Assembly: GCA_943789065.1 (NCBI GenBank)
Contig: CALSSQ010000001.1
Span: forward strand, 32,650-96,649
Reading direction: 5' to 3'
Length of the DNA stretch: 64,000 nucleotides
DNA from: an uncultured Candidatus Actinomarinales bacterium
GTDB taxonomy: Bacteria; Actinomycetota; Acidimicrobiia; Actinomarinales; Actinomarinaceae
In this document: positions 1-64,000 of the stretch, one piece after another
Layout: the number at the start of each line of letters is the position of its first letter
How positions within the stretch are numbered: the stretch's first letter is position 1
Program-made: the position numbers and the translations under genes
The notes under the pieces: model-generated
Databases searched by the model: none
What the model was told of the DNA's origin: nothing
What the model saw: the letters and a program-made list of their open reading frames with translations, nothing else

Positions 1-72
1 AAAGAACATAAGTAAAGAGCTAAATAAAGAATATAAAAAAATAGAACCAGCTCCGAAAATCCCTTTTTTCAT
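1..72 (-). CDS. N-terminus of a secreted or membrane protein (runs off the window edge)
   Basis: ATG at 72 opens MKKGIFGAGSIFLYSLFSSLLMFF..., which has a basic N-terminus and hydrophobic core like a signal peptide; translated by hand. Confidence 0.5.
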   Translation of the reverse strand, partial: MKKGIFGAGSIFLYSLFSSLLMFF

Positions 73-285
73 ATTTGGTCTTTGCTGGATTTTGGGCTGG
101 TTCTATGACATACTTTTTACCGTGCTATTTCTTTTCAATAGCACTCTTCCTTGTAATCCATTGACCCCCTCTATTGCTACTCTCAAGCTATCAATATTTC
201 AGACAGATTTCTTAGAAAGACTTAGATTTGCACAAGGCTAAGTTGATTGTGAAACTAAAATCTATTAAAATGGTATCTTGTGTGA

Positions 286-1329
286 CTAAATATTTTTAAA
301 GATATATTTGTTAAACACATTCATTTTCTCAACCCAGGTATCTTCATAAAAATAATTTACAGACGCTGCAACTGAAGATAATAATGCATTTCCATCCTGT
401 GGAGTAAAGCAATACCCCGTCAGTTGGTTACCTTTTACATGCAGGGAGTCAGCAGCTACGATTCCATGAGAGAGAAGCCTGCCATGATATCCATGATCAC
501 GACCAAAGGAGAATACCTTATTTGATGAGAGTTTCTCTGTAGACATTAAGAATTCACTATCTTCAAGCTCTTTCTTGACAGCATCTAGCTCTAAGTTATC
601 TTCAAAAGCTAGATTAAACCATAAGGTATGCATGTACTGAGTAGGAAGTTTTATTGCAGAGGAAAATAAATCTAATTTAATACCCTCTTGATCGAAGAGC
701 TCATAGACATCTCTTGCATGATGAGTCCCAAATTCCTGGTTGTCATGTTTTGTTATTGTTGGAGATGGAGCAAATGAATCATTTTGTGAAACATCGTTCG
801 CTCTTCGAAGACAGACAAACTTACCCTGATCAAGGGTTCTTTCCACATCAAGTGCGAATGTTTTTACAATAGATGCAATATTGTGTGTATTACATGAAGC
901 AATAAGATATTTATTAACTTCTCTTGTTAGTACATCATTATTTATTCCCCATGCAAAAAATGGTCCAAAACCATGCTCTGATCCTTGTGCCATATATCTT
1001 TTTTCAGGATCTAAGTCGGAGTAGATTTCATCCCAGTTTTTATTTCCACTTGGTGTACAGTCAATGATTACCTGGGCATCCTCGTAAGCATTCTCGACAT
1101 CACCAGCATCAAACCCAATATCTTTAAATGCAGGAATAGTTTCTTTTTTTGTAACTATTTGAGCACCCTTACGTTGCAAAGCCTCGACTTTACCTTTTTC
1201 TTCAGTGAGAGGAGTTCTTTTATAGAAGTAGACATTATCAATGCCAAGTGCAGGTTTGTGTTCGGCGAGGAGACCAATCAAGGGTTCTCCAATTGTTCCA
1301 GTTCCGACGACTAAAATGTTTTTACTCAA
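286..1329 (-). CDS. Archaeal-type (class II) glyceraldehyde-3-phosphate dehydrogenase-like protein
   Basis: Rossmann motif VVGTGTIG, catalytic ASCNT, RRAND and HHAxDV motifs typical of class II GAPDH; TTG start. Confidence 0.7.
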   Translation of the reverse strand: MSKNILVVGTGTIGEPLIGLLAEHKPALGIDNVYFYKRTPLTEEKGKVEALQRKGAQIVTKKETIPAFKDIGFDAGDVENAYEDAQVIIDCTPSGNKNWDEIYSDLDPEKRYMAQGSEHGFGPFFAWGINNDVLTREVNKYLIASCNTHNIASIVKTFALDVERTLDQGKFVCLRRANDVSQNDSFAPSPTITKHDNQEFGTHHARDVYELFDQEGIKLDLFSSAIKLPTQYMHTLWFNLAFEDNLELDAVKKELEDSEFLMSTEKLSSNKVFSFGRDHGYHGRLLSHGIVAADSLHVKGNQLTGYCFTPQDGNALLSSVAASVNYFYEDTWVEKMNVFNKYIFKNI

Positions 1330-1353
1330 TATAATATAAGAATATCAAAAAAT

Positions 1354-4002
1354 ATGAATAACAACCCCATTTTTGAATTTTCCAAAATCCACACAGATGG
1401 AGACTCTTCTTTGACTGATTTGCTTGGTGGAAAAGGAGCAAACTTAGCTGAGATGAGCAGGATGGGAATACAAGTTCCACCAGGATTCACAATAACAACC
1501 GAGGTATGTAACTACTTTATGGAACATGCCGAGCTTCCAGATTCTTTGGAAAAAGATATCAAAAGATCTGTTCAGAAATTAGAGGAATACTCTGGTAAAC
1601 AATTCGGTGGAGACGGTACCCCTTTACTTCTATCAGTCCGTTCCGGTGGTAAAATCTCCATGCCCGGAATGATGGATTCAATTTTAAATATTGGCCTCAA
1701 CGATGATAATGTTGGTAAATTAGCAGATACATTTGATGATGAGAGATTCGCCCTTGATTCCTACAGGAGACTGATCCAGATGTACTCCAATGTTGTTCTT
1801 GGATTAGAGCATGATCGATTTGAAGCGGTGATAGCAAATAAAAAAAGAATGGACAATGTTGTCTCCGATGCGGACTTTAATGTTGATCAATTAAATTGGA
1901 TAATTGATGCATTTAAAAATACTGTAGAGAGATTTTCCAAGGCACCATTTCCACAAGATCCTCAAGAGCAGTTACTTGGCGCAGTAGAGGCAGTATTTGC
2001 TAGTTGGCTAAACGATCGAGCTGTAACGTATAGAAAAATTAACAATATTCCAGACGCTTGGGGAACAGGGGCAACTGTACAAACTATGGTATTTGGGAAT
2101 CTAAATGAAAAGTCAGGAACGGGGGTAGCTTTTTCAAGAAATCCATCTAATGGTGAAAAGGAACTTTACGGTGAGTATTTAATGAATGCGCAAGGAGAAG
2201 ATGTTGTTGCAGGAATCAGAACACCGCTACCTTTGAATAAAAAAGTAGCAACTGATGGCAACTCCTTAGAAGCCAACCATCCTGATGCATTTAAAGAGAT
2301 TAAAGATATTTCAGATAAACTTGAAACACATTTTAAGGATGTTCAAGATATCGAATTCACGATAGAAAATGAAAAAATCTTCTTACTTCAGACTAGGAAA
2401 GCTAAAAGAACTGCCCAAGCAAGTGTAAAAATTGCAATAGATATGGTGAATGAAGGAGTTATTTCTAAAGAGGAAGGGCTCCTGATGGTTGATGCTAATA
2501 ATATAACTAATCTTTTACATCCACAGTTTGTGGAATCTCAAGATAAAAAATTCTTTAACAAAGCCCTTAATGCATCTCCTGGTGCAGCAGTAGGAGAAAT
2601 TGTTTTTGATGCAGATAAAGCTGAAGAGGAGGCAGTAAAAGGTAGAGAGGTGATATTAGTTAGAGATGAAACAAGTCCAGAAGACATTCATGGTATGCAT
2701 TCCTCTGTAGGAATACTTACAACCAAAGGCGGTATGACAAGTCACGCCGCCGTTGTTGCACGAGGAATGGGTAAACCCTGCGTAGTAGGTGCAGAAAATC
2801 TTATCATCGATTTAGAAGAAAAGACAATTTCAAACGGAACAATCGTGCTTGAAGAAGGAGACATCATCTCTCTTGATGGAACACTAGGAGAGGTTTATAT
2901 AGGGGAGTTAAAATCTGAACCACCTAAGCCATCTCAAGAATTCAATACACTGATGGAGTGGAGTGATGAATTTAGAAGGATGAAAGTCAGAGCTAATGCA
3001 GAAACAACGACAGATACTTTGAAAGCATTAGAGTTTGGTGCAGAGGGTATTGGTCTCTGTAGAACAGAACATATGTTTTTTGAAGGTGAGAGAATTATTC
3101 CTATGCGTGAGATGATTATGTCTGACAGCGTTCAAGGTAGAAAACGAGCATTAAAAAAATTAATCAAGTATCAGATTGCAGATTTTGAATCTATCTTCAC
3201 CTTACTAAAAGATAAACCCATTACTGTAAGGCTACTAGATCCACCAATGCATGAGTTTTTGCCTAAAAGCGATATTGAAATGACAGATTTAGCAAATGTG
3301 ATAGGTGTTACTCCAACCTATGTCCGGGAAATGCTTTTAAGACTTTCAGAAAGCAATCCTATGCTCGGTCATCGTGGGGTAAGGCTTGGATTAAGCTACC
3401 CAGAGATTTACGAAATGCAAGTTGAGGCAATTTTGAGAGCAGCACATAAGCTATATAAAGATGATGGTATAACGATAACTCCTGAAATCATGATTCCGCT
3501 AGTGATGAATGCTTCAGAGTTACAGCAGATGAAAGAAATCCTCATTAACAAAATTGAGATAATTGAAAAAAAATTAGATTATAAATTTTCCTACACCATT
3601 GGAACGATGATCGAACTGCCAAGTGCAGCATTAAACTCTGCATCAATCTCAGAACATGCAGATTTCTTCTCATTTGGAACTAATGATTTAACACAGACTA
3701 CTCTCGGACTTTCAAGAGATGATGCATCTAAGTTCTTAAATGAATATGTTGATAGAGATATATTTAGTATTGATCCATTCGTATCAATTGATGTTGATAC
3801 TGTTGGAAAGCTTGTAGAGATTTCAGTGCGTGATGGGAAGGCGAAGAATAAAGAAATAAAAATAGGAGTTTGCGGTGAACATGCTGGAGAGTCAGACTCA
3901 ATCCATTTTCTTAACACATTAGGTATTGATTACATTTCCTGCTCTCCATTTAGAATTCCAACGGCTCGTTTAGCAGCAGCACAAGCTGAAATTTCTAAAT
4001 AA
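1354..4002 (+). CDS. ppdK: Pyruvate, phosphate dikinase
   Basis: LLGGKGANLAEM, SMPGMMD, phospho-His motif GGMTSHAAVVARG, GLCRTEHMFF, FSFGTNDLTQ; 882 aa. Confidence 0.97.
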   Translation: MNNNPIFEFSKIHTDGDSSLTDLLGGKGANLAEMSRMGIQVPPGFTITTEVCNYFMEHAELPDSLEKDIKRSVQKLEEYSGKQFGGDGTPLLLSVRSGGKISMPGMMDSILNIGLNDDNVGKLADTFDDERFALDSYRRLIQMYSNVVLGLEHDRFEAVIANKKRMDNVVSDADFNVDQLNWIIDAFKNTVERFSKAPFPQDPQEQLLGAVEAVFASWLNDRAVTYRKINNIPDAWGTGATVQTMVFGNLNEKSGTGVAFSRNPSNGEKELYGEYLMNAQGEDVVAGIRTPLPLNKKVATDGNSLEANHPDAFKEIKDISDKLETHFKDVQDIEFTIENEKIFLLQTRKAKRTAQASVKIAIDMVNEGVISKEEGLLMVDANNITNLLHPQFVESQDKKFFNKALNASPGAAVGEIVFDADKAEEEAVKGREVILVRDETSPEDIHGMHSSVGILTTKGGMTSHAAVVARGMGKPCVVGAENLIIDLEEKTISNGTIVLEEGDIISLDGTLGEVYIGELKSEPPKPSQEFNTLMEWSDEFRRMKVRANAETTTDTLKALEFGAEGIGLCRTEHMFFEGERIIPMREMIMSDSVQGRKRALKKLIKYQIADFESIFTLLKDKPITVRLLDPPMHEFLPKSDIEMTDLANVIGVTPTYVREMLLRLSESNPMLGHRGVRLGLSYPEIYEMQVEAILRAAHKLYKDDGITITPEIMIPLVMNASELQQMKEILINKIEIIEKKLDYKFSYTIGTMIELPSAALNSASISEHADFFSFGTNDLTQTTLGLSRDDASKFLNEYVDRDIFSIDPFVSIDVDTVGKLVEISVRDGKAKNKEIKIGVCGEHAGESDSIHFLNTLGIDYISCSPFRIPTARLAAAQAEISK

Positions 4003-4060
4003 TTAAATTTCTTTGATACATTGTCTCTACTTTTTGAGTCTTAGTTAGTAGGATAAAAAT

Positions 4061-4837
4061 ATGATCTTAAAAGATAAAAAAATATTAATTACTGGAATAC
4101 TAACCGATAAAAGTATTGCTTATGCATCTGCTCAAGTGGCATTAGAAAATGGAGCCCAAGTTGTTGCTACAGGATTTGGTAAAGGTCTTAGAATCACAGA
4201 AAGAGCAGTTAAAAGATTATCCGAGGACATTCAGGTTTACGAAATGGATATTCAAAATCCTGAGCAGATTGAAAAAACAGTTAATAATGTCCAAGAAAAT
4301 ATAGGAAATCTTGATGGAATCCTTCATGCTATTGCATTTTCTCCAACTGAAGCAATGGGAGGTAATTTCATGAATACAAAAGTAGAGGATGCGCTAACTT
4401 CCTTTGAAGTATCGGCATTTTCCTTGAAAACTCTAGCTCAGGGTTTCTCACCAATTTTAAATAACCCTGGATCAATTGTTGCTTTAGATTTTGATAACTC
4501 ACAAGCTTGGCCAGGATATGATTGGCAGGGAGTGGCAAAATCAAGTCTTCAATCGATTGTCCGCTATTTAGCTTTTTATATGGGTAAAGAAGGAGTCCGA
4601 GTAAATGCAGTTGCTTCTGGTCCTCTAGCTACAACAGCAGCAAAAAATATCCCTGGATTTGGAGAAATGAATGATGAATGGGATGAGAGAGCACCTCTTG
4701 GATGGGACTCCAAAGATGCATTACCGGTTGCAAAAGTGGTTAACTTTCTACTTTCTGAATTTTCTGAGGCTGTATCAGGAGAGATAATCCATGCTGATGG
4801 GGGAGCACACTCCGTTGGTGGAACGATGTTACCTTAA
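4061..4837 (+). CDS. fabI: Enoyl-ACP reductase (FabI/InhA type)
   Basis: ITGILTDKSIAY, YDWQGVAK catalytic Y..K, GEIIHADGG; actinobacterial InhA-like sequence. Confidence 0.92.
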   Translation: MILKDKKILITGILTDKSIAYASAQVALENGAQVVATGFGKGLRITERAVKRLSEDIQVYEMDIQNPEQIEKTVNNVQENIGNLDGILHAIAFSPTEAMGGNFMNTKVEDALTSFEVSAFSLKTLAQGFSPILNNPGSIVALDFDNSQAWPGYDWQGVAKSSLQSIVRYLAFYMGKEGVRVNAVASGPLATTAAKNIPGFGEMNDEWDERAPLGWDSKDALPVAKVVNFLLSEFSEAVSGEIIHADGGAHSVGGTMLP

Positions 4838-6060
4838 TAGCCTGAAGACCCTGCCACTGTAGGATCTCCTACGTCTCCATCTTGAAAAATATCTCTTATT
4901 GTACTTAAATCTGGTTTGCTGATTACTGGTGCTATATATGTGTTAAACAACTCATAGCCCAATGGATTATTTGCAAGAATACCTGATGGTGTCCGTACAC
5001 TGTCGCTCCATTCGGGAGAAAGTGATCCATTTTCCCATAAACTTGTGTATTCAAACATACTGAAATTAAGCAAGTACAAATATTCTTTCTGAGCAACTTC
5101 AAACATGAATGGATCAGACTTCCAAGCATCTCCACCATATCCTTCTGAATCCCAAAGCCCTCCATCATAAGCTTCCTGCATTGCGGCATATGTCGGTCCA
5201 CTTGCCCAATCTGATGAAAATTCAGAATACTGCTTTAAAGCTAGAGCGTCTAAACCGCTCATATGAATTGTATGAAATACGTGTTCAATAACTTCTGCTG
5301 CATCAGTATCACCATTTCCGAAACCTTCACCAGATGAATTTAGATACCAGACCATGTCGTTGTCATAGTGTGAATCAAATAAATAATCTAAATCATAACT
5401 CTCAGCAGACATTAGAAAGTTTGGACTGTAATCATCTCCACCACCACGCGCTACTTTTTGAAGAGTCGGCATTCCAGCATGATAGGTACCACTATCACCT
5501 CTCAATGTTTTGATAAAGGTCTTTTGTTTATCTGCATCTATGTTTTCACCAGTTGGATCTGTAAATAGTTCAACCATTCGTGCAACTTTTTCTATAAAAG
5601 CATCTGGGACGGCAACTTGTCCTCCAACATTTCCTGCTGCCATAATTCTTACACCATTAATAGTTACTTCACGTTTGAAAAATTCACTAGGTATTTCAAC
5701 AATACGGTCTTTGTCATATGCTTGGATAGTAAGAACATCAATGATTTCACCTTTTTGATATACAGGAATTGTAGTAGTTGTGGTAGTAGTTGAAGATGTA
5801 GTGGTTGTCTCTTCCTCAACAACTGAAGTCTCTTCCTCAACAACTGAAGTCTCTTCCTCAACAACTGAAGTCTCTTCCTCAACAACTGAAGTCTCTTCCT
5901 CAACAACTGAAGTCTCTTCCTCAACAACTGAAGTCTCTTCCTCAACAACTGAAATCTCTTCCTCAACCCTACTAGAAATTGCATCATCTGAATTTCCACA
6001 ACAGATAACCAATAAAGATAAAAGAAGTAACGATATTTTATTAGAAATTTTATTATTCAT
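4834..6060 (-). CDS. Secreted lipoprotein with acidic repeat stalk and EHxxH zincin-like domain
   Basis: Signal peptide ending VICCG, VEEETSV repeats, poly-Thr, EVIEHVFHTIH motif; homologous by eye to 35504..36436. Confidence 0.75.
   Translation of the reverse strand: MNNKISNKISLLLLSLLVICCGNSDDAISSRVEEEISVVEEETSVVEEETSVVEEETSVVEEETSVVEEETSVVEEETSVVEEETTTTSSTTTTTTTIPVYQKGEIIDVLTIQAYDKDRIVEIPSEFFKREVTINGVRIMAAGNVGGQVAVPDAFIEKVARMVELFTDPTGENIDADKQKTFIKTLRGDSGTYHAGMPTLQKVARGGGDDYSPNFLMSAESYDLDYLFDSHYDNDMVWYLNSSGEGFGNGDTDAAEVIEHVFHTIHMSGLDALALKQYSEFSSDWASGPTYAAMQEAYDGGLWDSEGYGGDAWKSDPFMFEVAQKEYLYLLNFSMFEYTSLWENGSLSPEWSDSVRTPSGILANNPLGYELFNTYIAPVISKPDLSTIRDIFQDGDVGDPTVAGSSGY
5807..5967. repeat. 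21-bp tandem repeat (7 perfect copies plus a partial copy), coding VEEETSV
   Basis: Unit gtctcttcctcaacaactgaa read directly in the sequence. Confidence 0.95.
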
Positions 6061-6113
6061 GGGTGAATCCTAACATCCAGGGATACTAAACAGTTACAGG
6101 AAGGATTATTCAT

Positions 6114-7841
6114 TTAATATTTATACCATTCCCAAGTATGAAAGTTGAAATCATATTCTCCGTTCAAATAACTTTCACTTTCTACTGGTAAATATGTATT
6201 AGGCCTTCCACAATAATAATCTGCTACATAAAATCTTCCATCAGCACCTCCAACCGTTCCGCCGGAAAGAAAAGTACCTTTAAATCTCTCACAACTTACA
6301 TCGAAAACATCTTTTTCTTTTATGAAGTAATACTGACGCAAAGCCTCTGCTATTGCTCTTTCCCCTTCATCCAAAGCTGGATGATTATTAAGGTTTTCAT
6401 AAATACGCATAATTGATTGATATGTAAACCTACTCCAAATCTCTGTGGGGTCATAACTGACTGCGGTTCTCAATATTTCTAAAGATTTAAAGAAGTAAAA
6501 TAAAGATTCTTGTTCCTTCCCCTCCTGTAGGTAGGCTATAGCAATATCTGCATAATTGTTTGCAAGTCCAGTATGGGTACCAATAAATAATTCAAAGTTA
6601 CTATCCCACCAAAATGGATTATTTCCATCTACTGCGGTTGATAATTTAACTGGATCTTGTCTTATGTTTTCTACATCACAATCTTTTAGTTCTACACTTA
6701 GCTGTTCCTTATTTGCAAAACATACTGTGGTTGTTAGTTCATCAAGAAAGGCTTGTAAAAGTGCTACAGATTCCCATGATGCTGCAGAAGCAAACTCTTT
6801 TAACTCAAGTAAATCTTTATCTAACTGAGCTTTATCAATGCCATTATCTCTATTTATGTTGACTCTTTCATTTAAAACTGTGTTAAGAAAAGCATTACCT
6901 CCATTAATACTTTTGGCTACATCATAAGCTTTAGTATATGAATTGTAAGCATCTTCAGGCTTGACAGAATTGGACCACCCGTTTTTTTCCATTATTAAAC
7001 CTTTAACTAGATATGCATGTGGAAGATTTGGTATGAGTTCAATTGCTTCTTCTATAAATTGTAATGAGTTGTCTTCTAGAGCTTTAAAGAAGAGTTCTTT
7101 ATAAAGATCTATGTTCGATACTTGTATAGAGCCATTTTCAATTTTAGTATTTTCTATTTTACTTAAGCCTATGTAGCTTGAAGAGTCTAAAAGTAATTCC
7201 TTTAAGTTAATATTTGCATTTGCCTTATTATCCCAAGCGTAGTTCATTGATAATCTGTAATCTCTCCAAGAGTTATTGGGTTCTGAGTTGATTAAGTTTT
7301 CCTGTATACCGCTGTTGAATACGATTTCTGCCTCGCTGAATGGTCTCTCAGCAATATTAACTATTGCTACATTGAGTTGTTTTGGTTCATCACCATAGGC
7401 ATAAGAACGTGGACCAAAGTGCTCTATATAATCACCAATATCCCATGAAATTACTTCTTCTGCAAAAACTTCATTATCTTCATTACAGATATACTCAAAC
7501 TTAGTTTCAACACAACCTTGAATTGAGGGATTTACTAAATTGTAATATGTTTCTGAAACTTCATTTGCTTTCATGACACCAGCAGCATATAGAAAAATAT
7601 CACTCGTTTGTTTAATTATGCTGTCAATGGCTACAGCTTTAAATTTTCCATCTTGGAATACCAATTTTGTATCTACTGTATTTGATATATTTTTTGAAAT
7701 TTTTACATTCTTATAATTACGGCCATCAGGCATTAGGATTTTAAATCCGCCCTGTAAGGAATTTATAGCTGTAGTGTGAGGGGTTAAATGTTGACCATCA
7801 TCAGACAAGAGAACCTCTATTTGGAGCTGGGAAAGGATCAC
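6114..7841 (-). CDS. C-terminal part of a large secreted protein with TPR-like helices (probably one gene with 7841..10051)
   Basis: EAIELIPNLPHAYLVKG TPR-like segment; no signal peptide of its own; abuts the upstream ORF just after its HEYEH motif. Confidence 0.6.
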   Translation of the reverse strand: MILSQLQIEVLLSDDGQHLTPHTTAINSLQGGFKILMPDGRNYKNVKISKNISNTVDTKLVFQDGKFKAVAIDSIIKQTSDIFLYAAGVMKANEVSETYYNLVNPSIQGCVETKFEYICNEDNEVFAEEVISWDIGDYIEHFGPRSYAYGDEPKQLNVAIVNIAERPFSEAEIVFNSGIQENLINSEPNNSWRDYRLSMNYAWDNKANANINLKELLLDSSSYIGLSKIENTKIENGSIQVSNIDLYKELFFKALEDNSLQFIEEAIELIPNLPHAYLVKGLIMEKNGWSNSVKPEDAYNSYTKAYDVAKSINGGNAFLNTVLNERVNINRDNGIDKAQLDKDLLELKEFASAASWESVALLQAFLDELTTTVCFANKEQLSVELKDCDVENIRQDPVKLSTAVDGNNPFWWDSNFELFIGTHTGLANNYADIAIAYLQEGKEQESLFYFFKSLEILRTAVSYDPTEIWSRFTYQSIMRIYENLNNHPALDEGERAIAEALRQYYFIKEKDVFDVSCERFKGTFLSGGTVGGADGRFYVADYYCGRPNTYLPVESESYLNGEYDFNFHTWEWYKY

Positions 7842-10051
7842 TAAATACCACCCTCTGTTTGACCAAAAATAGAATGTTCATATTCATGTAAGAAAGCTGA
7901 CATAGTGGGATCTCCCATCATGAGAACAGCTTGAAGCTCCATGTGAGCCTTACCATCAATCCATGGGCCAAATTTTATATCTGTTGATTTAGCAGGAGAG
8001 GGATCACCATTTTTAAGATAGTAATCATGATAAAAACCTGTTCCACGAATATGGTCATTAAGTCTCATCATATGACCTCTTGAAAATTCTTCTCGTGGTT
8101 TAATAACTATCATATTGATATTGTCATCAAATAATTTAAACACATAGCGATAAAGCAGTGAATCATCGTTTGGGGAAAAGACAATTGGATTATTAAAGTT
8201 ATCGTACTGTGTATAGTCATAACCAATGTTGAGAAACATACCTGAATCAGTTAGTACAACATTTTCACTTATTTGATAAATCTCTTCACTATCTCTTAGT
8301 GCAGGATCTAAGATATACAGTTTATTAATTTTTTCATATACAGTGTTATTGAAACTAACTGTCTTCGCAACAGTTATACAGTTATTTGTATAAACGCCAT
8401 CTCCTTTAACGGTATCACCATGAGTTCCATCATCATAAACATATGCTTTTTCAGAGTTCCCCTTTTGTGATGAAGAAAATGAGTCTTCTAATTCCAGTTT
8501 TGTAAGACCATTTCTAGAAGATTTATCATCTACAATAGTTACCTGTGTTGCTTCATCGGCGAAAATTACCTCTGGGTTGAAATAAATTTCATACTGATTA
8601 TCTGGATATCTTGTTCCGAAAGATCTACGCATATATTCAGTTCTATATATACTCGTTGGAAAGAATCGCTCAACCTCTTGAGGATTAGTAAAACTATTAT
8701 CTGAAACTGAAGCATCACAACTATCTGCCCGTTGTGGTTCAAAAAGATTTGGAGTAGAGCAATTTAGATTTCCATTTTCTATATCGCACAATCTATTGAT
8801 GTTTAAACTCCTACCTGCATTAGAAGTCAGGGATGATTCTTCATCAGAAAATGACCCAATCTCTTTACCAATTTCTCCTTCTCCACAAAGAGGAAGTAGT
8901 TTAGTTTTTAGAATTTCTATCTCTTCTTTAGTTTGATCTAAATATGATCTAATAAATGTTAAACCTTCAGGAGTTGGCTTAAGTCTGTCACCTTTAAGTA
9001 GATTTTTTATTTTTGTATCACTGATAACAATATTATCTAGAGAACCAAGATCTATATTTTCAATAAAATCATACTCTGCTTCTCTTTCGTATTCATCCTT
9101 TCTGTCTTCAGGGAAGTCTTCAAGGCGTTCATTCAAGTGTGCTTCAATAACTATTCGAAGTTCATAAAGAGCTAATAATCTACTACTTAGTGGACCAAAA
9201 ATTTCAATGTCGTAACATCCTTCTGTTCGGTAAAAAGAAGTAGTAGATACAAGAGAGTCAGCTGGGTCGACTTCTATAACGTCTTCATTATCTCCATCAG
9301 CTGAAATTACAACATCCTCTATAACGTCTTCATTATCTCCATCAGCTGAAATTACAATATCCTCACAAAGCGGTAAAGAACTCAAAAGATTCTTCTGAGA
9401 AGTTATAAATTCTTGTATCTCTTCAAGATCATCCTCATTATTTTGTGAGTTATTATTTGGGGAGATATCATTTATCTGACTTTGTATTTCAATTATTTCT
9501 TCTTCTAGTTGTGAAACTCTCGGATTATCATTTCCTTGTAGATAATAAAGTTCCAAAGTTAGATTGAGTAAATTTGCCTTGTCTTGGGCCAAAATTAACT
9601 CTTCTTCCTCTTCTTCAGTCAATGAAGGTTTTGCTTCTAAAACGTTTATAGTGCCATTATAAAGTTCCTCGAGAATGCTGTCCTGACCAAAATTTTCAAA
9701 ATCAACGTCATCATAATTAACACCTGTCTTCATTTTTAAATTCTCAACTTGTTTATTTATTTCTTCAATATATTGAGGATTTTCATTGCTGAAGTTCGGT
9801 AGTTCAGTAAGCTCACTTTGAAATATTTCTAAAAGTTTATTAAGTTCCTCGATCGTCTCTCCATTTTCAGGTTGAGTTATATCTTCACCTAGAGAAATCT
9901 CACTTTCACTGATACTTAATTCTATTTCTTTAATTTCAGAGGCACTTAAACATTCTTGGTCTGATATAACTGTCGTAGATTCTGGAAGGTCATCACCACC
10001 ACATAGCGTCAGCAGTAAGGACATTACAACAAATGGAATTATTTTTTTCAT
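7841..10051 (-). CDS. Large lipoprotein, N-terminal part: acidic coiled coil, choice-of-anchor-X-like motif, HExxH
   Basis: Signal peptide ending LLTLCGG; YDDGTHGDTVKGDGVYT motif; AFLHEYEH close to the ORF end. Confidence 0.7.
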   Translation of the reverse strand: MKKIIPFVVMSLLLTLCGGDDLPESTTVISDQECLSASEIKEIELSISESEISLGEDITQPENGETIEELNKLLEIFQSELTELPNFSNENPQYIEEINKQVENLKMKTGVNYDDVDFENFGQDSILEELYNGTINVLEAKPSLTEEEEEELILAQDKANLLNLTLELYYLQGNDNPRVSQLEEEIIEIQSQINDISPNNNSQNNEDDLEEIQEFITSQKNLLSSLPLCEDIVISADGDNEDVIEDVVISADGDNEDVIEVDPADSLVSTTSFYRTEGCYDIEIFGPLSSRLLALYELRIVIEAHLNERLEDFPEDRKDEYEREAEYDFIENIDLGSLDNIVISDTKIKNLLKGDRLKPTPEGLTFIRSYLDQTKEEIEILKTKLLPLCGEGEIGKEIGSFSDEESSLTSNAGRSLNINRLCDIENGNLNCSTPNLFEPQRADSCDASVSDNSFTNPQEVERFFPTSIYRTEYMRRSFGTRYPDNQYEIYFNPEVIFADEATQVTIVDDKSSRNGLTKLELEDSFSSSQKGNSEKAYVYDDGTHGDTVKGDGVYTNNCITVAKTVSFNNTVYEKINKLYILDPALRDSEEIYQISENVVLTDSGMFLNIGYDYTQYDNFNNPIVFSPNDDSLLYRYVFKLFDDNINMIVIKPREEFSRGHMMRLNDHIRGTGFYHDYYLKNGDPSPAKSTDIKFGPWIDGKAHMELQAVLMMGDPTMSAFLHEYEHSIFGQTEGGI
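9273..9364. repeat. 45-bp tandem duplication (ED[IV]VISADGDNEDVI x2)
   Basis: tctataacgtcttcattatctccatcagctgaaattacaa starts at both 9273 and 9318. Confidence 0.9.
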
Positions 10052-10207
10052 GATTATTTATTATAAATTATAAAAACTCACAATCAATTTTTCCAGAGTT
10101 AATTTTAAGTTGAGTAAAAGAAAAACCGAACATTTATCCTCATAGTGAGAATGAACAAATCTCTATTAAATAAACATAGATTTAAGGGATGAAGTTAAAC
10201 TTAGATA

Positions 10208-12652
10208 GTGAAAAAATTGATCTTCTTAGTTTTTATACTTTTATTAAGTTTTTGTTCCTCTGATTCAGGAGAAACTACAAATGAAAATATTGAGTCACAA
10301 CTTTTAGAAAAAATACCATCTCCAGAATCAGAAATTATTTCATCAGAAACACAAAAGGATGAAAATTCAGCACCAGAAGCTGAAGAAATAGAAGAGGAAA
10401 CTTCAGAGGTTGAGGAATCAGAAATTATTTCATCAGAAACACAAAAGGATGAAAATCCAGGACCAGAAGCTGAAGAAATAGAAGAGGAAACTACAGAGGA
10501 TGAGGAATCAGAAGAATATTATGAGATAATAGATGAGGAAAATTTACCTAATGATTTGGAGTACATTCCAGGAACCTTTTTAGCAGAGCACTGTTTTTTT
10601 GAAGGTTCTATTGAAGGTGTATATTATGAAAAAGAATCTCTTTCTGATTTAGGTATAGATGAAGAACTGAATCAACAATATTTTACTAAACATCAACAAT
10701 ACCAAGATGGAAACATTCAGTGCTCACCAAATGGGCACGTATATTTTTCTATAGGTGGGGACCTTCTTCAGACATCAGACATATTTAAACCTGAATCTCA
10801 GAGAAGAGATCTTTATGGACTGTCGTTTTATGATCGAATATTTTCATTTTACGATGTAGCACCAGATGCACAAAATGGCCTGTGGGGACAATGGATTCAA
10901 GCTCCTGATTCTCACCCATTTGGCCCAGGTGGCGGTTCTATTGAAGGTGGTTTATACGTTAATCATAAAGTAGGGCGCACAAAGTTTCCTAAGTATATGG
11001 CTAGTGGAGCTACACAGTTCTATTCACCGGATAGTTCATACTATGGTTGGGGATTTTTTGAAAGAAGAACTGATTGCGAGTGCTACGGTGGAATACAGAT
11101 AACAAATAGGGTTCTTAATACACCAAATCTTATATCTTTTGATGAACAGCAAAATACGTTTGATGATGATGGTGGAATTTATTTCGGGCATGGTTGGTTT
11201 GCCCTACCTCTTATTGGTGGAGATTATAGAGAGCTTGTAGAAGAGCCTTCCGAAGATATTGGAAAATTGACATGGACATTTTTTATGAATTCAGCACAAT
11301 TTAGTGGACCTACATGGGCATATGTCCCAGAATTTTGGTATAGAAGAATGGATACGTGGAATATATATGAGTACTATGCAGCATACTCAGACCAGACAAA
11401 AGAAATTGCTAAAAAATATTTACAAGGTAAGACTTCTCAAGAAGAACTTGATGAATATATAACCAACCTTGATTGGTATAGAGATTCTGCAGATAATTAT
11501 GATTATGAAAATGGAGATCCATTTTGGGTAGAAGAGAAGAACACACTAGCTTATAAGACCCAAAGTTATGCAGCTATGGGTTCAGAAATGGAACCTGTTC
11601 CTGCATTTTCCTATAGGGATAATGATGGAGATCTTTTTGTAAAGGTATTTCCACCAAATGTTCCAAATGAAAAAGATAAAGAGTTCTTTACCCTTGATGG
11701 AAGATTTTATGATGTCCGTCTTTACAATCATTTTCAAGATTTGCTATCTGGAAAAAAAGATTTTTCGCAGACAAGTATTGACGATTACTCTGATCAATTA
11801 ATTATAGAAGAGGGGCAAAAAGCCAACCCCAACCTCTCTCCAACAGCACTTAGTCTTGAGGATGTTGAAGATTTATCTGAATTTTCATCTTTTACTATGG
11901 AGTGGAATCTAAGGCTTAAAGCAGAACAAAACGAATATGGAGAAACAAATACCTATTGGGATTGGAGCGGAGTTAATGAAAACCAAAGAGATGTAAGCAC
12001 TTACTATAAGGTAACAGAGGGAGACAACATCGAGGCTTATCGGTTTATTCCTGTAAGCAGAGATCAAGTTCCTGAAGAGTTGATTGATTTGCAGTACAGT
12101 AATCTCGAAAATGTTGTTAACTTTACACCACACATAGAGAGTGAATCAGACCTAGAACTTGAACAAACTGTTACGGGAAATGATTTAGAGAATTTTGGTA
12201 TCAATACAGATCCAATTAATTACACCTGTTGGTTGTGTGATAGTGATGGATGTGATGAAACTATTTATGAAACTTTTCTCGACGATGGGAGTACAGTTCG
12301 CTATAGATGGTACAGGTTTAAAGACCAGCCAACCTTTCAAGAACTTAAAATTGATTATCCAGATGTATACACAACTGATTATCTAGATGAATTACAAAAG
12401 CAAATAGAAAACATACAATCTAACTGGGATAGTAATCAAGAGTTTATACCTACACCAAAAAGCTTAAGCAAGGTACGGCTTGCAGAGTTAGACCATGGCT
12501 TAATAGTTGAACCACCGGAAGGACTTGAAGTTGGTTGGGTACCTATTGTAATTGAGGTGTTTCACCCAAATGGTGAAGCTCAAAATGATATTGCATTTTT
12601 AGAGATAGAGCTTGATGAAGATGTATATGGTGGGTATATTTCTGGAAGATAG
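10208..12652 (+). CDS. Large acidic lipoprotein of unknown function
   Basis: 814 aa, GTG start, signal peptide ending LSFCSS, duplicated acidic stalk, Trp/Tyr/Gly-rich body with Cys pairs. Confidence 0.75.
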   Translation: MKKLIFLVFILLLSFCSSDSGETTNENIESQLLEKIPSPESEIISSETQKDENSAPEAEEIEEETSEVEESEIISSETQKDENPGPEAEEIEEETTEDEESEEYYEIIDEENLPNDLEYIPGTFLAEHCFFEGSIEGVYYEKESLSDLGIDEELNQQYFTKHQQYQDGNIQCSPNGHVYFSIGGDLLQTSDIFKPESQRRDLYGLSFYDRIFSFYDVAPDAQNGLWGQWIQAPDSHPFGPGGGSIEGGLYVNHKVGRTKFPKYMASGATQFYSPDSSYYGWGFFERRTDCECYGGIQITNRVLNTPNLISFDEQQNTFDDDGGIYFGHGWFALPLIGGDYRELVEEPSEDIGKLTWTFFMNSAQFSGPTWAYVPEFWYRRMDTWNIYEYYAAYSDQTKEIAKKYLQGKTSQEELDEYITNLDWYRDSADNYDYENGDPFWVEEKNTLAYKTQSYAAMGSEMEPVPAFSYRDNDGDLFVKVFPPNVPNEKDKEFFTLDGRFYDVRLYNHFQDLLSGKKDFSQTSIDDYSDQLIIEEGQKANPNLSPTALSLEDVEDLSEFSSFTMEWNLRLKAEQNEYGETNTYWDWSGVNENQRDVSTYYKVTEGDNIEAYRFIPVSRDQVPEELIDLQYSNLENVVNFTPHIESESDLELEQTVTGNDLENFGINTDPINYTCWLCDSDGCDETIYETFLDDGSTVRYRWYRFKDQPTFQELKIDYPDVYTTDYLDELQKQIENIQSNWDSNQEFIPTPKSLSKVRLAELDHGLIVEPPEGLEVGWVPIVIEVFHPNGEAQNDIAFLEIELDEDVYGGYISGR
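10325..10513. repeat. 90-bp tandem duplication coding the acidic stalk (ESEIISSETQKDEN...)
   Basis: gaatcagaa recurs at 10325, 10415 and 10505, with near-identical 90-nt units. Confidence 0.9.
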
Positions 12653-12723
12653 TATTAAGGAACTATATTGAACAGTAAAAAAATTTTAAAGATAAATTTC
12701 ATAATTTTGTTTAAAATTACCTT

Positions 12724-13083
12724 ATGAGAAAAATTTCTTTACTTGTCTTCATTTTACTTTTTACTTTTTGTACTTCGGATGAAGCAAATACTATTAATGA
12801 AGATGGCATGATGACCTGTGATGAAGATCAGAAAGATTCTGAGGGAAGATGTTATGAACCAGATGATCCATTAAGTGGGCCAGGTAATGATAGTTTTATA
12901 ATTTTTCCCGGTACAGAGGATGAAGCAAACAAAATTATTGAATGTGTAAGAAAGTATGATGCTAGCTTACAAGATTTTCCAGATGCTGTGGTAAATAGTT
13001 CGGAAGTTGCTTTTAAAGTTACAAATTATATAGACGGAACTTATGGATTAATTGATGAAGCTTTTGCCAATTGTGGTTTTTAA
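12724..13083 (+). CDS. Small lipoprotein, four additional Cys
   Basis: Signal peptide ending FTFCTS; TAAAAT -10 box 6 nt upstream of the ATG. Confidence 0.7.
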   Translation: MRKISLLVFILLFTFCTSDEANTINEDGMMTCDEDQKDSEGRCYEPDDPLSGPGNDSFIIFPGTEDEANKIIECVRKYDASLQDFPDAVVNSSEVAFKVTNYIDGTYGLIDEAFANCGF

Positions 13084-13112
13084 CAACTAGAAATTTTAAA
13101 AAAATTAATAAG

Positions 13113-14351
13113 TTAATCCTTTTTAAAGACAAGTACTCCATTGTGTCCACCAAACCCAAAAGAATTGGACATTGCTGTTGATAATTCCTTTTTTATGGCA
13201 TTATTTGGGGTGTATTTTAAATCACATTCTTCATCAGGATTATTTAAATTTATAGTAGGTGGGATAACACCATTTTTGAGGGTTAGAACTGAGACCATAG
13301 CTTCAAACGCACCTCCACCACCAAGTAGATGACCAGTCATAGACTTTGTAGATGAAATGTCTATTTCATAAGCTCGTTCTCCAAAGACAGTTTTTATTGC
13401 TGCAGTTTCATTTTTGTCATTTGCTGGTGTCGACGTTCCATGGGCATTAATGTAATCAACTTCATCTATTGTTAAACCTGCATCAGCAATTGCTTTTTGC
13501 ATAGCAACTACGGCACCTTTTCCACCTTCAGCAGGAGCAGTGATATGAAATGCATCAGTAGTTGCACCATAACCAGCAACATATCCATATATTTCAGCAC
13601 CTCTGTTATTTGCAGACTCCTCACTTTCCATTACTAAAACTGTTGATCCCTCTCCCATAACAAAACCATCTCTATCTTTATCAAAAGGCTTACAAGCTTC
13701 TGTCGGGTTTTCATTGTTAGTCGAGAGTGCTCTAATTTGAGCGAACGCCCCTATTGTCATGGCAGTAGTTCCAGATTCAGTTCCTCCAGCTATGACCATG
13801 TCCACAATTCCATTTTGTATCATATTTTTAGCCTCACCGACTGCATTTGCAGAAGCTGCACAAGCAGTTGTAATTGTTAGAGAGGGTCCCTCTATACCAT
13901 ACTTAATAGCAACCTGACCAGTACTTGAATTAGGCATCAACTGAGTTATAGCTAGAGGATTGATTCTTGAAGCTCCTCTTTCATCAAAAGTTCTAACTGC
14001 CTGCTCTGTAGAACCAATCCCACCAATACCTGTTCCGAAAACAATCCCTACATTGGGACCTAAACGTTCTTCAGTATTTAAATTTGCATCTTTTAGAGCT
14101 TCCTCAGTTGCAAATATTGAGAGCTGTGATGATTTATCTAATTTACGTGCTTGTTGTTTGCCCATGTATTCATTAGCATCAAAATTTTTTACTTCACCAG
14201 CGAAGGATACTGGAAGGTCGCTTGTGTCAAAAGATGTTATTGAACCAATACCGGACTGACCATTAATTAGGCCATTCCACGTATCGGAAACGTTATTTGC
14301 TATAGGGTTTATCGTTCCTAAGCCAGTTATAACAACACGTCTTTTAGACAT
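13113..14351 (-). CDS. fabF: 3-oxoacyl-ACP synthase II
   Basis: RRVVITGLG, TACAAS, NAHGTST, KSMTGHLLG, SNSFGFGGHN. Confidence 0.96.
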   Translation of the reverse strand: MSKRRVVITGLGTINPIANNVSDTWNGLINGQSGIGSITSFDTSDLPVSFAGEVKNFDANEYMGKQQARKLDKSSQLSIFATEEALKDANLNTEERLGPNVGIVFGTGIGGIGSTEQAVRTFDERGASRINPLAITQLMPNSSTGQVAIKYGIEGPSLTITTACAASANAVGEAKNMIQNGIVDMVIAGGTESGTTAMTIGAFAQIRALSTNNENPTEACKPFDKDRDGFVMGEGSTVLVMESEESANNRGAEIYGYVAGYGATTDAFHITAPAEGGKGAVVAMQKAIADAGLTIDEVDYINAHGTSTPANDKNETAAIKTVFGERAYEIDISSTKSMTGHLLGGGGAFEAMVSVLTLKNGVIPPTINLNNPDEECDLKYTPNNAIKKELSTAMSNSFGFGGHNGVLVFKKD

Positions 14352-14357
14352 GATTGT

Positions 14358-14597
14358 TTAGAGTTTAGAGTGCAGTAAGTTTACGGCCTGACCAACTGTT
14401 CCAACATCTGTGAGTTCTTCGTCATCAATTTCTATTTCAAATTCATCTTCAAATGCCATAACAACCTCAACAATACCTAAAGAGTCAATATCTAAATCTT
14501 CTTCAAGCTTTGCTTCCATAGTGACCTTTTCTGCCTCAATTCCGAGTTCATCGACGAATAGATTTTTTACTTTATCAAAAACTTCATTTACTTCCAT
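14358..14597 (-). CDS. acpP: Acyl carrier protein
   Basis: DLDIDSLGIVEVVMAFEDEF phosphopantetheine site. Confidence 0.95.
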   Translation of the reverse strand: MEVNEVFDKVKNLFVDELGIEAEKVTMEAKLEEDLDIDSLGIVEVVMAFEDEFEIEIDDEELTDVGTVGQAVNLLHSKL

Positions 14598-14613
14598 AGT
14601 TGTCCCCCTTAAC

Positions 14614-15342
14614 TTAAGTAGTTAGTCCTCCATCAACTGGAAAAACTTGTCCTGTTATATATTCTGACTCATCTGAACACAAAAAAGATACCATATTTGC
14701 AATATCTTCTGGTTTACCGACTCTCTTTATTGAAAGTTGTTCTATAATATCTTCTTTTTGTTCATCAGTTAAGAAAGAAGTCATATCCGTTTCAATATAT
14801 CCAGGAGCTATGACATTAGAGGTTATGTTTCTTGAACCAAGCTCCTTACTTATTGTCTTTGCTAGTCCTATTAAACCAGCTTTAGATGCAGCGTAATTTG
14901 ATTGTCCAGTGTTACCACTTATTCCAGCAACTGAGGAGATAAAAATTATTCTTCCCCATTTATTTTTCATCATACCTTTGATAGCTCTTTGAGAAGCACG
15001 GAAGGAACCTGTTAAATTTGTATCAATAACTGAATCCCAGTCCTCTTGTTTCAATCTTGGGAAAATATTATCTTTTGTTATACCAGCATTATTAATCAAT
15101 ATATCTACAGAAGAGTAGACATCCTCGACTGTCTCAAAACATTCATCAACTGAGTTTTGATCTGTTACATCAATACTTACAGCGATAGCATTTCCGCCAG
15201 CTGTTTTAATTTCATCAACAACTTCATCAGCTTGTTCTTTGGAATTAGAGTAACCAACTGCAACGTTGCATGTTAGTCCAAGATTTTTAGCAATAGCTTT
15301 ACCTATTCCTCTTGAACCACCTGTTACTAATACTGTTTTCAT
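14614..15342 (-). CDS. fabG: 3-oxoacyl-ACP reductase
   Basis: TGGSRGIG, NNAGITKD, YAASK; located in the fab operon. Confidence 0.93.
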   Translation of the reverse strand: MKTVLVTGGSRGIGKAIAKNLGLTCNVAVGYSNSKEQADEVVDEIKTAGGNAIAVSIDVTDQNSVDECFETVEDVYSSVDILINNAGITKDNIFPRLKQEDWDSVIDTNLTGSFRASQRAIKGMMKNKWGRIIFISSVAGISGNTGQSNYAASKAGLIGLAKTISKELGSRNITSNVIAPGYIETDMTSFLTDEQKEDIIEQLSIKRVGKPEDIANMVSFLCSDESEYITGQVFPVDGGLTT

Positions 15343-15344
15343 GT

Positions 15345-16448
15345 TTATTCAGCTTTTTTTCCATGAACAAAATAATCTATTGATTCTTTGATGGCATCAA
15401 TACCAGTACCATCAAATTCTGGTAAAGCTGCATCTGTCTCGCCTAAAGGCGTAACACGTTGACCTAATTTTATTGCAGCTGCTCCCCAAGCAAGACCTGC
15501 ACCTACTGCAGTGATAATCATGGTTTCACCACCTTTGATAGAACCATCTTCTATTCCATCAACAAAAGCTGTAGGAATTGAAGCAGCAGAAGTGTTTCCA
15601 TACTTATGTACATATTTTAAAGTCTTTGCATTTGGCAATTTTAAATTTCTTTCTAGCCCTTCAACAATTCGCAGGTTTGCTTGGTGGGGAATAAGTAAGT
15701 CAATATCTTCTTTCGTTAAACCTGAAAGTTTAATTGCCTCCTCAGTTGCATTTCCCATAGCCCGAATACCATTTTTAAATATTTCCTGTCCATCAAATGT
15801 CCAGGTAGTTTCAGCGGCAGCATAGGGTGTAAATCTATTCATTGCAGATCCAAAGTTGGGAACCTCTAATATTGCTAACTTATCAGAGCTTAGACCATTC
15901 TTAAATGAGTAAATCTCACCTTCTGATTCGTCATTACTTTGTTCGACGACCATAGCCCCCGCACCATCTCCAAAAAGTACTGCGGTATTTCTATCAGACC
16001 AATCAAGTAACCATGTAATATGTTCTGAACCAATAACTACAGCATTCTTATAAATACCACTCTCTATGAAAGCTTTTGCCTGTTGCATTGCATATAGAAA
16101 ACCAGCACAAGCAGCATTTACATCATACACAATTGCATTTACGCATCCCATTTTTTTCTGCACATGTGAAGCTGCAGATGGAACGATACTATCTGGTGTA
16201 CATGTTGCAAGAATGACTACATCTATATCTTCTGGCTGAAGACCGGCAGTTGCAATTGCTTTAAGTCCTGCAACGGTTGCCATATCAGAGTTGTTTACAT
16301 GTGAAAATCTTCGTTCTTTGATACCAGTTCTTTGTTGTATCCATTCATCTGAGGTATCGATAAATGTAGCCATATCATCATTAGTAACTACATTATCTGG
16401 GACGCACTTACCCCAACCAGTTATTGTTGATTTCAAAATTACTCCCAA
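15345..16448 (-). CDS. fabH: 3-oxoacyl-ACP synthase III
   Basis: DTSDEWIQQRTGI, AACAGF, PHQAN, GNTSAAS. Confidence 0.93.
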   Translation of the reverse strand: MGVILKSTITGWGKCVPDNVVTNDDMATFIDTSDEWIQQRTGIKERRFSHVNNSDMATVAGLKAIATAGLQPEDIDVVILATCTPDSIVPSAASHVQKKMGCVNAIVYDVNAACAGFLYAMQQAKAFIESGIYKNAVVIGSEHITWLLDWSDRNTAVLFGDGAGAMVVEQSNDESEGEIYSFKNGLSSDKLAILEVPNFGSAMNRFTPYAAAETTWTFDGQEIFKNGIRAMGNATEEAIKLSGLTKEDIDLLIPHQANLRIVEGLERNLKLPNAKTLKYVHKYGNTSAASIPTAFVDGIEDGSIKGGETMIITAVGAGLAWGAAAIKLGQRVTPLGETDAALPEFDGTGIDAIKESIDYFVHGKKAE

Positions 16449-16451
16449 CTA

Positions 16452-17357
16452 TTAAGTTATAGATTCTAGTGAATTAATTACCCTAATTTCTTTACTAGAT
16501 ATAGACTTCTTAACCATTCCAGCAGTTACATTGCCAGGACCAATATGTATCCATTCTGAAGGTTTAATTTCATCATCTATCTTAAGTATTTGGTCATAAA
16601 ATAGCACAGAGTTGTCAATTTGATCAACTAAGCGTTCTTTAAGGGTTTCTTTAGACGCTAAGTTTGCATCAACATTCATATAGACAGGTATTGAACCATC
16701 TTTTAGCGTAACCTCTTCAAACGCAGCTGCAAGTTCTGGTTTTGCAGGGGAGACAATTTTACTATGAAACGCACCAGCAACTTCAAGAGGTATAACCCTT
16801 CTTGCGCCTAGTGCTTTCGAGTTAGATTTGAGATATTCAAGGTTTTCAATGGTTGAACTAATAACTATTTGAGAAGCATCATTGTAATTGGAGATCCAGA
16901 CTTCAATATCTTGAGAATTTAAAGCTTCTATCTCTTTTAGTGTTGCCTCCAAGTCGGTAGTCAACACTGCTGCCATACCAGTATTAGAGTTTTCAACTGA
17001 TGCTTGCATCGCTTCACCTCGAACAGAGATAACTTTTAAAGCATCGGTATAATCAAAAAAACCACTTAGGGCAAGGGCAGTATACTCTCCAAGTGAATGT
17101 CCTATAAGAGCAGATGGCTTTCCATAGTTGTTAATTACTTCTAAACCGTAACAATAGGAGATTGCAAATATATATGGTTGAGCAATATTAGTCTTCTTAA
17201 TAGACTCAGCATCACCATTATTAATGATGTCTTTCAGGGACCATCCCAGTGAATCGTCGAAAATATCGATTAGGAGTTCGGGATATTTTTCAAGAAGTTC
17301 TTTCCCCATTCCTGGTTCTTGAGAGCCCTGTCCCGGAAACATTCCAACCCAACTCAT
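16452..17357 (-). CDS. fabD: Malonyl-CoA:ACP transacylase
   Basis: FPGQGSQ, GHSLGEY, AFHS. Confidence 0.93.
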   Translation of the reverse strand: MSWVGMFPGQGSQEPGMGKELLEKYPELLIDIFDDSLGWSLKDIINNGDAESIKKTNIAQPYIFAISYCYGLEVINNYGKPSALIGHSLGEYTALALSGFFDYTDALKVISVRGEAMQASVENSNTGMAAVLTTDLEATLKEIEALNSQDIEVWISNYNDASQIVISSTIENLEYLKSNSKALGARRVIPLEVAGAFHSKIVSPAKPELAAAFEEVTLKDGSIPVYMNVDANLASKETLKERLVDQIDNSVLFYDQILKIDDEIKPSEWIHIGPGNVTAGMVKKSISSKEIRVINSLESIT

Positions 17358-17734
17358 TACACCACCTCAGAGACTGCGAAAGCAATTGCCATTTCTTGCT
17401 CATGAGACAATGAGATATGTACATCTTTTATATTATTCTCTGAAGCTAGCGCAGCCGCTTTCCCATGAAGAATGACTGTTGGTTTTCCACCACCAGTGAT
17501 TTCTATTTCTTTCCAGTTCAACTGACGCCATCCTTTTCCAAGAGATTTCATAACTGCTTCTTTGCCTGCAAACCTTGCACCTAGTCTTTTCGAAGGATCA
17601 TTAAACCTATTTGCATAAAGTATCTCATTTTTTGTGAAACATCTTTTTTCAAACTTGGACTGATTTTTACTCAGTAGTTTTCTCACTCTATTCAGATTAA
17701 CTTGATCAACCCCGACGCCGTAGATACTCGTCAT
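17357..17734 (-). CDS. acpS: Holo-ACP synthase
   Basis: GVGVD, RFAGKEAVMKSLG, ISLSH. Confidence 0.93.
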   Translation of the reverse strand: MTSIYGVGVDQVNLNRVRKLLSKNQSKFEKRCFTKNEILYANRFNDPSKRLGARFAGKEAVMKSLGKGWRQLNWKEIEITGGGKPTVILHGKAAALASENNIKDVHISLSHEQEMAIAFAVSEVV

Positions 17735-19422
17735 TAGAGTTCTATTTCAACAAGGACATCACCTTTATTTACTGGCTGACCTTTTTTAATATTAAATTGT
17801 TTAATTACACCATTTATAGGTGCAGTGATGACATTCTCCATTTTCATTGCCTCTAACACAAAGAGAGAATCACCCTTTTTAACCTTTTTACCCTTTTTAG
17901 TCATTGTGTCCATAATGGTACCTTGCATGCTTGCAGTAATTATTCCTGGATTTCTAATGCTTCCAGTCAAGTCCATTCCTATTCTTTTAGGTGGTTGTGG
18001 TGCGAGAGTTGGTGAACCTGTTTCGTCGAGAGAGATATTTACTTTTCTAGGTCTATCAGTAGACACTTCCTCTTGAACTTCCTTAATTTTGAAGTTTTCT
18101 TCTAGAAACTTAACATGAACTTTACCTTCTTTAAACTCCTTAGTCTTGAGGACATCAGACAAGACCCCAATAGTTGTTGGAATTCCTCCAACAATATATT
18201 CTTCTAAGCAACGCTCTCCTTTAGATAATGCCTCTTCTCTTGAAACACCCCAAACAATTAATTTTGCAATTAAATTGTCATAAAAGTGAGATATTGCAGT
18301 TCCAGTTTTAACCCATCCATCAACACGTACACCATTTCCCATAGGTTCTCTATATTCCGTAATTGTGCCAGGAGTTGGTAAAAAGTTATTTGCTGGGTCT
18401 TCAGCATTGATTCTAAATTCGATACTGTGACCTCTTGGTTCAACTACAAAATCTTCTAATGAGTTTCCAAGAGCTATCTTTACCTGCTCTTTGACAATAT
18501 CTATTCCATAACGCATTTCAGTAACAGTGTGCTCCACTTGAAGCCTCGTATTCATTTCAAGGAAGTAAAAATTCTCATCAGAATCAGCTAAAAATTCAAC
18601 TGTTCCAGCATTTACATAGTTAGAGATATCTGCAATTCGCATTGTTGCATCTTTTAGTTTTTCTTTTCCATACTCTGAAAGCCATATTGGAGGACTCTCT
18701 TCAATAAGCTTTTGATTTCTTCTTTGCAATGAGCAATCTCGCTCTCCGAGGTATATATGGTTTCCAAATTTATCACTAAGAATCTGTGTCTCCACATGCC
18801 TTGCTGGCTTTATAAACTTTTCAACATAAACCTGGTCAGATCCAAAATAAGCTTCACTCTCTCGTTTAACAATTTCAAAGTTTTCATCTAGCTCAGCGTC
18901 ATTTTTAACAATTCTCAGTCCTTTTCCACCACCACCGTGAGCTGCTTTTAGGGCAACTGGATAACCAAATTTGTTGGCATCTTTCAATGCCTCTCTCTTT
19001 GTTCTTGATGGTTTCAGTTGACCTGGTACAGGTTGTAGTCCTGCTTTAGAAATAAGTTTTCTTGATTCAATTTTGTCACCCATAGATTTAATTGTTTCAG
19101 CATTTGGCCCTATCCAGATGATCCCTTTTTTTTCGACTGCTTTTGCAAAATCTGCGTTCTCAGCTAAAAACCCATATCCTGGGTGAACCATATCTGCATT
19201 GGTCTCATCAAGAGCCTTCATTAGATTTTTAATGTTCCTATAGCTTTCTGCAGGAAGCGATCCACCAAGATAGTATGATTCATCAGCTCTTTTTACATGC
19301 AGAGAATCAGTGTCTACATCTGAGTACACGGCAATCGTATATAAGCCCATCTCTTTTGCAGAGCGAATTATTCGAAGTGCTATTTCACCACGATTTGCAA
19401 TAAGGAGTCTTTTTTGAGTCAT
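17734..19422 (-). CDS. accC: Acyl-CoA carboxylase alpha subunit (biotin carboxylase fused to biotin carrier)
   Basis: LIANRGEIA, HPGYGFLAEN, EMNTRLQVEH, C-terminal EAMKM biotinylation site. Confidence 0.9.
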   Translation of the reverse strand: MTQKRLLIANRGEIALRIIRSAKEMGLYTIAVYSDVDTDSLHVKRADESYYLGGSLPAESYRNIKNLMKALDETNADMVHPGYGFLAENADFAKAVEKKGIIWIGPNAETIKSMGDKIESRKLISKAGLQPVPGQLKPSRTKREALKDANKFGYPVALKAAHGGGGKGLRIVKNDAELDENFEIVKRESEAYFGSDQVYVEKFIKPARHVETQILSDKFGNHIYLGERDCSLQRRNQKLIEESPPIWLSEYGKEKLKDATMRIADISNYVNAGTVEFLADSDENFYFLEMNTRLQVEHTVTEMRYGIDIVKEQVKIALGNSLEDFVVEPRGHSIEFRINAEDPANNFLPTPGTITEYREPMGNGVRVDGWVKTGTAISHFYDNLIAKLIVWGVSREEALSKGERCLEEYIVGGIPTTIGVLSDVLKTKEFKEGKVHVKFLEENFKIKEVQEEVSTDRPRKVNISLDETGSPTLAPQPPKRIGMDLTGSIRNPGIITASMQGTIMDTMTKKGKKVKKGDSLFVLEAMKMENVITAPINGVIKQFNIKKGQPVNKGDVLVEIEL

Positions 19423-19425
19423 AAG

Positions 19426-19965
19426 TTATTTAATTTTGTATGCAATTAAGACTGCGCCAAATCCTTTTATTAAATCACCAATTAGAAAGGGTGCAACACC
19501 GATAGTAAAGGCTTCGATTACTGAAATATTTAAAATAATAGTAAGCCCAAAAACCCCACATAAATAGATCATGCCGGTTCCTAAAAGTATTCCAACCAAG
19601 GGTGTGTGTGATAACCTTCCAATAATCTGAGCAGCTAGAAAGAAACCAATAATGTAACCTATCGTTGGACTTTTTAAAATTGCTAATCCTGCAACGCTAC
19701 CTGAAAAGAAAGGGAGACCTGCTAAACCTGTAAACAAGTACATCAACATACTAAGTGATCCAAAAGTACTACCTAGCAAAAGGCCAGCCAAGATAACAAC
19801 AAATGTTTGAGCTGTTATTGGCACAGGGGTTATTGGGAGTTCTATTCTAATTTGAGCACTTAGCGCTGTGACAATTGCAAAACCAAGAGAGAGAAATAAG
19901 TTTCTAGCAAGTGATCCTTTTTCTACCCAAGTAATGGCAATATTTTTAGAGGGGAATGTTTCCAT
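19426..19965 (-). CDS. bioY: Biotin transporter BioY
   Basis: PVPITAQTF, GLAGLPFFSG, PTIGYIIGF, PFLIGDLIK. Confidence 0.9.
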   Translation of the reverse strand: METFPSKNIAITWVEKGSLARNLFLSLGFAIVTALSAQIRIELPITPVPITAQTFVVILAGLLLGSTFGSLSMLMYLFTGLAGLPFFSGSVAGLAILKSPTIGYIIGFFLAAQIIGRLSHTPLVGILLGTGMIYLCGVFGLTIILNISVIEAFTIGVAPFLIGDLIKGFGAVLIAYKIK

Positions 19966-21442
19966 GCTTATCTCCTAAGTTAGTTTTATTTACAAGCTCT
20001 TTAAAAGCTTCAGTAACAACTTTTCTTGTTTCGCTCGGTTTAATTATCTTATCTACTCAATCCAAGTTTTGCAGCAATATCTGGGTTACTAAATTTTTCA
20101 TTATATTCATCTACAAGCTGCTGCTTTTAACGACATCTTTATCAGCTAGCTTCTTTGATTTCTCGTTTATGAATTATATCTACTGCGCCTTCTGCTCCCA
20201 TCACTGCGATTTCAGCACTCGGCCATGCAAACAAGTTTATCAGCACCAAGTCCCATTGAGTCCATCACAATATATGCTCCACCGTATGCTTTTCTAACAA
20301 CAACACAAACTCTTGCGACCGTTGCTTCAGAATATGCATACAGCAACTTAGCACCACTTTTTATAATTCCACCATGCTCTTGTTCTACCCCTGGAAGAAA
20401 TCCTGGTACGTCTACAAGTGTTAGCAGAGGTATGTTGAAAGCGTCACAAAAACGGACAAATCTTGCAGCTTTTTCAGAAGCATTAATATCTAACACTCCT
20501 GCAACTTCTAATGGCTGGTTGCCTATTACTGCCAACAGTGTTGCCATTCATCCTTGCTAGTGTTGTGATGATATTCAATGCATAGTTTGCGTGTATGGGA
20601 TATTGTTCACCATCATCGACAATATTGTTAATGATGTCATTCATGTCATATGGTTGGTTCCTGTTTTCAGGAATAAAAGAATCTAATATATCAACATTTT
20701 TCTCTGTGTCATCCTCGGTAATAAATACTGGGTGGCTTTTGTTCAGCTGATTGGGGAAGGAAGCTTAAGAAGGTATCGTACCTCATCAAATGCCTGTTGC
20801 TCGTCTTCGCAAATTTGATGGCTTACACCGGAGAGTGTTCCGTGGGCTTCTATTCCTCCAAGCTCTTCAAAACTTACATCCTCTCCTGTTACTGTTTTAA
20901 CAACAGCTGGCCCTGTTACATAAAGTTGACCGATATCTTTTACCTGAAAAATGAAATCTGTTAGTGCGGGGCTGTACACAGCTCCACCGGCTGATGGTCC
21001 AACGATGACGGAAATCTGTGGAATTTTTCCGGAGGCCTGTACATTCTTTTTAAATATCTGTGCATATCCATATAGAGATGAAATTCCTTCTTGGATACGT
21101 GCACCGCCTGAATCTTTGATGCCAATAATTGGAGCTCTTGCTTCTAAAGCCAGATCCATAACTCGAAGAATTTTTTTAGCTACTATCTCACCTAAGCTTC
21201 CTCCCATAATGGAGAAATCTTCAGAATATATATAGACGGGCCTTCCATGAATTGTTCCAGAGCCAGTAATGACAGCTTCACCACTAGGATTTGCTTCAGA
21301 GGATACGTTCTCATCTATTTCACTGAAAGAATTCTCGTCTAGTACAAGATGTATTCTTTCATAGGCTGTTAATCTTACCCTTTGGGTGCTGAACCTTTTT
21401 AGCTCGTTCATCCCTTATTTCAGCTAAATTTTCGTCTGACAT
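19946..21442 (-). CDS. pccB: Acyl-CoA carboxylase carboxyltransferase beta subunit (several frameshifts, probably sequencing indels)
   Basis: Fragments 20743..21411 ([18 protein letters not shown]) and 20212..20547 ([15 protein letters not shown]); conserved C-terminus HGNIPL-stop at 19946; ATG at 21442. Confidence 0.85.
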
Positions 21443-21507
21443 GCCAGTCTTTCCTGTTTATTGTTAGTGTAAGTATTTGACCTATATATATGTAAAGAAG
21501 TAACACA

Positions 21508-22164
21508 ATGAAAGCAGTTTTTTTTGATTCTATAGACAATACGCAGGATTACGCGCTAGAGAATTTTGAACAAGAACCCCTCCTTGTAGTTAGTTATTTT
21601 CAAGAAAAAGGGAGAGGTACCGATAATAAAGATTGGGAAAATGCCGATCAAGCTCTTGCTTGTTCTTTGGTTTTTAATGAAGTACCTCAAGATTTTATAA
21701 AAACATTAATTCCCCTTATTTCAGGTTATTCATATCTGGAAACAGTAAGCAACATTGATCTACATCTGAAATGGCCAAATGATATCTTATTCAATGATGC
21801 GAAAGTTGGCGGTATTTTAGTTGAGGAGAAAGATAGTAAAATATGTATTGGAATGGGTATAAATTATTTTTGGGAGAATCCAAAATTACCCAATGCTTCA
21901 GGCATTTATACAGAAAAACTTGATGGTCAGATTTTGAATAATCATGCTCTAGATTGGGCAGAACTAACTCTAAATACCATTCAAAAAAACAGTTTTGACC
22001 TAAGTGAGTACAAGAAAAAACTAACAACCTTGAGAAAACTTATAGAGTATCCAGAAGGTCGAGGCTGGGCAAGAGATGTAAATTTTGATGGTTCTTTATC
22101 AGTTGAAACCATTTCAGGTGAGATGATTAATTTGACCTCACCCTTAATATCAGAAGTGAAGTAA
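21508..22164 (+). CDS. birA: Biotin-protein ligase (no HTH domain)
   Basis: QEKGRG, LKWPND, KVGGILVE, GMGIN; divergent from the carboxylase operon. Confidence 0.88.
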   Translation: MKAVFFDSIDNTQDYALENFEQEPLLVVSYFQEKGRGTDNKDWENADQALACSLVFNEVPQDFIKTLIPLISGYSYLETVSNIDLHLKWPNDILFNDAKVGGILVEEKDSKICIGMGINYFWENPKLPNASGIYTEKLDGQILNNHALDWAELTLNTIQKNSFDLSEYKKKLTTLRKLIEYPEGRGWARDVNFDGSLSVETISGEMINLTSPLISEVK

Positions 22165-22190
22165 GTATCATTATTAAAGGTGATTATTAA

Positions 22191-24310
22191 ATGAAACAGT
22201 TAGTCGTTGAAAGAAATAATCCGGTTCCTGTTATTTGGGATACACCAATTCCACAGCCAGGACCGAATGAAGTTCTTATAAAAAATTATTACTCTGTTGT
22301 ATCTTCCGGTACTGAATTAGCTGCAATTGAGTCTGCAAATAAAACAGTCACTGATAAGCTTCAGGATTCTTCAAATATCAGTAAAGGTTTAGATCTATTA
22401 AAAAAAGAGGGATTAGGTGCTGTCATTGAGGCTGTATTTCCAAAAAATGTATTGCCGCTACAGCTTGGCTACAGCTCTTGTGGAGAAGTAATTCAAGCAG
22501 GTAAAAATGTGAAAGACTTTCATGTTGGAGATAAAGTTGTTTCAAATGGTAGTCATGCAGAATATGTCGCAGTCAATCAAAATTTATGCTCTCGAATCCC
22601 CGACGATACTTCTGAAAAGGAAGCTGCCTTTACAGTACTGGGTAGCATTGCCTTACACGGTTTAAGGCTTTCAGATACAACACTTGGATCTAAAATAGTT
22701 GTTATTGGACTTGGGATTGTTGGACAGTTAGTTTGCAGACTAGCAGAAGCTCAAGGGTGTGAAGTCATTGGAGTTGATCCAGATGAAAAAAGAACTCTTG
22801 ATAGAAATAACTTTTATACTCTCTATTGATGATGCAATAAATGATAAATCTATTAATTCAGAAAATGTTGATGCTGTCATTATCACAGCAGCCTCCTCGA
22901 GTAACGAACCAATAGAGGTGGCAACACGTATTGCCAGAAATAAAGCAAAAATTGTAGTTGTAGGTGATATTCCACTTAATATCTCAAGAAATGATTTTTA
23001 CTATAAAGAACTAGAACTAGTAGTCTCTAAGTCATATGGACCCGGTAGATATGATAAGCAGTATGAAGTTCTCGGGAATGATTATCCCATAGAGCATGTT
23101 CGATGGACAGAAAACAGGAATTTTTCAGCTTTCTTACAACTTTTACAAACAAATCAAATTTCTCTATCAGACATGATTACTGAGGAAATAGATTTTATTG
23201 ATGCACCTTCTATATATGAAAAATTTGAATCAGATGAAAAACCATTATCAATTGTTCTTAGGTATGAACTTCACTAATGAACCAAAGCTTGATTTTGAAA
23301 AGACAGACACATCTACACCATCGTCTAATGGAAAAATTAAATTAGGAGTTATAGGAGCAGGTAATTTTGCTTCTACAACAATTCTCCCAATCCTACGTGA
23401 CCTAAAACGAGAGTGTGAAGTTATTGGCGTTGCCTCTTCAGGTGGATTAAGTGCAGAAGTACTCTCTAGAAATTTTAAGATCGACAACAAATATTCTACT
23501 GAGAGTGAGATTATTGATTCTCAAGAGATTGATGCAGTATTTATTTTGACTCAGCATCATAATCATGCAGAGCTAGTTATTAAAGCTGTTAATGCCGGTA
23601 AAGCAGTGTATGTCGAAAAACCTTTAGCTTTAGAAGTTGAGTCTTTAGTTAAGATCGAAGAAGCAATGTACAATGCAGAAAATGCAAAAATATTTGTAGG
23701 TTTTAACAGGAGATTTGCTGAAGCAACTCAGTTTGTAAAATCAAAACTTAACAGTACCCCAGCTAACAGCATTAATTTCCGTTTTAGTGTTCCTGCTTTA
23801 GACAAAGATCACTGGACGAACATTAAAGAAATCGGAGGAGGAAGAATAGTTGGTGAAGCAGTTCATGCAATTGACTTAGCTTCATATCTTTTTGATTCAC
23901 TTCCACAAAGTATTTCAGCATCATCACCTTTGGATAAAGAGAATGATGTTGCATTGGATAACCAAGTATTTATCAATATTAACTTTGCTAATGGCTCCCA
24001 TGCTGCAATCCAATATTTCAGTGAAACAAATCAATCACTGGCTAAAGAGAGAATAGAAATTCATGGCGGTGGAAATTCTTACATAATGGAAGACTTCCAC
24101 ATGCTTCGATACTTAGAACAGTCAGATGATAAAAGTAAGGTTTTCTCAAAAGGTAAAGGGCATAAGGAGTCAATACAGACATTTCTTACATACGTAAAAG
24201 GTGAGTCAAATAATCCATATACATGGCTTGAATTAAAATCTGTTGCTAAGGCAGCTATATATTCTCAGAATTATATGAATTCTGGATCTCAACACAGTAT
24301 TTTTTCATAG
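22191..24310 (+). CDS. Bi-domain oxidoreductase (Zn-binding-type dehydrogenase plus Gfo/Idh/MocA), split by two frameshifts
   Basis: Consecutive overlapping ORFs: VSSGTE/LGYSSCG/GLGIVG; SYGPGRYD..YVRWTENRN-like; GAGNF, VYVEKPLA, GFNRRF. Confidence 0.8.
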
Positions 24311-24312
24311 AT

Positions 24313-25836
24313 ATGAAAAAAGTCACACTATTAGTATTTCTACTTTTAGCTGCATGTTCTTCTGACTCCGAAAACATAGATACCTCTAGTGCAGAAATTG
24401 AGTCTGAAGAGGTTGCTGAATTAAAACTTGATGAGGATTCATCTAATGGAGTGAGGTTCCTTGAGTTTCCAGGCGATATAGACATTGACTATTTCTTTCC
24501 GTGTATAGACCAGAAAGGTTTAAATGCCATACCTGCTCCTCAACAAATTAATGACAAAATACGCATTGAATTTGATGAAGGTTATGACCAAGAATATATA
24601 GATTCATTTGAAGTAGCTTTTAATGAGTGTGCAGAGGAGCAAAGTGGTTCAAACGTAGCTACTGATGAATCAGATAACACAGAAACAAATGAAAAACAAA
24701 AATCAAAAAATATTGAGGTCAATCAAAATCTAGAATGCAAAAAAGCATTTTACTCAGACCGTCCAGAACCTGTAAAAGAGGATGGAGCATTTTTTTATTA
24801 CAAGTATTACTGGCAAGGACAAGAGAGAATTTGTTATAACTATTATGAAGCGGAAATAATTGATGATGATCTTGAAAACCAAGTAAAACTTTTATTTAAT
24901 GGGATTAGTGAGGAACTGGGATTGTATGTACCAATCAATTTAACATTGGTTGATCAAAACAGAGCGTCTTCAGAAACACTACGACAAATTAATATTGATG
25001 ATTGTAAAATATACGACTTTCGCAGAGCAGAGGACATTGAAGAATGTGCTGACATGCAAGATGCTTGGGGAAACAGGTTTGCAGCTGCTGGGGTTGGCTG
25101 GAGTTCAACAGCAAATGGTGGAAACGTTGCTCTCTTTGTAGACAATTGGGAAAACTATGGTTACCAAGATGCAATTAAAGTATTTGCTCATGAATATTTT
25201 CATGTCCACCAACACGGATTGTTATATTATTTTGAAGATGAAAAGCTCTTCGGCATTCCAAAAGCATGGTTGAACGATCCGGAGGGAACGATTTTTAAGG
25301 ACCAGCCAACAAAAACTTATAAAATGCCTGGATGGATAGAAGAAGGAGGAGCCGAGTTTGCTGGACCAATCCTGGCAACACAATATGATAATTCCATCGA
25401 TGCAAGAAAGTTATTTGAAGCTAGCTTAGATGAAGCAAAAGGAGTGATCTCCACTGCAGCAAGTAATGGTGATACAGTATCCTTAAGGGATTATGAATTT
25501 GCAGGATACCTTTATGAGTCTGAAGACAATCCTAATAATGGAATAGCTCGTGAGTTCGCCTATCAATATACTGGTGGACAGTGGGCACATCTTTATCTTT
25601 GGTCATTAGATGATGCTAATTATGAAAAACTTATGATTGAATATTATAGAAACTGGGCTGAAAATGAAAGCAAAAATCCAGGTGAAGGATGGAGAACAAC
25701 TTTCGAAGATCTATTCGACATGACAGTAGATGATTTTTACAGAGATTTTGATGCATTTATGTTAATGGACAAATCAGTACAGATGAGTATTCTTCCATCT
25801 AACGAAGAGATGCAAAATAGAAAAGTGTCCAAATAA
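24313..25836 (+). CDS. Lipoprotein with HExxH...EG gluzincin-like motif
   Basis: Canonical lipobox LAAC; FAHEYFHVHQ followed by WIEEGGAEF. Confidence 0.75.
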   Translation: MKKVTLLVFLLLAACSSDSENIDTSSAEIESEEVAELKLDEDSSNGVRFLEFPGDIDIDYFFPCIDQKGLNAIPAPQQINDKIRIEFDEGYDQEYIDSFEVAFNECAEEQSGSNVATDESDNTETNEKQKSKNIEVNQNLECKKAFYSDRPEPVKEDGAFFYYKYYWQGQERICYNYYEAEIIDDDLENQVKLLFNGISEELGLYVPINLTLVDQNRASSETLRQINIDDCKIYDFRRAEDIEECADMQDAWGNRFAAAGVGWSSTANGGNVALFVDNWENYGYQDAIKVFAHEYFHVHQHGLLYYFEDEKLFGIPKAWLNDPEGTIFKDQPTKTYKMPGWIEEGGAEFAGPILATQYDNSIDARKLFEASLDEAKGVISTAASNGDTVSLRDYEFAGYLYESEDNPNNGIAREFAYQYTGGQWAHLYLWSLDDANYEKLMIEYYRNWAENESKNPGEGWRTTFEDLFDMTVDDFYRDFDAFMLMDKSVQMSILPSNEEMQNRKVSK

Positions 25837-25839
25837 CAT

Positions 25840-26118
25840 ATGAAACTAGATGGAACAGATTTTCAAGTTTTAGTCTGGAAAGAACTTCTTAAAATTCCAT
25901 CAGGGAAAACTAAAACGTACAAAGAGATAGCAATAGCAATTGGCAGACCAAATAGTTCCAGAGCTGTAGCTAATGCTTGTGCTCAAAATCCTTATGCACC
26001 AGAAGTTCCATGTCATAGAGTTTTACGTTCAGATGGGTCCCTAGGTGGGTATAGTGCTGAAGGGGGCATTGAGCGTAAACGTGAATTGCTTGAAAGTGAA
26101 TCTAAAACAACTACCTAA
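25840..26118 (+). CDS. ogt: O6-methylguanine-DNA methyltransferase (single-domain)
   Basis: FQVLVW, SRAVANAC..NP, active-site PCHRV, LGGY. Confidence 0.88.
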   Translation: MKLDGTDFQVLVWKELLKIPSGKTKTYKEIAIAIGRPNSSRAVANACAQNPYAPEVPCHRVLRSDGSLGGYSAEGGIERKRELLESESKTTT

Positions 26119-26127
26119 AATTATCTT

Positions 26128-26568
26128 TTATTTATATCGCTCATAACACTCAATATAAACTTCCGGTGTAATTGTTTTTATAACTTTAGAAACAGTCTTT
26201 TCGGGAAATAACTCAACTTTTTTAAAACGTAAACATGATTTACCCATATCTAATTTTCCTACCTCATCTACTACATCTTTAGAAAAAGATTCATACAGCT
26301 CTTTGTCACAATAAACTCCATGTAAATAAAGTGCAAAATGATGCTTCTGTGCCGCTAGAGACATGACGCTCAAAGGTTTCTTATTATATGTTTTTGGATA
26401 GGTTGAAAGAGGTAGTTCATAATTAATCATTCCCCAGTCCATCGTTTCTTTTATTCCTTTTGGTAGACTCTCAAGAATTAATTTTCGGACATATCTGATC
26501 ACTTTAGCTTTTTCACTTTCGAGTTCATTTATGTATTGTTGAACTGTTGTCGCTGAAGAACTAACCAT
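26128..26568 (-). CDS. DUF1801/YdhG-like protein
   Basis: WGMINYE, LAAQKHHFALY, DMGKSCLRFK. Confidence 0.75.
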   Translation of the reverse strand: MVSSSATTVQQYINELESEKAKVIRYVRKLILESLPKGIKETMDWGMINYELPLSTYPKTYNKKPLSVMSLAAQKHHFALYLHGVYCDKELYESFSKDVVDEVGKLDMGKSCLRFKKVELFPEKTVSKVIKTITPEVYIECYERYK

Positions 26569-26734
26569 TTTTATTAACCAAACTAATAAAACCTAAGACA
26601 GAACTTGAAATGAATGAAAATAAAAAGAAATAATTTACAAAAATATTAGAGTTTTCAAATACATACATCAAAGGGTAAGAGGTGTATGCTGTTGCAAAAT
26701 AAATGAAGGGATTAAGTGTTAGTAATTTTTTCAT
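26561..26734 (-). CDS. Small membrane protein, 57 aa (not in the ORF track)
   Basis: MKKLLTLNPFIYFATAYTSYPLMYVFENSNIFVNYFFLFSFISSSVLGFISLVNKNG; ATGA overlap with the upstream ORF. Confidence 0.5.
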   Translation of the reverse strand: MKKLLTLNPFIYFATAYTSYPLMYVFENSNIFVNYFFLFSFISSSVLGFISLVNKNG

Positions 26735-26826
26735 TTTTTATATAATTGATAGATAATGATGGGAATAATAATAAACATTATCTCCCAAGTGTCCCATATA
26801 CGTTCTAATTCTTCAATAAAACTCAT
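26731..26826 (-). CDS. Small membrane protein, 31 aa (not in the ORF track)
   Basis: MSFIEELERIWDTWEIMFIIIPIIIYQLYKK; ATGA overlaps at both ends. Confidence 0.5.
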   Translation of the reverse strand: MSFIEELERIWDTWEIMFIIIPIIIYQLYKK

Positions 26827-27011
26827 TTTGTTCTATTCTGTAAAAATTTCTTCCCAAAAAGAATCCACAAGAAAAAGACAATCCAGAAAATTGGGAATGC
26901 AATAGATTCTTCAATCCCATTAAGGCTTAGTATCATTTCGACAAAAAAAAGCACCATAATCAGAACTGCTATGAAAGTTAGATACTTTATATTGATTGAC
27001 GCTCTCATCAC
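26823..27011 (-). CDS. Small two-helix membrane protein
   Basis: 62 aa with two hydrophobic segments; TACTAT -10-like box upstream. Confidence 0.55.
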   Translation of the reverse strand: MMRASINIKYLTFIAVLIMVLFFVEMILSLNGIEESIAFPIFWIVFFLWILFGKKFLQNRTK

Positions 27012-27029
27012 TCTTATAGTAATTGAAAA

Positions 27030-27914
27030 TTAAAGAGTAATACCAAATTGTTTTTTAACACTGATGCTAATTAAGTAAAAAGAGCTTGAACAAAGTATGA
27101 ACCCAAAAGTAGGTGGCATAAGGTTCCATAAATTTGTACCCCCTAAATAACTTCCATAAGTGATTGCATCGTAAATCATCATCCCCCAGTTAGGAGTCCA
27201 TCCAACTTGCCCAAAAAATGAAGCAAATCCATATGCAACTATTCCACTTGTTGTCACAGAAAGCATAAGTGCAACTGAGTAGGGAATAATTAAAGGAAGT
27301 ATATGTTTTAGTGCAATTTGAAGTTCGCTAGCACCAATAACTCTTGACGCATTTAAAAACTCTGAGTTTATAAGTTCTTTAACTCTTGTACTGATAACTA
27401 AGTAACAAACTCCCAGTCCCCCCAGTAATCCATAAATAAAACCAACCATTTCAGGGCTGAGCTTTTCTAAAAAATCACCTGTACCAAGAATAAGTAAAAC
27501 TATTGGAGGTGATATCAGAACTAAGCCTGATGAGAATTCTCTTAATAACAAATCAAATCGCTTGAAAAGAAATGGCACAAAAGTACCGACTATAAGACTT
27601 GATATGAGCCCGGTTATGAATGAGATAATAGAGAGCTTAATTAAGGGTTCTGAACCAGCTAAAAACATACTCAGAACATCTCTTCCAAGCGGATCTGTTC
27701 CTAGTAAGTGTGTTCCTGAAGGTGTAACGGGATGAGGAAATACAGACAAATCGAATCCAACAATAGGATCGTAAATATTCACCGGCCAAACAGTTTTAAG
27801 TAAGAGTATATGAGCAAGGGAACCTGTCATTAGTAGCAATAAAAATAGATAGCCTAATTTTCCATGGTAGGTTTTATAAGTACTTCGTAATATAAGTCTA
27901 AACATTACGAGCAC
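27030..27914 (-). CDS. ABC transporter permease, DppC/OppC-like
   Basis: HLLGTDPLGRDVLS, EAA-like EFLNASRVIGAS..HILP, PNWGMMI. Confidence 0.85.
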   Translation of the reverse strand: MLVMFRLILRSTYKTYHGKLGYLFLLLLMTGSLAHILLLKTVWPVNIYDPIVGFDLSVFPHPVTPSGTHLLGTDPLGRDVLSMFLAGSEPLIKLSIISFITGLISSLIVGTFVPFLFKRFDLLLREFSSGLVLISPPIVLLILGTGDFLEKLSPEMVGFIYGLLGGLGVCYLVISTRVKELINSEFLNASRVIGASELQIALKHILPLIIPYSVALMLSVTTSGIVAYGFASFFGQVGWTPNWGMMIYDAITYGSYLGGTNLWNLMPPTFGFILCSSSFYLISISVKKQFGITL

Positions 27915-29037
27915 CTCGTAATTGTGGATTGAACACTACTTGAGAGAAAGTAATCATTAGGCGTAATGTGGCTGTAAGAATTGCTAGTAAAAACAAAATA
28001 GCCATTGCTGCATTTGAATCCTGGCTCATAATTACTCTATATAACATTGAACCCATACCGCCCCATCCCGTAGTGGATTCTACAATTACTAAAGATGCGA
28101 TAGTGTAGGGAAGATTAATTGCAATCCTTGTAGCAAAAGGGAAAAAAGAATTCCTTATAATGTGATCTTTAAATATCTTATGATTTGAATAACCAATCGC
28201 TGCTGCAGTCATAATATGATCTTCTTTTGAAATATTTTGAACAATAATATTGTTGAATAAAATAAATTCTCCAATAAGCAAGATGGTGAGTATGCCGATT
28301 GTTATGAATGCATTTTTTGAATAATACAACATAGCAACAACTTCCTGACTCTCAAAAAAGAGAAAAATAATTATAAGCAAGGAGGCTGCAATCATGAATT
28401 TCTTCAAAGGTATATTTATTAATGCAATAACTTCAAAGAAACTAACAATAATCAATGAGCATGCGACTATAAAAATAAGAAAGCCCAAACCAAGTTTCAT
28501 TTCGCTAAAGAGCAGTAGTTCACTTGAGGTTCCTGTAATATCAAATCGGTCAAATAAGCTTCTGAATGTATTCTCAAGTCTTTCGCCGATAAGGAAATAA
28601 ATAATCGGAGGAAATAGACTTATTAATAAAATCCCGAAAGTGTCACTAAAGATTTTTTCCTTTCCCAGCCGTTTTACACTTGTTTTTAATGCTGGAATTC
28701 TTGATAGATAAATCGAGATAATGAAAGATGGGATTAGCACATGTAATGTAGGAAATACTGTATCAAGAACACTCTTACTTGAACGCTGCCTAAAACCCCC
28801 AGGAGTAATTTCACCGCTGAAGACACTTTGTATCCATCTGTAATATTGTTGAATTAATGGGTCGTTTGCGCCTAAGGTTTCACGCAGAGCATCGAGTTCC
28901 TCTTGAGACATCATTAACCTCAGTGGCGTCAAGAAATCACCAGGAATCAAAATATTAATTCCATAAAACATAATAAGTAAAAATATGAATATCGAAACAA
29001 CGGAGGTAAATAAATTACGAAGAAAAAATTTAAGCAT
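27898..29037 (-). CDS. ABC transporter permease, DppB/OppB-like
   Basis: ILIPGD, LGANDPLIQQYYRW, EDHIMTAAAIG..HIIRN, VESTTGWGGMG. Confidence 0.82.
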   Translation of the reverse strand: MLKFFLRNLFTSVVSIFIFLLIMFYGINILIPGDFLTPLRLMMSQEELDALRETLGANDPLIQQYYRWIQSVFSGEITPGGFRQRSSKSVLDTVFPTLHVLIPSFIISIYLSRIPALKTSVKRLGKEKIFSDTFGILLISLFPPIIYFLIGERLENTFRSLFDRFDITGTSSELLLFSEMKLGLGFLIFIVACSLIIVSFFEVIALINIPLKKFMIAASLLIIIFLFFESQEVVAMLYYSKNAFITIGILTILLIGEFILFNNIIVQNISKEDHIMTAAAIGYSNHKIFKDHIIRNSFFPFATRIAINLPYTIASLVIVESTTGWGGMGSMLYRVIMSQDSNAAMAILFLLAILTATLRLMITFSQVVFNPQLRGARNV

Positions 29038-29104
29038 TTTATTAGTTTAGTTCAGAAGTAAATTTCATTAGAGAACTCCCAGTTTTATAACTTAAGTACC
29101 ATAA

Positions 29105-30502
29105 GTGGACATGGATTTTTTTGATATAGTAATTATTGGTTTATCAGCTGGAACCTTATTTTTCCAACGTTTTTCTTCGCTGACGCAGAGAATACTCCTC
29201 AGCACTTTTTTTATAACAATTATCACTCATATTATTTTTGTTGGCGTGAGGTGGCAGTACTACTTAATTTATGCGCTTTTTATTACTAAATCAATAATTA
29301 CAATATTTGAATATAGAAGTACAAAGAAATTTATAAGAGCACTAATCTCCATCAAAACTATTTCATTCGTGATTATTTCAGCTGGGTTACTTTATATCTT
29401 TCCTGTTCCTACTTTTGGGACAGGCGGCGATGCACTTTACTCAGTTGGGTATAGTGAAGAGCTCTTAATAATTGATGATAGAAATAATCCAACTGAGTTT
29501 GTAGAACTTAGCAATCTCAAAGAAAATTCAAAAAGAGAATTGTTAGTAGACGTTTATTATCCAAGTGATGAAGAGATTTCTTCAAATCAGATATTTAGAA
29601 GTAAAGAAGGTAATTGGGGAACTTACATTGTTAGATATTTAAATAGGACATGGGGGCTTAGTCTTCCAGAGTTTATACTCCAACATTTAAAACTTTCACA
29701 GTTTGAAGTCCAACAAAATCTTATACCTGTTGAGAATAAAAAGTTCCCAGTTCTTATTTACTCCCATGGGTGGGCAGGTGAAAAAATATTTGCTTCAGAT
29801 CAACTAATACACTTAGCTTCCAAGGGTTATGTTATCTTCTCTATTGACCATACAGGTTTAGCAATGTTTACAAATTTACCATCTGGAATAATTTTTAATA
29901 CAGGCTCCACCGAAAATTCATCCAACATTCATAGTGTTATGTATGAGATGAAGAATGATATTGAAGACACTATGAATCATTTTATAAACTTAAGCAGTGT
30001 GGAGTTACCCATCACAAATATTGTTAGAGCAACAGCAGATTTTACTAACGTTTCTACAATGGCGCACTCTACAGGAGCAGGGGCTGTAGTTGAGTTCTGT
30101 GCTGTGAACACTTGTCAAAATATGATCCTACAAGATCCTTTTTTAACGCCTTTTGTCGATGCAGGAAAAGAGATTCAGCTGAGAAATAAAACAGATGTTA
30201 TATACAGCGAGGACTGGTTCAATGGATATACAGATTCTGAAGAGTTAACTGAGATTGAGCTTTATAGAACTCTGTTATCTAAACAAGATGTTGAAATTCA
30301 TGGGTATTACTTAAAAGATTCTAAGCATTATGACTTTGTTGCCTTTGGTTCAATCAGTTCTTTAACAAAATATACTTTTCTCAAAGGTGCTATAAATTAT
30401 GAAGATTCGTTAAATGTTAATAATTATTTTAATAGTTCAGCCTTAAAGGGTGAGATTCCTAATGAGGAGTATTCACCATACTTAGTATCTATTGACCAAT
30501 AA
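29105..30502 (+). CDS. Membrane-anchored alpha/beta hydrolase (PAF-acetylhydrolase-like)
   Basis: N-terminal TM helices, RELLVDVYYP, PVLIYSHG, LASKGY, nucleophile AHSTG, KHYDF. Confidence 0.75.
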   Translation: MDMDFFDIVIIGLSAGTLFFQRFSSLTQRILLSTFFITIITHIIFVGVRWQYYLIYALFITKSIITIFEYRSTKKFIRALISIKTISFVIISAGLLYIFPVPTFGTGGDALYSVGYSEELLIIDDRNNPTEFVELSNLKENSKRELLVDVYYPSDEEISSNQIFRSKEGNWGTYIVRYLNRTWGLSLPEFILQHLKLSQFEVQQNLIPVENKKFPVLIYSHGWAGEKIFASDQLIHLASKGYVIFSIDHTGLAMFTNLPSGIIFNTGSTENSSNIHSVMYEMKNDIEDTMNHFINLSSVELPITNIVRATADFTNVSTMAHSTGAGAVVEFCAVNTCQNMILQDPFLTPFVDAGKEIQLRNKTDVIYSEDWFNGYTDSEELTEIELYRTLLSKQDVEIHGYYLKDSKHYDFVAFGSISSLTKYTFLKGAINYEDSLNVNNYFNSSALKGEIPNEEYSPYLVSIDQ

Positions 30503-30511
30503 GAGCTTTAA

Positions 30512-31006
30512 GTGAAATACAAACAGTCTATTCGTGTTGTTAAGCAAATTAATACCACAGAGGAAGAGCTATGGGATGTCATAAGTCAACCAGGTCACTT
30601 AGAGTTAACACATCCTTTTTCAAGAAGCCATTCGGTGATATCGTGGCCTGGAGTTGGGTCAAAGGATGTTTTAATATATCTAAGTGGTCTACGGTATGAG
30701 AGATATTTTACTGATTGGAATGAAGGTAAGGGCTATACATTGCAAATTGGAGGAAGAGAGGGGAAAAAATCAAAGGTCATTTGGGAGATATCTTCAGATG
30801 AAAATAATATATTCCTTTCGATAACGATTTACCCCCATTTCTTAGCTAATACAGCAAGATTTTTTAGCTTTCTACCCTATAAGCTATTGATCAGACCAAA
30901 GTTAACAACTTATTTACATTCAGTACTGGGAGGAATAAATTACTACATTATTGAAAAAGAATCAGTACCAAAAAACCACTTTGGCACGCACAAATGGTTT
31001 TCTTAA
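30512..31006 (+). CDS. SRPBCC/START-like protein
   Basis: EELWDVISQPGHL pattern typical of an SRPBCC N-terminus. Confidence 0.55.
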   Translation: MKYKQSIRVVKQINTTEEELWDVISQPGHLELTHPFSRSHSVISWPGVGSKDVLIYLSGLRYERYFTDWNEGKGYTLQIGGREGKKSKVIWEISSDENNIFLSITIYPHFLANTARFFSFLPYKLLIRPKLTTYLHSVLGGINYYIIEKESVPKNHFGTHKWFS

Positions 31007-31013
31007 AGAAGGC

Positions 31014-31094
31014 TTACAATGAAAGAGATAGAAGCCCAAAGATAAGTGGTATCAGTAATAGAAATCCTAGTAACAATATTCTTTTTGCATTCAT
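31014..31094 (-). CDS. Putative 26-aa single-helix microprotein
   Basis: MNAKRILLLGFLLLIPLIFGLLSLSL; TACACT box 7 nt upstream of the ATG. Confidence 0.35.
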   Translation of the reverse strand: MNAKRILLLGFLLLIPLIFGLLSLSL

Positions 31095-31118
31095 AATTTA
31101 AAGTGTATCATTGAATCT

Positions 31119-31274
31119 ATGAATGATAAAAAGTTCTTCATAATCTCTTTAGTTTTTTTAGTGACAGTTGTTGTAACTGCGTTCGCTGATCTTGATTATA
31201 TCTCTATGGGCTTATCCTTTGTAGCAATGGCTTTTTGCTTTTGGTATATCAAAACAAGATCTCTTCAAGAGTAA
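31119..31274 (+). CDS. Small two-helix membrane protein, 51 aa (not in the ORF track)
   Basis: MNDKKFFIISLVFLVTVVVTAFADLDYISMGLSFVAMAFCFWYIKTRSLQE; TATCAT 7 nt upstream; stop 1 nt before the next gene. Confidence 0.55.
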   Translation: MNDKKFFIISLVFLVTVVVTAFADLDYISMGLSFVAMAFCFWYIKTRSLQE

Positions 31275-31275
31275 A

Positions 31276-32211
31276 GTGAAATACTTTCGTCCCCTTGTAC
31301 CCTATTTAGTTGGATTAGCTTTACTACTTACAATCCCTGTGTTTAGAGATGTTGGAATATATAACACAATTGGTCAAGCAGTATTGTTTATTTTTGTGGT
31401 GTGCATACCAATCTCCAGAACAGGCCGAATGAGTTATGTTGATATCGCCTGGCCATGGGGACTAGTTCTTGTGGGAGTCATTAGTTTTATATTTAGTGAT
31501 GGCTATTGGCTTAGGTCATTATTTATTAGTGGAATGGTAATTCTTGTTGGCCTGAGAATGGGGTTGGGTGCAGTCAAGATGTGGAGATCAGGGTATTTAG
31601 ACAAAGAATTACCACGTTATGAATATCAACATATTCGTTGGAAAAAGAAAGGAAAAGATAATACGCAACTTGCCCTTCAGGTAGATGCGATTTCTCAGGG
31701 TCTAGCTAATGCGTCTTTTCTAGCGTTGCCCATTTTTATCACCGCAACAAATGCACAACAGTCATTTGGGGCAGTAGAAATACTAGGTATCTGCATTTGG
31801 GGAGTAGCTTTACTTATGGAGTCAATAGCTGACTTTCAGAAACTAGCTTTTCTCAAAAGAATGAAAAAAGAAGAGAAGCGTAATCAAGTCTGCAATGTCG
31901 GCTTATGGAAATATTCAAGACATCCAAACTATTTTGCAGAATGGATGGTATGGAATGGCCTTATTATTACCGCTCTTCCATCATGGCTTGCTCTAAAAGA
32001 TATACAATCAGGATTTTTTAATGATCAAATCGAACAGATTCTTTGGTTACTGTTAGGTGCAGGTCTAATCTTTGTCTCAAGAATGATGTATCTTACCCTC
32101 GTCTATGCAACTGGTGCTATTCCTGCAGAACATTATTCTGCCCAAAAAAGACCTGAATACAAAGAGTATCAAAAGACAACAAATAGATTTTTTCCAGGAC
32201 CCCCTAAGTAA
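31276..32211 (+). CDS. DUF1295 (steroid 5-alpha-reductase-like) membrane protein
   Basis: SYVDIAW, ESIADFQK, GLWKYSRHPNYFAEW, YQKTTNRFFP. Confidence 0.85.
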   Translation: MKYFRPLVPYLVGLALLLTIPVFRDVGIYNTIGQAVLFIFVVCIPISRTGRMSYVDIAWPWGLVLVGVISFIFSDGYWLRSLFISGMVILVGLRMGLGAVKMWRSGYLDKELPRYEYQHIRWKKKGKDNTQLALQVDAISQGLANASFLALPIFITATNAQQSFGAVEILGICIWGVALLMESIADFQKLAFLKRMKKEEKRNQVCNVGLWKYSRHPNYFAEWMVWNGLIITALPSWLALKDIQSGFFNDQIEQILWLLLGAGLIFVSRMMYLTLVYATGAIPAEHYSAQKRPEYKEYQKTTNRFFPGPPK

Positions 32212-32387
32212 AAAAGAGTTGGTGTAGATACCACAAGTGTATGCACAGGGTAAGCAGTACCTACATTTAACCAACATCTTTTGTGACTGGTGAGCATTGA
32301 AAGTACTAAATTAATTTATGTCCATTCAACGCTCTAAGTTAAGTATTGCATTGAGCTAAGACAGAAATTTTCAGCGGAAAGCAGATC

Positions 32388-33332
32388 TTATAGTAGCTCT
32401 ACCGCCTGCTTGATAACGTCTATTGTTTCATTACGCTTATCTTCTTGCAGTGATAGTAACTGTAGATAAACAGCCTCAATTCCAACTTCTTGCCACATAG
32501 ATAAAGTTGTGGCAACCTCATCTGGTGTACCGTAGAGATAGCTTTTCTCTTTCCAGGTATTAGCTATTTCTTCTTCAGTTTGGGCTAGTGCTTTAGCCGC
32601 AGCAGTTACTGATTCTCCAACACGTTCTTGTGTCAAACCTACTACTGGAGGACAGGCTGTAGTAATTTCTAGTTTCGAGACATCTCTTCCGTCTTCAGCT
32701 GCAACTTCTTTAAATAAAGAGATGCTATTAACTAATGTCTCTTTAGGTCCAGCGTATATATTGAACTCTTCCGAATACTTTCCAGCAAGGGTAGGGGTTT
32801 TCACCTTTCCTCCACCACCAATAATGATAGGAATGTCTTGTAAGGTTGCTGGCTCAACAGGAAACTGTTCAAGCTGATAGTACTCACCTTGAAACCCCTT
32901 ATCATTTCCTGAAAGTGCTTCTCTGATGTAAATGAGTGACTCTTCAAGCATTTCAAATCGAGTTTTTAAATCTGGGAATGGTATGCCGTAGAGATCATGT
33001 TCAATTTCTAGCCACCCAGTTCCAACACCTAAACGAAATCTTCCTTTTGCCATATCATTTATTGTTGAGGCCATTTTGACCAGCACGCTTGGATGTCTAA
33101 AGGTTATTGGCGAGACAAGTATTGAGTACACCATTTTTTCTGTATCTCTAACTAGTCCTGCGCTCGCAGTTAACAAATCTAAAGCTGGAGTGGCGTCATT
33201 TTTATCATGTCGTTGTTTCCCAACTATATAGTGGTCCGGAAGGCCTATTCTCTCAATTTCATTTTGTTCTGACCATTTAGATAGATTCAAGAGCGTGTCG
33301 TAACTTCCACGAGCCTGAAGAAATATTTTCAT
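32388..33332 (-). CDS. LLM-class (luciferase-like, possibly F420-dependent) oxidoreductase
   Basis: PDHY, LVSPITFRHP, GRFRLGVGTGW, PIIIGGGG. Confidence 0.85.
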   Translation of the reverse strand: MKIFLQARGSYDTLLNLSKWSEQNEIERIGLPDHYIVGKQRHDKNDATPALDLLTASAGLVRDTEKMVYSILVSPITFRHPSVLVKMASTINDMAKGRFRLGVGTGWLEIEHDLYGIPFPDLKTRFEMLEESLIYIREALSGNDKGFQGEYYQLEQFPVEPATLQDIPIIIGGGGKVKTPTLAGKYSEEFNIYAGPKETLVNSISLFKEVAAEDGRDVSKLEITTACPPVVGLTQERVGESVTAAAKALAQTEEEIANTWKEKSYLYGTPDEVATTLSMWQEVGIEAVYLQLLSLQEDKRNETIDVIKQAVELL

Positions 33333-33443
33333 AACGTTAGTTTAATCTAAATATTTTTTCAATCTTGTCATTGGGTTTTTCTTGATAAGCCATTTCTAAG
33401 AAATGTTCCACTAGATATTTACCCACTTGGTACCTAGGTTAAC

Positions 33444-34064
33444 TTACTTATCTACTTCAATCACAATTGTTTGTGGATTAGCAGTTTCATATGATCTGAA
33501 GATACTTCCAGGAACTATTCCTACTGATAATTCTAGATTGGCTTCAAATTCTCCATACGCACGTCCATATAAAATGGGTCCATCGCTTTCAACTATACGT
33601 TGACCACTGAATGTAGATGCAGTTCTTTCATTGTCTAGTAACCATCCTCCATCACTGTTACGTACAATGCTGTATCCAGGAAAACTTATATACAACCATT
33701 CCTCAACATAATCTGGAATAAACGGACCCATTTCTGGATCAATAGTACATGTTTCACGGTCACATCTTGCAATATATGGTGAATTAGGGATTAAATCACT
33801 ATCTTGAGTTATATCTAAATCAATAATGAAAGAATCAAAAGTATCGCCTTTTACAATGCGGATACCATTTATGTAGGGTGTTGTTCCTTTATATGCTCCA
33901 TCATTATCAATGAAGTCTGAAACAGTTGTTGTAGTTGTTGTTTCTAAAAGAGTAGTCGTTGTTGTTTCTAAAAGAGTAGTTGTTGTTGTTTCTTGAAAAG
34001 TTGCAGTAGTTTCTGATCCACCGCACATAATTAGGATTAAAAGAATACTTATATATTTCCTCAC
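33444..34064 (-). CDS. Lipoprotein with Thr-rich stalk and small beta-rich domain
   Basis: GTG start MRKYISILLILIMCGGS, ETTTTTLL repeats; signal module shared with 35504..36436. Confidence 0.7.
   Translation of the reverse strand: MRKYISILLILIMCGGSETTATFQETTTTTLLETTTTTLLETTTTTTVSDFIDNDGAYKGTTPYINGIRIVKGDTFDSFIIDLDITQDSDLIPNSPYIARCDRETCTIDPEMGPFIPDYVEEWLYISFPGYSIVRNSDGGWLLDNERTASTFSGQRIVESDGPILYGRAYGEFEANLELSVGIVPGSIFRSYETANPQTIVIEVDK
33925..33995. repeat. 24-bp imperfect tandem repeat coding ETTTTTLL
   Basis: gttgtttctaaaagagtagt occurs twice with a third degenerate copy. Confidence 0.75.
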
Positions 34065-34248
34065 AGAACAATCTTACAAAGTAAAAAGCCGAACAACATA
34101 ATTTTTAATAATTTGAAAGAACTACTAAGTCATTAAACCAAATATGGGCGTCAATTCTATGGACACTAGAGCAAATGTTTTCGCTCAAGAACCTTTGATT
34201 GCATTGAGCAACAGCTCTTGGTGCTGGCAATGCTCTCGCTATCCAGCA

Positions 34249-34288
34249 ATTTGAACCTGTGACTTCTTCCTTGTAAGGGAAGCGCTCA
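34249..34288 (-). repeat. tRNA-Val(TAC) 3' fragment, copy 3 (att-like scar)
   Basis: 40 bp identical to 37673..37712; minus strand reads GAGCGCTTCCCTTACAAGGAAGAAGTCACAGGTTCAAAT (anticodon arm with TAC, T-loop GTTCAAAT). Confidence 0.85.
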
Positions 34289-34334
34289 TAATACATTCTT
34301 ATTAATATAAGATTTGTTATGAAAAGGAGACTAC

Positions 34335-34709
34335 ATGGAGTTACATAAAAACAGTGGAGAACTTAGAGTCGTTATAGATGTGAGCTATACGTCTGCAGAG
34401 GAGTTTTTAGATTTTATTAAAAATGAACAATGTCAATTTATTGATAGCTTAGGTGTAGCAGGTCTTAAAAAATTTGAATGGTACGTTGATGAAGATACTA
34501 ACACAGCGACATTAGTTGAGGTATTTGATAATGCCGAGAGCTTTGGAGAACTTGCTACAAAAGCATTAGGTACGCCAGTCAATCTGAAATTTCGTGAGTT
34601 AGCCAAGTTTGAAAATATGACCATCTTAGGTGACGTATCAGAAGAAATGAAAGAAAACTTAGCTGCTATGGAGCCAAAAATAAAAACTTTTAAAGCAGGT
34701 TTAAACTAA
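34335..34709 (+). CDS. ABM/dimeric alpha-beta barrel-like protein
   Basis: SD AAGGAG; FEWYVDE...TLVEVFDNAE pattern typical of ABM-like proteins. Confidence 0.55.
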   Translation: MELHKNSGELRVVIDVSYTSAEEFLDFIKNEQCQFIDSLGVAGLKKFEWYVDEDTNTATLVEVFDNAESFGELATKALGTPVNLKFRELAKFENMTILGDVSEEMKENLAAMEPKIKTFKAGLN

Positions 34710-34720
34710 GTTATATTTAG

Positions 34721-35119
34721 ATGAACAAAAAACCAAAACTCTCTCTTTCTACAGTAATTAGAAGATTTTTCTCTATATTCCTTCTCTTCTCCATTATCTC
34801 TGGAATCATTAATGATATTTTATCTGGAACCTTTTCTGGTGACAGTATTGGTGGAGCAGTAGGGGGTTTAGTGATTGTATTCTTCCTCTCAGGTATTGGA
34901 CGAAGATCAAAAGCACCTACTAGTGATGATGACCCCAAAGAGACTACGGAGGAAGATAAAGATATTTACGATGAAGAAACTTTACAGGAGTTTGAAAAAT
35001 TTGATTCTGAAGAAGTTGTTGTGAAAGAAAGTGAAATAACTAACAAGTCTTATAACCCTATTAAAGACAAGGACAGCTTTTTAGTAAGAATTTTTAGAGG
35101 GAGAGTTGACCGTATTTAA
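34721..35119 (+). CDS. Hypothetical membrane protein (two TM helices plus acidic tail)
   Basis: 132-aa ORF with two hydrophobic segments. Confidence 0.6.
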   Translation: MNKKPKLSLSTVIRRFFSIFLLFSIISGIINDILSGTFSGDSIGGAVGGLVIVFFLSGIGRRSKAPTSDDDPKETTEEDKDIYDEETLQEFEKFDSEEVVVKESEITNKSYNPIKDKDSFLVRIFRGRVDRI

Positions 35120-35400
35120 TCTTGATAGATAATATTTCCGTTTACGAGAATCTTAAATTTAAGTTTAAAAAAGAATGATACATATACTTCAATAGATTTA
35201 ATGTCTTCAGATACATCATATTTAGAAAGAAGTACTTTTTTGCCGGTAGCAATTTTATCTTTGTTTTGATCTAAGTGTTCACCATCTAGATACAGGTCAG
35301 CAGCACCTTGGAGTTTCCAATTCCACCAATTGGATACTTTGATTTCTCTTCCATTAAAATCAACTGTGCGTTCTTCTAGATTTGGTGTTGCTGTTTTCAT
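35116..35400 (-). CDS. Hypothetical small beta-rich protein
   Basis: 94-aa ORF with ATG start and a TAATAT box upstream. Confidence 0.6.
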   Translation of the reverse strand: MKTATPNLEERTVDFNGREIKVSNWWNWKLQGAADLYLDGEHLDQNKDKIATGKKVLLSKYDVSEDIKSIEVYVSFFFKLKFKILVNGNIIYQD

Positions 35401-35503
35401 CAGATAAATATTATCACAAGCTCAAGTAAACGAGTATGTTTTTCTACATTTTGGGTGTTAATTGGCTGATAAGAAAAAGATTGATGAGAACTTTAAGAAA
35501 CTA

Positions 35504-36436
35504 TTATGGGGTATATTCATAAATCTTTCTAGATAGAGCATCGTTTGGTGGTGAAAGTATTTTTTCAACAAAGTCAGTATATAATTGATGAGATAACGGA
35601 AGGGTATTTTTTAAATCCTCTTTACTAGATATTCTAAATTCTTCATGTGGAATATTCCATAGATAGCCATAATTCCACTCAGTTACAATCACCCAAAAAA
35701 AGAATTCTTGAGTGACAACTCTATAATGCTGTTCTTCACCAATAGAAGCCACATCGGGATAACTCTCATCATTGAATGAACCATTATCAACAGCTTCATG
35801 ATACGCTTTTCTAAGAGCGGAGTTAGGATTTGTATAATCCCAATCAGGAGACATCAACCTGAAGCCAATATTGGTAATAGTATGTAAAGAGTGTTCAAGA
35901 ATTGTACCTAATTGTCTATCAGTAGACTCGCCATCATCCCAAATATAATCTGTTTGATTATCTTCATACGTACGATTTTTTTGGTCAGGACAACACGAAA
36001 CTAATGGAGAGTCAGTATCCAAATCATAAAATTCTGGACCTAAATATCCAACTCTTTGATACACATATTCATTTCTTAACACTGAGAAAAATTCTTCTTG
36101 AAGTGCTGTGTCAATATTTTCATTATCTAAGAACATAAGACTTATTATTGAAGCTACTTTTAATAAAAAGGTATCACTAGCTTCCTGTAATTTAACTTCC
36201 CGTAATTTAAATACTCTTAATGGTCCTACATCTACATATGTGGTGAAGTCTGTATAGGAGTTGTCTTGAACAATTGTGAATTTGTTGATTATATCTTGTG
36301 CTTTCTTTATATTTTCGTCTAAAAGTGTAGTCGATGTACTCGATGATGTACTCGATGATGTATCTTGAACAGTTATGGCACTATCGGAACCACCACACAT
36401 AACAAGAATTAAAAGAATAATCGTATATTTCCTCAC
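35504..36436 (-). CDS. Lipoprotein with EHxxH zincin-like domain (paralog of 4834..6060)
   Basis: GTG start MRKYTIILLILVMCGGS, Ser/Thr stalk, TILEHSLHTIT, VTQEFFFW. Confidence 0.75.
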   Translation of the reverse strand: MRKYTIILLILVMCGGSDSAITVQDTSSSTSSSTSTTLLDENIKKAQDIINKFTIVQDNSYTDFTTYVDVGPLRVFKLREVKLQEASDTFLLKVASIISLMFLDNENIDTALQEEFFSVLRNEYVYQRVGYLGPEFYDLDTDSPLVSCCPDQKNRTYEDNQTDYIWDDGESTDRQLGTILEHSLHTITNIGFRLMSPDWDYTNPNSALRKAYHEAVDNGSFNDESYPDVASIGEEQHYRVVTQEFFFWVIVTEWNYGYLWNIPHEEFRISSKEDLKNTLPLSHQLYTDFVEKILSPPNDALSRKIYEYTP

Positions 36437-36513
36437 AGATGAAGTATGGCACTAAATATGTGGGATGTGTCGGAGGAAATGATATTTTCGCTCAATAATT
36501 CAGTGAACCCCCA

Positions 36514-36551
36514 TGGGCGCTACAGGATTTAAACCTGTTAGTTCTTGCTTG
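36514..36551 (-). repeat. tRNA-Val 3' fragment, copy 2 (degenerate, keeps the acceptor end AGCGCCCA)
   Basis: tgggcgctacaggatttaaacctgttagttcttgcttg differs from copy 1 at four positions over the T-arm and variable region. Confidence 0.75.
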
Positions 36552-36569
36552 AATCATTAGGATTAGAAT

Positions 36570-37655
36570 ATGAAAACGAAATTCTTTGTACTTTTACTTA
36601 TCTTTGTATCTTGTGGACCAACGGAATCAGAAATACAAGAACAAATTGAGCAAGCAGTAGAGCAAGCTACTTCTACTACTACAACAACTAAATATGTAGT
36701 TCAGAATCCTCTTCTTGAGGAAGAATCTATTGCACCTCTAGTTCCTTTTGAAGGGAGATATTCTTCATTTGAATGTCCTGACGCACCTCCACCAAAAGAA
36801 GAATTATTCCTAGTTAATCTCTCATCCATACCAGATGAGAATCTAATTCAATGTTACAACTATGCATTATCCAAAACTATACCTACAGAGATTGAAACAC
36901 TTCTCATAATTTATCCTGTTGGGGATTTTGTTGGTGAACTTCAAAATAATGATACTCCTTACAGAGGAGCTGGTTTTGAACCCGTCCTTAATGAGAATGA
37001 AGTTTCAACTATATATGAAAGAGTTTTAGAATTTTATGGTCCTGAGTGTAATGTAGAACAACAAGCTTATGGGATTGCTCGTTATGCTGAGATAGGTGGA
37101 GGGCAGCAAGTCCAGGCTGCATTATGCCCGGAACTATCCAACAAAAAAACTGTCATAATAACCATAGATCCTGAGAGAAAGAAAATTCCTATAGAATTAC
37201 AGTTTGTATTTTTTCATGAAATTTTTCATGCATTACAAATTCATCTACCCTATTTAGATGACTGTCTTCTTTCAGATTCTCCAGAAGATAGCTTTGCTTT
37301 AGTCGAAGGAGGTGCAAATTATTTTGCCTGGGTGACCACAGCAACTTTGCAAAACATACCAAAAGAACAATTAATGGGAGAATGGTTAACGTTTATAAAA
37401 CATATTATTGCTGTTGGAGAGAGTACAACAGAATTTAAAGATCCCGCTATCGCTGAAAAAGCAGCGATAGGTCTATATTTATTAGTTCAAAGAGGCGACC
37501 TTGATGAAGAGCTTTTATTAAACGCAACTATTTTTAGTACTTGTAATGGAGACTACTTTAGTTCTGAAATGATGACCATCGCAAGACAGTATTGGTATGA
37601 TGCTGAAGTTGTGAATGGAAAAGTATTATTTTCTGACCAAGCACTTAGCAAATAA
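36570..37655 (+). CDS. Lipoprotein with HExxH...EG gluzincin-like motif
   Basis: Lipobox FVSC, Thr-rich linker, FFHEIFHALQ followed by LVEGGANY. Confidence 0.75.
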   Translation: MKTKFFVLLLIFVSCGPTESEIQEQIEQAVEQATSTTTTTKYVVQNPLLEEESIAPLVPFEGRYSSFECPDAPPPKEELFLVNLSSIPDENLIQCYNYALSKTIPTEIETLLIIYPVGDFVGELQNNDTPYRGAGFEPVLNENEVSTIYERVLEFYGPECNVEQQAYGIARYAEIGGGQQVQAALCPELSNKKTVIITIDPERKKIPIELQFVFFHEIFHALQIHLPYLDDCLLSDSPEDSFALVEGGANYFAWVTTATLQNIPKEQLMGEWLTFIKHIIAVGESTTEFKDPAIAEKAAIGLYLLVQRGDLDEELLLNATIFSTCNGDYFSSEMMTIARQYWYDAEVVNGKVLFSDQALSK

Positions 37656-37660
37656 TTTAT

Positions 37661-37712
37661 GTCGGCTACAGGATTTGAACCTGTGACTTCTTCCTTGTAA
37701 GGGAAGCGCTCA
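37661..37712 (-). repeat. tRNA-Val(TAC) 3' fragment, copy 1 (att-like scar)
   Basis: Minus strand GAGCGCTTCCCTTACAAGGAAGAAGTCACAGGTTCAAATCCTGTAGCCGAC; lacks the 5' acceptor strand and D-loop. Confidence 0.85.
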
Positions 37713-38192
37713 GTTTACAATATCCTCAGGTGGTTCATCGTACCCCCATTCTTTCAGCAGCCTTTATGCTTCTCGGTCGAATTGTCTGATCAGTATCAGA
37801 ATATTTGATATTAAACTTTATAGGACCTTCTTGTGCTTGCCTTTGTTTTTTTAATTCCTCACGAGCATTCTCAATTATCATTCCCAAGATTAAGGTTTTG
37901 TATGACCTAGATATTTATTAAGTTCTTTTAGTTCCATAGTGTCAATTTCTCTTCCAATACGTTCCTAGTCCTCTGGCATAGTTATCCATCATTTTTTGAT
38001 AAATCGGGTAGTGAAGCTCTTGTGTTGAGACTTAATTTTCTCTCTTACATGGGGCCTTTGTAGAGTTCGACATACAGCGCTCGGGGAGAGACCAAGTTGT
38101 TTTGCAATACTTCTTTGACTCTCACCTTCAACGGTAAGTCTTACAATCTCTAATTCTTTCTTATTTAACGGCGTATTTTCACTTTTGGTCAT
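37710..38192 (-). CDS. HTH protein of possible mobile-element origin (frameshifted)
   Basis: MTKSENTPLNKKELEIVRLTVEGESQRSIAKQLGLSPSAVCRTLQ HTH; reading continues through frameshifts to a TGA overlapping tRNA fragment copy 1. Confidence 0.5.
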
Positions 38193-38311
38193 TTTTAGTA
38201 TTCTGACAGATTCAGATATATAGGTTTTTTTCCAAGTATAATTTTCACGCAACTGATAAAAGTATCTTAGAGACAATGCTGTACTTTCCTATATATATGT
38301 AGTTACAAAAG

Positions 38312-38384
38312 CGGCCTCGGCAAGATTCGAACTTGCGACACCAGGTTTAGGAAACCTGTGCTCTATCCCCTGAGCTACGAGGCC
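38312..38384 (-). tRNA. tRNA-Arg(CCT)
   Basis: GGCCTCG acceptor stem, TAGCTCAG D-arm, CAGGT-TTCCTAA-ACCTG anticodon arm, GTTCGAATC T-loop; no encoded CCA. Confidence 0.95.
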
Positions 38385-38431
38385 AAGTAAAAACGTAGTA
38401 CTTGTAGATACTATTTGTATATAGGTAATAA

Positions 38432-39422
38432 ATGTTAGCAGTCGACGTTAAGAATATTAAGAAAACTTTTACGAGCAAACAAGACACGGTTGAGGCAGTA
38501 AAAGATGTAAGCTTTCAGGTTGAGCAAGGAGAAATCTTTGGGCTACTTGGCCCCAATGGAGCTGGAAAATCTACAACTATCTTAATGCTTACCACATTAC
38601 TTAGCATTACAGATGGCAAGGCCTCAATATTAGGTATTGATGTTGAGACACAAGATAAACAAGTTCGAGAAAAAATAGGTGTCGCGTTACAAGACACAGG
38701 AATAGATCAATCTCTTAACCGGTCGAGAGTTATTTTTTACTACTTGTCGTTTATGGGGATACTACAAAGCTGATTCTGAAAAAGAACAAAAGAACTCTTA
38801 GAACTCGTCGGACTTACCGAAGCAGCTGGATAGAGAGAGTCAAAACTTATTCAGGAGGTATGAAAAGAAGATTAGATCTAGGTCTTAGTCTCGTACACTC
38901 ACCAGAGATTTTGTTTTTAGATGAACCAACAACTGGTTTAGACCCGGGTTCTAGAAGAGTGTTATGGGATGAGATAAAAAGACTTCGAGACACTGGTGTC
39001 ACAGTCATTTTGACCACACAATACCTTGAAGAGGCTGATGAATTAGCAGATCAGAATAGCAATTATTGATGAAGGATTAGTTGTTGCAGAGGGTACTTCT
39101 GATGAGCTCAAAGCCAGTATTGGTGGGAGATGTCATAACTTTTCCTTTCGACTACAGAGGAGATATTACAAAAGCGCAACAAATATCTCACTGACTCTGT
39201 ACAAGAAAAAGATGGAATTAAGAATCACTGTTGCAGATGGCGCTTCAAAAATTCCAGGATACATTAAAAGTTAACTCACTCAGAGGTATTGAAGTCAGTT
39301 CAGTATCTGCAAGTAAACCAACACTAGATGATGTATTTCTTGAAGTAACTGGATATAGACTTGAGGGTTCAGAAGAACCTGTTGAAGAGACACCAGCACC
39401 AACTCGAGGAAGAGGTAGATAA
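38432..39422 (+). CDS. DrrA-like ABC-2 exporter ATPase (multiple frameshifts)
   Basis: [40 protein letters not shown] spread across fragments. Confidence 0.8.
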
Positions 39423-40223
39423 TGGAGATCAAATAGATCATTTGCTGTACTCAGCTTCAGATTTTAACAAAGAGATTAGTACTTACGAGTTATGCGTAGA
39501 CCATTGGCAGAACTTCCTAATATTTTTATCTCTGCATTCTTTCTTTTTGTATATGACGGTGCATTAGGAGGAGTTTTTGGTGGCTCAGCACAGGGGACAC
39601 CTCTTGATTTTGCTAATGGTAACTTTGTGAACTTCATTCTTCCAGTATCTATAGTCTCAGCATCTGTCAGTGGTGGTGCCTCTGGTATATACCTTGTTGA
39701 GGATATTGAATCTGGTGTATTTAAACGATATCAAAGTATGCCAATTTCAAAATGGGCAATTATTTTGGCTCCTATGTTAGTTGGTGCATTAAGAGTCTTG
39801 CTTCAAGCTGGGTTAATTATGGTTATAGGAAAATTTATTGGTGCAGATCCTGCTGTTGGACGCAGTTGGTTCTTTGTTGTTCTTATCCATTGCCTTTTTA
39901 TGGGGGATGGGATTTGCTGGATACTCTGTTGCAGCAGGTGTTCGTTCTGGATCTTCACAGGGTGCACAAGCAGCATCTTTTCTATTTTTCCCAGCATTAT
40001 TTTTAGCACCAACATTTGTTCCACGAGAAGCATTAAGAGGATGGCTTGCAACAGCTTCCGCATACAATCCAACAACATATGTTATTGAAGTCAATGAGAG
40101 CGATTATGGTTGATGGTTGGGTACAGATGTTATTGCTAAAGGCTATATTGCAGCAGGATCTTTTGCCTTTTAACTCTAACTTTTGCAGTTATTTCTGCTG
40201 GAAAAGCTACAGAAAAAGCATAA
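39422..40223 (+). CDS. ABC-2 permease (multiple frameshifts)
   Basis: NFILP, EDIESGVFKRYQSMP, FFPALFLAPTFVP, YNPTTY across fragments; boundaries approximate. Confidence 0.75.
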
Positions 40224-40280
40224 AATACTGCTTTAGTTAGTAATTAAATTTAATTACTCTATATACTTCTTAAGGAAATT

Positions 40281-40967
40281 ATGGAAGCAACATTAAAAGC
40301 AACACTTAGAGACGATAAAGGCTCACCGGAGTCAAGAAGACTACGTTCAGAAGGACTTTTACCAGCTGTTGTTTATGGACAAGGCATGGAATCAACCTCG
40401 GTATATATTGATGCTAGGGAATTTAGAAATGCACTTAAAACTGAAGCAGGCTCAAACATCATATTAAACATTGAGCTTGGAGAAAAAGATAAAGTTACTG
40501 CTTTAGCAAGACAAATACAACGTCATCCTTATAAAGATGAATTTGTACATGTTGACTTAATAAAAGTAGATCTTACACAAACTGTTGAAGCTGAGGTTCA
40601 AATCAATTATCTAGGAATTCCAATTGGTGTTAAAGAAGAGGGTGGTTTGGTACAAACAATTAATAACACACTTAGAATTAGTGCCCTACCTACAAACATT
40701 CCAACATCACTAGATATCGATATTGCTCACTTAAATGTTGGTGAGAATGTTATTGCATCTGATATTGAACTTCCAGAGGGAGTTACTTTAGCTAATGAAG
40801 AAGATGATTCTGTTATGGTCATCGTTACTCTACCAAGAGCTGCCGTTGAGGAAGAGGAAGATCTTCTCGGCGAGGGCTTAGAGGGTGAAGAAGGAGAAGC
40901 ATCTGCAGATGGCGAATCTACTGAGGAAACTGCTGGGGACGACTCCTCAGAAGAAAGTGCTGAATAA
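40281..40967 (+). CDS. rplY: 50S ribosomal protein L25/Ctc
   Basis: SRRLRSEGLLPAVVYG, QRHP..HVDL, GVKEEGG, acidic tail. Confidence 0.93.
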   Translation: MEATLKATLRDDKGSPESRRLRSEGLLPAVVYGQGMESTSVYIDAREFRNALKTEAGSNIILNIELGEKDKVTALARQIQRHPYKDEFVHVDLIKVDLTQTVEAEVQINYLGIPIGVKEEGGLVQTINNTLRISALPTNIPTSLDIDIAHLNVGENVIASDIELPEGVTLANEEDDSVMVIVTLPRAAVEEEEDLLGEGLEGEEGEASADGESTEETAGDDSSEESAE

Positions 40968-41553
40968 CAACACACTCCTATTTGTTGGTCTTTGGAATCC
41001 TGACGAAAAATATAAAAAAACACGACACAATATTGGTGCGGACACCCTTCTAAGATATCTCGAGAAAAAAGGAGATACTTTTAAAGTTCACAAATCGGGA
41101 AGGTATCAATCAGTTGAGACGTCAATTGACGAAACAAATGTAACAATATTAACTCCTATGACATCAATGAATAATTCAGGTGATTCACTAGGTGCGTATC
41201 TAAAAAATAAAAATATAGATCCTGAAAATATTTTGATAATTTATGACGATATCGATTTAGCATTTGGACGCCTAAGACTAAAACAAGGAAGTTCAGATGG
41301 TGGTCACAATGGCATCAAGTCAATTGATAGGAATATCAATAAAGACCAGTACTGGAAATTAAAAGTTGGTGTAGGAAGACCGCCAAATGGGGTTGATCCT
41401 GCTCATTTTGTTCTTTCAAAATTCAACAATGAAGAAAGAGAAGAAGTAGAGTTTATTATAGAAGATGCAATAGATGTGATAGAGTTATTTTCTAAAAACC
41501 GACAGGATGCTGTTAAGAAAGCTTCCGAGAGAAGAATAATTGATGTGATTTAA
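40957..41553 (+). CDS. pth: Peptidyl-tRNA hydrolase (GTG start at 40957)
   Basis: VGLWNP..Y..TRHNIG, MNNSG, GGHNGIKSI, GVGRP; follows rplY. Confidence 0.9.
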   Translation: MLNNNTLLFVGLWNPDEKYKKTRHNIGADTLLRYLEKKGDTFKVHKSGRYQSVETSIDETNVTILTPMTSMNNSGDSLGAYLKNKNIDPENILIIYDDIDLAFGRLRLKQGSSDGGHNGIKSIDRNINKDQYWKLKVGVGRPPNGVDPAHFVLSKFNNEEREEVEFIIEDAIDVIELFSKNRQDAVKKASERRIIDVI

Positions 41554-42093
41554 TGAAAAAGCGAATTCCAGACTTACTAGCTTGGTTTAGGATACTTTCT
41601 TCACCTGTAATCTTATTTTTGATTCTTCAAGATGGTTCTGAAAATGGGCTAATGCTCACCCCAGCCATTCTTGCATTTATAGCTGCTTGGACTGATTTTT
41701 TTGATGGAAAATTAGCTAGAAAGTGGGATGTCTCAACTAAAACAGGTGCTTTTTTAGACACCATTGCCGACAAACTTTTCGTAACGTGCATATTTATAGG
41801 GTTTACATATATAGACAGAGTAAATATATGGATTACGGTTTTATTGATCTCAAGAGAATTTATTGTAACTGGGTTACGAGGACTGGCTGGAAATGAAGGC
41901 AAGCTCATACCTCCAAGCCCGTTAGGTAAGATAAAAGCAAGTTTACAGTTTTGGGCTATTGGATTTGTATTAATGGACTTCCCAGTAGATATAGCGGGAG
42001 TGAGCTTTAGATACCATCATTGTCTATTTAGCATTACTGTTCTCAATAGTTTCAGGCTATCAATATTTCGCTGCATATAATTCAGCTGAATAA
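41553..42093 (+). CDS. pgsA: CDP-alcohol phosphatidyltransferase (frameshift near the 3' end)
   Basis: TDFFDGKLARKW..GAFLDTIADK, REFIVTGLR, GKIKASLQ; alternative frame ends GYQYFAAYNSAE-stop at 42093. Confidence 0.85.
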
Positions 42094-43098
42094 TGGATTA
42101 TAAAAATATATTTATTACCGGTGCAACGGGTGTTGTAGGTAAACCATTATTACAAAAACTAAAAGACCATAATCACAATATTTATGCCCTAACAAGAAGT
42201 GCAGAAACAGAAAAAAGTTTACAAGACTTAAATGTCACTCCAATCAGAGGGGATTTATTTGAGTCCACTCTTCATGAACAGTTAGCGGAACATGATATTG
42301 ATGCAATCTTTCATGTAGCTGGTATGAATAAAATGTGTGCAAAAAATCCAGAAGCTATGTTCAATATCAACATTGAAGGTACGAAAAAAATGCTAGCACT
42401 TGGGAATAAGCTTGGAATCAAAAAGTTTATTTATACATCATCAGCGGTCACCCTAGGTGAAGAAAAGGGACTTCCGGGTAATGAAGAGGCTACTCATAGA
42501 GGAAGTTTTCTTGAGTAACTATGAACAATCTAAATATGAAGCAGAAGTGGAGGCATTTAAGTTTGATAAAGAATTTGAGTTTGTCTCAGTGAACCCATCT
42601 TCAGTTCAGGGTCCAGGACGTGTTTCAGGAACTGCAAAATTATTAATCTCATCTTTGAATAAAAAATATCCTCCATTACTAAAAAATAATATCTCGATAA
42701 TAGATATCGATAACTGTACTGATGGACACTACAACGCACTGTTGTATGGGGTAGATGATGAGAGATATGTTCTTAATAGTTTTCATGTCACTTCAGAAGA
42801 ACTAATCAGTAAGGTGAAAAAAATTACTAACTGGGATGGTTCTCCAATTTATATTCCAAAAAGCTTATTGAAGACAGCAGGACCTATTTTTGATCTTGTT
42901 TCATTATTATCTTCTGGAGACTCAATCATTTGTAAAGAATCAGTGAGAGTTCTTACTCATGGACATGTATATGATGGCGCAAAAGCTGAAAAAGAACTTA
43001 AATTAGAGTACATAGATGTAGATAGTTTTATTCATAAAATTATCAGCTGGCTGATAGATCAAAACCTATTAGAACTCGAGATAAGAAGCGAAAACTAA
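42093..43098 (+). CDS. NAD-dependent epimerase/dehydratase, dihydroflavonol-reductase-like (one frameshift)
   Basis: ITGATGVVG, FHVAG, YTSS in the first ORF; YEQSK and VNPSSVQGP in the second. Confidence 0.8.
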
Positions 43099-43101
43099 AT
43101 C

Positions 43102-43842
43102 ATGTCTGAGTTTGAGGAACTAGTACAAATAGTTGCAAAATTAAGAACTGAATGTCCATGGGACAAAGAACAAACACATGAGTCATTAGCAAAACACCTC
43201 ATTGAAGAATCTTACGAACTACTAGATGCCATATCCAAGTTGGACTCATCACCAGAAAGCTTCGAGGAGCTTAAAAGTGAATTAGGAGATGTTTTATTGC
43301 AAGTTTTCCTTCATTCGAAGATAGCCGAGGAGAAAGAGTTTTTTAATATAGATGATGTGATGACGAGTTTACGTTTAAAGCTCATTAAAAGACATCCACA
43401 TATTTTTGAAAATGAAAATCTTGAGTCCGCTGAAGATGTAGAGAAACAATGGGAGAAAATCAAACAACAAGATAATAACTCTATTTTTGATGACCTTAAT
43501 CATAGTCTGCCTCCTGTAAGTATTGCTTTTAAGGCTCAAAGAAAAGCAAAAAGTCTAAAACTAACCTATCCAACCTATGAAGATGCCTTAGAAGACTTAA
43601 TTTCCGAAGTAGAGGAATTAAAAGAAGCTACTAATTCAGAAGATAGAAAGAGTGAGTTGGGGGATGTATATTTTTCACTACTCAATGTTTCAAGATATCT
43701 AGAAGCTGATCCAGAAGTACAACTAAAACGCTCAATCGACAGGTTCATAAATAGAGCAAGATATGTAGAGCAAAATTATCATGAAGATGCAGATATTAAT
43801 GAGCTTTGGCAGGAAGCAAAGAATAAGCAAATAGAGTCGTAA
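43102..43842 (+). CDS. mazG: Nucleoside triphosphate pyrophosphohydrolase MazG
   Basis: CPWDKEQTHESL, EESYE, ELGDVLLQV, RHPHIF; second ELGD motif. Confidence 0.93.
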   Translation: MSEFEELVQIVAKLRTECPWDKEQTHESLAKHLIEESYELLDAISKLDSSPESFEELKSELGDVLLQVFLHSKIAEEKEFFNIDDVMTSLRLKLIKRHPHIFENENLESAEDVEKQWEKIKQQDNNSIFDDLNHSLPPVSIAFKAQRKAKSLKLTYPTYEDALEDLISEVEELKEATNSEDRKSELGDVYFSLLNVSRYLEADPEVQLKRSIDRFINRARYVEQNYHEDADINELWQEAKNKQIES

Positions 43843-43879
43843 ACTTCAAAAATTCTGTTAAATTTTAATTAACAGGGTT

Positions 43880-45148
43880 ATGAATACAAATATTAATAAA
43901 ATTCACGCTAGGTATGTCCTAGATTCAAGAGCTAATCCCACTGTGGAAGCTGAAGTTACCTTAGAAGATGGTTCTTGGGGCAGAGCTTCGGTTCCATCAG
44001 GTGCCTCAACAGGAAAACTAGAAGCCCATGAACTTCGAGATGGAGATACAGATTTTCTTGGCAAGGGCGTTACCAAAGCTATTGATAAAGTAAATACAGA
44101 GATTTTTGAACTGCTTAAAGGTCATGATGCTGGTGATCAGAGCAATATAGATAAATTGATGATCGAACACGATGGGACTCCAAATAAAAGTAACCTTGGA
44201 GCAAACTCAATCCTTGCAGTTTCAATGGCAACTTTAAATGCCTACTCAAATGCAACTGGAAAAAACATGTATGAGCTTGTACCAAATATTTATGGTGCAC
44301 CTTCTTTACCAGTGCCTTTTATGAACATATTAAATGGTGGTGCTCATGCGGATAATAAAGTTGATATACAAGAGTTTATGATTGTTCCTCATGGTTTTGA
44401 TCGATTCGATGCAGCTTTACGAGCAGGAGTGGAAATTTATCATACACTTAAAAAATTACTCAAAGATAGAGGGTTGGCAACAAATGTTGGTGATGAAGGT
44501 GGATTTGCACCCAATTTAAACTCCTCAGAAGAAGTATTAAAAATAATTATTGAAGCAGTAGAAAAAGCAAATTACAAAATGGAGGAGCAGGTATCTATTG
44601 CTCTAGATGCTGCATCATCAGAATTCTACAGCGAAGGTAAGTATCTAATAGAAGAGGAAGAGCTTAACTCAAGCGAAATGGTGAGTTATTTGATTGACCT
44701 AAGTACTAAATTTCCTATTGTCTCGATAGAAGATGGACTTGCTGAAGATGATTGGGACGGATGGAATGAGTTAACGTCAAAAATTGGTGAGACTACACAG
44801 CTCGTTGGAGATGATTTATTTGTCACACAGGCTCAAATGCTAGAAAAAGGGATTACAGAAAAATCAGCAAATTCAATATTAATTAAAGTCAATCAAGTTG
44901 GAAGCATAAGTGAGACTTATGAGACGATGCAACTAGCAAAGGAAAGTGACTTCACCTCCATGGTCTCCCATAGGTCCGGGGAAACAGAAAATATATTTAT
45001 CAGTCATTTAGTAGCAGGAACTTCTAGTGGGCAAATTAAAACAGGAGCTCCGGCTAGATCAGAAAGAACAGCTAAATACAATGAGCTACTTCGCATTGGT
45101 GAAGTTATTGGACTCGACAACTTTAATAATAAAAAATGGAACAAGTAA
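43880..45148 (+). CDS. eno: Enolase
   Basis: DSRANPTVE, PSGASTG, GDEGGFAP, SHRSGETE, KYNELLRI. Confidence 0.97.
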   Translation: MNTNINKIHARYVLDSRANPTVEAEVTLEDGSWGRASVPSGASTGKLEAHELRDGDTDFLGKGVTKAIDKVNTEIFELLKGHDAGDQSNIDKLMIEHDGTPNKSNLGANSILAVSMATLNAYSNATGKNMYELVPNIYGAPSLPVPFMNILNGGAHADNKVDIQEFMIVPHGFDRFDAALRAGVEIYHTLKKLLKDRGLATNVGDEGGFAPNLNSSEEVLKIIIEAVEKANYKMEEQVSIALDAASSEFYSEGKYLIEEEELNSSEMVSYLIDLSTKFPIVSIEDGLAEDDWDGWNELTSKIGETTQLVGDDLFVTQAQMLEKGITEKSANSILIKVNQVGSISETYETMQLAKESDFTSMVSHRSGETENIFISHLVAGTSSGQIKTGAPARSERTAKYNELLRIGEVIGLDNFNNKKWNK

Positions 45149-45534
45149 ACACTTTCAGAAGAAACCTAGTTTCTAAACTCATCATATTTACGATTACCTT
45201 TTCTGCGTTATATTTTGTATTTGATACCTATGAAGTAAGTTATAAAAATTACAGGTCAATGCAAACAACACTAGAAAATAGAATAGAACATGCAGAAACC
45301 TTAAAAAAAGAGATTACTGAGTATCAAGTTAAAATTGATAATTTAAATGATCCCGATAAATTGGACTTAATTCTACAAGAGCATGGATACGGTAAGGATG
45401 GTGAAGTCCTCCATAAGTTTGATGTACCCGAGGCAGTAACACCATTAGAAGAAACAATTGGACGTGAAAGAAGTAAAAGTGCTTTTGAATTATTTGTAGA
45501 ATACATCATTGGTACTAATGATGAATCACAATAA
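45136..45534 (+). CDS. Septum formation initiator FtsB/DivIC-like
   Basis: Single TM helix plus coiled coil; position between eno and DUF501 is the usual actinobacterial arrangement. Confidence 0.7.
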   Translation: MEQVNTFRRNLVSKLIIFTITFSALYFVFDTYEVSYKNYRSMQTTLENRIEHAETLKKEITEYQVKIDNLNDPDKLDLILQEHGYGKDGEVLHKFDVPEAVTPLEETIGRERSKSAFELFVEYIIGTNDESQ

Positions 45535-46039
45535 GCAAATAGTAGAAATCCAACTTGGTCGAAAATTAAGAAGTTCTGTAAATGTTGTTACGAAATGTCA
45601 CTTCAATCTTCCCGTAGTCATTAAAGTACCACCTAATTTAGATGACGGAACACCTTTCCCAACTACTTATTGGCTTTCATGCCCAATGTATACCAAAAAA
45701 GTCGGATCTCTCGAATCAACAGGCTTAATTAAAGAACTAGATGATCAAATACAAAAAGATAAAAATTTATATGAACAATGGTCCAACAGGCAGCACTCTT
45801 ATGAGACAGAGCGTACTCAAGAGATAAATGAGAATACCAAGATTCATCCATACGGTGGTGTTGGAGGTGCTCGTGAAAGTATAAAATGTCTTCACTCGCA
45901 TTTAGCCGATCAGCTTGCTACTGGTAAGAATGTTGTCGGACAGATTGTGGAAGAGTTAGTTGGTGGATTTAACTGTCAAGAACCATGTATTGACGACCAA
46001 CAACTTGAAAAAAATAAGTCTTGGAAAGTCGAATGGTAA
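45518..46039 (+). CDS. DUF501 family protein
   Basis: QLGR, DGTPFPTTYWLSCP, GGVGG..IKCLHSHLA. Confidence 0.88.
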   Translation: MMNHNKQIVEIQLGRKLRSSVNVVTKCHFNLPVVIKVPPNLDDGTPFPTTYWLSCPMYTKKVGSLESTGLIKELDDQIQKDKNLYEQWSNRQHSYETERTQEINENTKIHPYGGVGGARESIKCLHSHLADQLATGKNVVGQIVEELVGGFNCQEPCIDDQQLEKNKSWKVEW

Positions 46040-46932
46040 AAGTTGCCGCAATTGACTGTGGTTCAAACTCTACCCGTCTTTTAATTGCAGAAGCTAGAGC
46101 GGGAGAGTTATTTCCCCTATTTAAAACACACAAGGTTACTAAAACTTCAGAGGGGCTTGAATCATCAAATGAGATATCTAAAGATGCAAAAAATAGACTT
46201 ATCAAGATTCTAAGAGAATATTTAAAAAGAATTAATACAGAAAATGTTGATCAAATTTTTATAACAGGTACAGCAGTATTTCGAGATGCTAATAACTCTG
46301 ATGAAGTTATTGAAGAGATAAGAAAAAAACTTGATCTAGAAATTCAAGTCATCAGTGGTCAAGAAGAAGGGTACTTAACTTCACTAGGAGTATTGTCATC
46401 CAACACTATCAACAATGATTTTTTTATAGTTGATATCGGAGGTAGAAGTACAGAATTAATTTATGACTCCGAAAACAGAACAAATGTTCACTCTCTTGAT
46501 TTGGGGGTAGTTTCTTTAACAGAACGAATATCAAACGTTAACCCTATGAGTGAAGCTGATAGAAATGAAGGAGATAATTTAATTCGACAAAGTCTCGACT
46601 TGGAAATTGACACCAAGAATATTTCTATGATTGGGGTATCAGGAACATTTACGTCAATTGCATCAATCTACTTGGGACAAAAAATTTATAATGAGGAGGA
46701 GATACACCTGACCACCTTAAACAATTCATGGATACAGGATTTATCATCACAATTAAATCAAATGACTGAGGCCCAAATAATTAGCAGCTACCCCTCCTTA
46801 GATCCCAAACGGGCAAAAACATTATCAACGGGAGTATTAATAGTTTGTAATATTATGAAAAAATTTAAATTTCAGGAGCTAAAAGTCTCAAAAAGTGATA
46901 TTTTAGAAGGGCTAATCTTAAAAAATTATTAA
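46033..46932 (+). CDS. ppx: Ppx/GppA exopolyphosphatase
   Basis: AAIDCGSNSTRLLI, TAVFRDA, ISGQEEG, DIGGRSTE. Confidence 0.9.
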   Translation: MVKVAAIDCGSNSTRLLIAEARAGELFPLFKTHKVTKTSEGLESSNEISKDAKNRLIKILREYLKRINTENVDQIFITGTAVFRDANNSDEVIEEIRKKLDLEIQVISGQEEGYLTSLGVLSSNTINNDFFIVDIGGRSTELIYDSENRTNVHSLDLGVVSLTERISNVNPMSEADRNEGDNLIRQSLDLEIDTKNISMIGVSGTFTSIASIYLGQKIYNEEEIHLTTLNNSWIQDLSSQLNQMTEAQIISSYPSLDPKRAKTLSTGVLIVCNIMKKFKFQELKVSKSDILEGLILKNY

Positions 46933-46945
46933 GTTTAGATAGGTA

Positions 46946-47029
46946 GCCCGGGTGGCGGAATTGGTAGACGCGACGGACTTAAAATCCGTTATTCGAAAGG
47001 ATGTGGGGGTTCGAGTCCCCCCCCGGGCA
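46946..47029 (+). tRNA. tRNA-Leu(TAA)
   Basis: GCCCGGG acceptor stem, ACGGA-CTTAAAA-TCCGT anticodon arm, long variable arm, GTTCGAGTC T-loop. Confidence 0.95.
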
Positions 47030-47154
47030 CATTTATAGGTATAATTTAAAAAAAAGTTCTCTTTTTGTTATGCACATAAGCTAATTCTTTATATTATGGA
47101 AAAAGTTAAAGATTAGATCTTTGGCTACGTACGTAAACAAAGGAGATATAAATA

Positions 47155-48453
47155 ATGAGGAAATCATTATTAATGACTTTTTTGCTTTTAACTCTAATTC
47201 TTGGAGCTTGCGGTGGCGCAAGCCTCGAAGGTGAAGAAGTAACCATCACTGGTGCTCTCATCGGAGAAGATCAAGACGGTTTTAGAGCTAACTTTGAATC
47301 CTTTACAGAGGAAACAGGGATTGTTGTCACCTATCAAGGATCAGACAACTTTGAGCAAGAAATTCAAATTCAAATGGAATCTGGTGACACACCAGACTTC
47401 GCATTATGGCCACAACCTGGTGCAGTAGTCGATGCTGCGCAAAGAGGTATGTTGACATCACTTGCAGATCTAGATATTGATCTAGATGCATATGCAACCA
47501 ACTTTTCATCCTATTTAGTAGGATTAGGAACAGTTGACGATGTTGTCTATGGTGGTGCAAATGCAGCTAACCTTAAGAGTATTGTTTGGTATCAACCAGC
47601 AGAGTTTGAGGCAAGAGGCTATGCAGTTCCTGAAACATGGGATGCAATGATTGCACTTGCAGATCAAATTGTCGCAGACGGAATGAATCCATTCTGTTTC
47701 GGTATGTACTCAAACGGTGCATCAGGTTGGTTAGCAACAGACTGGATGGAAGATATTATGCTTCGTACCGGTAACGGAACTGCTTCTTATGACCAATGGG
47801 TTACAAACGAACTTAAGTTCGAAGATCCTATTGTGAAGAATGCAGCAACACTTTTAAGCCAAATCATGCATACTGAAAACTATGTTGTTGGTGGCACAGA
47901 TGCTATCGTTTCAACATACTTCGGTAACGCACAAGACCCAATGTTCTCAAAAGATGCAAATGGCAACCCAGGTTGTTTCATGCATAGACAAGCATCTTTT
48001 ATTCCATCCTTCTGGCCTGAAGCAAATCAAGCCGAAGCAGGAATTGAGACAACAGTCTTCCCATTCCCAGTAATTGACGCATCCCTTCCAAAGGCTGCTT
48101 TAGGTGCTGGTGACATGTGGGGTGCATTTAATGACAGAGACGCTACTAAAGCTGTAGCAGAATATATGCTTAGCGCAGAATTCCACGCAGCAGCAGCAGC
48201 AATGCCAAACAATGCAAGATTAAGTGCTCATACAGGATTTGATACTTCCCTATATTCAAAAGACATTAATAGAATATTAGGAACTATCATTGCTGATGCT
48301 TTAGCAGCCGATGCGTTTAGATTTGACGCATCTGACTTAATGCCACCTGAGGTCGGTGCTGGTTCTTTCTGGAAAGAAATGATGAACTTAGCAGTCGAAG
48401 GCCCAGGCTACATTGATACTGCACTAGCAAATATTGATACTTCTTGGCCGTAA
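47155..48453 (+). CDS. Sugar ABC transporter substrate-binding lipoprotein (AglE/alpha-glucoside type)
   Basis: SD AAGGAG, lipobox LGAC, PQPG, NLKSIVWY, SGWLATDWMED, FRFDASDLMP. Confidence 0.88.
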   Translation: MRKSLLMTFLLLTLILGACGGASLEGEEVTITGALIGEDQDGFRANFESFTEETGIVVTYQGSDNFEQEIQIQMESGDTPDFALWPQPGAVVDAAQRGMLTSLADLDIDLDAYATNFSSYLVGLGTVDDVVYGGANAANLKSIVWYQPAEFEARGYAVPETWDAMIALADQIVADGMNPFCFGMYSNGASGWLATDWMEDIMLRTGNGTASYDQWVTNELKFEDPIVKNAATLLSQIMHTENYVVGGTDAIVSTYFGNAQDPMFSKDANGNPGCFMHRQASFIPSFWPEANQAEAGIETTVFPFPVIDASLPKAALGAGDMWGAFNDRDATKAVAEYMLSAEFHAAAAAMPNNARLSAHTGFDTSLYSKDINRILGTIIADALAADAFRFDASDLMPPEVGAGSFWKEMMNLAVEGPGYIDTALANIDTSWP

Positions 48454-48477
48454 GCCAAATACGTATTAATTAATTTT

Positions 48478-48508
48478 GATAGCCACCCATCTGGGTGGCT
48501 ATCTTTTT
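48478..48508 (+). terminator. Intrinsic terminator or stabilising hairpin after the substrate-binding gene
   Basis: GATAGCCACCC-ATCT-GGGTGGCTATC followed by TTTTT. Confidence 0.85.
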
Positions 48509-48535
48509 ATCAATGAGCTAAAATTAACCACTAGC

Positions 48536-49759
48536 ATGAAACAAACTCAAGAAAAAAAATTATTTACATTTGGGATATCTACGTTAGCACTTGTAATTTT
48601 CCCTTTAGCTTGGTTTTTATCACAAGCTATTTTATTTAGAGAACTCACAGAACAAGTTACAAGAAATGTTCTAGTTTTAATCGCAATTCCTTTAGGTTCA
48701 ACTCTAGTTTTTTTATTATTCCTAGGGATGGACAGACTTATTAAATTAGTTCCAAGAGATTCTCGTGAGGTGTTAGAGGCAAGAATGTTTGTTGGCCCTT
48801 CAATTTTTATGATATTTCTATTTCTTTTTTATCCTGCCATGAGAACTATTTATCTAAGTTTCAAAGATAGATACAGTAATGACTTTATTGGTTTAGAAAA
48901 TTATAAATGGGCCTTTACAGATGCGGAAATGATTACCACCATAAGGAATCAGATTGTCTGGTTAATCTCCGTTGTTCTTTTGACAGTTTTTATTGGTTTG
49001 ATAGTAGCTTGGCTTACAGACAGATTAAATAAGGGTGAGTCATTCTTTAAATCAATTGTCTTTATGCCAATGGCAATTTCTGCAGTTGGTGCAACTGCTA
49101 TTTTCAAATTTATCTATGAATATCGTCCACCTCCATTGACACAAATTGGAATTATTAATGGGATAAGGGTTTCAAGAGGGGAAGAGTGTTACAACAACAG
49201 AATTATTGATGGCGTTCTTGAAGGATACGATGATGCAAGTTGTGAAAATGCTGTTGGCTGGCTCCAACAAAGAGATTTATCAAACCTTCCAATCGCTGAT
49301 TCACTAGAAAGTGGCGGATGGTTTTCAAATTTGTTAATAAACCTTCCTATTAACACCATGTTATTGATGATCATTATGGTTTGGATGTACACAGGATTTG
49401 CTGCAGTAGTATTTTCAGCTGGCATTAAGGCTATACCCGGAGAGATTATGGAGGCTGGACAGATAGATGGTGCCTCTGAATTAAGAATTTTCAGATCAAT
49501 AGTTATTCCTTATATCAAAAGTACAGTGATTGTTGTTTCCACCTATATGGTTGTAACAGTACTGAAAGCTTTTGATATAATTTATGTTTCCACTAGAGGT
49601 GACCTAGAAACAAACTTGTTGGCAGTAAAAATGTTGGATGAATTTTCAAAATATAGAAATTTTGGTAGGTCATCAGTCGTTGCCGTATTAATATTCGTTT
49701 GTGTATTACCAGTGATAGTCGGTACTGCTTTGAGAGAGAGGGAAAATTCAAGTTCATGA
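48536..49759 (+). CDS. Sugar ABC permease (AglF-like); start moved to ATG 48536
   Basis: FIGLENY, KSIVFMPMAIS, EAA loop EAGQIDGASE; the track's longer start lies inside the terminator. Confidence 0.87.
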   Translation: MKQTQEKKLFTFGISTLALVIFPLAWFLSQAILFRELTEQVTRNVLVLIAIPLGSTLVFLLFLGMDRLIKLVPRDSREVLEARMFVGPSIFMIFLFLFYPAMRTIYLSFKDRYSNDFIGLENYKWAFTDAEMITTIRNQIVWLISVVLLTVFIGLIVAWLTDRLNKGESFFKSIVFMPMAISAVGATAIFKFIYEYRPPPLTQIGIINGIRVSRGEECYNNRIIDGVLEGYDDASCENAVGWLQQRDLSNLPIADSLESGGWFSNLLINLPINTMLLMIIMVWMYTGFAAVVFSAGIKAIPGEIMEAGQIDGASELRIFRSIVIPYIKSTVIVVSTYMVVTVLKAFDIIYVSTRGDLETNLLAVKMLDEFSKYRNFGRSSVVAVLIFVCVLPVIVGTALRERENSSS

Positions 49760-50658
49760 CAAGAAATAATCAAAAATGGTATGACAAACCTACAACTAAG
49801 TTAATTCTTATAACTATTGCTATAACTTGGATGTTCCCACTATTTGGTTTCTTATTAAGCTCTTTTAGGCCTGGTGAAAGTATTAAAAGAACTTCCTGGT
49901 GGGATGCTATTTATACAGGAACAATTTGGTCTGAACTTAGTTTTGATAATTATGTCGAAGTTTTCAGAGCAGAAAATCTTGATAGATCTTTTTACAACTC
50001 ATTAGCCGTGACTATTCCATCAACAATTATTCCGATAACAATTGCAGCGTTTGCTGCGTATGCATTTGCATTTATGGAATTTAAAGGAAAGGATATTTTA
50101 TTTCTTTTTGTTGTTGGGTCGATGATTATTCCTCTTCAAATGTCACTAATCCCTCTGGTCCAACTTTTTAAAGATGGAATCGAAATCGCTGGCATACCAA
50201 TCATTCCTGCTCTTGATTTAAATGGAACGTTCGTAGCAACGTGGTTTGCCCATACAGGGTTTGGGTTACCACTAGCTACCTTCCTTCTAAGAGATTTTAT
50301 GATGGGTCTACCCAAGAGTGTTATAGAGTCTGCAAAAATTGATGGAGCTAGCCATTTCACAACTTTCTTTAAATTGGTACTGCCCCTATCGGTAGCTGGT
50401 ATTGCTGCATTTGGTACTTTTCAGTTCTTGTGGGTATACAATGACTTCTTGGTAGCTAATGTATTTTTAGGAATATATAAGCCAGAAAACTTGGTTGTAA
50501 CATCACACATGTCTCAGATAGTAGTTGGACGTTTTGGTGAGGCCTGGCACTTAAGAACTTCAGGTGCGGTTATCTCTATAATTGTTCCGCTTGCTGTTTT
50601 CTTCGGATTACAAAGATTCTTCATTAGAGGTTTAATTGGTGGGGCAGTAAAGGGTTGA
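49756..50658 (+). CDS. Sugar ABC permease (AglG-like)
   Basis: ATGA overlap at 49756; AAFAAYAFA, ESAKIDGASH, FLWVYND, FIRGLIGGAVKG. Confidence 0.87.
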   Translation: MTRNNQKWYDKPTTKLILITIAITWMFPLFGFLLSSFRPGESIKRTSWWDAIYTGTIWSELSFDNYVEVFRAENLDRSFYNSLAVTIPSTIIPITIAAFAAYAFAFMEFKGKDILFLFVVGSMIIPLQMSLIPLVQLFKDGIEIAGIPIIPALDLNGTFVATWFAHTGFGLPLATFLLRDFMMGLPKSVIESAKIDGASHFTTFFKLVLPLSVAGIAAFGTFQFLWVYNDFLVANVFLGIYKPENLVVTSHMSQIVVGRFGEAWHLRTSGAVISIIVPLAVFFGLQRFFIRGLIGGAVKG

Positions 50659-51251
50659 AATACCCATACAAACCTTTTTTACTCTTGCTCATAGTTTTTT
50701 GTTCATCTAATAATGTAGTTGAATATGAAATAGAGATTTCAGAAAAATACACAGATGTAGATATTATTGAACATATTGACACAAATCTTGTGTACACAAT
50801 TGAAGAATCACGTGAAGAGGTAATTCTTCAAGTACAGAGTTTCCCAGTAAATCCAGATCTCATCAACAGTTACTCGCTGGTATTTGATTTAAAGTTTAGA
50901 GAAGATTATGAATCCGACATAGGCAGTATTTGTGTTGGTCCGGTCTGGGATAATTTCGGGCCTGGTGAGGTTACTCTTAACCTCCTTAAAAGTAATAACT
51001 TCATAGATTCTGTATCGGGCAAAGTTAACGAGGAAAGCAGTGATGAGTGTAACAATTTTTATTACTATCTAAGATTTCTTACTGTAAACCTAGAGGACGA
51101 TGAAAAAATTCAAATTGGTGTAGCAACTGATTATGCCAAAAATTTCCCTGATGCGCCTTATGTCTGGTATGTTAACAAAAATAATCAAATTGAAGTGCTT
51201 GGTACTACTAAAATAGAAAAATATAGCTTAAATTTTGAACTGAGTAAATAA
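50655..51251 (+). CDS. Putative lipoprotein of unknown function
   Basis: TTG start overlapping the upstream stop; signal peptide ending IVFCSS. Confidence 0.6.
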   Translation: MKYPYKPFLLLLIVFCSSNNVVEYEIEISEKYTDVDIIEHIDTNLVYTIEESREEVILQVQSFPVNPDLINSYSLVFDLKFREDYESDIGSICVGPVWDNFGPGEVTLNLLKSNNFIDSVSGKVNEESSDECNNFYYYLRFLTVNLEDDEKIQIGVATDYAKNFPDAPYVWYVNKNNQIEVLGTTKIEKYSLNFELSK

Positions 51252-51252
51252 C

Positions 51253-52146
51253 ATGAAAATCGGAGTTGACTGGGGCGGCACAAAAATAGAGGCAGTGCTG
51301 ATTAATGCCCACGATAAATCTGAGGTTAACAGAATAAGAATAGATTCTCCTCAAGGTGATTATGAAGACATTATTCGAAGTATTGTCAGTTTGATAAATG
51401 AAATATCATCACCAGTCGAAAATTTTACTGTTGGGATAGGCATGCCTGGTTCTCTTCATCCTGAGACAGGATTAGTTCAGGTTTCAAACACAAAAGTTTT
51501 AGAAAACAAACCTGTAAAAAGTGATTTGGAAGCTGCTTTGGGGTATGAGGTTAAAATTGCTAATGATGCAGATTGCCTCGCTCTTTCAGAAGCTATAGAT
51601 GGAGCAGGGAAAGATTATAAAAGTGTCTTCGCTGTTATTTTGGGAACAGGTGTTGGCGCAGGGTATGTAGTAGATAAAAAATTAATTGAAGGCCCCAATA
51701 AACTTACAGGAGAATGGGGACAAAACCCAATTCCTGGTCCAATGGATAAATATGAGAGCAGTGTTAAGAGACATTGTGGAAGAGTTGGAGCAATTGAGGT
51801 TTTCATTTCCGGTCCAGGATTAGAACAGTATTATGAATTTCTGAGTAACAACAAATTGTCTTCTAGAGAGATTGTAACTTTATATAGGGAACAAGATGAA
51901 ACGGCTCTAATTGTAATGAATGATTACTTTGAAAGAGTTGCTAGGAGCTTCAGCTCATTTATTAATATTTTAGATCCTGAAATAATCATTTGTGGAGGTG
52001 GCATGTCAGACATAGATGAACTTTATGAAGAAGTTCCAAAAAGAATCATTCCTTATTTGGCTTCAAACTTTTTTCTTACCCCTATAGTAAAAGCCATACA
52101 TGGGAACAGCAGTGGAGTTAGAGGTGCAGCTTTTTTATGGGATTAA
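51253..52146 (+). CDS. ROK-family sugar kinase (Mak/fructokinase-like)
   Basis: IGVDWGGTK, ANDADC, ILGTGVGAG, GEWG, HCG, SSGVRGAA. Confidence 0.88.
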   Translation: MKIGVDWGGTKIEAVLINAHDKSEVNRIRIDSPQGDYEDIIRSIVSLINEISSPVENFTVGIGMPGSLHPETGLVQVSNTKVLENKPVKSDLEAALGYEVKIANDADCLALSEAIDGAGKDYKSVFAVILGTGVGAGYVVDKKLIEGPNKLTGEWGQNPIPGPMDKYESSVKRHCGRVGAIEVFISGPGLEQYYEFLSNNKLSSREIVTLYREQDETALIVMNDYFERVARSFSSFINILDPEIIICGGGMSDIDELYEEVPKRIIPYLASNFFLTPIVKAIHGNSSGVRGAAFLWD

Positions 52147-53402
52147 GTAAAAATAGTATATTCGCTTTAATATTTCTATCTACAACAATGGTCTTCTCAT
52201 TTATTGGATATAAGCCTATTGATGTTGTCATAGGTGGGCCAAATTTTCCCCAGATAGACTACTTCCAAGAGGAGATAGATTTACTTTCAGACGAATTGGG
52301 AATCACAATACAATATCAGGCTTTTAGCGATATAGAAACTCACCTTATTGAGAATCCAAATCATGATTTAGATATAGCCATAATCCCCAATCCGCAAGGT
52401 GTTGTAAATTTAGGCCAACGAGGGCTAGCTGTCCCTATCAATGAATTTCTAGATAATGAATTTATTACTACGAATTTCTCTCAACACTTAATAGACATAA
52501 CCACTTCTAAAGTAGACAATCACAATTATGGAGCATGGTTCAGAGTTATTCCAAATTCATTAATTTGGTATGACACTACTAAATACAAAAATCTCGGCAG
52601 TCCAGTTTTCAATAGTTATGAAGAAATGGTTGAATTTACTCAACTGAATTCAGAAAAGGACAAACCTTTATGGTGTATGGACATTGAAAGTGGAGCTTCA
52701 ACAGGTTGGATTGCTACCAATTGGTTAGAGGACACCCTTTTACACAAGTACGGACCAATATTATATGATGAGTGGTTCCTCCAAGAGAAGTTTTCTAGCT
52801 CACCCGAGGTAACATTATCAATTTTAGATATTGGAAAATTAATTTTTATTGAAGATGCGGTTTATGGTGGCCATAAAAGAATGGTTAGAAAAGAGTTCAG
52901 AAATAATTATCGTAATTTATTAGATGAAGATATTTCATGTACTTTTAGTTGGTCAGGGCATTTTGCAAGTTACTATTTTCCAGAGGATGCAGAGTACGGT
53001 AGTGATTATGATTTTTTCAAATTTCCCTCTTTAGAGTACAAGAATGCAATGGTAGGTATTGGAGATGTAGTTATAGGGCTTAACAGCAGCACCAACACAG
53101 CCAATGTTATTCAGCAACTTGTGTCGACAGACTTTGGAGGTACATGGCTTGCTAAAAATGACTCCCAGTACATCTCTGCAAACATGAATTCATCTACAGA
53201 TTTACTTACCAACCCCATGACAATTAAAGAAACAGAATTAATTACAACAGCACTTAGAGAAAATCTTTTTAGATATGATGCATCTGAATTAATGGAAAGA
53301 AGAATAGGCTCTGATAGCTTATGGTATGCGTTAATGAAATATATTGAACTAAAGAGTTTATATATAGACGAAGTAACAGAAGAACTTGACGCTAGTTATT
53401 AA
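52137..53402 (+). CDS. Second, divergent AglE-like substrate-binding protein (no lipobox)
   Basis: PNPQG, SLIWY, SGASTGWIATNWLED, FRYDASELM motifs shared with 47155..48453. Confidence 0.75.
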   Translation: MGLSKNSIFALIFLSTTMVFSFIGYKPIDVVIGGPNFPQIDYFQEEIDLLSDELGITIQYQAFSDIETHLIENPNHDLDIAIIPNPQGVVNLGQRGLAVPINEFLDNEFITTNFSQHLIDITTSKVDNHNYGAWFRVIPNSLIWYDTTKYKNLGSPVFNSYEEMVEFTQLNSEKDKPLWCMDIESGASTGWIATNWLEDTLLHKYGPILYDEWFLQEKFSSSPEVTLSILDIGKLIFIEDAVYGGHKRMVRKEFRNNYRNLLDEDISCTFSWSGHFASYYFPEDAEYGSDYDFFKFPSLEYKNAMVGIGDVVIGLNSSTNTANVIQQLVSTDFGGTWLAKNDSQYISANMNSSTDLLTNPMTIKETELITTALRENLFRYDASELMERRIGSDSLWYALMKYIELKSLYIDEVTEELDASY

Positions 53403-54599
53403 TTAGAGCGCATTACCCGATTCGGGATCAAAAAAGTGCAATTTAGATGGATCTATTGAGAGATTAATCTCTTCACCCTCTTTAACAGTAGAGTTAGGAT
53501 TTATTCTTGCAATAAATTTAGTTTCATCCCCCAAGACACTTATATCCTCCCCTTCATCAGCAAGAATTTCCTCAATTGCTTCAGTTTGAACAGGTTTTAT
53601 ATCCTTATAAAAGTGAATGTAAGAGTCTGAACCTAGCTGCTCTAACAAAGTAACTTTGATACTAATTGACTCCGTATACTCGCTATCTTTTGCATAGACT
53701 GAATCCTCAAAAGCCTCTGGTCTTATCCCTAAAACTATTTGCTTTCCATCTACGTTTTTAAGTTTATTAACAGCATCTCCAGAACATTTAATTGTTTCAT
53801 TCTCAAAAGATAATTCCACAGCATTTCCAGAAACTTTTACATCTGCATATACAAAGTTCATTGAGGGGCTACCAATAAAACCAGCAACAAATATATTTTT
53901 TGGATATAAATATATTTCTCGAGGAGTATCTATTTGTTGCAGTTCCCCTTTTCTAATAACTGCAACTCTATCACCCATTGTCATCGCTTCCACTTGATCA
54001 TGGGTTACATAAAGAGTTGTTGTTTCAAGCTGAGTATGTAGTTGTCCTAATTCTGCTCTCATTTGAACTCTCAATTTGGCATCGAGATTAGAGAGAGGTT
54101 CATCCATTAAGAACGCTTGGGGACTTCTAACTATTGCCCTACCCATAGCTACACGCTGTCTTTGTCCACCAGATAAAGCCTTTGGTTTCCTTTCAAGAAG
54201 TTCACTAATTTCCAGAGTACGAGCTGCATCCTTAACTTTTTTATCTATTTCTTCTTTCGAAAGTTTTCTCAGTTTAAGAGAAAAAGCCATATTGTCATAA
54301 ACAGACATATGGGGGTACAAAGCATAATTTTGAAAAACCATGGCGATATCACGATCTTTTGGAGCAACTTCATTGACTACTTTTTCACCAATAAAAATTT
54401 CTCCTTCTGTAATGTCTTCCAATCCCGCAACCATGCGAAGTAAGGTTGTTTTACCACAACCTGAAGGGCCTACAAGGACAACGAATTCTCCATCATTAAT
54501 CTCTATATTTACATCTCCAAGAGCACGCGTGCCATTAGGATAGATTTTTCCAACATCTGTAATTTTTATTGCGCCCATAACTGTACTTATTTTAGACAT
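53403..54599 (-). CDS. msiK: Sugar ABC ATPase MsiK/UgpC-like (start possibly 54578)
   Basis: GPSGCGKT, FQNYALYPHM, LSGGQRQR, MDEPLSNLDA, TOBE tail. Confidence 0.88.
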   Translation of the reverse strand: MSKISTVMGAIKITDVGKIYPNGTRALGDVNIEINDGEFVVLVGPSGCGKTTLLRMVAGLEDITEGEIFIGEKVVNEVAPKDRDIAMVFQNYALYPHMSVYDNMAFSLKLRKLSKEEIDKKVKDAARTLEISELLERKPKALSGGQRQRVAMGRAIVRSPQAFLMDEPLSNLDAKLRVQMRAELGQLHTQLETTTLYVTHDQVEAMTMGDRVAVIRKGELQQIDTPREIYLYPKNIFVAGFIGSPSMNFVYADVKVSGNAVELSFENETIKCSGDAVNKLKNVDGKQIVLGIRPEAFEDSVYAKDSEYTESISIKVTLLEQLGSDSYIHFYKDIKPVQTEAIEEILADEGEDISVLGDETKFIARINPNSTVKEGEEINLSIDPSKLHFFDPESGNAL

Positions 54600-54642
54600 A
54601 AACTAATTTTTTTAAAAATCATTTCACACTTATACTTGATTA

Positions 54643-56112
54643 ATGAATCTCGTACCTGATAACAGAATTACTGCATTAAAAGATATTGAGCCAGATATTG
54701 ATAAAGAATTCGTTCTTTATTGGGTAATAAATTTTAAAAGAACATCGTATAACTTTGCCCTTCAACGTGCTGTCGAATGGGCAAATAAACTTAATAAACC
54801 ACTACTGATTTTCGATCCATTAATTCTTGATTATCCAATGTCCAGCGTAAGGTTCCATAAATTCTTTCTTGAGGGTATGAAAGATATTGATGAAGATATT
54901 TCAAAAACTAAAGCTTTTTACTACCCATACGCAGAGGAAACACCAAATGCAAGTGAAGATCTCCTTACGATACTATTTTCAAAAGCTGCCGTAGTAGTCA
55001 CTGATGATTACCCAACCTATTTTGTTCCTCAAATGACTGCAAAAGCAAAAGGAGTTATTAACACACGCTATGAAATTATCGATGCCAATGGACTAATTCC
55101 AATTCGTATTGCAGAAAAAGAGTATGTAAGGGCTCATGACTTTCGCAGATACATGCATAAAAATCTATTAGATTTTCTTGTGGATGTTCCTGAAGAAAAT
55201 CCTCTTAACAAATTAGAGGTGGAATTTGATGATAAGTTAATCAAAGATATAGATAGTAAGTGGAATAAAATAAATTTCGAAACATTCAATCAAGAAGACT
55301 TTTTAAACAATTTAAATATCGATAAAACTGTCAAAGAGAGCCCCATTATTGGAGGCTATAAAAAAGCAAAAGAGCGTTTAGATTACTTTTTAGAAAATGG
55401 GTACAACGATTACGCAACATTAAGAAGTCATCCATCTGAAGATGCAAGTAGTCAACTATCACCATATTTACACGCTGGCCATATTTCGCCATATGAAATT
55501 TTTGTCAAAGTTAATGAACTCGAATCCTGGTCTATGGAAAATGTTAACCCTGCTTTTGTTGGGAGAAGGCAAGGTTGGTGGGGCGGATCAGAGAATTTAG
55601 AAAGTTTCTTTGACGAGCTTATTACGTGGAGAGAACTTGGATATCATACTTGCGTTACGCGAGCCAATTATGACCAGTATTCCTCACTTCCAGAATGGGC
55701 AATTAAAACTCTAGAGGAACATGCGAATGATCCCAGAGAGTATGTTTATTCACTACAACAATTAGTCAATTCTGAAACACATGATGAAATATGGAATGCA
55801 GCTCAAACACAATTAAGAGAAGAGGGTATTATTCATAATTATTTAAGAATGCTCTGGGCAAAAAAAATATTAGAGTGGGCACCAAATCCTAAATTAGCTT
55901 TGTCGTATATGATTGATTTAAATGATAGATTTGCTTTAGATGGTAGAGATCCAAATTCATACTCAGGGGTATTCTGGTCACTAGGCAGGTACGATAGAGC
56001 GTGGGGGCCAGAAAGAAAAATTTATGGAAAAATTCGTTATATGACCTCTGAAAATACTGCTAAGAAATTTAAACTTGGCGGTTATCTTGAAAAATACGGC
56101 TCCAAAATATAG
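54643..56112 (+). CDS. phrB: Deoxyribodipyrimidine photolyase, class II type
   Basis: SQLSPYLHAG, HNYLRMLWAKK, DGRDPNSYSG, DRAWGPERKIYGKIRYM. Confidence 0.9.
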   Translation: MNLVPDNRITALKDIEPDIDKEFVLYWVINFKRTSYNFALQRAVEWANKLNKPLLIFDPLILDYPMSSVRFHKFFLEGMKDIDEDISKTKAFYYPYAEETPNASEDLLTILFSKAAVVVTDDYPTYFVPQMTAKAKGVINTRYEIIDANGLIPIRIAEKEYVRAHDFRRYMHKNLLDFLVDVPEENPLNKLEVEFDDKLIKDIDSKWNKINFETFNQEDFLNNLNIDKTVKESPIIGGYKKAKERLDYFLENGYNDYATLRSHPSEDASSQLSPYLHAGHISPYEIFVKVNELESWSMENVNPAFVGRRQGWWGGSENLESFFDELITWRELGYHTCVTRANYDQYSSLPEWAIKTLEEHANDPREYVYSLQQLVNSETHDEIWNAAQTQLREEGIIHNYLRMLWAKKILEWAPNPKLALSYMIDLNDRFALDGRDPNSYSGVFWSLGRYDRAWGPERKIYGKIRYMTSENTAKKFKLGGYLEKYGSKI

Positions 56113-56143
56113 ATAACCTGCAAAGTTAAAAATACCCAAAATC

Positions 56144-56173
56144 ATGTGAATTATTTCACAAGCGTGCTATATT
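56144..56173 (+). promoter_or_regulatory. Rex-like operator plus extended -10 of the rhodopsin promoter
   Basis: ATGTGAA-TTAT-TTCACAA versus Rex consensus TTGTGAA-N4-TTCACAA, then GCG-TGC-TATATT. Confidence 0.6.
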
Positions 56174-56218
56174 GTGATTATAAGATATTTAAAAGCTATA
56201 TAAAGGAGACGCTTAAAA

Positions 56219-56884
56219 ATGGCCGAACTTACATACAGACTTTTTATGGTGGCAACTGCAGGTATGCTTGCAGGAACAGTATATTTACTGATGTCATCAA
56301 GAGAAGTTGATCCGAAATTCAGAAGAGGTGTATATATCTCAGCATTAGTGACTGGAATTGCATGGTATCACTACCAAAAAATGACAGTATCTTTTGCATC
56401 AGGAGACTTTGACACACCTTTGCGATATGTTGATTGGGTACTAACCGTTCCATTAATGTTCGTAGAAGTTCTTGCAGTAACATCTAAAGGTGCAGAGTAT
56501 GCCCAAAAAGTCAGAACTATGGGTGCAGCTGCACTTGTAATGATTGGTGGAGGATATTACGGAGAAGTATCAGCAGAAGCTGGAGATGCACAATACTGGA
56601 CTGGTTTTGTAGTATCAATGGTTGCTTATGCATTTCTAATGAGAGCACTACAAGCTGAAGGTACATCACTAACAGGTGATGCAGGTGAAGCATTCCAAAA
56701 AATCAAGAATCTTATTCTTATTGGTTGGATAATCTATCCATTAGGATTCTTAGCACCAGCAGTGAGTCCAGACTTAATGGACTTGAGAGAGCTTCTATAC
56801 ACAGTTGCTGACATTATTAACAAAGTCGGTCTTGGTGTATTAGTTCTTAATATGGCAAAAGTTCAATCAGGAGAAAAAGTCTAA
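56219..56884 (+). CDS. Marine actinobacterial-clade rhodopsin (proton pump, DTE motif)
   Basis: 221 aa with seven hydrophobic helices; RYVDWVLTVPLMFVE (D-T-E, Met at the tuning site), His in WYHY, Schiff-base Lys in DIINKVG; SD AAGGAG. Confidence 0.92.
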   Translation: MAELTYRLFMVATAGMLAGTVYLLMSSREVDPKFRRGVYISALVTGIAWYHYQKMTVSFASGDFDTPLRYVDWVLTVPLMFVEVLAVTSKGAEYAQKVRTMGAAALVMIGGGYYGEVSAEAGDAQYWTGFVVSMVAYAFLMRALQAEGTSLTGDAGEAFQKIKNLILIGWIIYPLGFLAPAVSPDLMDLRELLYTVADIINKVGLGVLVLNMAKVQSGEKV

Positions 56885-56906
56885 CTTTAACTCTTATTAA
56901 ATTTAT

Positions 56907-56938
56907 AGATAGGCGGCAATGTCCGCCTATCTTTTTTT
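56907..56938 (+). terminator. Intrinsic terminator after the rhodopsin gene
   Basis: AGATAGGCGG-CAATGT-CCGCCTATCT followed by a T run. Confidence 0.9.
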
Positions 56939-56950
56939 ATAGGTACAATT

Positions 56951-57475
56951 ATGGTCATGGATAAAATTATTTTTTTCAATACTCTCTTTGGGTTTTTTAC
57001 AGTCACTGCATGGATAATCTCGACAGGCATTCTATACCTATATATAACGAAAAAAACTTTTAATAAATTTATTACTGATCAGTTTTTATACTTCGCAACA
57101 AGTGTCGCTACTTTCTCTGCCGTTGGAAGTATTATTTACTCTGAAGTTGTTGGATTTATCCCATGTAAATTCTGCTGGTACCAACGTTATTTAATGTATC
57201 CAATAGCATTAATACTTATTCTTTCACTTTTTAAAAAGGATTTATACAAATTTGGCTTTATTAGTTTAGGTGGCCTCTTTGTTAGTTTATACCATATTTA
57301 TCTTCAAAATGGTGGTGGCGGTGGAGGGTCTTGCGCAGTAGACATTCCATGTAATCTCAAATATGTAGACATATTGGGTTTTATTAGTATTCCAGTAATG
57401 GGTGCTACTGGGTTTTTAACGATATTTATATCTTTATTGTATTATGACTATGCAAGGAGACAAAACATTGAATAA
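56951..57475 (+). CDS. dsbB: Disulfide bond formation protein DsbB/BdbC-like
   Basis: SEVVGFIPCKFCWYQRYLMYP, second Cys pair SCAVDIPC, ISIP. Confidence 0.85.
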   Translation: MVMDKIIFFNTLFGFFTVTAWIISTGILYLYITKKTFNKFITDQFLYFATSVATFSAVGSIIYSEVVGFIPCKFCWYQRYLMYPIALILILSLFKKDLYKFGFISLGGLFVSLYHIYLQNGGGGGGSCAVDIPCNLKYVDILGFISIPVMGATGFLTIFISLLYYDYARRQNIE

Positions 57476-58076
57476 AAATTTCTTAATAGCCGCAGGTGTT
57501 CTCTTAGTGATTGGCTTTGCTGTCGCAGTAGGGGTTACTTTAAGTACTGAACCTTTAACTGCTGGTCTTCCAGAAGGAGAGACCACTGTTACAGGAGATC
57601 CGCTACCAACTTATGCTGGTGAAAATGATGATAATGTTGCAATTGGGCTTTCAGCTCCAACGTTTTCTGGACCAAATGAAAATTCTGAAATAATCGCACT
57701 TGAAAAAAATGGTAATGCTAAAGCTATACTTTTTCTTGCTCATTGGTGTAATTACTGCCAAGCAGAAGTTCCATCTGTACAAGAATGGATTGATACTATA
57801 GGAGTTCCAGAGGGTATAGATATAATTGCAGTTGCCACTTCAATTGACAGATCAAGAGGTAATTATCCTCCTCACGATTGGCTAGAAAGAGAAGGCTGGA
57901 GTGAAACTCAGATATATGATCTAGATAAAAAAATTGGAGATGCATATGGTCTTACATCATTTCCATACTGGGTATTTCTTGATAATGAATTAAATGTTAA
58001 GGCACGAAGAACTGGTAGCTTACCACAAGACGCAGTTGGTCAACTTTTAGTTCAGCTAGCTTTAGAAAGCAGATAA
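57468..58076 (+). CDS. Membrane-anchored TlpA/ResA-like thioredoxin
   Basis: SD AAGGAG before TTG at 57468; N-terminal TM helix, AHWCNYC, cis-Pro SFP. Confidence 0.85.
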   Translation: MNKNFLIAAGVLLVIGFAVAVGVTLSTEPLTAGLPEGETTVTGDPLPTYAGENDDNVAIGLSAPTFSGPNENSEIIALEKNGNAKAILFLAHWCNYCQAEVPSVQEWIDTIGVPEGIDIIAVATSIDRSRGNYPPHDWLEREGWSETQIYDLDKKIGDAYGLTSFPYWVFLDNELNVKARRTGSLPQDAVGQLLVQLALESR

Positions 58077-58082
58077 AAGCAT

Positions 58083-58727
58083 CTAGCTTTTTTTCAGTAC
58101 AGATAAATATACAAAACCAAATATTCCCATTCTCTCGAGGGTGTAGCTATTGAATCCAGATTCTTTAAGAAATGATTCAGGAGCTTCTAGTTTGTCTAAA
58201 GACGTGTAAAGAAATCTATATTGTTTAAAGCTGAATGTTACGATACCAATCAAATGTAACGTTATGAATGTGCCCAACTTATGCAATCTTTTGGTGAACA
58301 TATTTAATGGCCTCGTCATATCAAGCAACACAAAGTTACCGTCATCTTTAAGAACTCTTTTTATTTCTTTAAAAGCTTTATCAGTATCTGAGACATTTCT
58401 CCAGACGAATGCACAGTAGATATTATCAAAAGATTTATCGTCGAAAGGTAAGGCCTCTGCAGAGCCTAAAATCTTATTAGAAAAATTATTTAAAGACAAC
58501 ATTCTTTCATCAGGATCTAATGCCGTCACTTCATAGCCAATAAGTTGTTTTTCAGCCGCACCAGTACCACTACCAAGGTCTAAAACAGTTGAACCAGTAA
58601 GTTGCTGAGACGCTTTTTCTCTCCAGGATTTATCAAACCCAAGTGTGAGTAGAGAGTTTATGCCATCATAGAATCTGTATATTTTTGAGAAATTAGCAGA
58701 CTTAGGCAATCTAGAGTATGTAGGCAA
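58083..58727 (-). CDS. menG: Demethylmenaquinone methyltransferase MenG/UbiE
   Basis: YDGINSLLTLGFDKSWR, LDLGSGTG, AEALPFDD, RNVSD..EIKRVLK; downstream of menA. Confidence 0.8.
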   Translation of the reverse strand: MPTYSRLPKSANFSKIYRFYDGINSLLTLGFDKSWREKASQQLTGSTVLDLGSGTGAAEKQLIGYEVTALDPDERMLSLNNFSNKILGSAEALPFDDKSFDNIYCAFVWRNVSDTDKAFKEIKRVLKDDGNFVLLDMTRPLNMFTKRLHKLGTFITLHLIGIVTFSFKQYRFLYTSLDKLEAPESFLKESGFNSYTLERMGIFGFVYLSVLKKS

Positions 58728-60228
58728 CAGAAAGTAAAATTCCTGTTAAAAAATGAATACCTATTGTTGATACATTGACAAGTAAGAGCTCATAAGGAAC
58801 TTTTTGTCTATCAGCATCAGGATTATTCCATTTAATCATCCACTCATCAGCCATTTTAAAGGCTTTCCAAACGAGTAAGACAGGTAGTAGTGCTGCGAAA
58901 GCGTACACTGTTCCGAATTCTGTAAACATACCCAAGAAACCAATAGCTGCAACAGATAAAAATGCTTCAACCATGAATTGCTTATAAAGAGAAAGTGGTT
59001 TTTCCATTCTCATCCAGCCATCATCTACTGCTGTTCTTACAACCCATGTGTTTTTACCTACTGCTGCATCTGAGGGTGCATCTTGAAATTGATTAATCCA
59101 GACAATAAGCATAACCAATATTCCAATTGGTACTGAGGCAATTAGTGCTTCCACCCAGTTCCATTGATTTATATCATTATTATGGATTGGAGCGGTCAGT
59201 ACATAGTGTGCACCCATGACCATAATCGGACCAAATCCAAGTGCGATAGCTATCTCTCCAAATCCTTTGTATCCAAGTCTTACAGGATCACCTGTATAGC
59301 CCAGAGCTAAGAACGTACCAATTATTCCAGTCCAGAGTATTGGAGTATTACCGAAAAAACTTCCACTTACTTGCTCATTTAGATATAAGCCAATTCCTAC
59401 GGTACCGATTATGCTCACTAGGGCTGTAATGAGTACTTGACCTGGTGTCATTAAGCCAACTTGAATAACTCTACTTCCACCATTAAAAGGACTAGCTACT
59501 TTGTTAATTTCATCAGCATTTGATGTATGGTCAAAAAAGTCGTTTGAGGCATTAGTTGCAATCTGAGCTAAAGATGCACCACCGAGAACCAACCAGAACA
59601 TTTTCCATGACCAGTTCTCGGCAATACCATTATCTTTGAGATCGCTCCATGCCACAGCTGCACCAATAAATATTGGAGCAAATGTAGCCGTTAGAAAGGG
59701 GGCTCTAACTGTTCTCAACCACAAACCAATTCTTTTTAACCCAAGTTTGAATGCCATTTTTAATGCGGAAGTTTTGTTTCCAGGAATAGTTTTCCATTGA
59801 AATTGTTCTTCCTCAAAAAAGTTCACATATTTAATAGTCGTAGGTTTTACCCTGTAGTATCCAACGACATCGTTATTAATTAAAAATTCATCTTCCATAT
59901 ATTCTTTGAATGCTTCAGTTGTATTTAATACAAGCTCATAAGCTTTCTTTTTTTCATCTTCATCTTTTATTTTGTAGCACTCACCATCAATTTGTAGACC
60001 TTCAATGCCTTCTTGACCTTTTGGCCAGATAACAACGTGTACTCTTGGATTTAAACGAATCTGTTCGGCTTTTCTTGTTGGATTAAATGTGAAGAATACT
60101 AAGTCTTCACCATCTCTACTGAAGAAGACAGATGCACCCGAGGAGTTACCGCCAACACTTGTTGCAATAAACATTCTGTCAGCAGAATCTAATACGTTTT
60201 CTATTTTGTTATCTAACAGTTCATTCAT
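58711..60228 (-). CDS. menA: Fusion: pyridoxamine-oxidase-like split barrel plus MenA (UbiA-family prenyltransferase); start moved to 60228
   Basis: N-terminal MFIATS, TRKAEQIRLNPRV, GLQIDG; C-terminal RAPFLTAT, NDFFD, GGSRVIQ, YKGFGE, NQFQD..SD..VGKNT. Confidence 0.8.
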   Translation of the reverse strand: MNELLDNKIENVLDSADRMFIATSVGGNSSGASVFFSRDGEDLVFFTFNPTRKAEQIRLNPRVHVVIWPKGQEGIEGLQIDGECYKIKDEDEKKKAYELVLNTTEAFKEYMEDEFLINNDVVGYYRVKPTTIKYVNFFEEEQFQWKTIPGNKTSALKMAFKLGLKRIGLWLRTVRAPFLTATFAPIFIGAAVAWSDLKDNGIAENWSWKMFWLVLGGASLAQIATNASNDFFDHTSNADEINKVASPFNGGSRVIQVGLMTPGQVLITALVSIIGTVGIGLYLNEQVSGSFFGNTPILWTGIIGTFLALGYTGDPVRLGYKGFGEIAIALGFGPIMVMGAHYVLTAPIHNNDINQWNWVEALIASVPIGILVMLIVWINQFQDAPSDAAVGKNTWVVRTAVDDGWMRMEKPLSLYKQFMVEAFLSVAAIGFLGMFTEFGTVYAFAALLPVLLVWKAFKMADEWMIKWNNPDADRQKVPYELLLVNVSTIGIHFLTGILLSVAYIL

Positions 60229-60235
60229 ACCTAAT

Positions 60236-60265
60236 AGGGTAATACGCTTGTGAAATAATGCACAA
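60236..60265 (-). promoter_or_regulatory. Rex-like operator plus -10 upstream of menA-menG
   Basis: Minus strand TTGTGCA-TTAT-TTCACAA-GCGTAT-TACCCT, 7 nt before the ATG at 60228. Confidence 0.6.
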
Positions 60266-60310
60266 AGTCTTATGGATTTATTTATAAATTTCAAATTCAT
60301 ATAAAATGAA

Positions 60311-62074
60311 ATGATGTTCAATGTCTTCAAAACACCAGAATTTAAAAAAGCCCTTACTTTCTATAAAGAGGGTGTTAAGGAAAATAAAAGAAGCTTTATT
60401 GTCTCAATGCTTTCAGCAGTTGTGTGGTGTTTTTTAATAGTTATTCAGCCATACATTATCAAGAGAATAATTGATGAAGGGATTGTTGGCCAAAATCAAC
60501 AAATATTAATCGTATTAATTTCGTTCATGTTAATTATTGGATACATTCGTGCAACAACAATTGGGGTACGTAGGTTCTATTCAATGCATGTCTCATATAA
60601 CGTTGAAGCTGGAATTAGAAATAGAATTTTTACACACATGCAAAAGTTAGCATTTAACTTTCACGATAAGGTTCCAACAGGAGAGTTGATGGCTAGAGCC
60701 TCAAGTGATGCATCTCAAGTCAGGCTCGCATTTGCTATTGCTCCATTAGCAACGGCTAACATTTTATTGCTGATCATATTAAGTATTACCCTTTTAAGCC
60801 TTAGTTTGCCGCTAGGGTCTATGGTTCTACTTTCTATACCAGCAGTGTTGTGGCTCGCATCTAGTTTTTCTGCAAAAGCAATGGGCGTTTCTTTGAGAGT
60901 AAAGGAAGCAGAAGCACAAATGACTACCGAGGTAGAGGAACAACTTGGCGGTATAAGAGTTGTGAAAGCATTTGGAAATGAAGAACTAGCATCTTCAAAA
61001 GTAGAATCAGCCATATCTAACATATACGACACATCCCTTGAATATCTGAACTTAAGAACAAGATTTGTCCCACTCTTTGAGCTAATACCAATGGTTATTA
61101 CATTGCTCGTATTATTACTCGGAGGTTATTTATCAATAAATGAATTGATTACTCTTGGAGATTTTATTGCATTTACACAATATGTCTTTTTGTTATTGTG
61201 GCCATTAAGAATTACAGCGTGGTTTTTATCTGAGATACCTTCAAGTGTTTCTGCAGGTATAAGAATCCTAGAGCTACTTGATGAAGAACCAACAATCGTT
61301 GATGATAATTCAGATACAGCTTTTCCAGTAGAGGGAATAGGAGCTATAAAATTTTCTAACGTTACTTTTAAGTACGGAAAAGAAAAAATATTTGATGACC
61401 TCTCTTTTGAAATTGAAGGTAAGAAGACAGTCGCCATTGTAGGTTCAACAGGATCTGGAAAATCAACTTTAGCATACTTACTACCAAGACTTTACGATAT
61501 TGAGTCCGGAGATATTGAGATTGATGGTGTCAATATAAACAACGTTAAACTCAGCGAATTAAGATCTGAGGTAAGCCTTGCATTTGAAGAAAGCTTTCTT
61601 TTTTCAAACTCAGCAAGAGAAAATATTTCTTTAGGTACTGATGAAGCATCAGATGAGCAAATACAAGATGCGGCAAATATTGCTAAAGCGCATGAATTCA
61701 TCTCTCAATTACCAGAATCATATGAGACTAAAGTTGGTGAGAGGGGTTATGGTCTCTCTGGAGGACAGAGACAGAGAATAGCTTTAGCTCGAGCTATCTT
61801 AAGACAGCCTAGGGTACTTATCCTAGACGATGCTTTATCGGCAGTGGATGCCTCAACTGAAGAAGAAATAAGAGCTGAACTTAAAAATGTCATGTCAGAT
61901 ATGACAACACTAATAATTACAAACCGTGTTCCAACAATTGAACTCTGTGATGACGTTGTCTTTATTGAGAATGGTAAGGTTAAGGCCCAAGGAAATCACA
62001 CAGATTTAATTGAAAATGTTGATAGCTACAAAGCGTTATTTCTTGAAAGCCAATCTTCTGGGCTTGATAAATGA
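60311..62074 (+). CDS. Heterodimeric ABC exporter subunit (degenerate nucleotide-binding site)
   Basis: TMD plus NBD: GSTGSGKS, LSGGQRQR, Walker B ILDD, H-switch replaced (ITNR). Confidence 0.88.
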   Translation: MMFNVFKTPEFKKALTFYKEGVKENKRSFIVSMLSAVVWCFLIVIQPYIIKRIIDEGIVGQNQQILIVLISFMLIIGYIRATTIGVRRFYSMHVSYNVEAGIRNRIFTHMQKLAFNFHDKVPTGELMARASSDASQVRLAFAIAPLATANILLLIILSITLLSLSLPLGSMVLLSIPAVLWLASSFSAKAMGVSLRVKEAEAQMTTEVEEQLGGIRVVKAFGNEELASSKVESAISNIYDTSLEYLNLRTRFVPLFELIPMVITLLVLLLGGYLSINELITLGDFIAFTQYVFLLLWPLRITAWFLSEIPSSVSAGIRILELLDEEPTIVDDNSDTAFPVEGIGAIKFSNVTFKYGKEKIFDDLSFEIEGKKTVAIVGSTGSGKSTLAYLLPRLYDIESGDIEIDGVNINNVKLSELRSEVSLAFEESFLFSNSARENISLGTDEASDEQIQDAANIAKAHEFISQLPESYETKVGERGYGLSGGQRQRIALARAILRQPRVLILDDALSAVDASTEEEIRAELKNVMSDMTTLIITNRVPTIELCDDVVFIENGKVKAQGNHTDLIENVDSYKALFLESQSSGLDK

Positions 62075-63792
62075 GCAACAATACTTTTTTAAGATCATTT
62101 AAGTTAGTACCGGAAATAAGTAGACCGTTCCTCTGGAGCTCTTTAATAGCCCTTACAGGTTCAGGACTAAGAATGATTGGCCCACAATTGATTTCAAGAG
62201 GTATTGATAATGGAGTCTTGAAATCTGACTATCAGTATCTACTACAGCAAAGCTTCTTTTACTTCATCACACTAGTTTTGCTTTATTTTGTAGCAAGTAA
62301 AGCACTCTTAGCTATTGGTCTCGTTGGAGAATCTTATGTAAGAAGTATTCGAGAAAAACTTTTTAAACACCTTGCTTCTTTAGATATTAATTATTTTGAA
62401 AAGAACAAGACAGGTGTTCTTGTTGCAAGAATGACTTCCGACATGCAAAGCCTCAATGAATTCGCTAGAGAGGGTGCAAGCAGCGTGATAACCGCCCTAT
62501 TAACAATTTTTGGGGCAACTGTTGCTGTATTTCTAGTAGATGTTCAATTAGCATTCCTATCTTTTCTTATCTTACCTCTACTTGGTGTAGCAACTAAAAT
62601 ATTTCGAAACCATGCTGACAAAACATACTGGGCAGTTAGAGAGTGGATTGGTCAGGTATTATCATCACTCCAAGAAGGAATATCCGGAGTCAGAATCATT
62701 CAAGCGTATGCTGATGAAAAATCACAATTTAATAAATTTAAAAATGTTAATGACGAACATTTAAAAGCTAATATGCAATCAGCTAAAAATATAGCTATAT
62801 ATTTTCCCTTTCTTGAAATCACACGGGTAACTTCCATAGCAGTAGTAATTTGGTTTGCTTCTTTAAGAATTAATGAAGGAACTTTGTCTGTAGGGGAATT
62901 GGTCGCTCTCTTGTTTTATTTAAACTATTTTTTCGATCCATTAATACAACTCTCATTTAATTATGATCTTTTAAGATCAGCAGGGTCTTCAATGAAGAAA
63001 GTATTTTCAATTCTAGACGAGGAACCTGTACTAAGCACTATGGGCTCTCAGTCCCCGAATATGGAATCAAACAATGTAATTGAATTTGAAAATGTATCGT
63101 TTTCTTATGGTAGGGAGACGGTATTGCACAATGTTGACTTTTCTATTATGAAGGGAGAGAAAATAGCAATTGTAGGGGAGACCGGTGCAGGTAAGAGCAC
63201 TATAGCTAAATTAATTCTTAGGTTTTACCTTTCTACAGAAGGAGACGTTAAATTTTACAATGAGTCAGCAAAAGATGTAAGCCAGAGATGGGCTAGAAAA
63301 AATATTGCTTATGTTCCCCAGGAAAGTTTTCTATTTAGGGGCACTATCCGAGATAATCTTATATATTCCAATCCAACAAAAATAAAGCTAGAGCAGGAGC
63401 TAAGTGAGATAGGTGTATTGGGTTGGTTTGAAAGATATGAAAATGGTCTGGACCAAGAAGTTGGAGAGAGAGGCTCAAATGTATCTGCTGGAGAAAGACA
63501 ATTTATTGCCCTACTTCGTGCAGTTCTTGCAAAAAGAGAAATCATTGTTTTTGATGAAGCAACAGCCAATCTCGATATAGAATCTGAAAACTCAATCCTT
63601 GATGCGACAGATACGCTGCTTGACTATCAAACTTCCATAGTTATTGCTCATAGGTTGGAGACAATCTTGAATGCAGAAAAAATACTAGTAATGAGAGATG
63701 GGAAGTTGGTTGGCTTCGATAATCATGAAAATCTTTTAAGCGACAATGAAATATATAAAGATTTATTCTCTGCTTGGAATCTAAGTAGCTAG
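62071..63792 (+). CDS. Heterodimeric ABC exporter subunit
   Basis: GETGAGKS, degenerate signature VSAGERQ, VFDEA, IAHR; ATGA-coupled to the upstream subunit. Confidence 0.88.
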
Positions 63793-63999
63793 TTTATTTG
63801 ACTCTTTAATTCTAGTTTCAGCTAATTCACAATATTCATTATTAATTTCATAACCTACATAGTGCCTATTTAATTTTTGTGCAGCAATCGCTGTTGTTCC
63901 ACTTCCGATAAATGGATCTAGTATTAAGTCTTTTTCGTAGGAGTACAAATTAATAAATCTTTCTGCCAGTTCTATAGGAAAGGGTGCTGGATGACCAAT
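63781..63999 (-). CDS. C-terminus of an N4/N6 DNA methyltransferase (beta class); partial
   Basis: Hand translation [51 protein letters not shown]...; DPFxGSGTT is motif I. Confidence 0.85.
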
Positions 64000-64000
64000 C

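Follow-up and report, generated by a model that had tools for sequence, protein, structure and literature searches.

The array of tRNA-Val(TAC) pieces that follows the tRNA-Arg(CCT) gene in this DNA is probably that end of a 14-kb additive island which lies closest to the tRNA and turns over fast, an island whose attachment cores come from tRNA-Val(TAC) and whose cassettes are re-ordered inside those cores. Here, small integrative elements specific for tRNA-Val(TAC) would leave attachment cores behind, and such Val cores would also have reached other islands. Any stretch that lies between two cores would then behave as a cassette, to be gained, lost, or re-ordered by recombination inside the cores, with the crossover presumably in the anticodon-loop part of the core.

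Coordinates refer to the window, the whole 64-kb stretch of DNA that was analysed, unless C1 is given. The genome carrying the window is called G000, and its relatives G003, G057, and so on. The G000 assembly amounts to 1.06 Mb in three contigs, is 90% complete, and holds the array inside its 1.02-Mb contig.

The island and its genes

Table 1. Features of the island and its Val-core array (window coordinates)
Feature	Position	Strand	Remarks
Flexible genomic island	~24311-38310	.	14 kb, 3' of tRNA-Arg(CCT)
Older, slower-changing island part	24313-33332	.	Lipoprotein, transport and enzyme genes
Lipoprotein gene, 206 aa	33444-34064	-	Thr-rich tandem repeats
Val core copy 3	34249-34287	-	tRNA-Val(TAC) positions 23-61, 39/39 nt, truncated in T-loop
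Three small genes	34335-35400	mixed	124 aa (+), 132 aa membrane protein (+), 94 aa (-)
Lipoprotein gene, 310 aa	35504-36436	-	Lipobox LVMCGG, Ser/Thr linker, EHSLH motif
Val core copy 2, decayed	36514-36551	-	tRNA-Val(TAC) positions 37-74, 89%, plus decayed native flank
Gluzincin lipoprotein gene, 361 aa	36570-37655	+	Predicted HExxH...E catalytic domain
Val core copy 1	37665-37711	-	tRNA-Val(TAC) positions 23-69, 47/47 nt
HTH pseudogene, 160-aa protein	37710-38192	-	Weakly small-terminase-like
tRNA-Arg(CCT), island head	38311-38384	-	ARAGORN

The original prediction described an array of cassettes punctuated by tRNA-Val pieces. Its layout of open reading frames was confirmed by the ORF listing, and the intact tRNA at its head is indeed Arg(CCT), not Val; ARAGORN finds only this gene and a tRNA-Leu(TAA) in the 64-kb window. 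The cassettes do lie at the pieces, but the extent had to be redrawn: the Val-core array is merely the proximal third of a 14-kb clade-specific island, its fast-changing end. The older part encodes a 507-aa lipoprotein, a DUF1801 protein, two ABC permeases, a PAF-AH-like hydrolase, SRPBCC and DUF1295 proteins, and a luciferase-like oxidoreductase. It is 78.8% identical to G059, similar to core divergence, and its homologs in other relatives sit at a different island ("locus A").

The stretches between two cores measure 0.6-2.3 kb and encode mostly surface lipoproteins or peptidases. The HTH gene nearest the head tRNA, predicted as a unit of its own, is present but no longer intact; it is a pseudogene, set apart from the intact genes of G057 and G075 by four single-base indels, and shows eight stops in read-through. 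Its protein matches HTH_23/GerE and, weakly, terminase-small-subunit and transposase PHROGs. In intact homologs, the stop codon overlaps the start of the Val core.

The 361-aa lipoprotein has no Pfam match. All of 19 sequences have H216, E217, and H220, and at least 90% of them keep E246. Its predicted model (pLDDT 79.9) reaches a Z score of 11.2 with the M1-family structure 4fgm_A, M61 and thermolysin also being among the matches listed; by this model, the protein is predicted to carry a gluzincin catalytic domain. The gene for the 310-aa lipoprotein, for which Atlas matches are leads only, has a 92-nt head (family D1) in common with the gene for the 206-aa lipoprotein, which also has a family D2.

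Identity and origin of the Val cores

The intact tRNA-Val(TAC) of the relative G022 was the reference for comparing the cores. All three pieces in the window are minus-strand, co-oriented direct repeats of part of a tRNA gene and, as predicted, they are real: two are exact and one is decayed. Copies 1 and 3 have 40 identical nucleotides in common, as predicted. In copy 1, the match to the tRNA ends at position 69, where CGACA replaces the acceptor end. Copy 2 is the sole copy with the true acceptor 3' end; next to that end comes the native downstream flank, in decayed form. Because copies 1 and 3 are exact but internal, and copy 2 has the acceptor end, the pieces are derived from tRNA-Val and co-oriented, but the description "3' fragments" fits copy 2 only. 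Similarly, copy 1 had been given as 52 nt; 47 of these match the tRNA, but one further nucleotide upstream and four non-tRNA nucleotides downstream do not belong to it. The copies do differ in age, copy 2 being older since it is decayed.

The window contains two occurrences of a 30-nt core, where 100 shuffles give an expectation of 0.00, and in Rfam copy 1 scores 33 bits as a partial tRNA, the gathering score being 29. The tRNA-Phe island, which is outside the window, has a fourth copy (G000:C1:899543-899584). Across the genus, the 30-nt core was found 127 times in 56 of 64 genomes (103 copies exact), with two or more copies in 38 of the genomes; the reversed-pattern control gave 0. Outside tRNA genes, the genus has at least 71 copies, of which at least 47 match exactly over the 30 nt while the flanks diverge by 15-30%, and the same Val cores are present in at least four islands. 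The proposal that the three pieces in the window are scars of tRNA-directed integration is supported; in the preferred explanation, they are attachment-site cores that small integrative elements with a specificity for tRNA-Val(TAC) left behind.

No intact tRNA-Val had been seen in the window. This is literally correct, but should not be read as absence from the genome. tRNA-Val(TAC) is not among the 36 tRNAs of the whole 1.06-Mb assembly; in 10 relatives, the gene lies 1.75-4.6 kb past the point that matches position 1 of G000:C1. The tRNA-Val(TAC) locus of G000 is therefore expected to fall in an assembly gap beyond the start of C1, about 70 kb from the array.

Presence of the island and breakpoints in relatives

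The island is present in G003, G057, G059, and G075, as well as G000; these five of the 13 rows of the tree form one clade with support of 100/100. At the tRNA-Arg site of G022, G010, G008, G009, G006, G007, and G004 it is absent. In the first four of these, the homolog of 14002-24317 abuts tRNA-Arg with about 22 bp between them, and junction sequences of the other three likewise show it abutting. Thus, the island is absent from this site in most relatives examined, and it is specific to one Candidatus Actinomarina clade. The T-stem of the head tRNA-Arg(CCT) reads GCAAG/CTTGC in G000 and GCAGG/CCTGC in island-free relatives. The intact tRNA at the head of the array is not the cognate one, and the comparisons found no Arg-derived repeat bounding the island; both points count against the preferred explanation.

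That gene content changes exactly at the tRNA pieces, and that cassettes are exchanged there, was borne out by alignments of G000 with G003, G057, G059, and G075. The relatives have the cassettes of G000 in other orders. The gluzincin cassette is 98.2% identical in G003 and 99.9% in G057, and in all three genomes it connects at tRNA position 69 with the same DNA on the right. On the left, each genome has a different neighbour: in G000 it is the HTH pseudogene, in G003 the group of three small genes, and in G057 an unrelated flank, with identity starting at tRNA position 32. These left flanks are also present elsewhere, next to different right flanks. In G059, the three small genes form a cassette bounded by two Val cores, and the 206-aa lipoprotein is replaced by 1.37 kb of other genes that start at the same core position. 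Both the island boundaries and the breakpoints inside the cores are thus directly observed.

Cassettes of the array are 94-98% identical to G003 (94.3% for the three small genes) and 95.5% to G059 (the same figure for the small genes), against 79-85% for core DNA. A cassette of the tRNA-Phe island is 95-96% identical to G010 and G006, against 73-83%. Relative to G000, G003 is a mosaic, with 99%-identical and 73%-identical tracts in nearby core DNA, and a 99% core tract means that high cassette identity can come from ordinary homologous gene flow.

In four marine runs, contigs break at the cores, where alternative contexts appear. One contig bridges copy 2 with no differences, contigs from other runs span 34249-36551, and loose contig ends at 36514 read the native flank. 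Among these runs, no core-to-core circular junction of a cassette was found, a point against the preferred explanation; the sole joint that goes back is not core-to-core.

An integrase-bearing element at tRNA-Val

As predicted, the cassettes of the array carry no integrase of their own. Neither the window nor the 90%-complete assembly holds a phage-type integrase, which again counts against the preferred explanation. The only two PF00589 matches in G000 are Xer-like genes of about 290 aa, 280-430 kb from the array on C1, and no serine recombinase (PF00239) was found in this genome. Phage-type integrases are rare in the genus: about 5 of 61 genomes carry more than the two Xer-like genes, and G071 alone has an integrase located at tRNA-Val.

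There, an element of 5.9 kb lies at an intact tRNA-Val(TAC) gene, in the order intact tRNA-Val, integrase, HTH_3, DUF3631, terminase small subunit, and then three downstream cores. The integrase is of the tyrosine type (PF00589, 5e-19; phrog_1, 1.5e-50), the terminase small subunit matches phrog_4102 (6e-17), and the DUF3631 protein is possibly a replication protein. With this putative role, the element holds the gene set of a PICI (integrase, regulator, replication gene, and terS, no virion structural genes, less than 15 kb). A metagenome contig, L121, is an integrated relative of the element. A second contig of 6.2 kb, L122, is circularly permuted, reading distal arm, core (positions 32-75), and integrase-side arm, and is the attP-type form of the integrase element. 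The layout is that of a PICI-like phage satellite. In IMG/VR, neither a Val core nor a close relative of the integrase was found.

The pieces in G000 match the attachment core of this element. Whereas the G071 element lies between one full copy and one partial copy of its target tRNA, the G000 array has partial copies only, and G000 has neither the integrase nor the DUF3631 gene that adjoin tRNA-Val in G071. The HTH protein of G000 is unrelated to the terminase small subunit of G071, a further point against the preferred explanation.

How the cassettes may move

The original prediction invoked either a trans-acting integrase or homologous recombination. The balance tips slightly in favour of the former, where the integrase of such an element would act in trans on orphan cores; a tRNA-Val(TAC)-specific element, known from G071 and from metagenome contigs that include an attP form, makes this plausible, although G000 has none. 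Homologous recombination of the RecA type, working across 40-70-bp cores and flanks in common, is a serious if less probable route, and would explain the shuffling almost as well, as the 99% tracts of G003 illustrate. A rather unlikely rival reading holds that the pieces are passive scars, that only RecA-dependent recombination of incoming or sister DNA operates, with homology from the cores, tRNA genes, and shared cassettes, and that no integrase acts on the locus today. The lack of an integrase in G000 and the mosaic structure of G003 favour this view, as does the disagreement between the flank tree and core-region identities for G057; the 92-nt head common to two lipoprotein genes could also serve as homology. 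Further, right-hand core ends are heterogeneous (positions 58, 61, 62, 65, 69, and 75), and since the attP block of the satellite spans 32-75, several junctions are not simple products of that attP. However, exact core copies amid diverged flanks fit site-specific renewal better, both breakpoints of the 99.9%-identical cassette fall within 40-nt cores, there is an element that looks active and has an attP form, and tycheposon integration beside partial tRNA copies is documented in the preprint on those elements (bioRxiv 10.1101/2020.12.28.424599).

It is improbable that the array is a dedicated, selected, integron-like exchange system with its own unrecognised recombinase. Units of core, gene, and core do recur across islands and species, and their cargo is rich in surface lipoproteins. 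But neither an intI-type nor any further recombinase was found in G000, the repeats are simply pieces of a tRNA that match the attP core of a conventional integrase element, and the cassette genes lie on both strands without a common promoter layout. The word "integron-like" survives only as an analogy. Still less credible is an assembly artefact, in which the order of units in G000 would be a chimera from collapsed or mis-joined 40-nt repeats of co-occurring strains. Short-read contigs do break at every core, contigs of many relatives end in a core, and among the contigs listed no independent one spans copy 1 or copy 3 with exactly the joins of G000, which also counts against the preferred explanation. 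Yet the half-junctions are seen independently (HTH to core in G057 and G075, core to gluzincin to copy 2 in G003 and G057, small genes to core in G003 and G059), contigs from other runs cover copy 2 and the stretch to copy 3, and the 1.02-Mb contig runs through the array.

The reading of the array as the fast-turnover end of an additive island can be carried further, if only tentatively. Orphan Val cores, spread over several islands of most Actinomarina species, may form a shared landing-pad network, in which integrase-less cassettes of 1-2 kb, each a core plus a gene and for the most part encoding surface lipoproteins and peptidases, are excised and re-inserted in trans by the integrase of rare, transient, phage-satellite-like elements. 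If true, this would amount to an integron with a visiting integrase, and a 1-Mb genome almost without resident mobile elements could trade surface genes across species.

Comparison with known systems

Integrons likewise have short cassettes between recombination sites, re-ordered and common to several lineages. The array differs in having no intI, attI, Pc promoter, or attC: the window holds no intI beside an attI and a Pc promoter, and tRNA-Val pieces, with genes on both strands, stand where attC sites would separate co-oriented promoterless cassettes. The G071, L121, and L122 elements resemble PICIs and VEIMEs (PMC9618062) in their integrase, HTH regulator, putative replication protein, and small terminase, in having no capsid or tail genes, in tRNA attachment, and in a circular or tandem form. 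They differ in being only about 6 kb, and the G000 array holds just a broken HTH gene of such a kind. The main text of the VEIME paper does not mention Actinomarina.

Additive islands of Methylophilaceae, also a streamlined planktonic lineage, are reported to have repeated tRNA 3' ends ahead of variable cassettes mostly of unknown function, with recurring tRNA-Lys 3' repeats and cognate 20-nt ends of the adjacent tRNA (PMC10872708). Tycheposons of Prochlorococcus (Hackl et al., bioRxiv 10.1101/2020.12.28.424599) are described as rare tRNA integrase elements, including PICI-like ones with terS. In that account, partial tRNAs lie between tandem elements and scattered in islands, most island DNA is integrase-free, heterogeneity is greatest beside the tRNA, and an element was seen to integrate beside a partial copy of a tRNA. 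The streamlined marine host, partial tRNAs, integrase-free island DNA, and tRNA-proximal heterogeneity are all found here, but in another phylum, and the partial copies described for tycheposon islands are of the island's own tRNA, unlike those of the present array.

For Actinomarinales themselves, additive islands with direct repeats of tRNA fragments have been published (Lopez-Perez et al., 2020; PMC7771536). That paper's text describes cassette transfer between genera, transporter-rich islands, a prophage in tRNA-Val, almost no mobile elements, and cognate repeats at five tRNAs of fGI1, at tRNA-Ile, and at tRNA-Glu; the word "integrase" is absent from its main text, and the present locus may be in its supplementary figures. 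Within the same organism group, the present case adds Val(TAC) cores behind tRNA-Arg(CCT), in at least four islands, and a satellite-like element that encodes an integrase and has an attP form. Thus, cassettes bounded by tRNA fragments in Actinomarinales and the tycheposon model are already known from these sources; new here are a head tRNA that is not the cognate one, Val cores that recur in several islands, and the satellite.

An island behind tRNA-Arg(CCT)

In four Actinomarina relatives (G022, G010, G008 and G009), the homolog of the core DNA that lies beyond the array directly adjoins tRNA-Arg. Junction sequences from G022, G006, G007 and G004 leave only about 22 bp between this tRNA and the stop of the adjoining core gene. 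Thus, what separates the two in the source genome (G000) is a 14-kb island 3' of tRNA-Arg(CCT). The original prediction had captured the fast-changing proximal third of this island; the rest of the 14 kb had been left out.

Coordinates of the island and of the features in and beside it (window numbering)
Feature	Position	Strand	Remarks
ABC ATPase and permease	38432-40113		far side of tRNA-Arg; ~327 and ~266 aa
tRNA-Arg(CCT)	38311-38384	minus
Island	~24311-38310
HTH pseudogene	37710-38192	minus
Val core, copy 1	37665-37711	minus	100% match to tRNA positions 23-69; departs from the tRNA after 69
Gluzincin cassette gene	36570-37655	plus	361 aa
Val core, copy 2	36514-36551	minus	89% identity, tRNA positions 37-74
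Lipoprotein gene, 310 aa	35504-36436	minus
Three small genes	34335-35400		124, 132 and 94 aa
Val core, copy 3	34249-34287	minus	100% match to tRNA positions 23-61; ends in the T-loop
Lipoprotein gene, 206 aa	33444-34064	minus
Shared head of the two lipoprotein genes	33976-34067, 36348-36439		92 nt, 77% identical; 5' leader and signal peptide
Tandem repeats, 206-aa gene	33928-34011		24-nt units encoding the Thr-rich linker
Distal two thirds of the island			507-aa lipoprotein, DUF1801, two ABC permeases, PAF-AH-like hydrolase, SRPBCC, DUF1295, luciferase-like enzyme
Core DNA whose homolog adjoins tRNA-Arg in relatives	14002-24317

An island at the same site is common to G003, G057, G059 and G075. 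In a tree of the conserved flank (13 rows), all five genomes with the island fall into a single clade (support 100/100), with the island-free G006 as its sister. A compensatory change in the T-stem of tRNA-Arg(CCT), from a G-C to an A-T pair, is present in all five island-bearing genomes examined and in none of seven others; G001 has a further variant of this tRNA. The island may have arrived by an Arg-specific integration that swapped the 3' half of the tRNA; descent within one clade accounts for the T-stem variant equally well. Repeats derived from tRNA-Arg were found neither in the window nor in the tRNA-Arg islands of G059, G013 and G001, and none bounds any island at this site. Different, unrelated insertions occupy the site in G013, G001 and G010, which makes it a hotspot.

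The distal part of the island is 78.8% identical to that of G059, near the divergence of core DNA. Its homologs in more distant relatives lie in another island, some 2 kb from tRNA-Val(GAC).

The tRNA-Arg island of G003 (locus L011, 4720-15200, on G003:C31) holds a type I restriction-modification system (HsdM, HsdS, HsdR), a 1218-aa helicase-nuclease (AAA_11/12 and MTES_1575) and a Schlafen/AlbA_2 protein; in this species it is a defence island. On the other side of tRNA-Arg, the ABC ATPase and permease genes are split into several short frames in G000 and are intact in G003, G006, G022, G075 and G057. Metagenome contigs over this stretch show many indel differences from G000, at low depth.

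Cores derived from tRNA-Val(TAC)

ARAGORN places two tRNAs within the window (C1:32650-96649), the tRNA-Arg(CCT) and a tRNA-Leu(TAA). Across the G000 assembly (1.06 Mb, 3 contigs, 90% complete) it has 36, with Val(GAC) present and Val(TAC) absent. In 10 relatives, DNA matching the first position of C1 sits 1.75-4.6 kb from an intact tRNA-Val(TAC). This puts the G000 gene in the assembly gap where C1 begins, some 70 kb away from the array, and the earlier observation that no intact tRNA-Val is present reflects that gap rather than biology.

The cores derive from tRNA-Val, as comparison with the intact tRNA-Val(TAC) of G022 shows. Here, the original prediction of tRNA-Val fragments downstream of tRNA-Arg is upheld and refined. 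Copies 1 and 3 are exact and have 40 identical bases in common. Copy 2 is decayed, and it alone retains a real acceptor 3' end, followed by a decayed native downstream flank. A fourth copy in G000 lies in a tRNA-Phe island, oriented opposite to the tRNA-Phe fragment there. Copy 1 is scored by Rfam as a partial tRNA, and the window has two occurrences of a 30-nt core where 100 shuffles predict 0.00. Among 64 genomes of the genus, this 30-nt core was found 127 times (103 exact) in 56 genomes, 38 of which hold at least two copies; the reversed pattern gave no occurrences.

The tRNA-Phe(GAA) island (G000:C1:898221-900873, outside the window) contains a 43-nt tRNA-Phe fragment, the inverted Val core and a 1-kb cassette. 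This cassette is 95-96% identical to DNA of the "locus A" island in G010 and G006, against 73-83% for core DNA. A further chromosomal site, in G009, carries an orphan Val core (L021, G009:C1, ~394674-394722; tRNA positions 23-62); its neighbours are homologs of G000:C1:680128 and 678471, and G000 lacks a core there.

Breakpoints inside the cores

Comparison of G000, G003, G057, G059 and G075 confirms the proposal that gene content changes at the fragments: modules have been recombined inside the cores. The gluzincin cassette (core, gene and copy 2; a 1.15-kb unit) is 98.2% identical in G003 and 99.9% identical in G057, and in all three genomes tRNA position 69 is joined to the same right-hand sequence. 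To its left stand the HTH pseudogene in G000, the three small genes in G003 and an unrelated flank in G057, where tRNA identity begins only at position 32. Beyond copy 2 the three genomes diverge again.

The left flanks are likewise found with different right-hand partners. The HTH gene flank is joined to a full tRNA 3' end in G075. The flank of the 124-aa gene is joined to a full 3' end and native flank in G022, G006 and G014, and to a core cut at position 61 in G000 and G059, after which the DNA of these two differs. The three-gene cassette of G059 has a core at each end. The right ends of cores are heterogeneous (tRNA positions 58-69), and a comparison of core conservation with that of its surroundings found another gene between core and 124-aa gene in 5 of 11 aligned loci.

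The G000 genotype is present in 19 runs. Contigs from four marine metagenome runs end at the cores, with loose ends that carry alternative contexts. Copy 2 is bridged by one contig that shows no differences, and further contigs cover 34249-36551; none of the listed contigs bridges copy 1 or copy 3. No core-to-core joint of a circular cassette was found among the contigs of these four runs. Two short-sided joints, 36436 to 34248 (one run, side 31) and 35100 to 37665 (three runs, sides 34-39), only hint at other contexts.

Cargo

The protein of the gluzincin cassette has a lipobox and an HExxH motif; in 19 sequences H216, E217 and H220 are invariant and E246 nearly so. The best structural matches of its model (pLDDT 79.9) in VIA-align are gluzincin catalytic domains, namely the M1 family (Z 11.2), M61, leukotriene A4 hydrolase and thermolysin (Z 8.2). 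Foldseek gave no match to this model in the PDB at E <= 0.001, and Pfam gave no significant family for the cassette proteins even at E up to 1, except for the HTH gene. Atlas offers leads only: Peptidase_M61 on 21% of one neighbouring cluster and, for the 310-aa protein, zinc-peptidase-type families with scores no higher than 0.86. Both the 310-aa and the 206-aa protein are lipoproteins whose linkers are rich in Ser/Thr, and the shared head of their genes makes the two cassettes paralogous at their starts.

Intact 160-aa homologs of the HTH gene occupy the same place in G057 and G075, immediately past tRNA-Arg, with stop codons that overlap the start of the core. The G000 gene has four single-base indels, and metagenome contigs hold both indel-bearing and intact-type alleles. 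The protein has HTH matches and weak matches to small-terminase and transposase HTH domains. It appears to be the terminal gene of a different Val-specific element, the rest of which was lost.

A satellite-like integrase element

In G071, the intact tRNA-Val(TAC) has a 366-aa phage-type integrase beside it. Next come genes for a 262-aa protein, an HTH_3 regulator, a 103-aa protein, a DUF3631 protein and a small terminase, and then a 44-nt core, with two more cores farther along. The whole unit, 5.9 kb long, is laid out in the manner of a PICI-like satellite. The G000 HTH region has no similarity to its small terminase; the pseudogene is thus not a remnant of this particular element.

One metagenome contig (L121) holds an integrated relative of the element. 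A second (L122, 6.2 kb) is circularly permuted, running from the distal arm through a core (positions 32-75, with a compensatory T-stem variant) to the integrase-side arm, which has short direct repeats containing CCCCC. An excised circle or a tandem would be expected to show this attP arrangement. A third (L123) joins a related integrase fragment to a tRNA-Phe core.

Such integrases are rare in the genus. Of 61 genomes searched with PF00589, 58 gave a match, nearly always to Xer-like genes (one or two per genome, each about 290-300 aa long); some five genomes have PF00589 genes in addition. G000 has no serine recombinase. Neither the 47-nt nor the 30-nt core has an exact match in IMG/VR, and the G071 integrase has a single distant match there (27%); no core-bearing phage was found.

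Two loci concern tRNA-Ile. In L040 (G073:C1:219000-238999, at ~6844-11882), a phage-type integrase beside tRNA-Leu(TAA) lies between two full tRNA-Ile(GAT) copies, which looks like an element inserted at tRNA-Ile that brought its own tRNA. In G001:C54 (L045), an integrase remnant is flanked by two tRNA-Ile fragments.

How the cassettes might move

The cores equal most of the attP core of this integrase element, and the identity block of attP starts at the anticodon loop and extends as far as the 3' end. Blocks of this kind reportedly go with crossover in the anticodon loop in the tRNA integration-site classification of Williams in 2002. If crossover occurs there, copies 1 and 3 would still be usable and copy 2 would not. 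It is inferred that a transient element supplies integrase in trans and recombines the orphan cores, which would cut out or insert units of core plus gene. Such units could shift among the tRNA-Val, tRNA-Phe, tRNA-Arg and "locus A" islands.

Plain homologous recombination, with the cores and shared flanks as homology, is the chief rival, and the data do not separate it from integrase action. Cassettes are 94-98% identical to G003 where core DNA is 82-85% identical, and 95.5% identical to G059 where core DNA is 79-81%. These values must be read with caution, because general homologous gene flow is strong in the region: relative to G000, the core DNA of G003 (C31) is a sharp mosaic, with 99% identity over window 54588-56200 and 73% over 52113-53383, which suggests recent homologous exchange between species.

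Relation to known islands

Few free-living marine bacteria are as small or as abundant as Actinomarina. Lopez-Perez et al. (2020; PMC7771536) describe them as nearly without mobile elements. In islands of Actinomarinales these authors report inserted cassettes that end in direct repeats of tRNA fragments; they also describe further loci, close to ABC transporters, at tRNA-Ile and tRNA-Glu, as well as a prophage that sits in tRNA-Val. A 2026 preprint, "Actinomarina, resolved", describes tRNA-bounded hypervariable regions, and its text uses neither "integrase" nor "satellite". Complete Actinomarina genomes have been reported in bioRxiv 10.64898/2026.04.03.716425. No account of such an element in Actinomarina appeared in the accessible parts of the literature on Actinomarina and "integrase" or of the VEIME paper (PMC9618062); supplementary files may show more.

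The locus is real and well delimited, and islands of its kind are known. New are the non-cognate (Val) cores behind tRNA-Arg, the cores common to several islands and, in Actinomarina, a PICI-like element that has an attP form. The presence in the genus of a satellite-like integrase element specific for tRNA-Val, cores across islands and identical cassettes in differing contexts, with breakpoints inside the cores, together offer a concrete, testable route for upkeep of the flexible gene pool in a genus described as nearly free of mobile elements.

If integrases do not act on the orphan cores, this is a well-documented but ordinary additive island. If they do, cores can carry a hotspot to new chromosomal sites. 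The tycheposon preprint (bioRxiv 10.1101/2020.12.28.424599) describes the same model of island building, including integration beside partial tRNA copies; integrase action here would extend that model to marine Actinobacteria.

Follow-up and report, generated by a model that had tools for sequence, protein, structure and literature searches.

Candidate Rex operators in front of a rhodopsin gene and a UbiA-fusion operon in an uncultured marine actinobacterium

Two palindromes in a 64-kb stretch of DNA (the whole of the sequence analyzed, referred to below as the window), one in front of a rhodopsin gene and one in front of a gene for a PNPOx-like/UbiA-family fusion protein, are very probably operators for the NADH/NAD+-sensing repressor Rex, as judged from the sequence of the sites and of the genome around them. 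This reading, put forward in an earlier note on the same DNA, is now strongly supported in silico by the presence of a rex gene, by a genome-wide excess of sites, by conservation and by the absence of a CRP-type rival. The host lineage belongs to the abundant marine actinobacteria and, to our knowledge, the regulation of rhodopsin genes in the dominant uncultured photoheterotrophs of the ocean has been little described; for actinobacterial rhodopsin pumps, the literature that we searched contained no described pair of transcription factor and operator. We offer here a candidate pair, consisting of one small repressor and an 18-bp site, with a defined effector (NADH/NAD+).

The rhodopsin-side unit of 30 nt reads ATGTGAATTATTTCACAAGCGTGCTATATT at window positions 56144-56173 (plus strand), and its counterpart on the UbiA side is TTGTGCATTATTTCACAAGCGTATTACCCT, from 60236-60265 as reverse complement. 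The predicted Rex operators (ROPs) within them, ATGTGAATTATTTCACAA at 56144..56161 and, on the minus strand, TTGTGCATTATTTCACAA at 60248..60265, each match TTGTGAA-N4-TTCACAA at 13 of the 14 specified positions, as had been claimed. The 16-mer described as common to both sites, ATTATTTCACAAGCGT, is present in exactly two copies, one per strand, and none of 100 shuffles of the 64-kb window reaches two. We likewise recovered, at both sites, the 6-nt gap between the palindrome and a TAnnnT hexamer (TATATT at 56168-56173; TACCCT at 60241-60236, minus strand). Of the 30 bases in each unit, 23 agree, among them those of the non-consensus TTAT spacer and of the GCGT that comes next. When one mismatch is allowed, the pattern TGTGAA-N4-TTCACA has two matches in the window, which are these two sites only; shuffled windows contain 0.49 matches on average, and 7 of 100 reach two. 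The palindrome statistic is weak at the level of the window and strong at the level of the genome.

For the genome-wide scan that the earlier note had proposed, contig C1 of the genome (G000; 1.06 Mb, 34% GC, 5.5% non-coding) was simulated 20 times under a first-order Markov model to obtain expected numbers. Perfect copies of TTGTGAA-N4-TTCACAA occur four times (0.05 expected), all in non-coding DNA, and sites with one mismatch also occur four times (0.8 expected). Perfect sites lie directly before nuoA (13 nt ahead of the start of a 14-subunit cluster that includes nuoE, nuoF and nuoG) and before a WhiB-family gene (14 nt away). An 11-subunit complex I cluster lacking nuoEFG has no site, and of the two complex I operons only the NADH-type is under predicted Rex control. 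The non-coding DNA of the genome yielded no additional site at up to two mismatches, and none before rex. The proposed Rex regulon is small, with six candidate operators: those of the operon for the NADH-oxidizing 14-subunit complex I (nuoA-N), of the whiB-like regulator gene (opposite a divergently oriented GDPD gene), of the rhodopsin gene, of the quinone-tailoring operon (PNPOx-UbiA, MenA-like, plus UbiE-like), of a small Cys-rich ORF with HMA genes and a P-type ATPase gene downstream, and of one locus of unknown function.

The regulator itself is encoded at C1:814616-815260, 1.4 kb from nuoA, which answers the question, raised previously, of whether the genome has a rex gene. Its 214-aa product scores 279.9 bits against the NCBIfam equivalog model NF003992 (cut-off 226), contains the Pfam domains Put_DNA-bind_N (PF06971) and CoA_binding (PF02629), in line with the winged-helix N-domain and NAD(H)-binding Rossmann domain of a Rex protein, and aligns over its full length with solved Rex structures (5zz5, E = 1.8e-46; T-Rex 1xcb/3ikt, about 3e-40); both the QVRrDLSYlG..GTRGVGY segment and the glycine motif GVGNLG are retained. 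We found rex in 57 of the 65 genomes of the order, mostly beside nuoA.

The rhodopsin gene (56219..56884, plus strand) encodes a type-1 rhodopsin of 221 aa that matches the seven-helix domain Bac_rhodopsin of Pfam (PF01036; 119.2 bits, E = 2.5e-34) over residues 8-214, and a rhodopsin is present in 53 of the 65 genomes. By eye, we take the residues D, T and E in RYVDWVLTVPLMFVE to be those of the proton-pump motif. Upstream of the gene, direct reading reveals a probable extended -10 element, TGcTATATT (56165..56173, plus strand), with its hexamer 6 nt past the operator; TATATT recurs with the same gap at the rhodopsin promoters of the relatives G002, G004, G008 and G010, and a TAnnnT keeps this distance within the window's clade. 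A scan for E. coli-type consensus promoters calls neither this promoter nor that of the UbiA fusion. An intrinsic terminator (56907..56940, plus strand; a 10-bp stem in which 6 pairs are GC, leading into a T run) lies 3' of the gene, and rhodopsin can therefore be regarded as a single-gene unit between operator and hairpin. RNA-library contigs from run X14 lie on the rhodopsin gene; these are assembled contigs without 5' ends and are no measure of expression level.

On the other side, the fusion gene (58711..60228, minus strand) encodes a MenA-like protein of 505 aa, with PNPOx_N at residues 6-96 and UbiA at residues 184-460 (Pfam). Its start is the ATG at 60228-60226; a TTG farther upstream, with which the longest ORF opens, was considered as a "menA" start and rejected. 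The putative -10 hexamer TACCCT (of the form TAnnnT; 60236..60241, minus strand) stands 6 nt past the operator and 7 nt ahead of the ATG, a spacing from which the mRNA would be leaderless or nearly so; its first T, its A and its last T are invariant in 41 of 41 promoters, and the three middle bases vary. The gene is one of only two of the UbiA family in the genome, and its fusion architecture is also found in many phyla. A gene for a UbiE/MenG-like methyltransferase (58083..58727, minus strand) overlaps it by 17 nt, and the two thus appear to form one operon. The label "menA-menG" given to this pair in the earlier note stands at the level of the families (UbiA, PF01040, 86.8 bits against a cut-off of 34.2; Ubie_methyltran, 86.1 against 20.1) and does not stand under the curated cut-offs for MenA and MenG/UbiE: the best NCBIfam matches of the fusion are MenA models, all under cut-off (NF004751, 103.4 bits against 264; TIGR00751, 77.1 against 102.15), and the UbiE-like protein scores 116.8 bits against TIGR01934 (cut-off 158.35). 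No pathway for menaquinone ring synthesis was found in the genome, either by way of menB (best model match 81.5 bits, cut-off 342.7) or by the mqnA/mqnD route (PF02621, without a match); because the genome is 90% complete, absence of the naphthoate pathway is unproven. A divergent pair of ABC exporter genes (60311..63792, plus strand) starts 46 nt from the UbiA-side operator and, from this position, is a possible further Rex target; both proteins combine ABC_membrane and ABC_tran and are MsbA-like, with CydD and CydC models under cut-off.

We evaluated conservation as counts over related genomes, which are not independent samples. The expectation that orthologous promoters would keep the motif is borne out in full at nuoA (a perfect site in 30 of 30 loci, with variable central spacer bases) and at the UbiA fusion (41 of 41 assessable promoters, a second genus included), where the half-site columns of both sets are invariant (1.00) and the flanks are at about 0.70. 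It is borne out in part at rhodopsin, where an N4 site with at most two mismatches is present in 31 of 50 assessable loci. Of the 19 rhodopsin promoters without the canonical N4 operator, 16, all from one clade of 73-74% identity, carry ATGTGAA-CGT-TTCACA(A/T), whose spacer (N3) is one base short, and three (L017, L018 and L022) have no site of any form. The operator is identical in five loci of the window's clade, the only one whose rhodopsin promoters carry the GCGT extension, and is perfect in G002, a relative of 88% identity. In three species (G004, G008 and G010) two perfect operators bracket the TATATT -10 hexamer of rhodopsin, and in a clade of 75-77% identity TAnnnT lies 4 nt upstream of the operator, not 6 nt downstream. 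Five relatives together contain 18 perfect sites, compared with none for a reversed-pattern control. The 15 sites that were fetched all map to four places: 5 to the small-ORF/HMA/ATPase operon, 4 each to nuoA and the whiB-like gene, and 2 to rhodopsin. Outside the family, none of 42 rhodopsin genes has a site with up to three mismatches in the 400 nt upstream, and the link between rhodopsin and this operator is therefore not general.

Other explanations of the paired palindromes must be weighed against these data. A regulator of the CRP/GlxR/FNR family recognizes TGTGA-N6-TCACA, and the core of both sites is compatible with this actinobacterial operator; rhodopsin would then respond to cAMP or another effector rather than to NADH/NAD+ and, if its -10 were the downstream TATAAG, the center of the site would fall near -40, the position of a class II activator. 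We consider this very improbable, and reject membership in the CRP/GlxR class, because no CRP/FNR-type protein was detected in the 65 genomes of the order: cNMP_binding (PF00027) matches none of them, 12 of which are at least 90% complete (control genomes matched), and the sole HTH_Crp_2 (PF13545) match, a weak one of 22.7 bits and under cut-off, is a DtxR-type iron repressor with Fe_dep_repr_C. This result answers the earlier note's question about crp in favor of Rex, with which the flanking T and A that are conserved in TTGTGAA/TTCACAA, and the occurrence of sites before nuoA and the whiB-like gene, also agree. Equally small is the probability that the 30-nt unit is a duplicated or converted promoter (a -35-like TTGTGx, spacer and -10) without a dedicated regulator, or a product of chance. 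The 23 shared bases with their TTAT spacer and GCGT, the restriction of GCGT at rhodopsin to a single clade and the 7 of 100 shuffled windows with two palindromes would all agree with such an origin; the same half-sites, however, recur at nuoA, at the whiB-like gene and at the HMA/ATPase operon, amid unrelated spacers and flanks and without variation across the genus, and the excess of four perfect sites over 0.05 expected, together with the comparative data, leaves it close to refuted.

An alternative of a different kind, which we judge improbable though less so than these two, accepts the Rex operators as real and supposes that they act as a weak constitutive brake or in activation, or that control lies elsewhere (light, nutrients), such that redox state does not govern natural rhodopsin levels. 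The mismatch in the rhodopsin operator of the window's clade, the placement of operators, which according to clade precede the -10, follow it or bracket it, their degeneracy in 19 of 50 loci and the X14 contigs (which give no expression level) all lean this way. Against it, two perfect operators around one -10 in three species are hard to explain without strong repression, and every operator position seen falls within the predicted core promoter or around the start, where a repressor site would be expected.

Under the Rex reading, the operator would fill the -35/spacer region at the rhodopsin and UbiA promoters and end 6 nt before the TAnnnT -10, and bound Rex should exclude RNA polymerase because of this position. 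By analogy with characterized Rex proteins, Rex would bind when NADH/NAD+ is low and leave the DNA as NADH rises, and we infer that repression and its relief by NADH would follow this course, and that a single module for membrane energy, comprising the light-driven pump, the quinone step and the NADH dehydrogenase, would be turned on jointly. Because predicted Rex sites precede both rhodopsin and the quinone-prenylation operon, the cell probably adjusts its light harvesting to its redox state. The whole has the appearance of a known regulon that has been extended, specifically in this lineage, to a rhodopsin, and in which a streamlined genome would reuse one regulator for its entire energy module. 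The prediction is that rhodopsin, complex I and the quinone-tailoring operon go up and down in concert as redox poise changes.

The sign of this control is counter-intuitive, in that rhodopsin would be repressed at low NADH, when light energy might help most. A more speculative extension, which we think unlikely, gives Rex the role of master switch over a minimal membrane-energy regulon and, in practice, that of an indirect light sensor: pumping by rhodopsin would raise the proton-motive force (pmf) and slow the oxidation of NADH by the proton-pumping complex I, NADH/NAD+ would increase, Rex would come off its operators, and rhodopsin, the quinone step and complex I would be induced together in a feed-forward loop that needs no photoreceptor. 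As part of the same proposal, the rhodopsin promoter would ancestrally have had two perfect operators bracketing the -10, as in the three species above, and would later have been simplified differently in each clade.

Proteorhodopsin-type genes are induced by light in some Flavobacteriia, and in a Vibrio they respond to nutrient limitation and RpoS; like the system proposed here, these are cases of conditional expression of a light-driven proton pump. In Thermus, LitR/LdrP controls a light-inducible cluster through a B12-dependent MerR-type photoreceptor and a CRP-family activator. That system resembles ours in its palindromic operator before light-related genes and in an adjoining photolyase gene, and differs in that neither a photoreceptor nor a CRP-family activator is implied here, the predicted regulator being Rex. 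The literature that we searched contained no operator-repressor pair tied to NADH/NAD+ for rhodopsin genes, and the Actinomarinales genome papers within it do not mention Rex; one of these describes rhodopsin as "likely cotranscribed" with photolyase, whereas the rhodopsin gene here has its own predicted operator, -10 element and terminator. Compared with Streptomyces Rex (S. coelicolor and S. avermitilis), the regulon differs in that there are no further sites and none before rex (six operators in all, among non-coding sites with at most two mismatches), and in that it includes rhodopsin, the PNPOx-UbiA/UbiE-like operon and the HMA/P-type ATPase operon; the spacers are A/T-rich here because the DNA is 34% GC. 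The likenesses to the system described for S. avermitilis (PMC5355995) begin with the 18-bp consensus TTGTGAA-N4-TTCACAA, which is common to both, and include targets: nuoA1-N1 and wblE are bound by Rex in EMSA and ChIP, and nuoA-N and a WhiB-family gene carry the sites here. They include the tolerated variants as well, with ATGTGAA (the rhodopsin site here) in a bound ROP at cydA1 and TTGTGCA (the UbiA site here) in that of rex-hemAC1DB (PMC5355995). There, too, the pmf-related hppA and atp fall within the S. avermitilis Rex regulon (PMC5355995), which another pmf-related pump, the rhodopsin, would join here.

Direct reading of the window confirmed exactly the two 30-mers quoted in the earlier note, upstream of the rhodopsin gene and of the UbiA-fusion gene, and the match to TTGTGAA-N4-TTCACAA claimed for them at 13 of 14 positions holds for each 18-mer. 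The candidate rhodopsin operator, ATGTGAATTATTTCACAA (window 56144-56161), lies 57 nt 5' of the rhodopsin ATG, and the candidate UbiA-fusion operator, TTGTGCATTATTTCACAA (window 60248-60265, minus strand), lies 19 nt 5' of the ATG at 60228. The 16-mer that they were said to have in common, ATTATTTCACAAGCGT, occurs nowhere but in these two places, and none of 100 shuffles reaches two copies; the palindrome alone is mildly unusual within the window (two matches reached in 7 of 100 shuffles). The identical 6-nt gap to a -10-like hexamer was likewise found, with TAnnnT after both sites (TGcTATATT for rhodopsin and TACCCT for the UbiA fusion). An E. coli-type promoter scan called neither promoter, the region yielding 6 promoter-like sites versus 16.8 in shuffles. 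We predict that both are Rex operators overlapping the -35/spacer region of their promoters, and very probably functional ones; their two deviations are those of the Streptomyces avermitilis cydA1 site, which starts ATGTGAA, and rex site, which starts TTGTGCA (as given in the available part of PMC5355995).

The window belongs to an assembly of 1.06 Mb (34% GC, three contigs, 90% complete), and we scanned its main contig, C1, for the motif, with the chance expectation taken from 20 first-order Markov simulations of that contig. Perfect sites numbered 4 versus 0.05 expected, and one-mismatch sites 4 versus 0.8; two-mismatch sites numbered 13 versus a simulated mean of 14.25, and three-mismatch sites (147, of which 6 are non-coding) were in line with chance. 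All four perfect sites fall in non-coding DNA, which makes up 5.5% of the contig. One, at C1:813164, is 13 nt 5' of the nuoA start, as had been expected of nuo genes. The second, at C1:179121, is separated by 14 nt from a gene of the WhiB family, and a GDPD gene is divergent there. The third (C1:943865) precedes a 64-aa Cys-rich ORF with two HMA-domain genes and a P-type ATPase gene behind it, called the orf64 operon here. The fourth (C1:981257) precedes an ORF for a small peptide, one of 157 aa that is lipoprotein-like, and a gene resembling quinone oxidoreductases. Two of the four one-mismatch sites are the rhodopsin and UbiA sites themselves; the remaining two, C1:151928 and C1:857556, were rejected as operators and are treated as chance matches, because they are intragenic and their number fits the chance expectation of 0.8.

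Two of these loci have features of their own. The operator of the orf64 operon stands directly 5' of the Cys/His-rich ORF (C1:943865-944093; L005:2366-2594 in the fetched locus), which is 95-98% identical among five species, its neighboring genes being 45-79% identical; it has no Pfam family, and its Atlas matches are unnamed clusters only. At C1:981257-983179 (fetched locus L006) the perfect operator is followed at a 6-nt gap by TATTGT and then by a 19-aa ORF, with the 157-aa ORF, which has no family, and the zinc-ADH/quinone-oxidoreductase-like gene downstream; no perfect counterpart of this site was seen in five relatives.

The perfect operator at nuoA heads an operon that includes nuoE, nuoF and nuoG, the NADH-oxidizing module, within a 14-subunit complex I cluster (C1:798895-813150). 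Another cluster, with 11 subunits and at a distance of 26 kb (C1:776697-786661; the two clusters are covered by fetched loci L101, L102 and L004) is without nuoEFG and has no operator; a Methyltransf_28 gene comes next after it. Control by an NADH sensor of only the NADH-dependent complex I fits the Rex reading. The double layout itself is that described for Candidatus Actinomarina genomes in the available parts of PMC7771536 and bioRxiv 10.1101/2021.02.01.429150.

We asked which regulator the genome encodes. A 214-aa gene with Put_DNA-bind_N and CoA_binding domains, 1.4 kb from nuoA, establishes that rex is present: its product clears the NCBIfam Rex equivalog NF003992 (279.9 bits, cut-off 226), aligns end to end with the solved Rex proteins 5zz5, 3ikt, 1xcb and 2vt3, and keeps the QVRrDLSY segment and the GVGNLG motif in that alignment. 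Across the order, rex was detected in 57 of 65 genomes, many of these assemblies being incomplete. As to binding by a CRP-type protein, the other reading of the palindrome, the lone weak HTH_Crp_2 match is a DtxR-type iron repressor, adjoining an iron transporter gene; cNMP_binding was found neither in the window's own genome nor in any of the 65 genomes of the order, and we reject the CRP reading. Between nuoA and rex lies a geranylgeranyl-reductase-family (GGR) gene (C1:813230-814498, minus strand; L004:3231-4499), which scores above the cut-off of TIGR02032 and far below that of the MenJ model; the order rex, GGR, nuoA is retained in the relatives G002, G019, G044 and G049.

Conservation of the Rex sites was followed through the same 65 genomes, which represent one family and two genera. 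Before nuoA (64 genomes with a match), a perfect palindrome stands 13-18 nt from the start in 30 of 30 fetched loci, its two central spacer bases variable. For the UbiA fusion, 42 loci were fetched from 59 genomes with a match, one of them truncated by a contig end, and TTGTG(C/T)A-N4-TTCACAA is found 18-20 nt before the start in all 41 that could be assessed; the half-site columns are invariant versus approximately 0.70 in the flanks, and in the hexamer at the 6-nt gap the T, A and final T are invariant and the middle bases vary. Because only 6-8 nt separate this hexamer from the ATG and there is no Shine-Dalgarno sequence, the UbiA-fusion mRNA is probably leaderless. Five well-assembled relatives together hold 18 perfect sites versus 0 for the reversed pattern, and the 15 of these that were fetched are at nuoA, the whiB-like gene, the orf64 operon and rhodopsin. 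These counts overstate independence because the genomes are relatives; the conservation argument rests on invariant half-sites inside divergent, partly unalignable flanks. The presence of rex, the absence of cNMP_binding, the perfect sites (4 versus 0.05) and the sites at nuoA (30/30) and the UbiA fusion (41/41) thus support the Rex interpretation in silico.

Conservation before orthologous rhodopsins is partial. The gene is present in 53 genomes; 51 loci were fetched, one without upstream DNA, and an N4 site with no more than two mismatches is present in 31 of the 50 assessable loci, leaving 19 without. In 8 of the 50 the only site is a palindrome with N3 spacing, ATGTGAACGTTTCACAA, that has one mismatch or none; 11 pass neither threshold, 8 of them with the N3 element at two mismatches and 3 with nothing. 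The promoter layout also varies: in the window's clade and G002 the operator is followed after 6 nt by TATATT, in the 75-77% clade TAnnnT precedes the operator by 4 nt, and in G004, G008 and G010 (loci L167, L168 and L181) two perfect operators, 23-24 nt apart, bracket TATATT, a layout that may be the ancestral rhodopsin promoter. The clade of 73-74% identity (L150-L166) has ATGTGAA-CGT-TTCACA(A/T), with a 3-nt rather than 4-nt spacer, 25-26 nt before the rhodopsin start, and a degenerate operator plus TACATT upstream of it.

The rhodopsin gene (221 aa; window 56219-56884; Pfam Bac_rhodopsin) is followed by a terminator (56907-56932, then a T run); having a terminator, an operator and a -10 element to itself, it appears to form a transcription unit of its own. 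This differs from the available part of PMC7771536, where rhodopsin is 'likely cotranscribed' with photolyase. Four RNA-library runs, of 24 sequencing runs found, all consist of assembled contigs and give no transcript starts, strands or levels; in one of them, X14, contigs cover rhodopsin and the following genes (13 of 30 bins with depth) but not the photolyase and UbiA parts, a pattern from which we draw no conclusion. The class II-type photolyase gene directly upstream (54643-56112, plus strand) scores 350.6 bits with TIGR00591, below the cut-off of 550, and has no Pfam match at E 0.001. Two proteins are encoded between the rhodopsin and UbiE-like genes (56951-58076, plus strand), one a DsbB/BdbC-like disulfide oxidoreductase and the other of thioredoxin fold (AhpC-TSA/Redoxin); with their neighbors, these genes form a membrane-redox cluster. 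No match to blh (PF15461) was found in the genome, but control genomes gave none either, which makes this negative uninformative. A CydDC identity of the divergent ABC pair found no support, the scores being below the cut-offs and the proteins MsbA-like.

The UbiA-fusion gene (window 58711-60228, minus strand) encodes 505 aa, with a PNPOx-like FMN-binding domain (residues 6-96) and a UbiA prenyltransferase domain (residues 184-460), and is overlapped by a UbiE/MenG-like methyltransferase gene. The name 'menA-menG' in the earlier note stands insofar as MenA models are the best matches and the methyltransferase is UbiE/MenG-like; both score below cut-off. One other UbiA-family gene is present, and this 90% complete assembly has no menB above cut-off, nor MqnA or MqnD. 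Proteins with this fused architecture and 50-60% identity carry the source labels Calditrichota, KSB1, Neomarinimicrobiota, Chlorobi and Gammaproteobacteria. NCBI gives the fusion a generic name, JGI that of a DHNA octaprenyltransferase, and a PDB sequence search gave no match at E up to 0.01. Most plausibly, it is the putative quinone prenyltransferase of the organism.

Repression by Rex at ROP sites, with the effect of NADH, is reportedly also described by Brekasis and Paget (2003). The available part of PMC5355995 states that Rex acts as a repressor when bound to ROP sites and that its DNA binding is lowered by NADH; among the direct targets given there for S. avermitilis are nuoA1-N1, wblE and the H+-pyrophosphatase gene hppA. 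Under such a mechanism, a low NADH/NAD+ ratio would lead Rex to shut off complex I, the quinone step and rhodopsin together, and a rising ratio would release all three; the physiological reasoning behind this is speculative, as is a possible effect of pump activity on NADH by way of the proton-motive force. Outside the family, no site with at most three mismatches was found within 400 nt upstream of rhodopsin in 30 genomes that have the gene and belong to other families of the class, or in 12 from other classes (from a 400-genome sample of the phylum), and the Rex-rhodopsin targets appear to be restricted to one lineage. The earlier note was aware of no such case for a rhodopsin gene, and our full-text literature search, which did not reach Ravcheev et al. 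(2012), likewise found no paper linking rhodopsin, proteorhodopsin or actinorhodopsin to Rex or redox sensing, the seeming matches being a review on biosensors, a paper by an author called Rex and other uses without relation to the question; the available parts of the Actinomarinales genome papers searched do not mention Rex. Operator, regulator and mode of action all belong to a known kind; the type-1 rhodopsin gene and the PNPOx-UbiA operon are apparently new Rex targets, in one lineage only.
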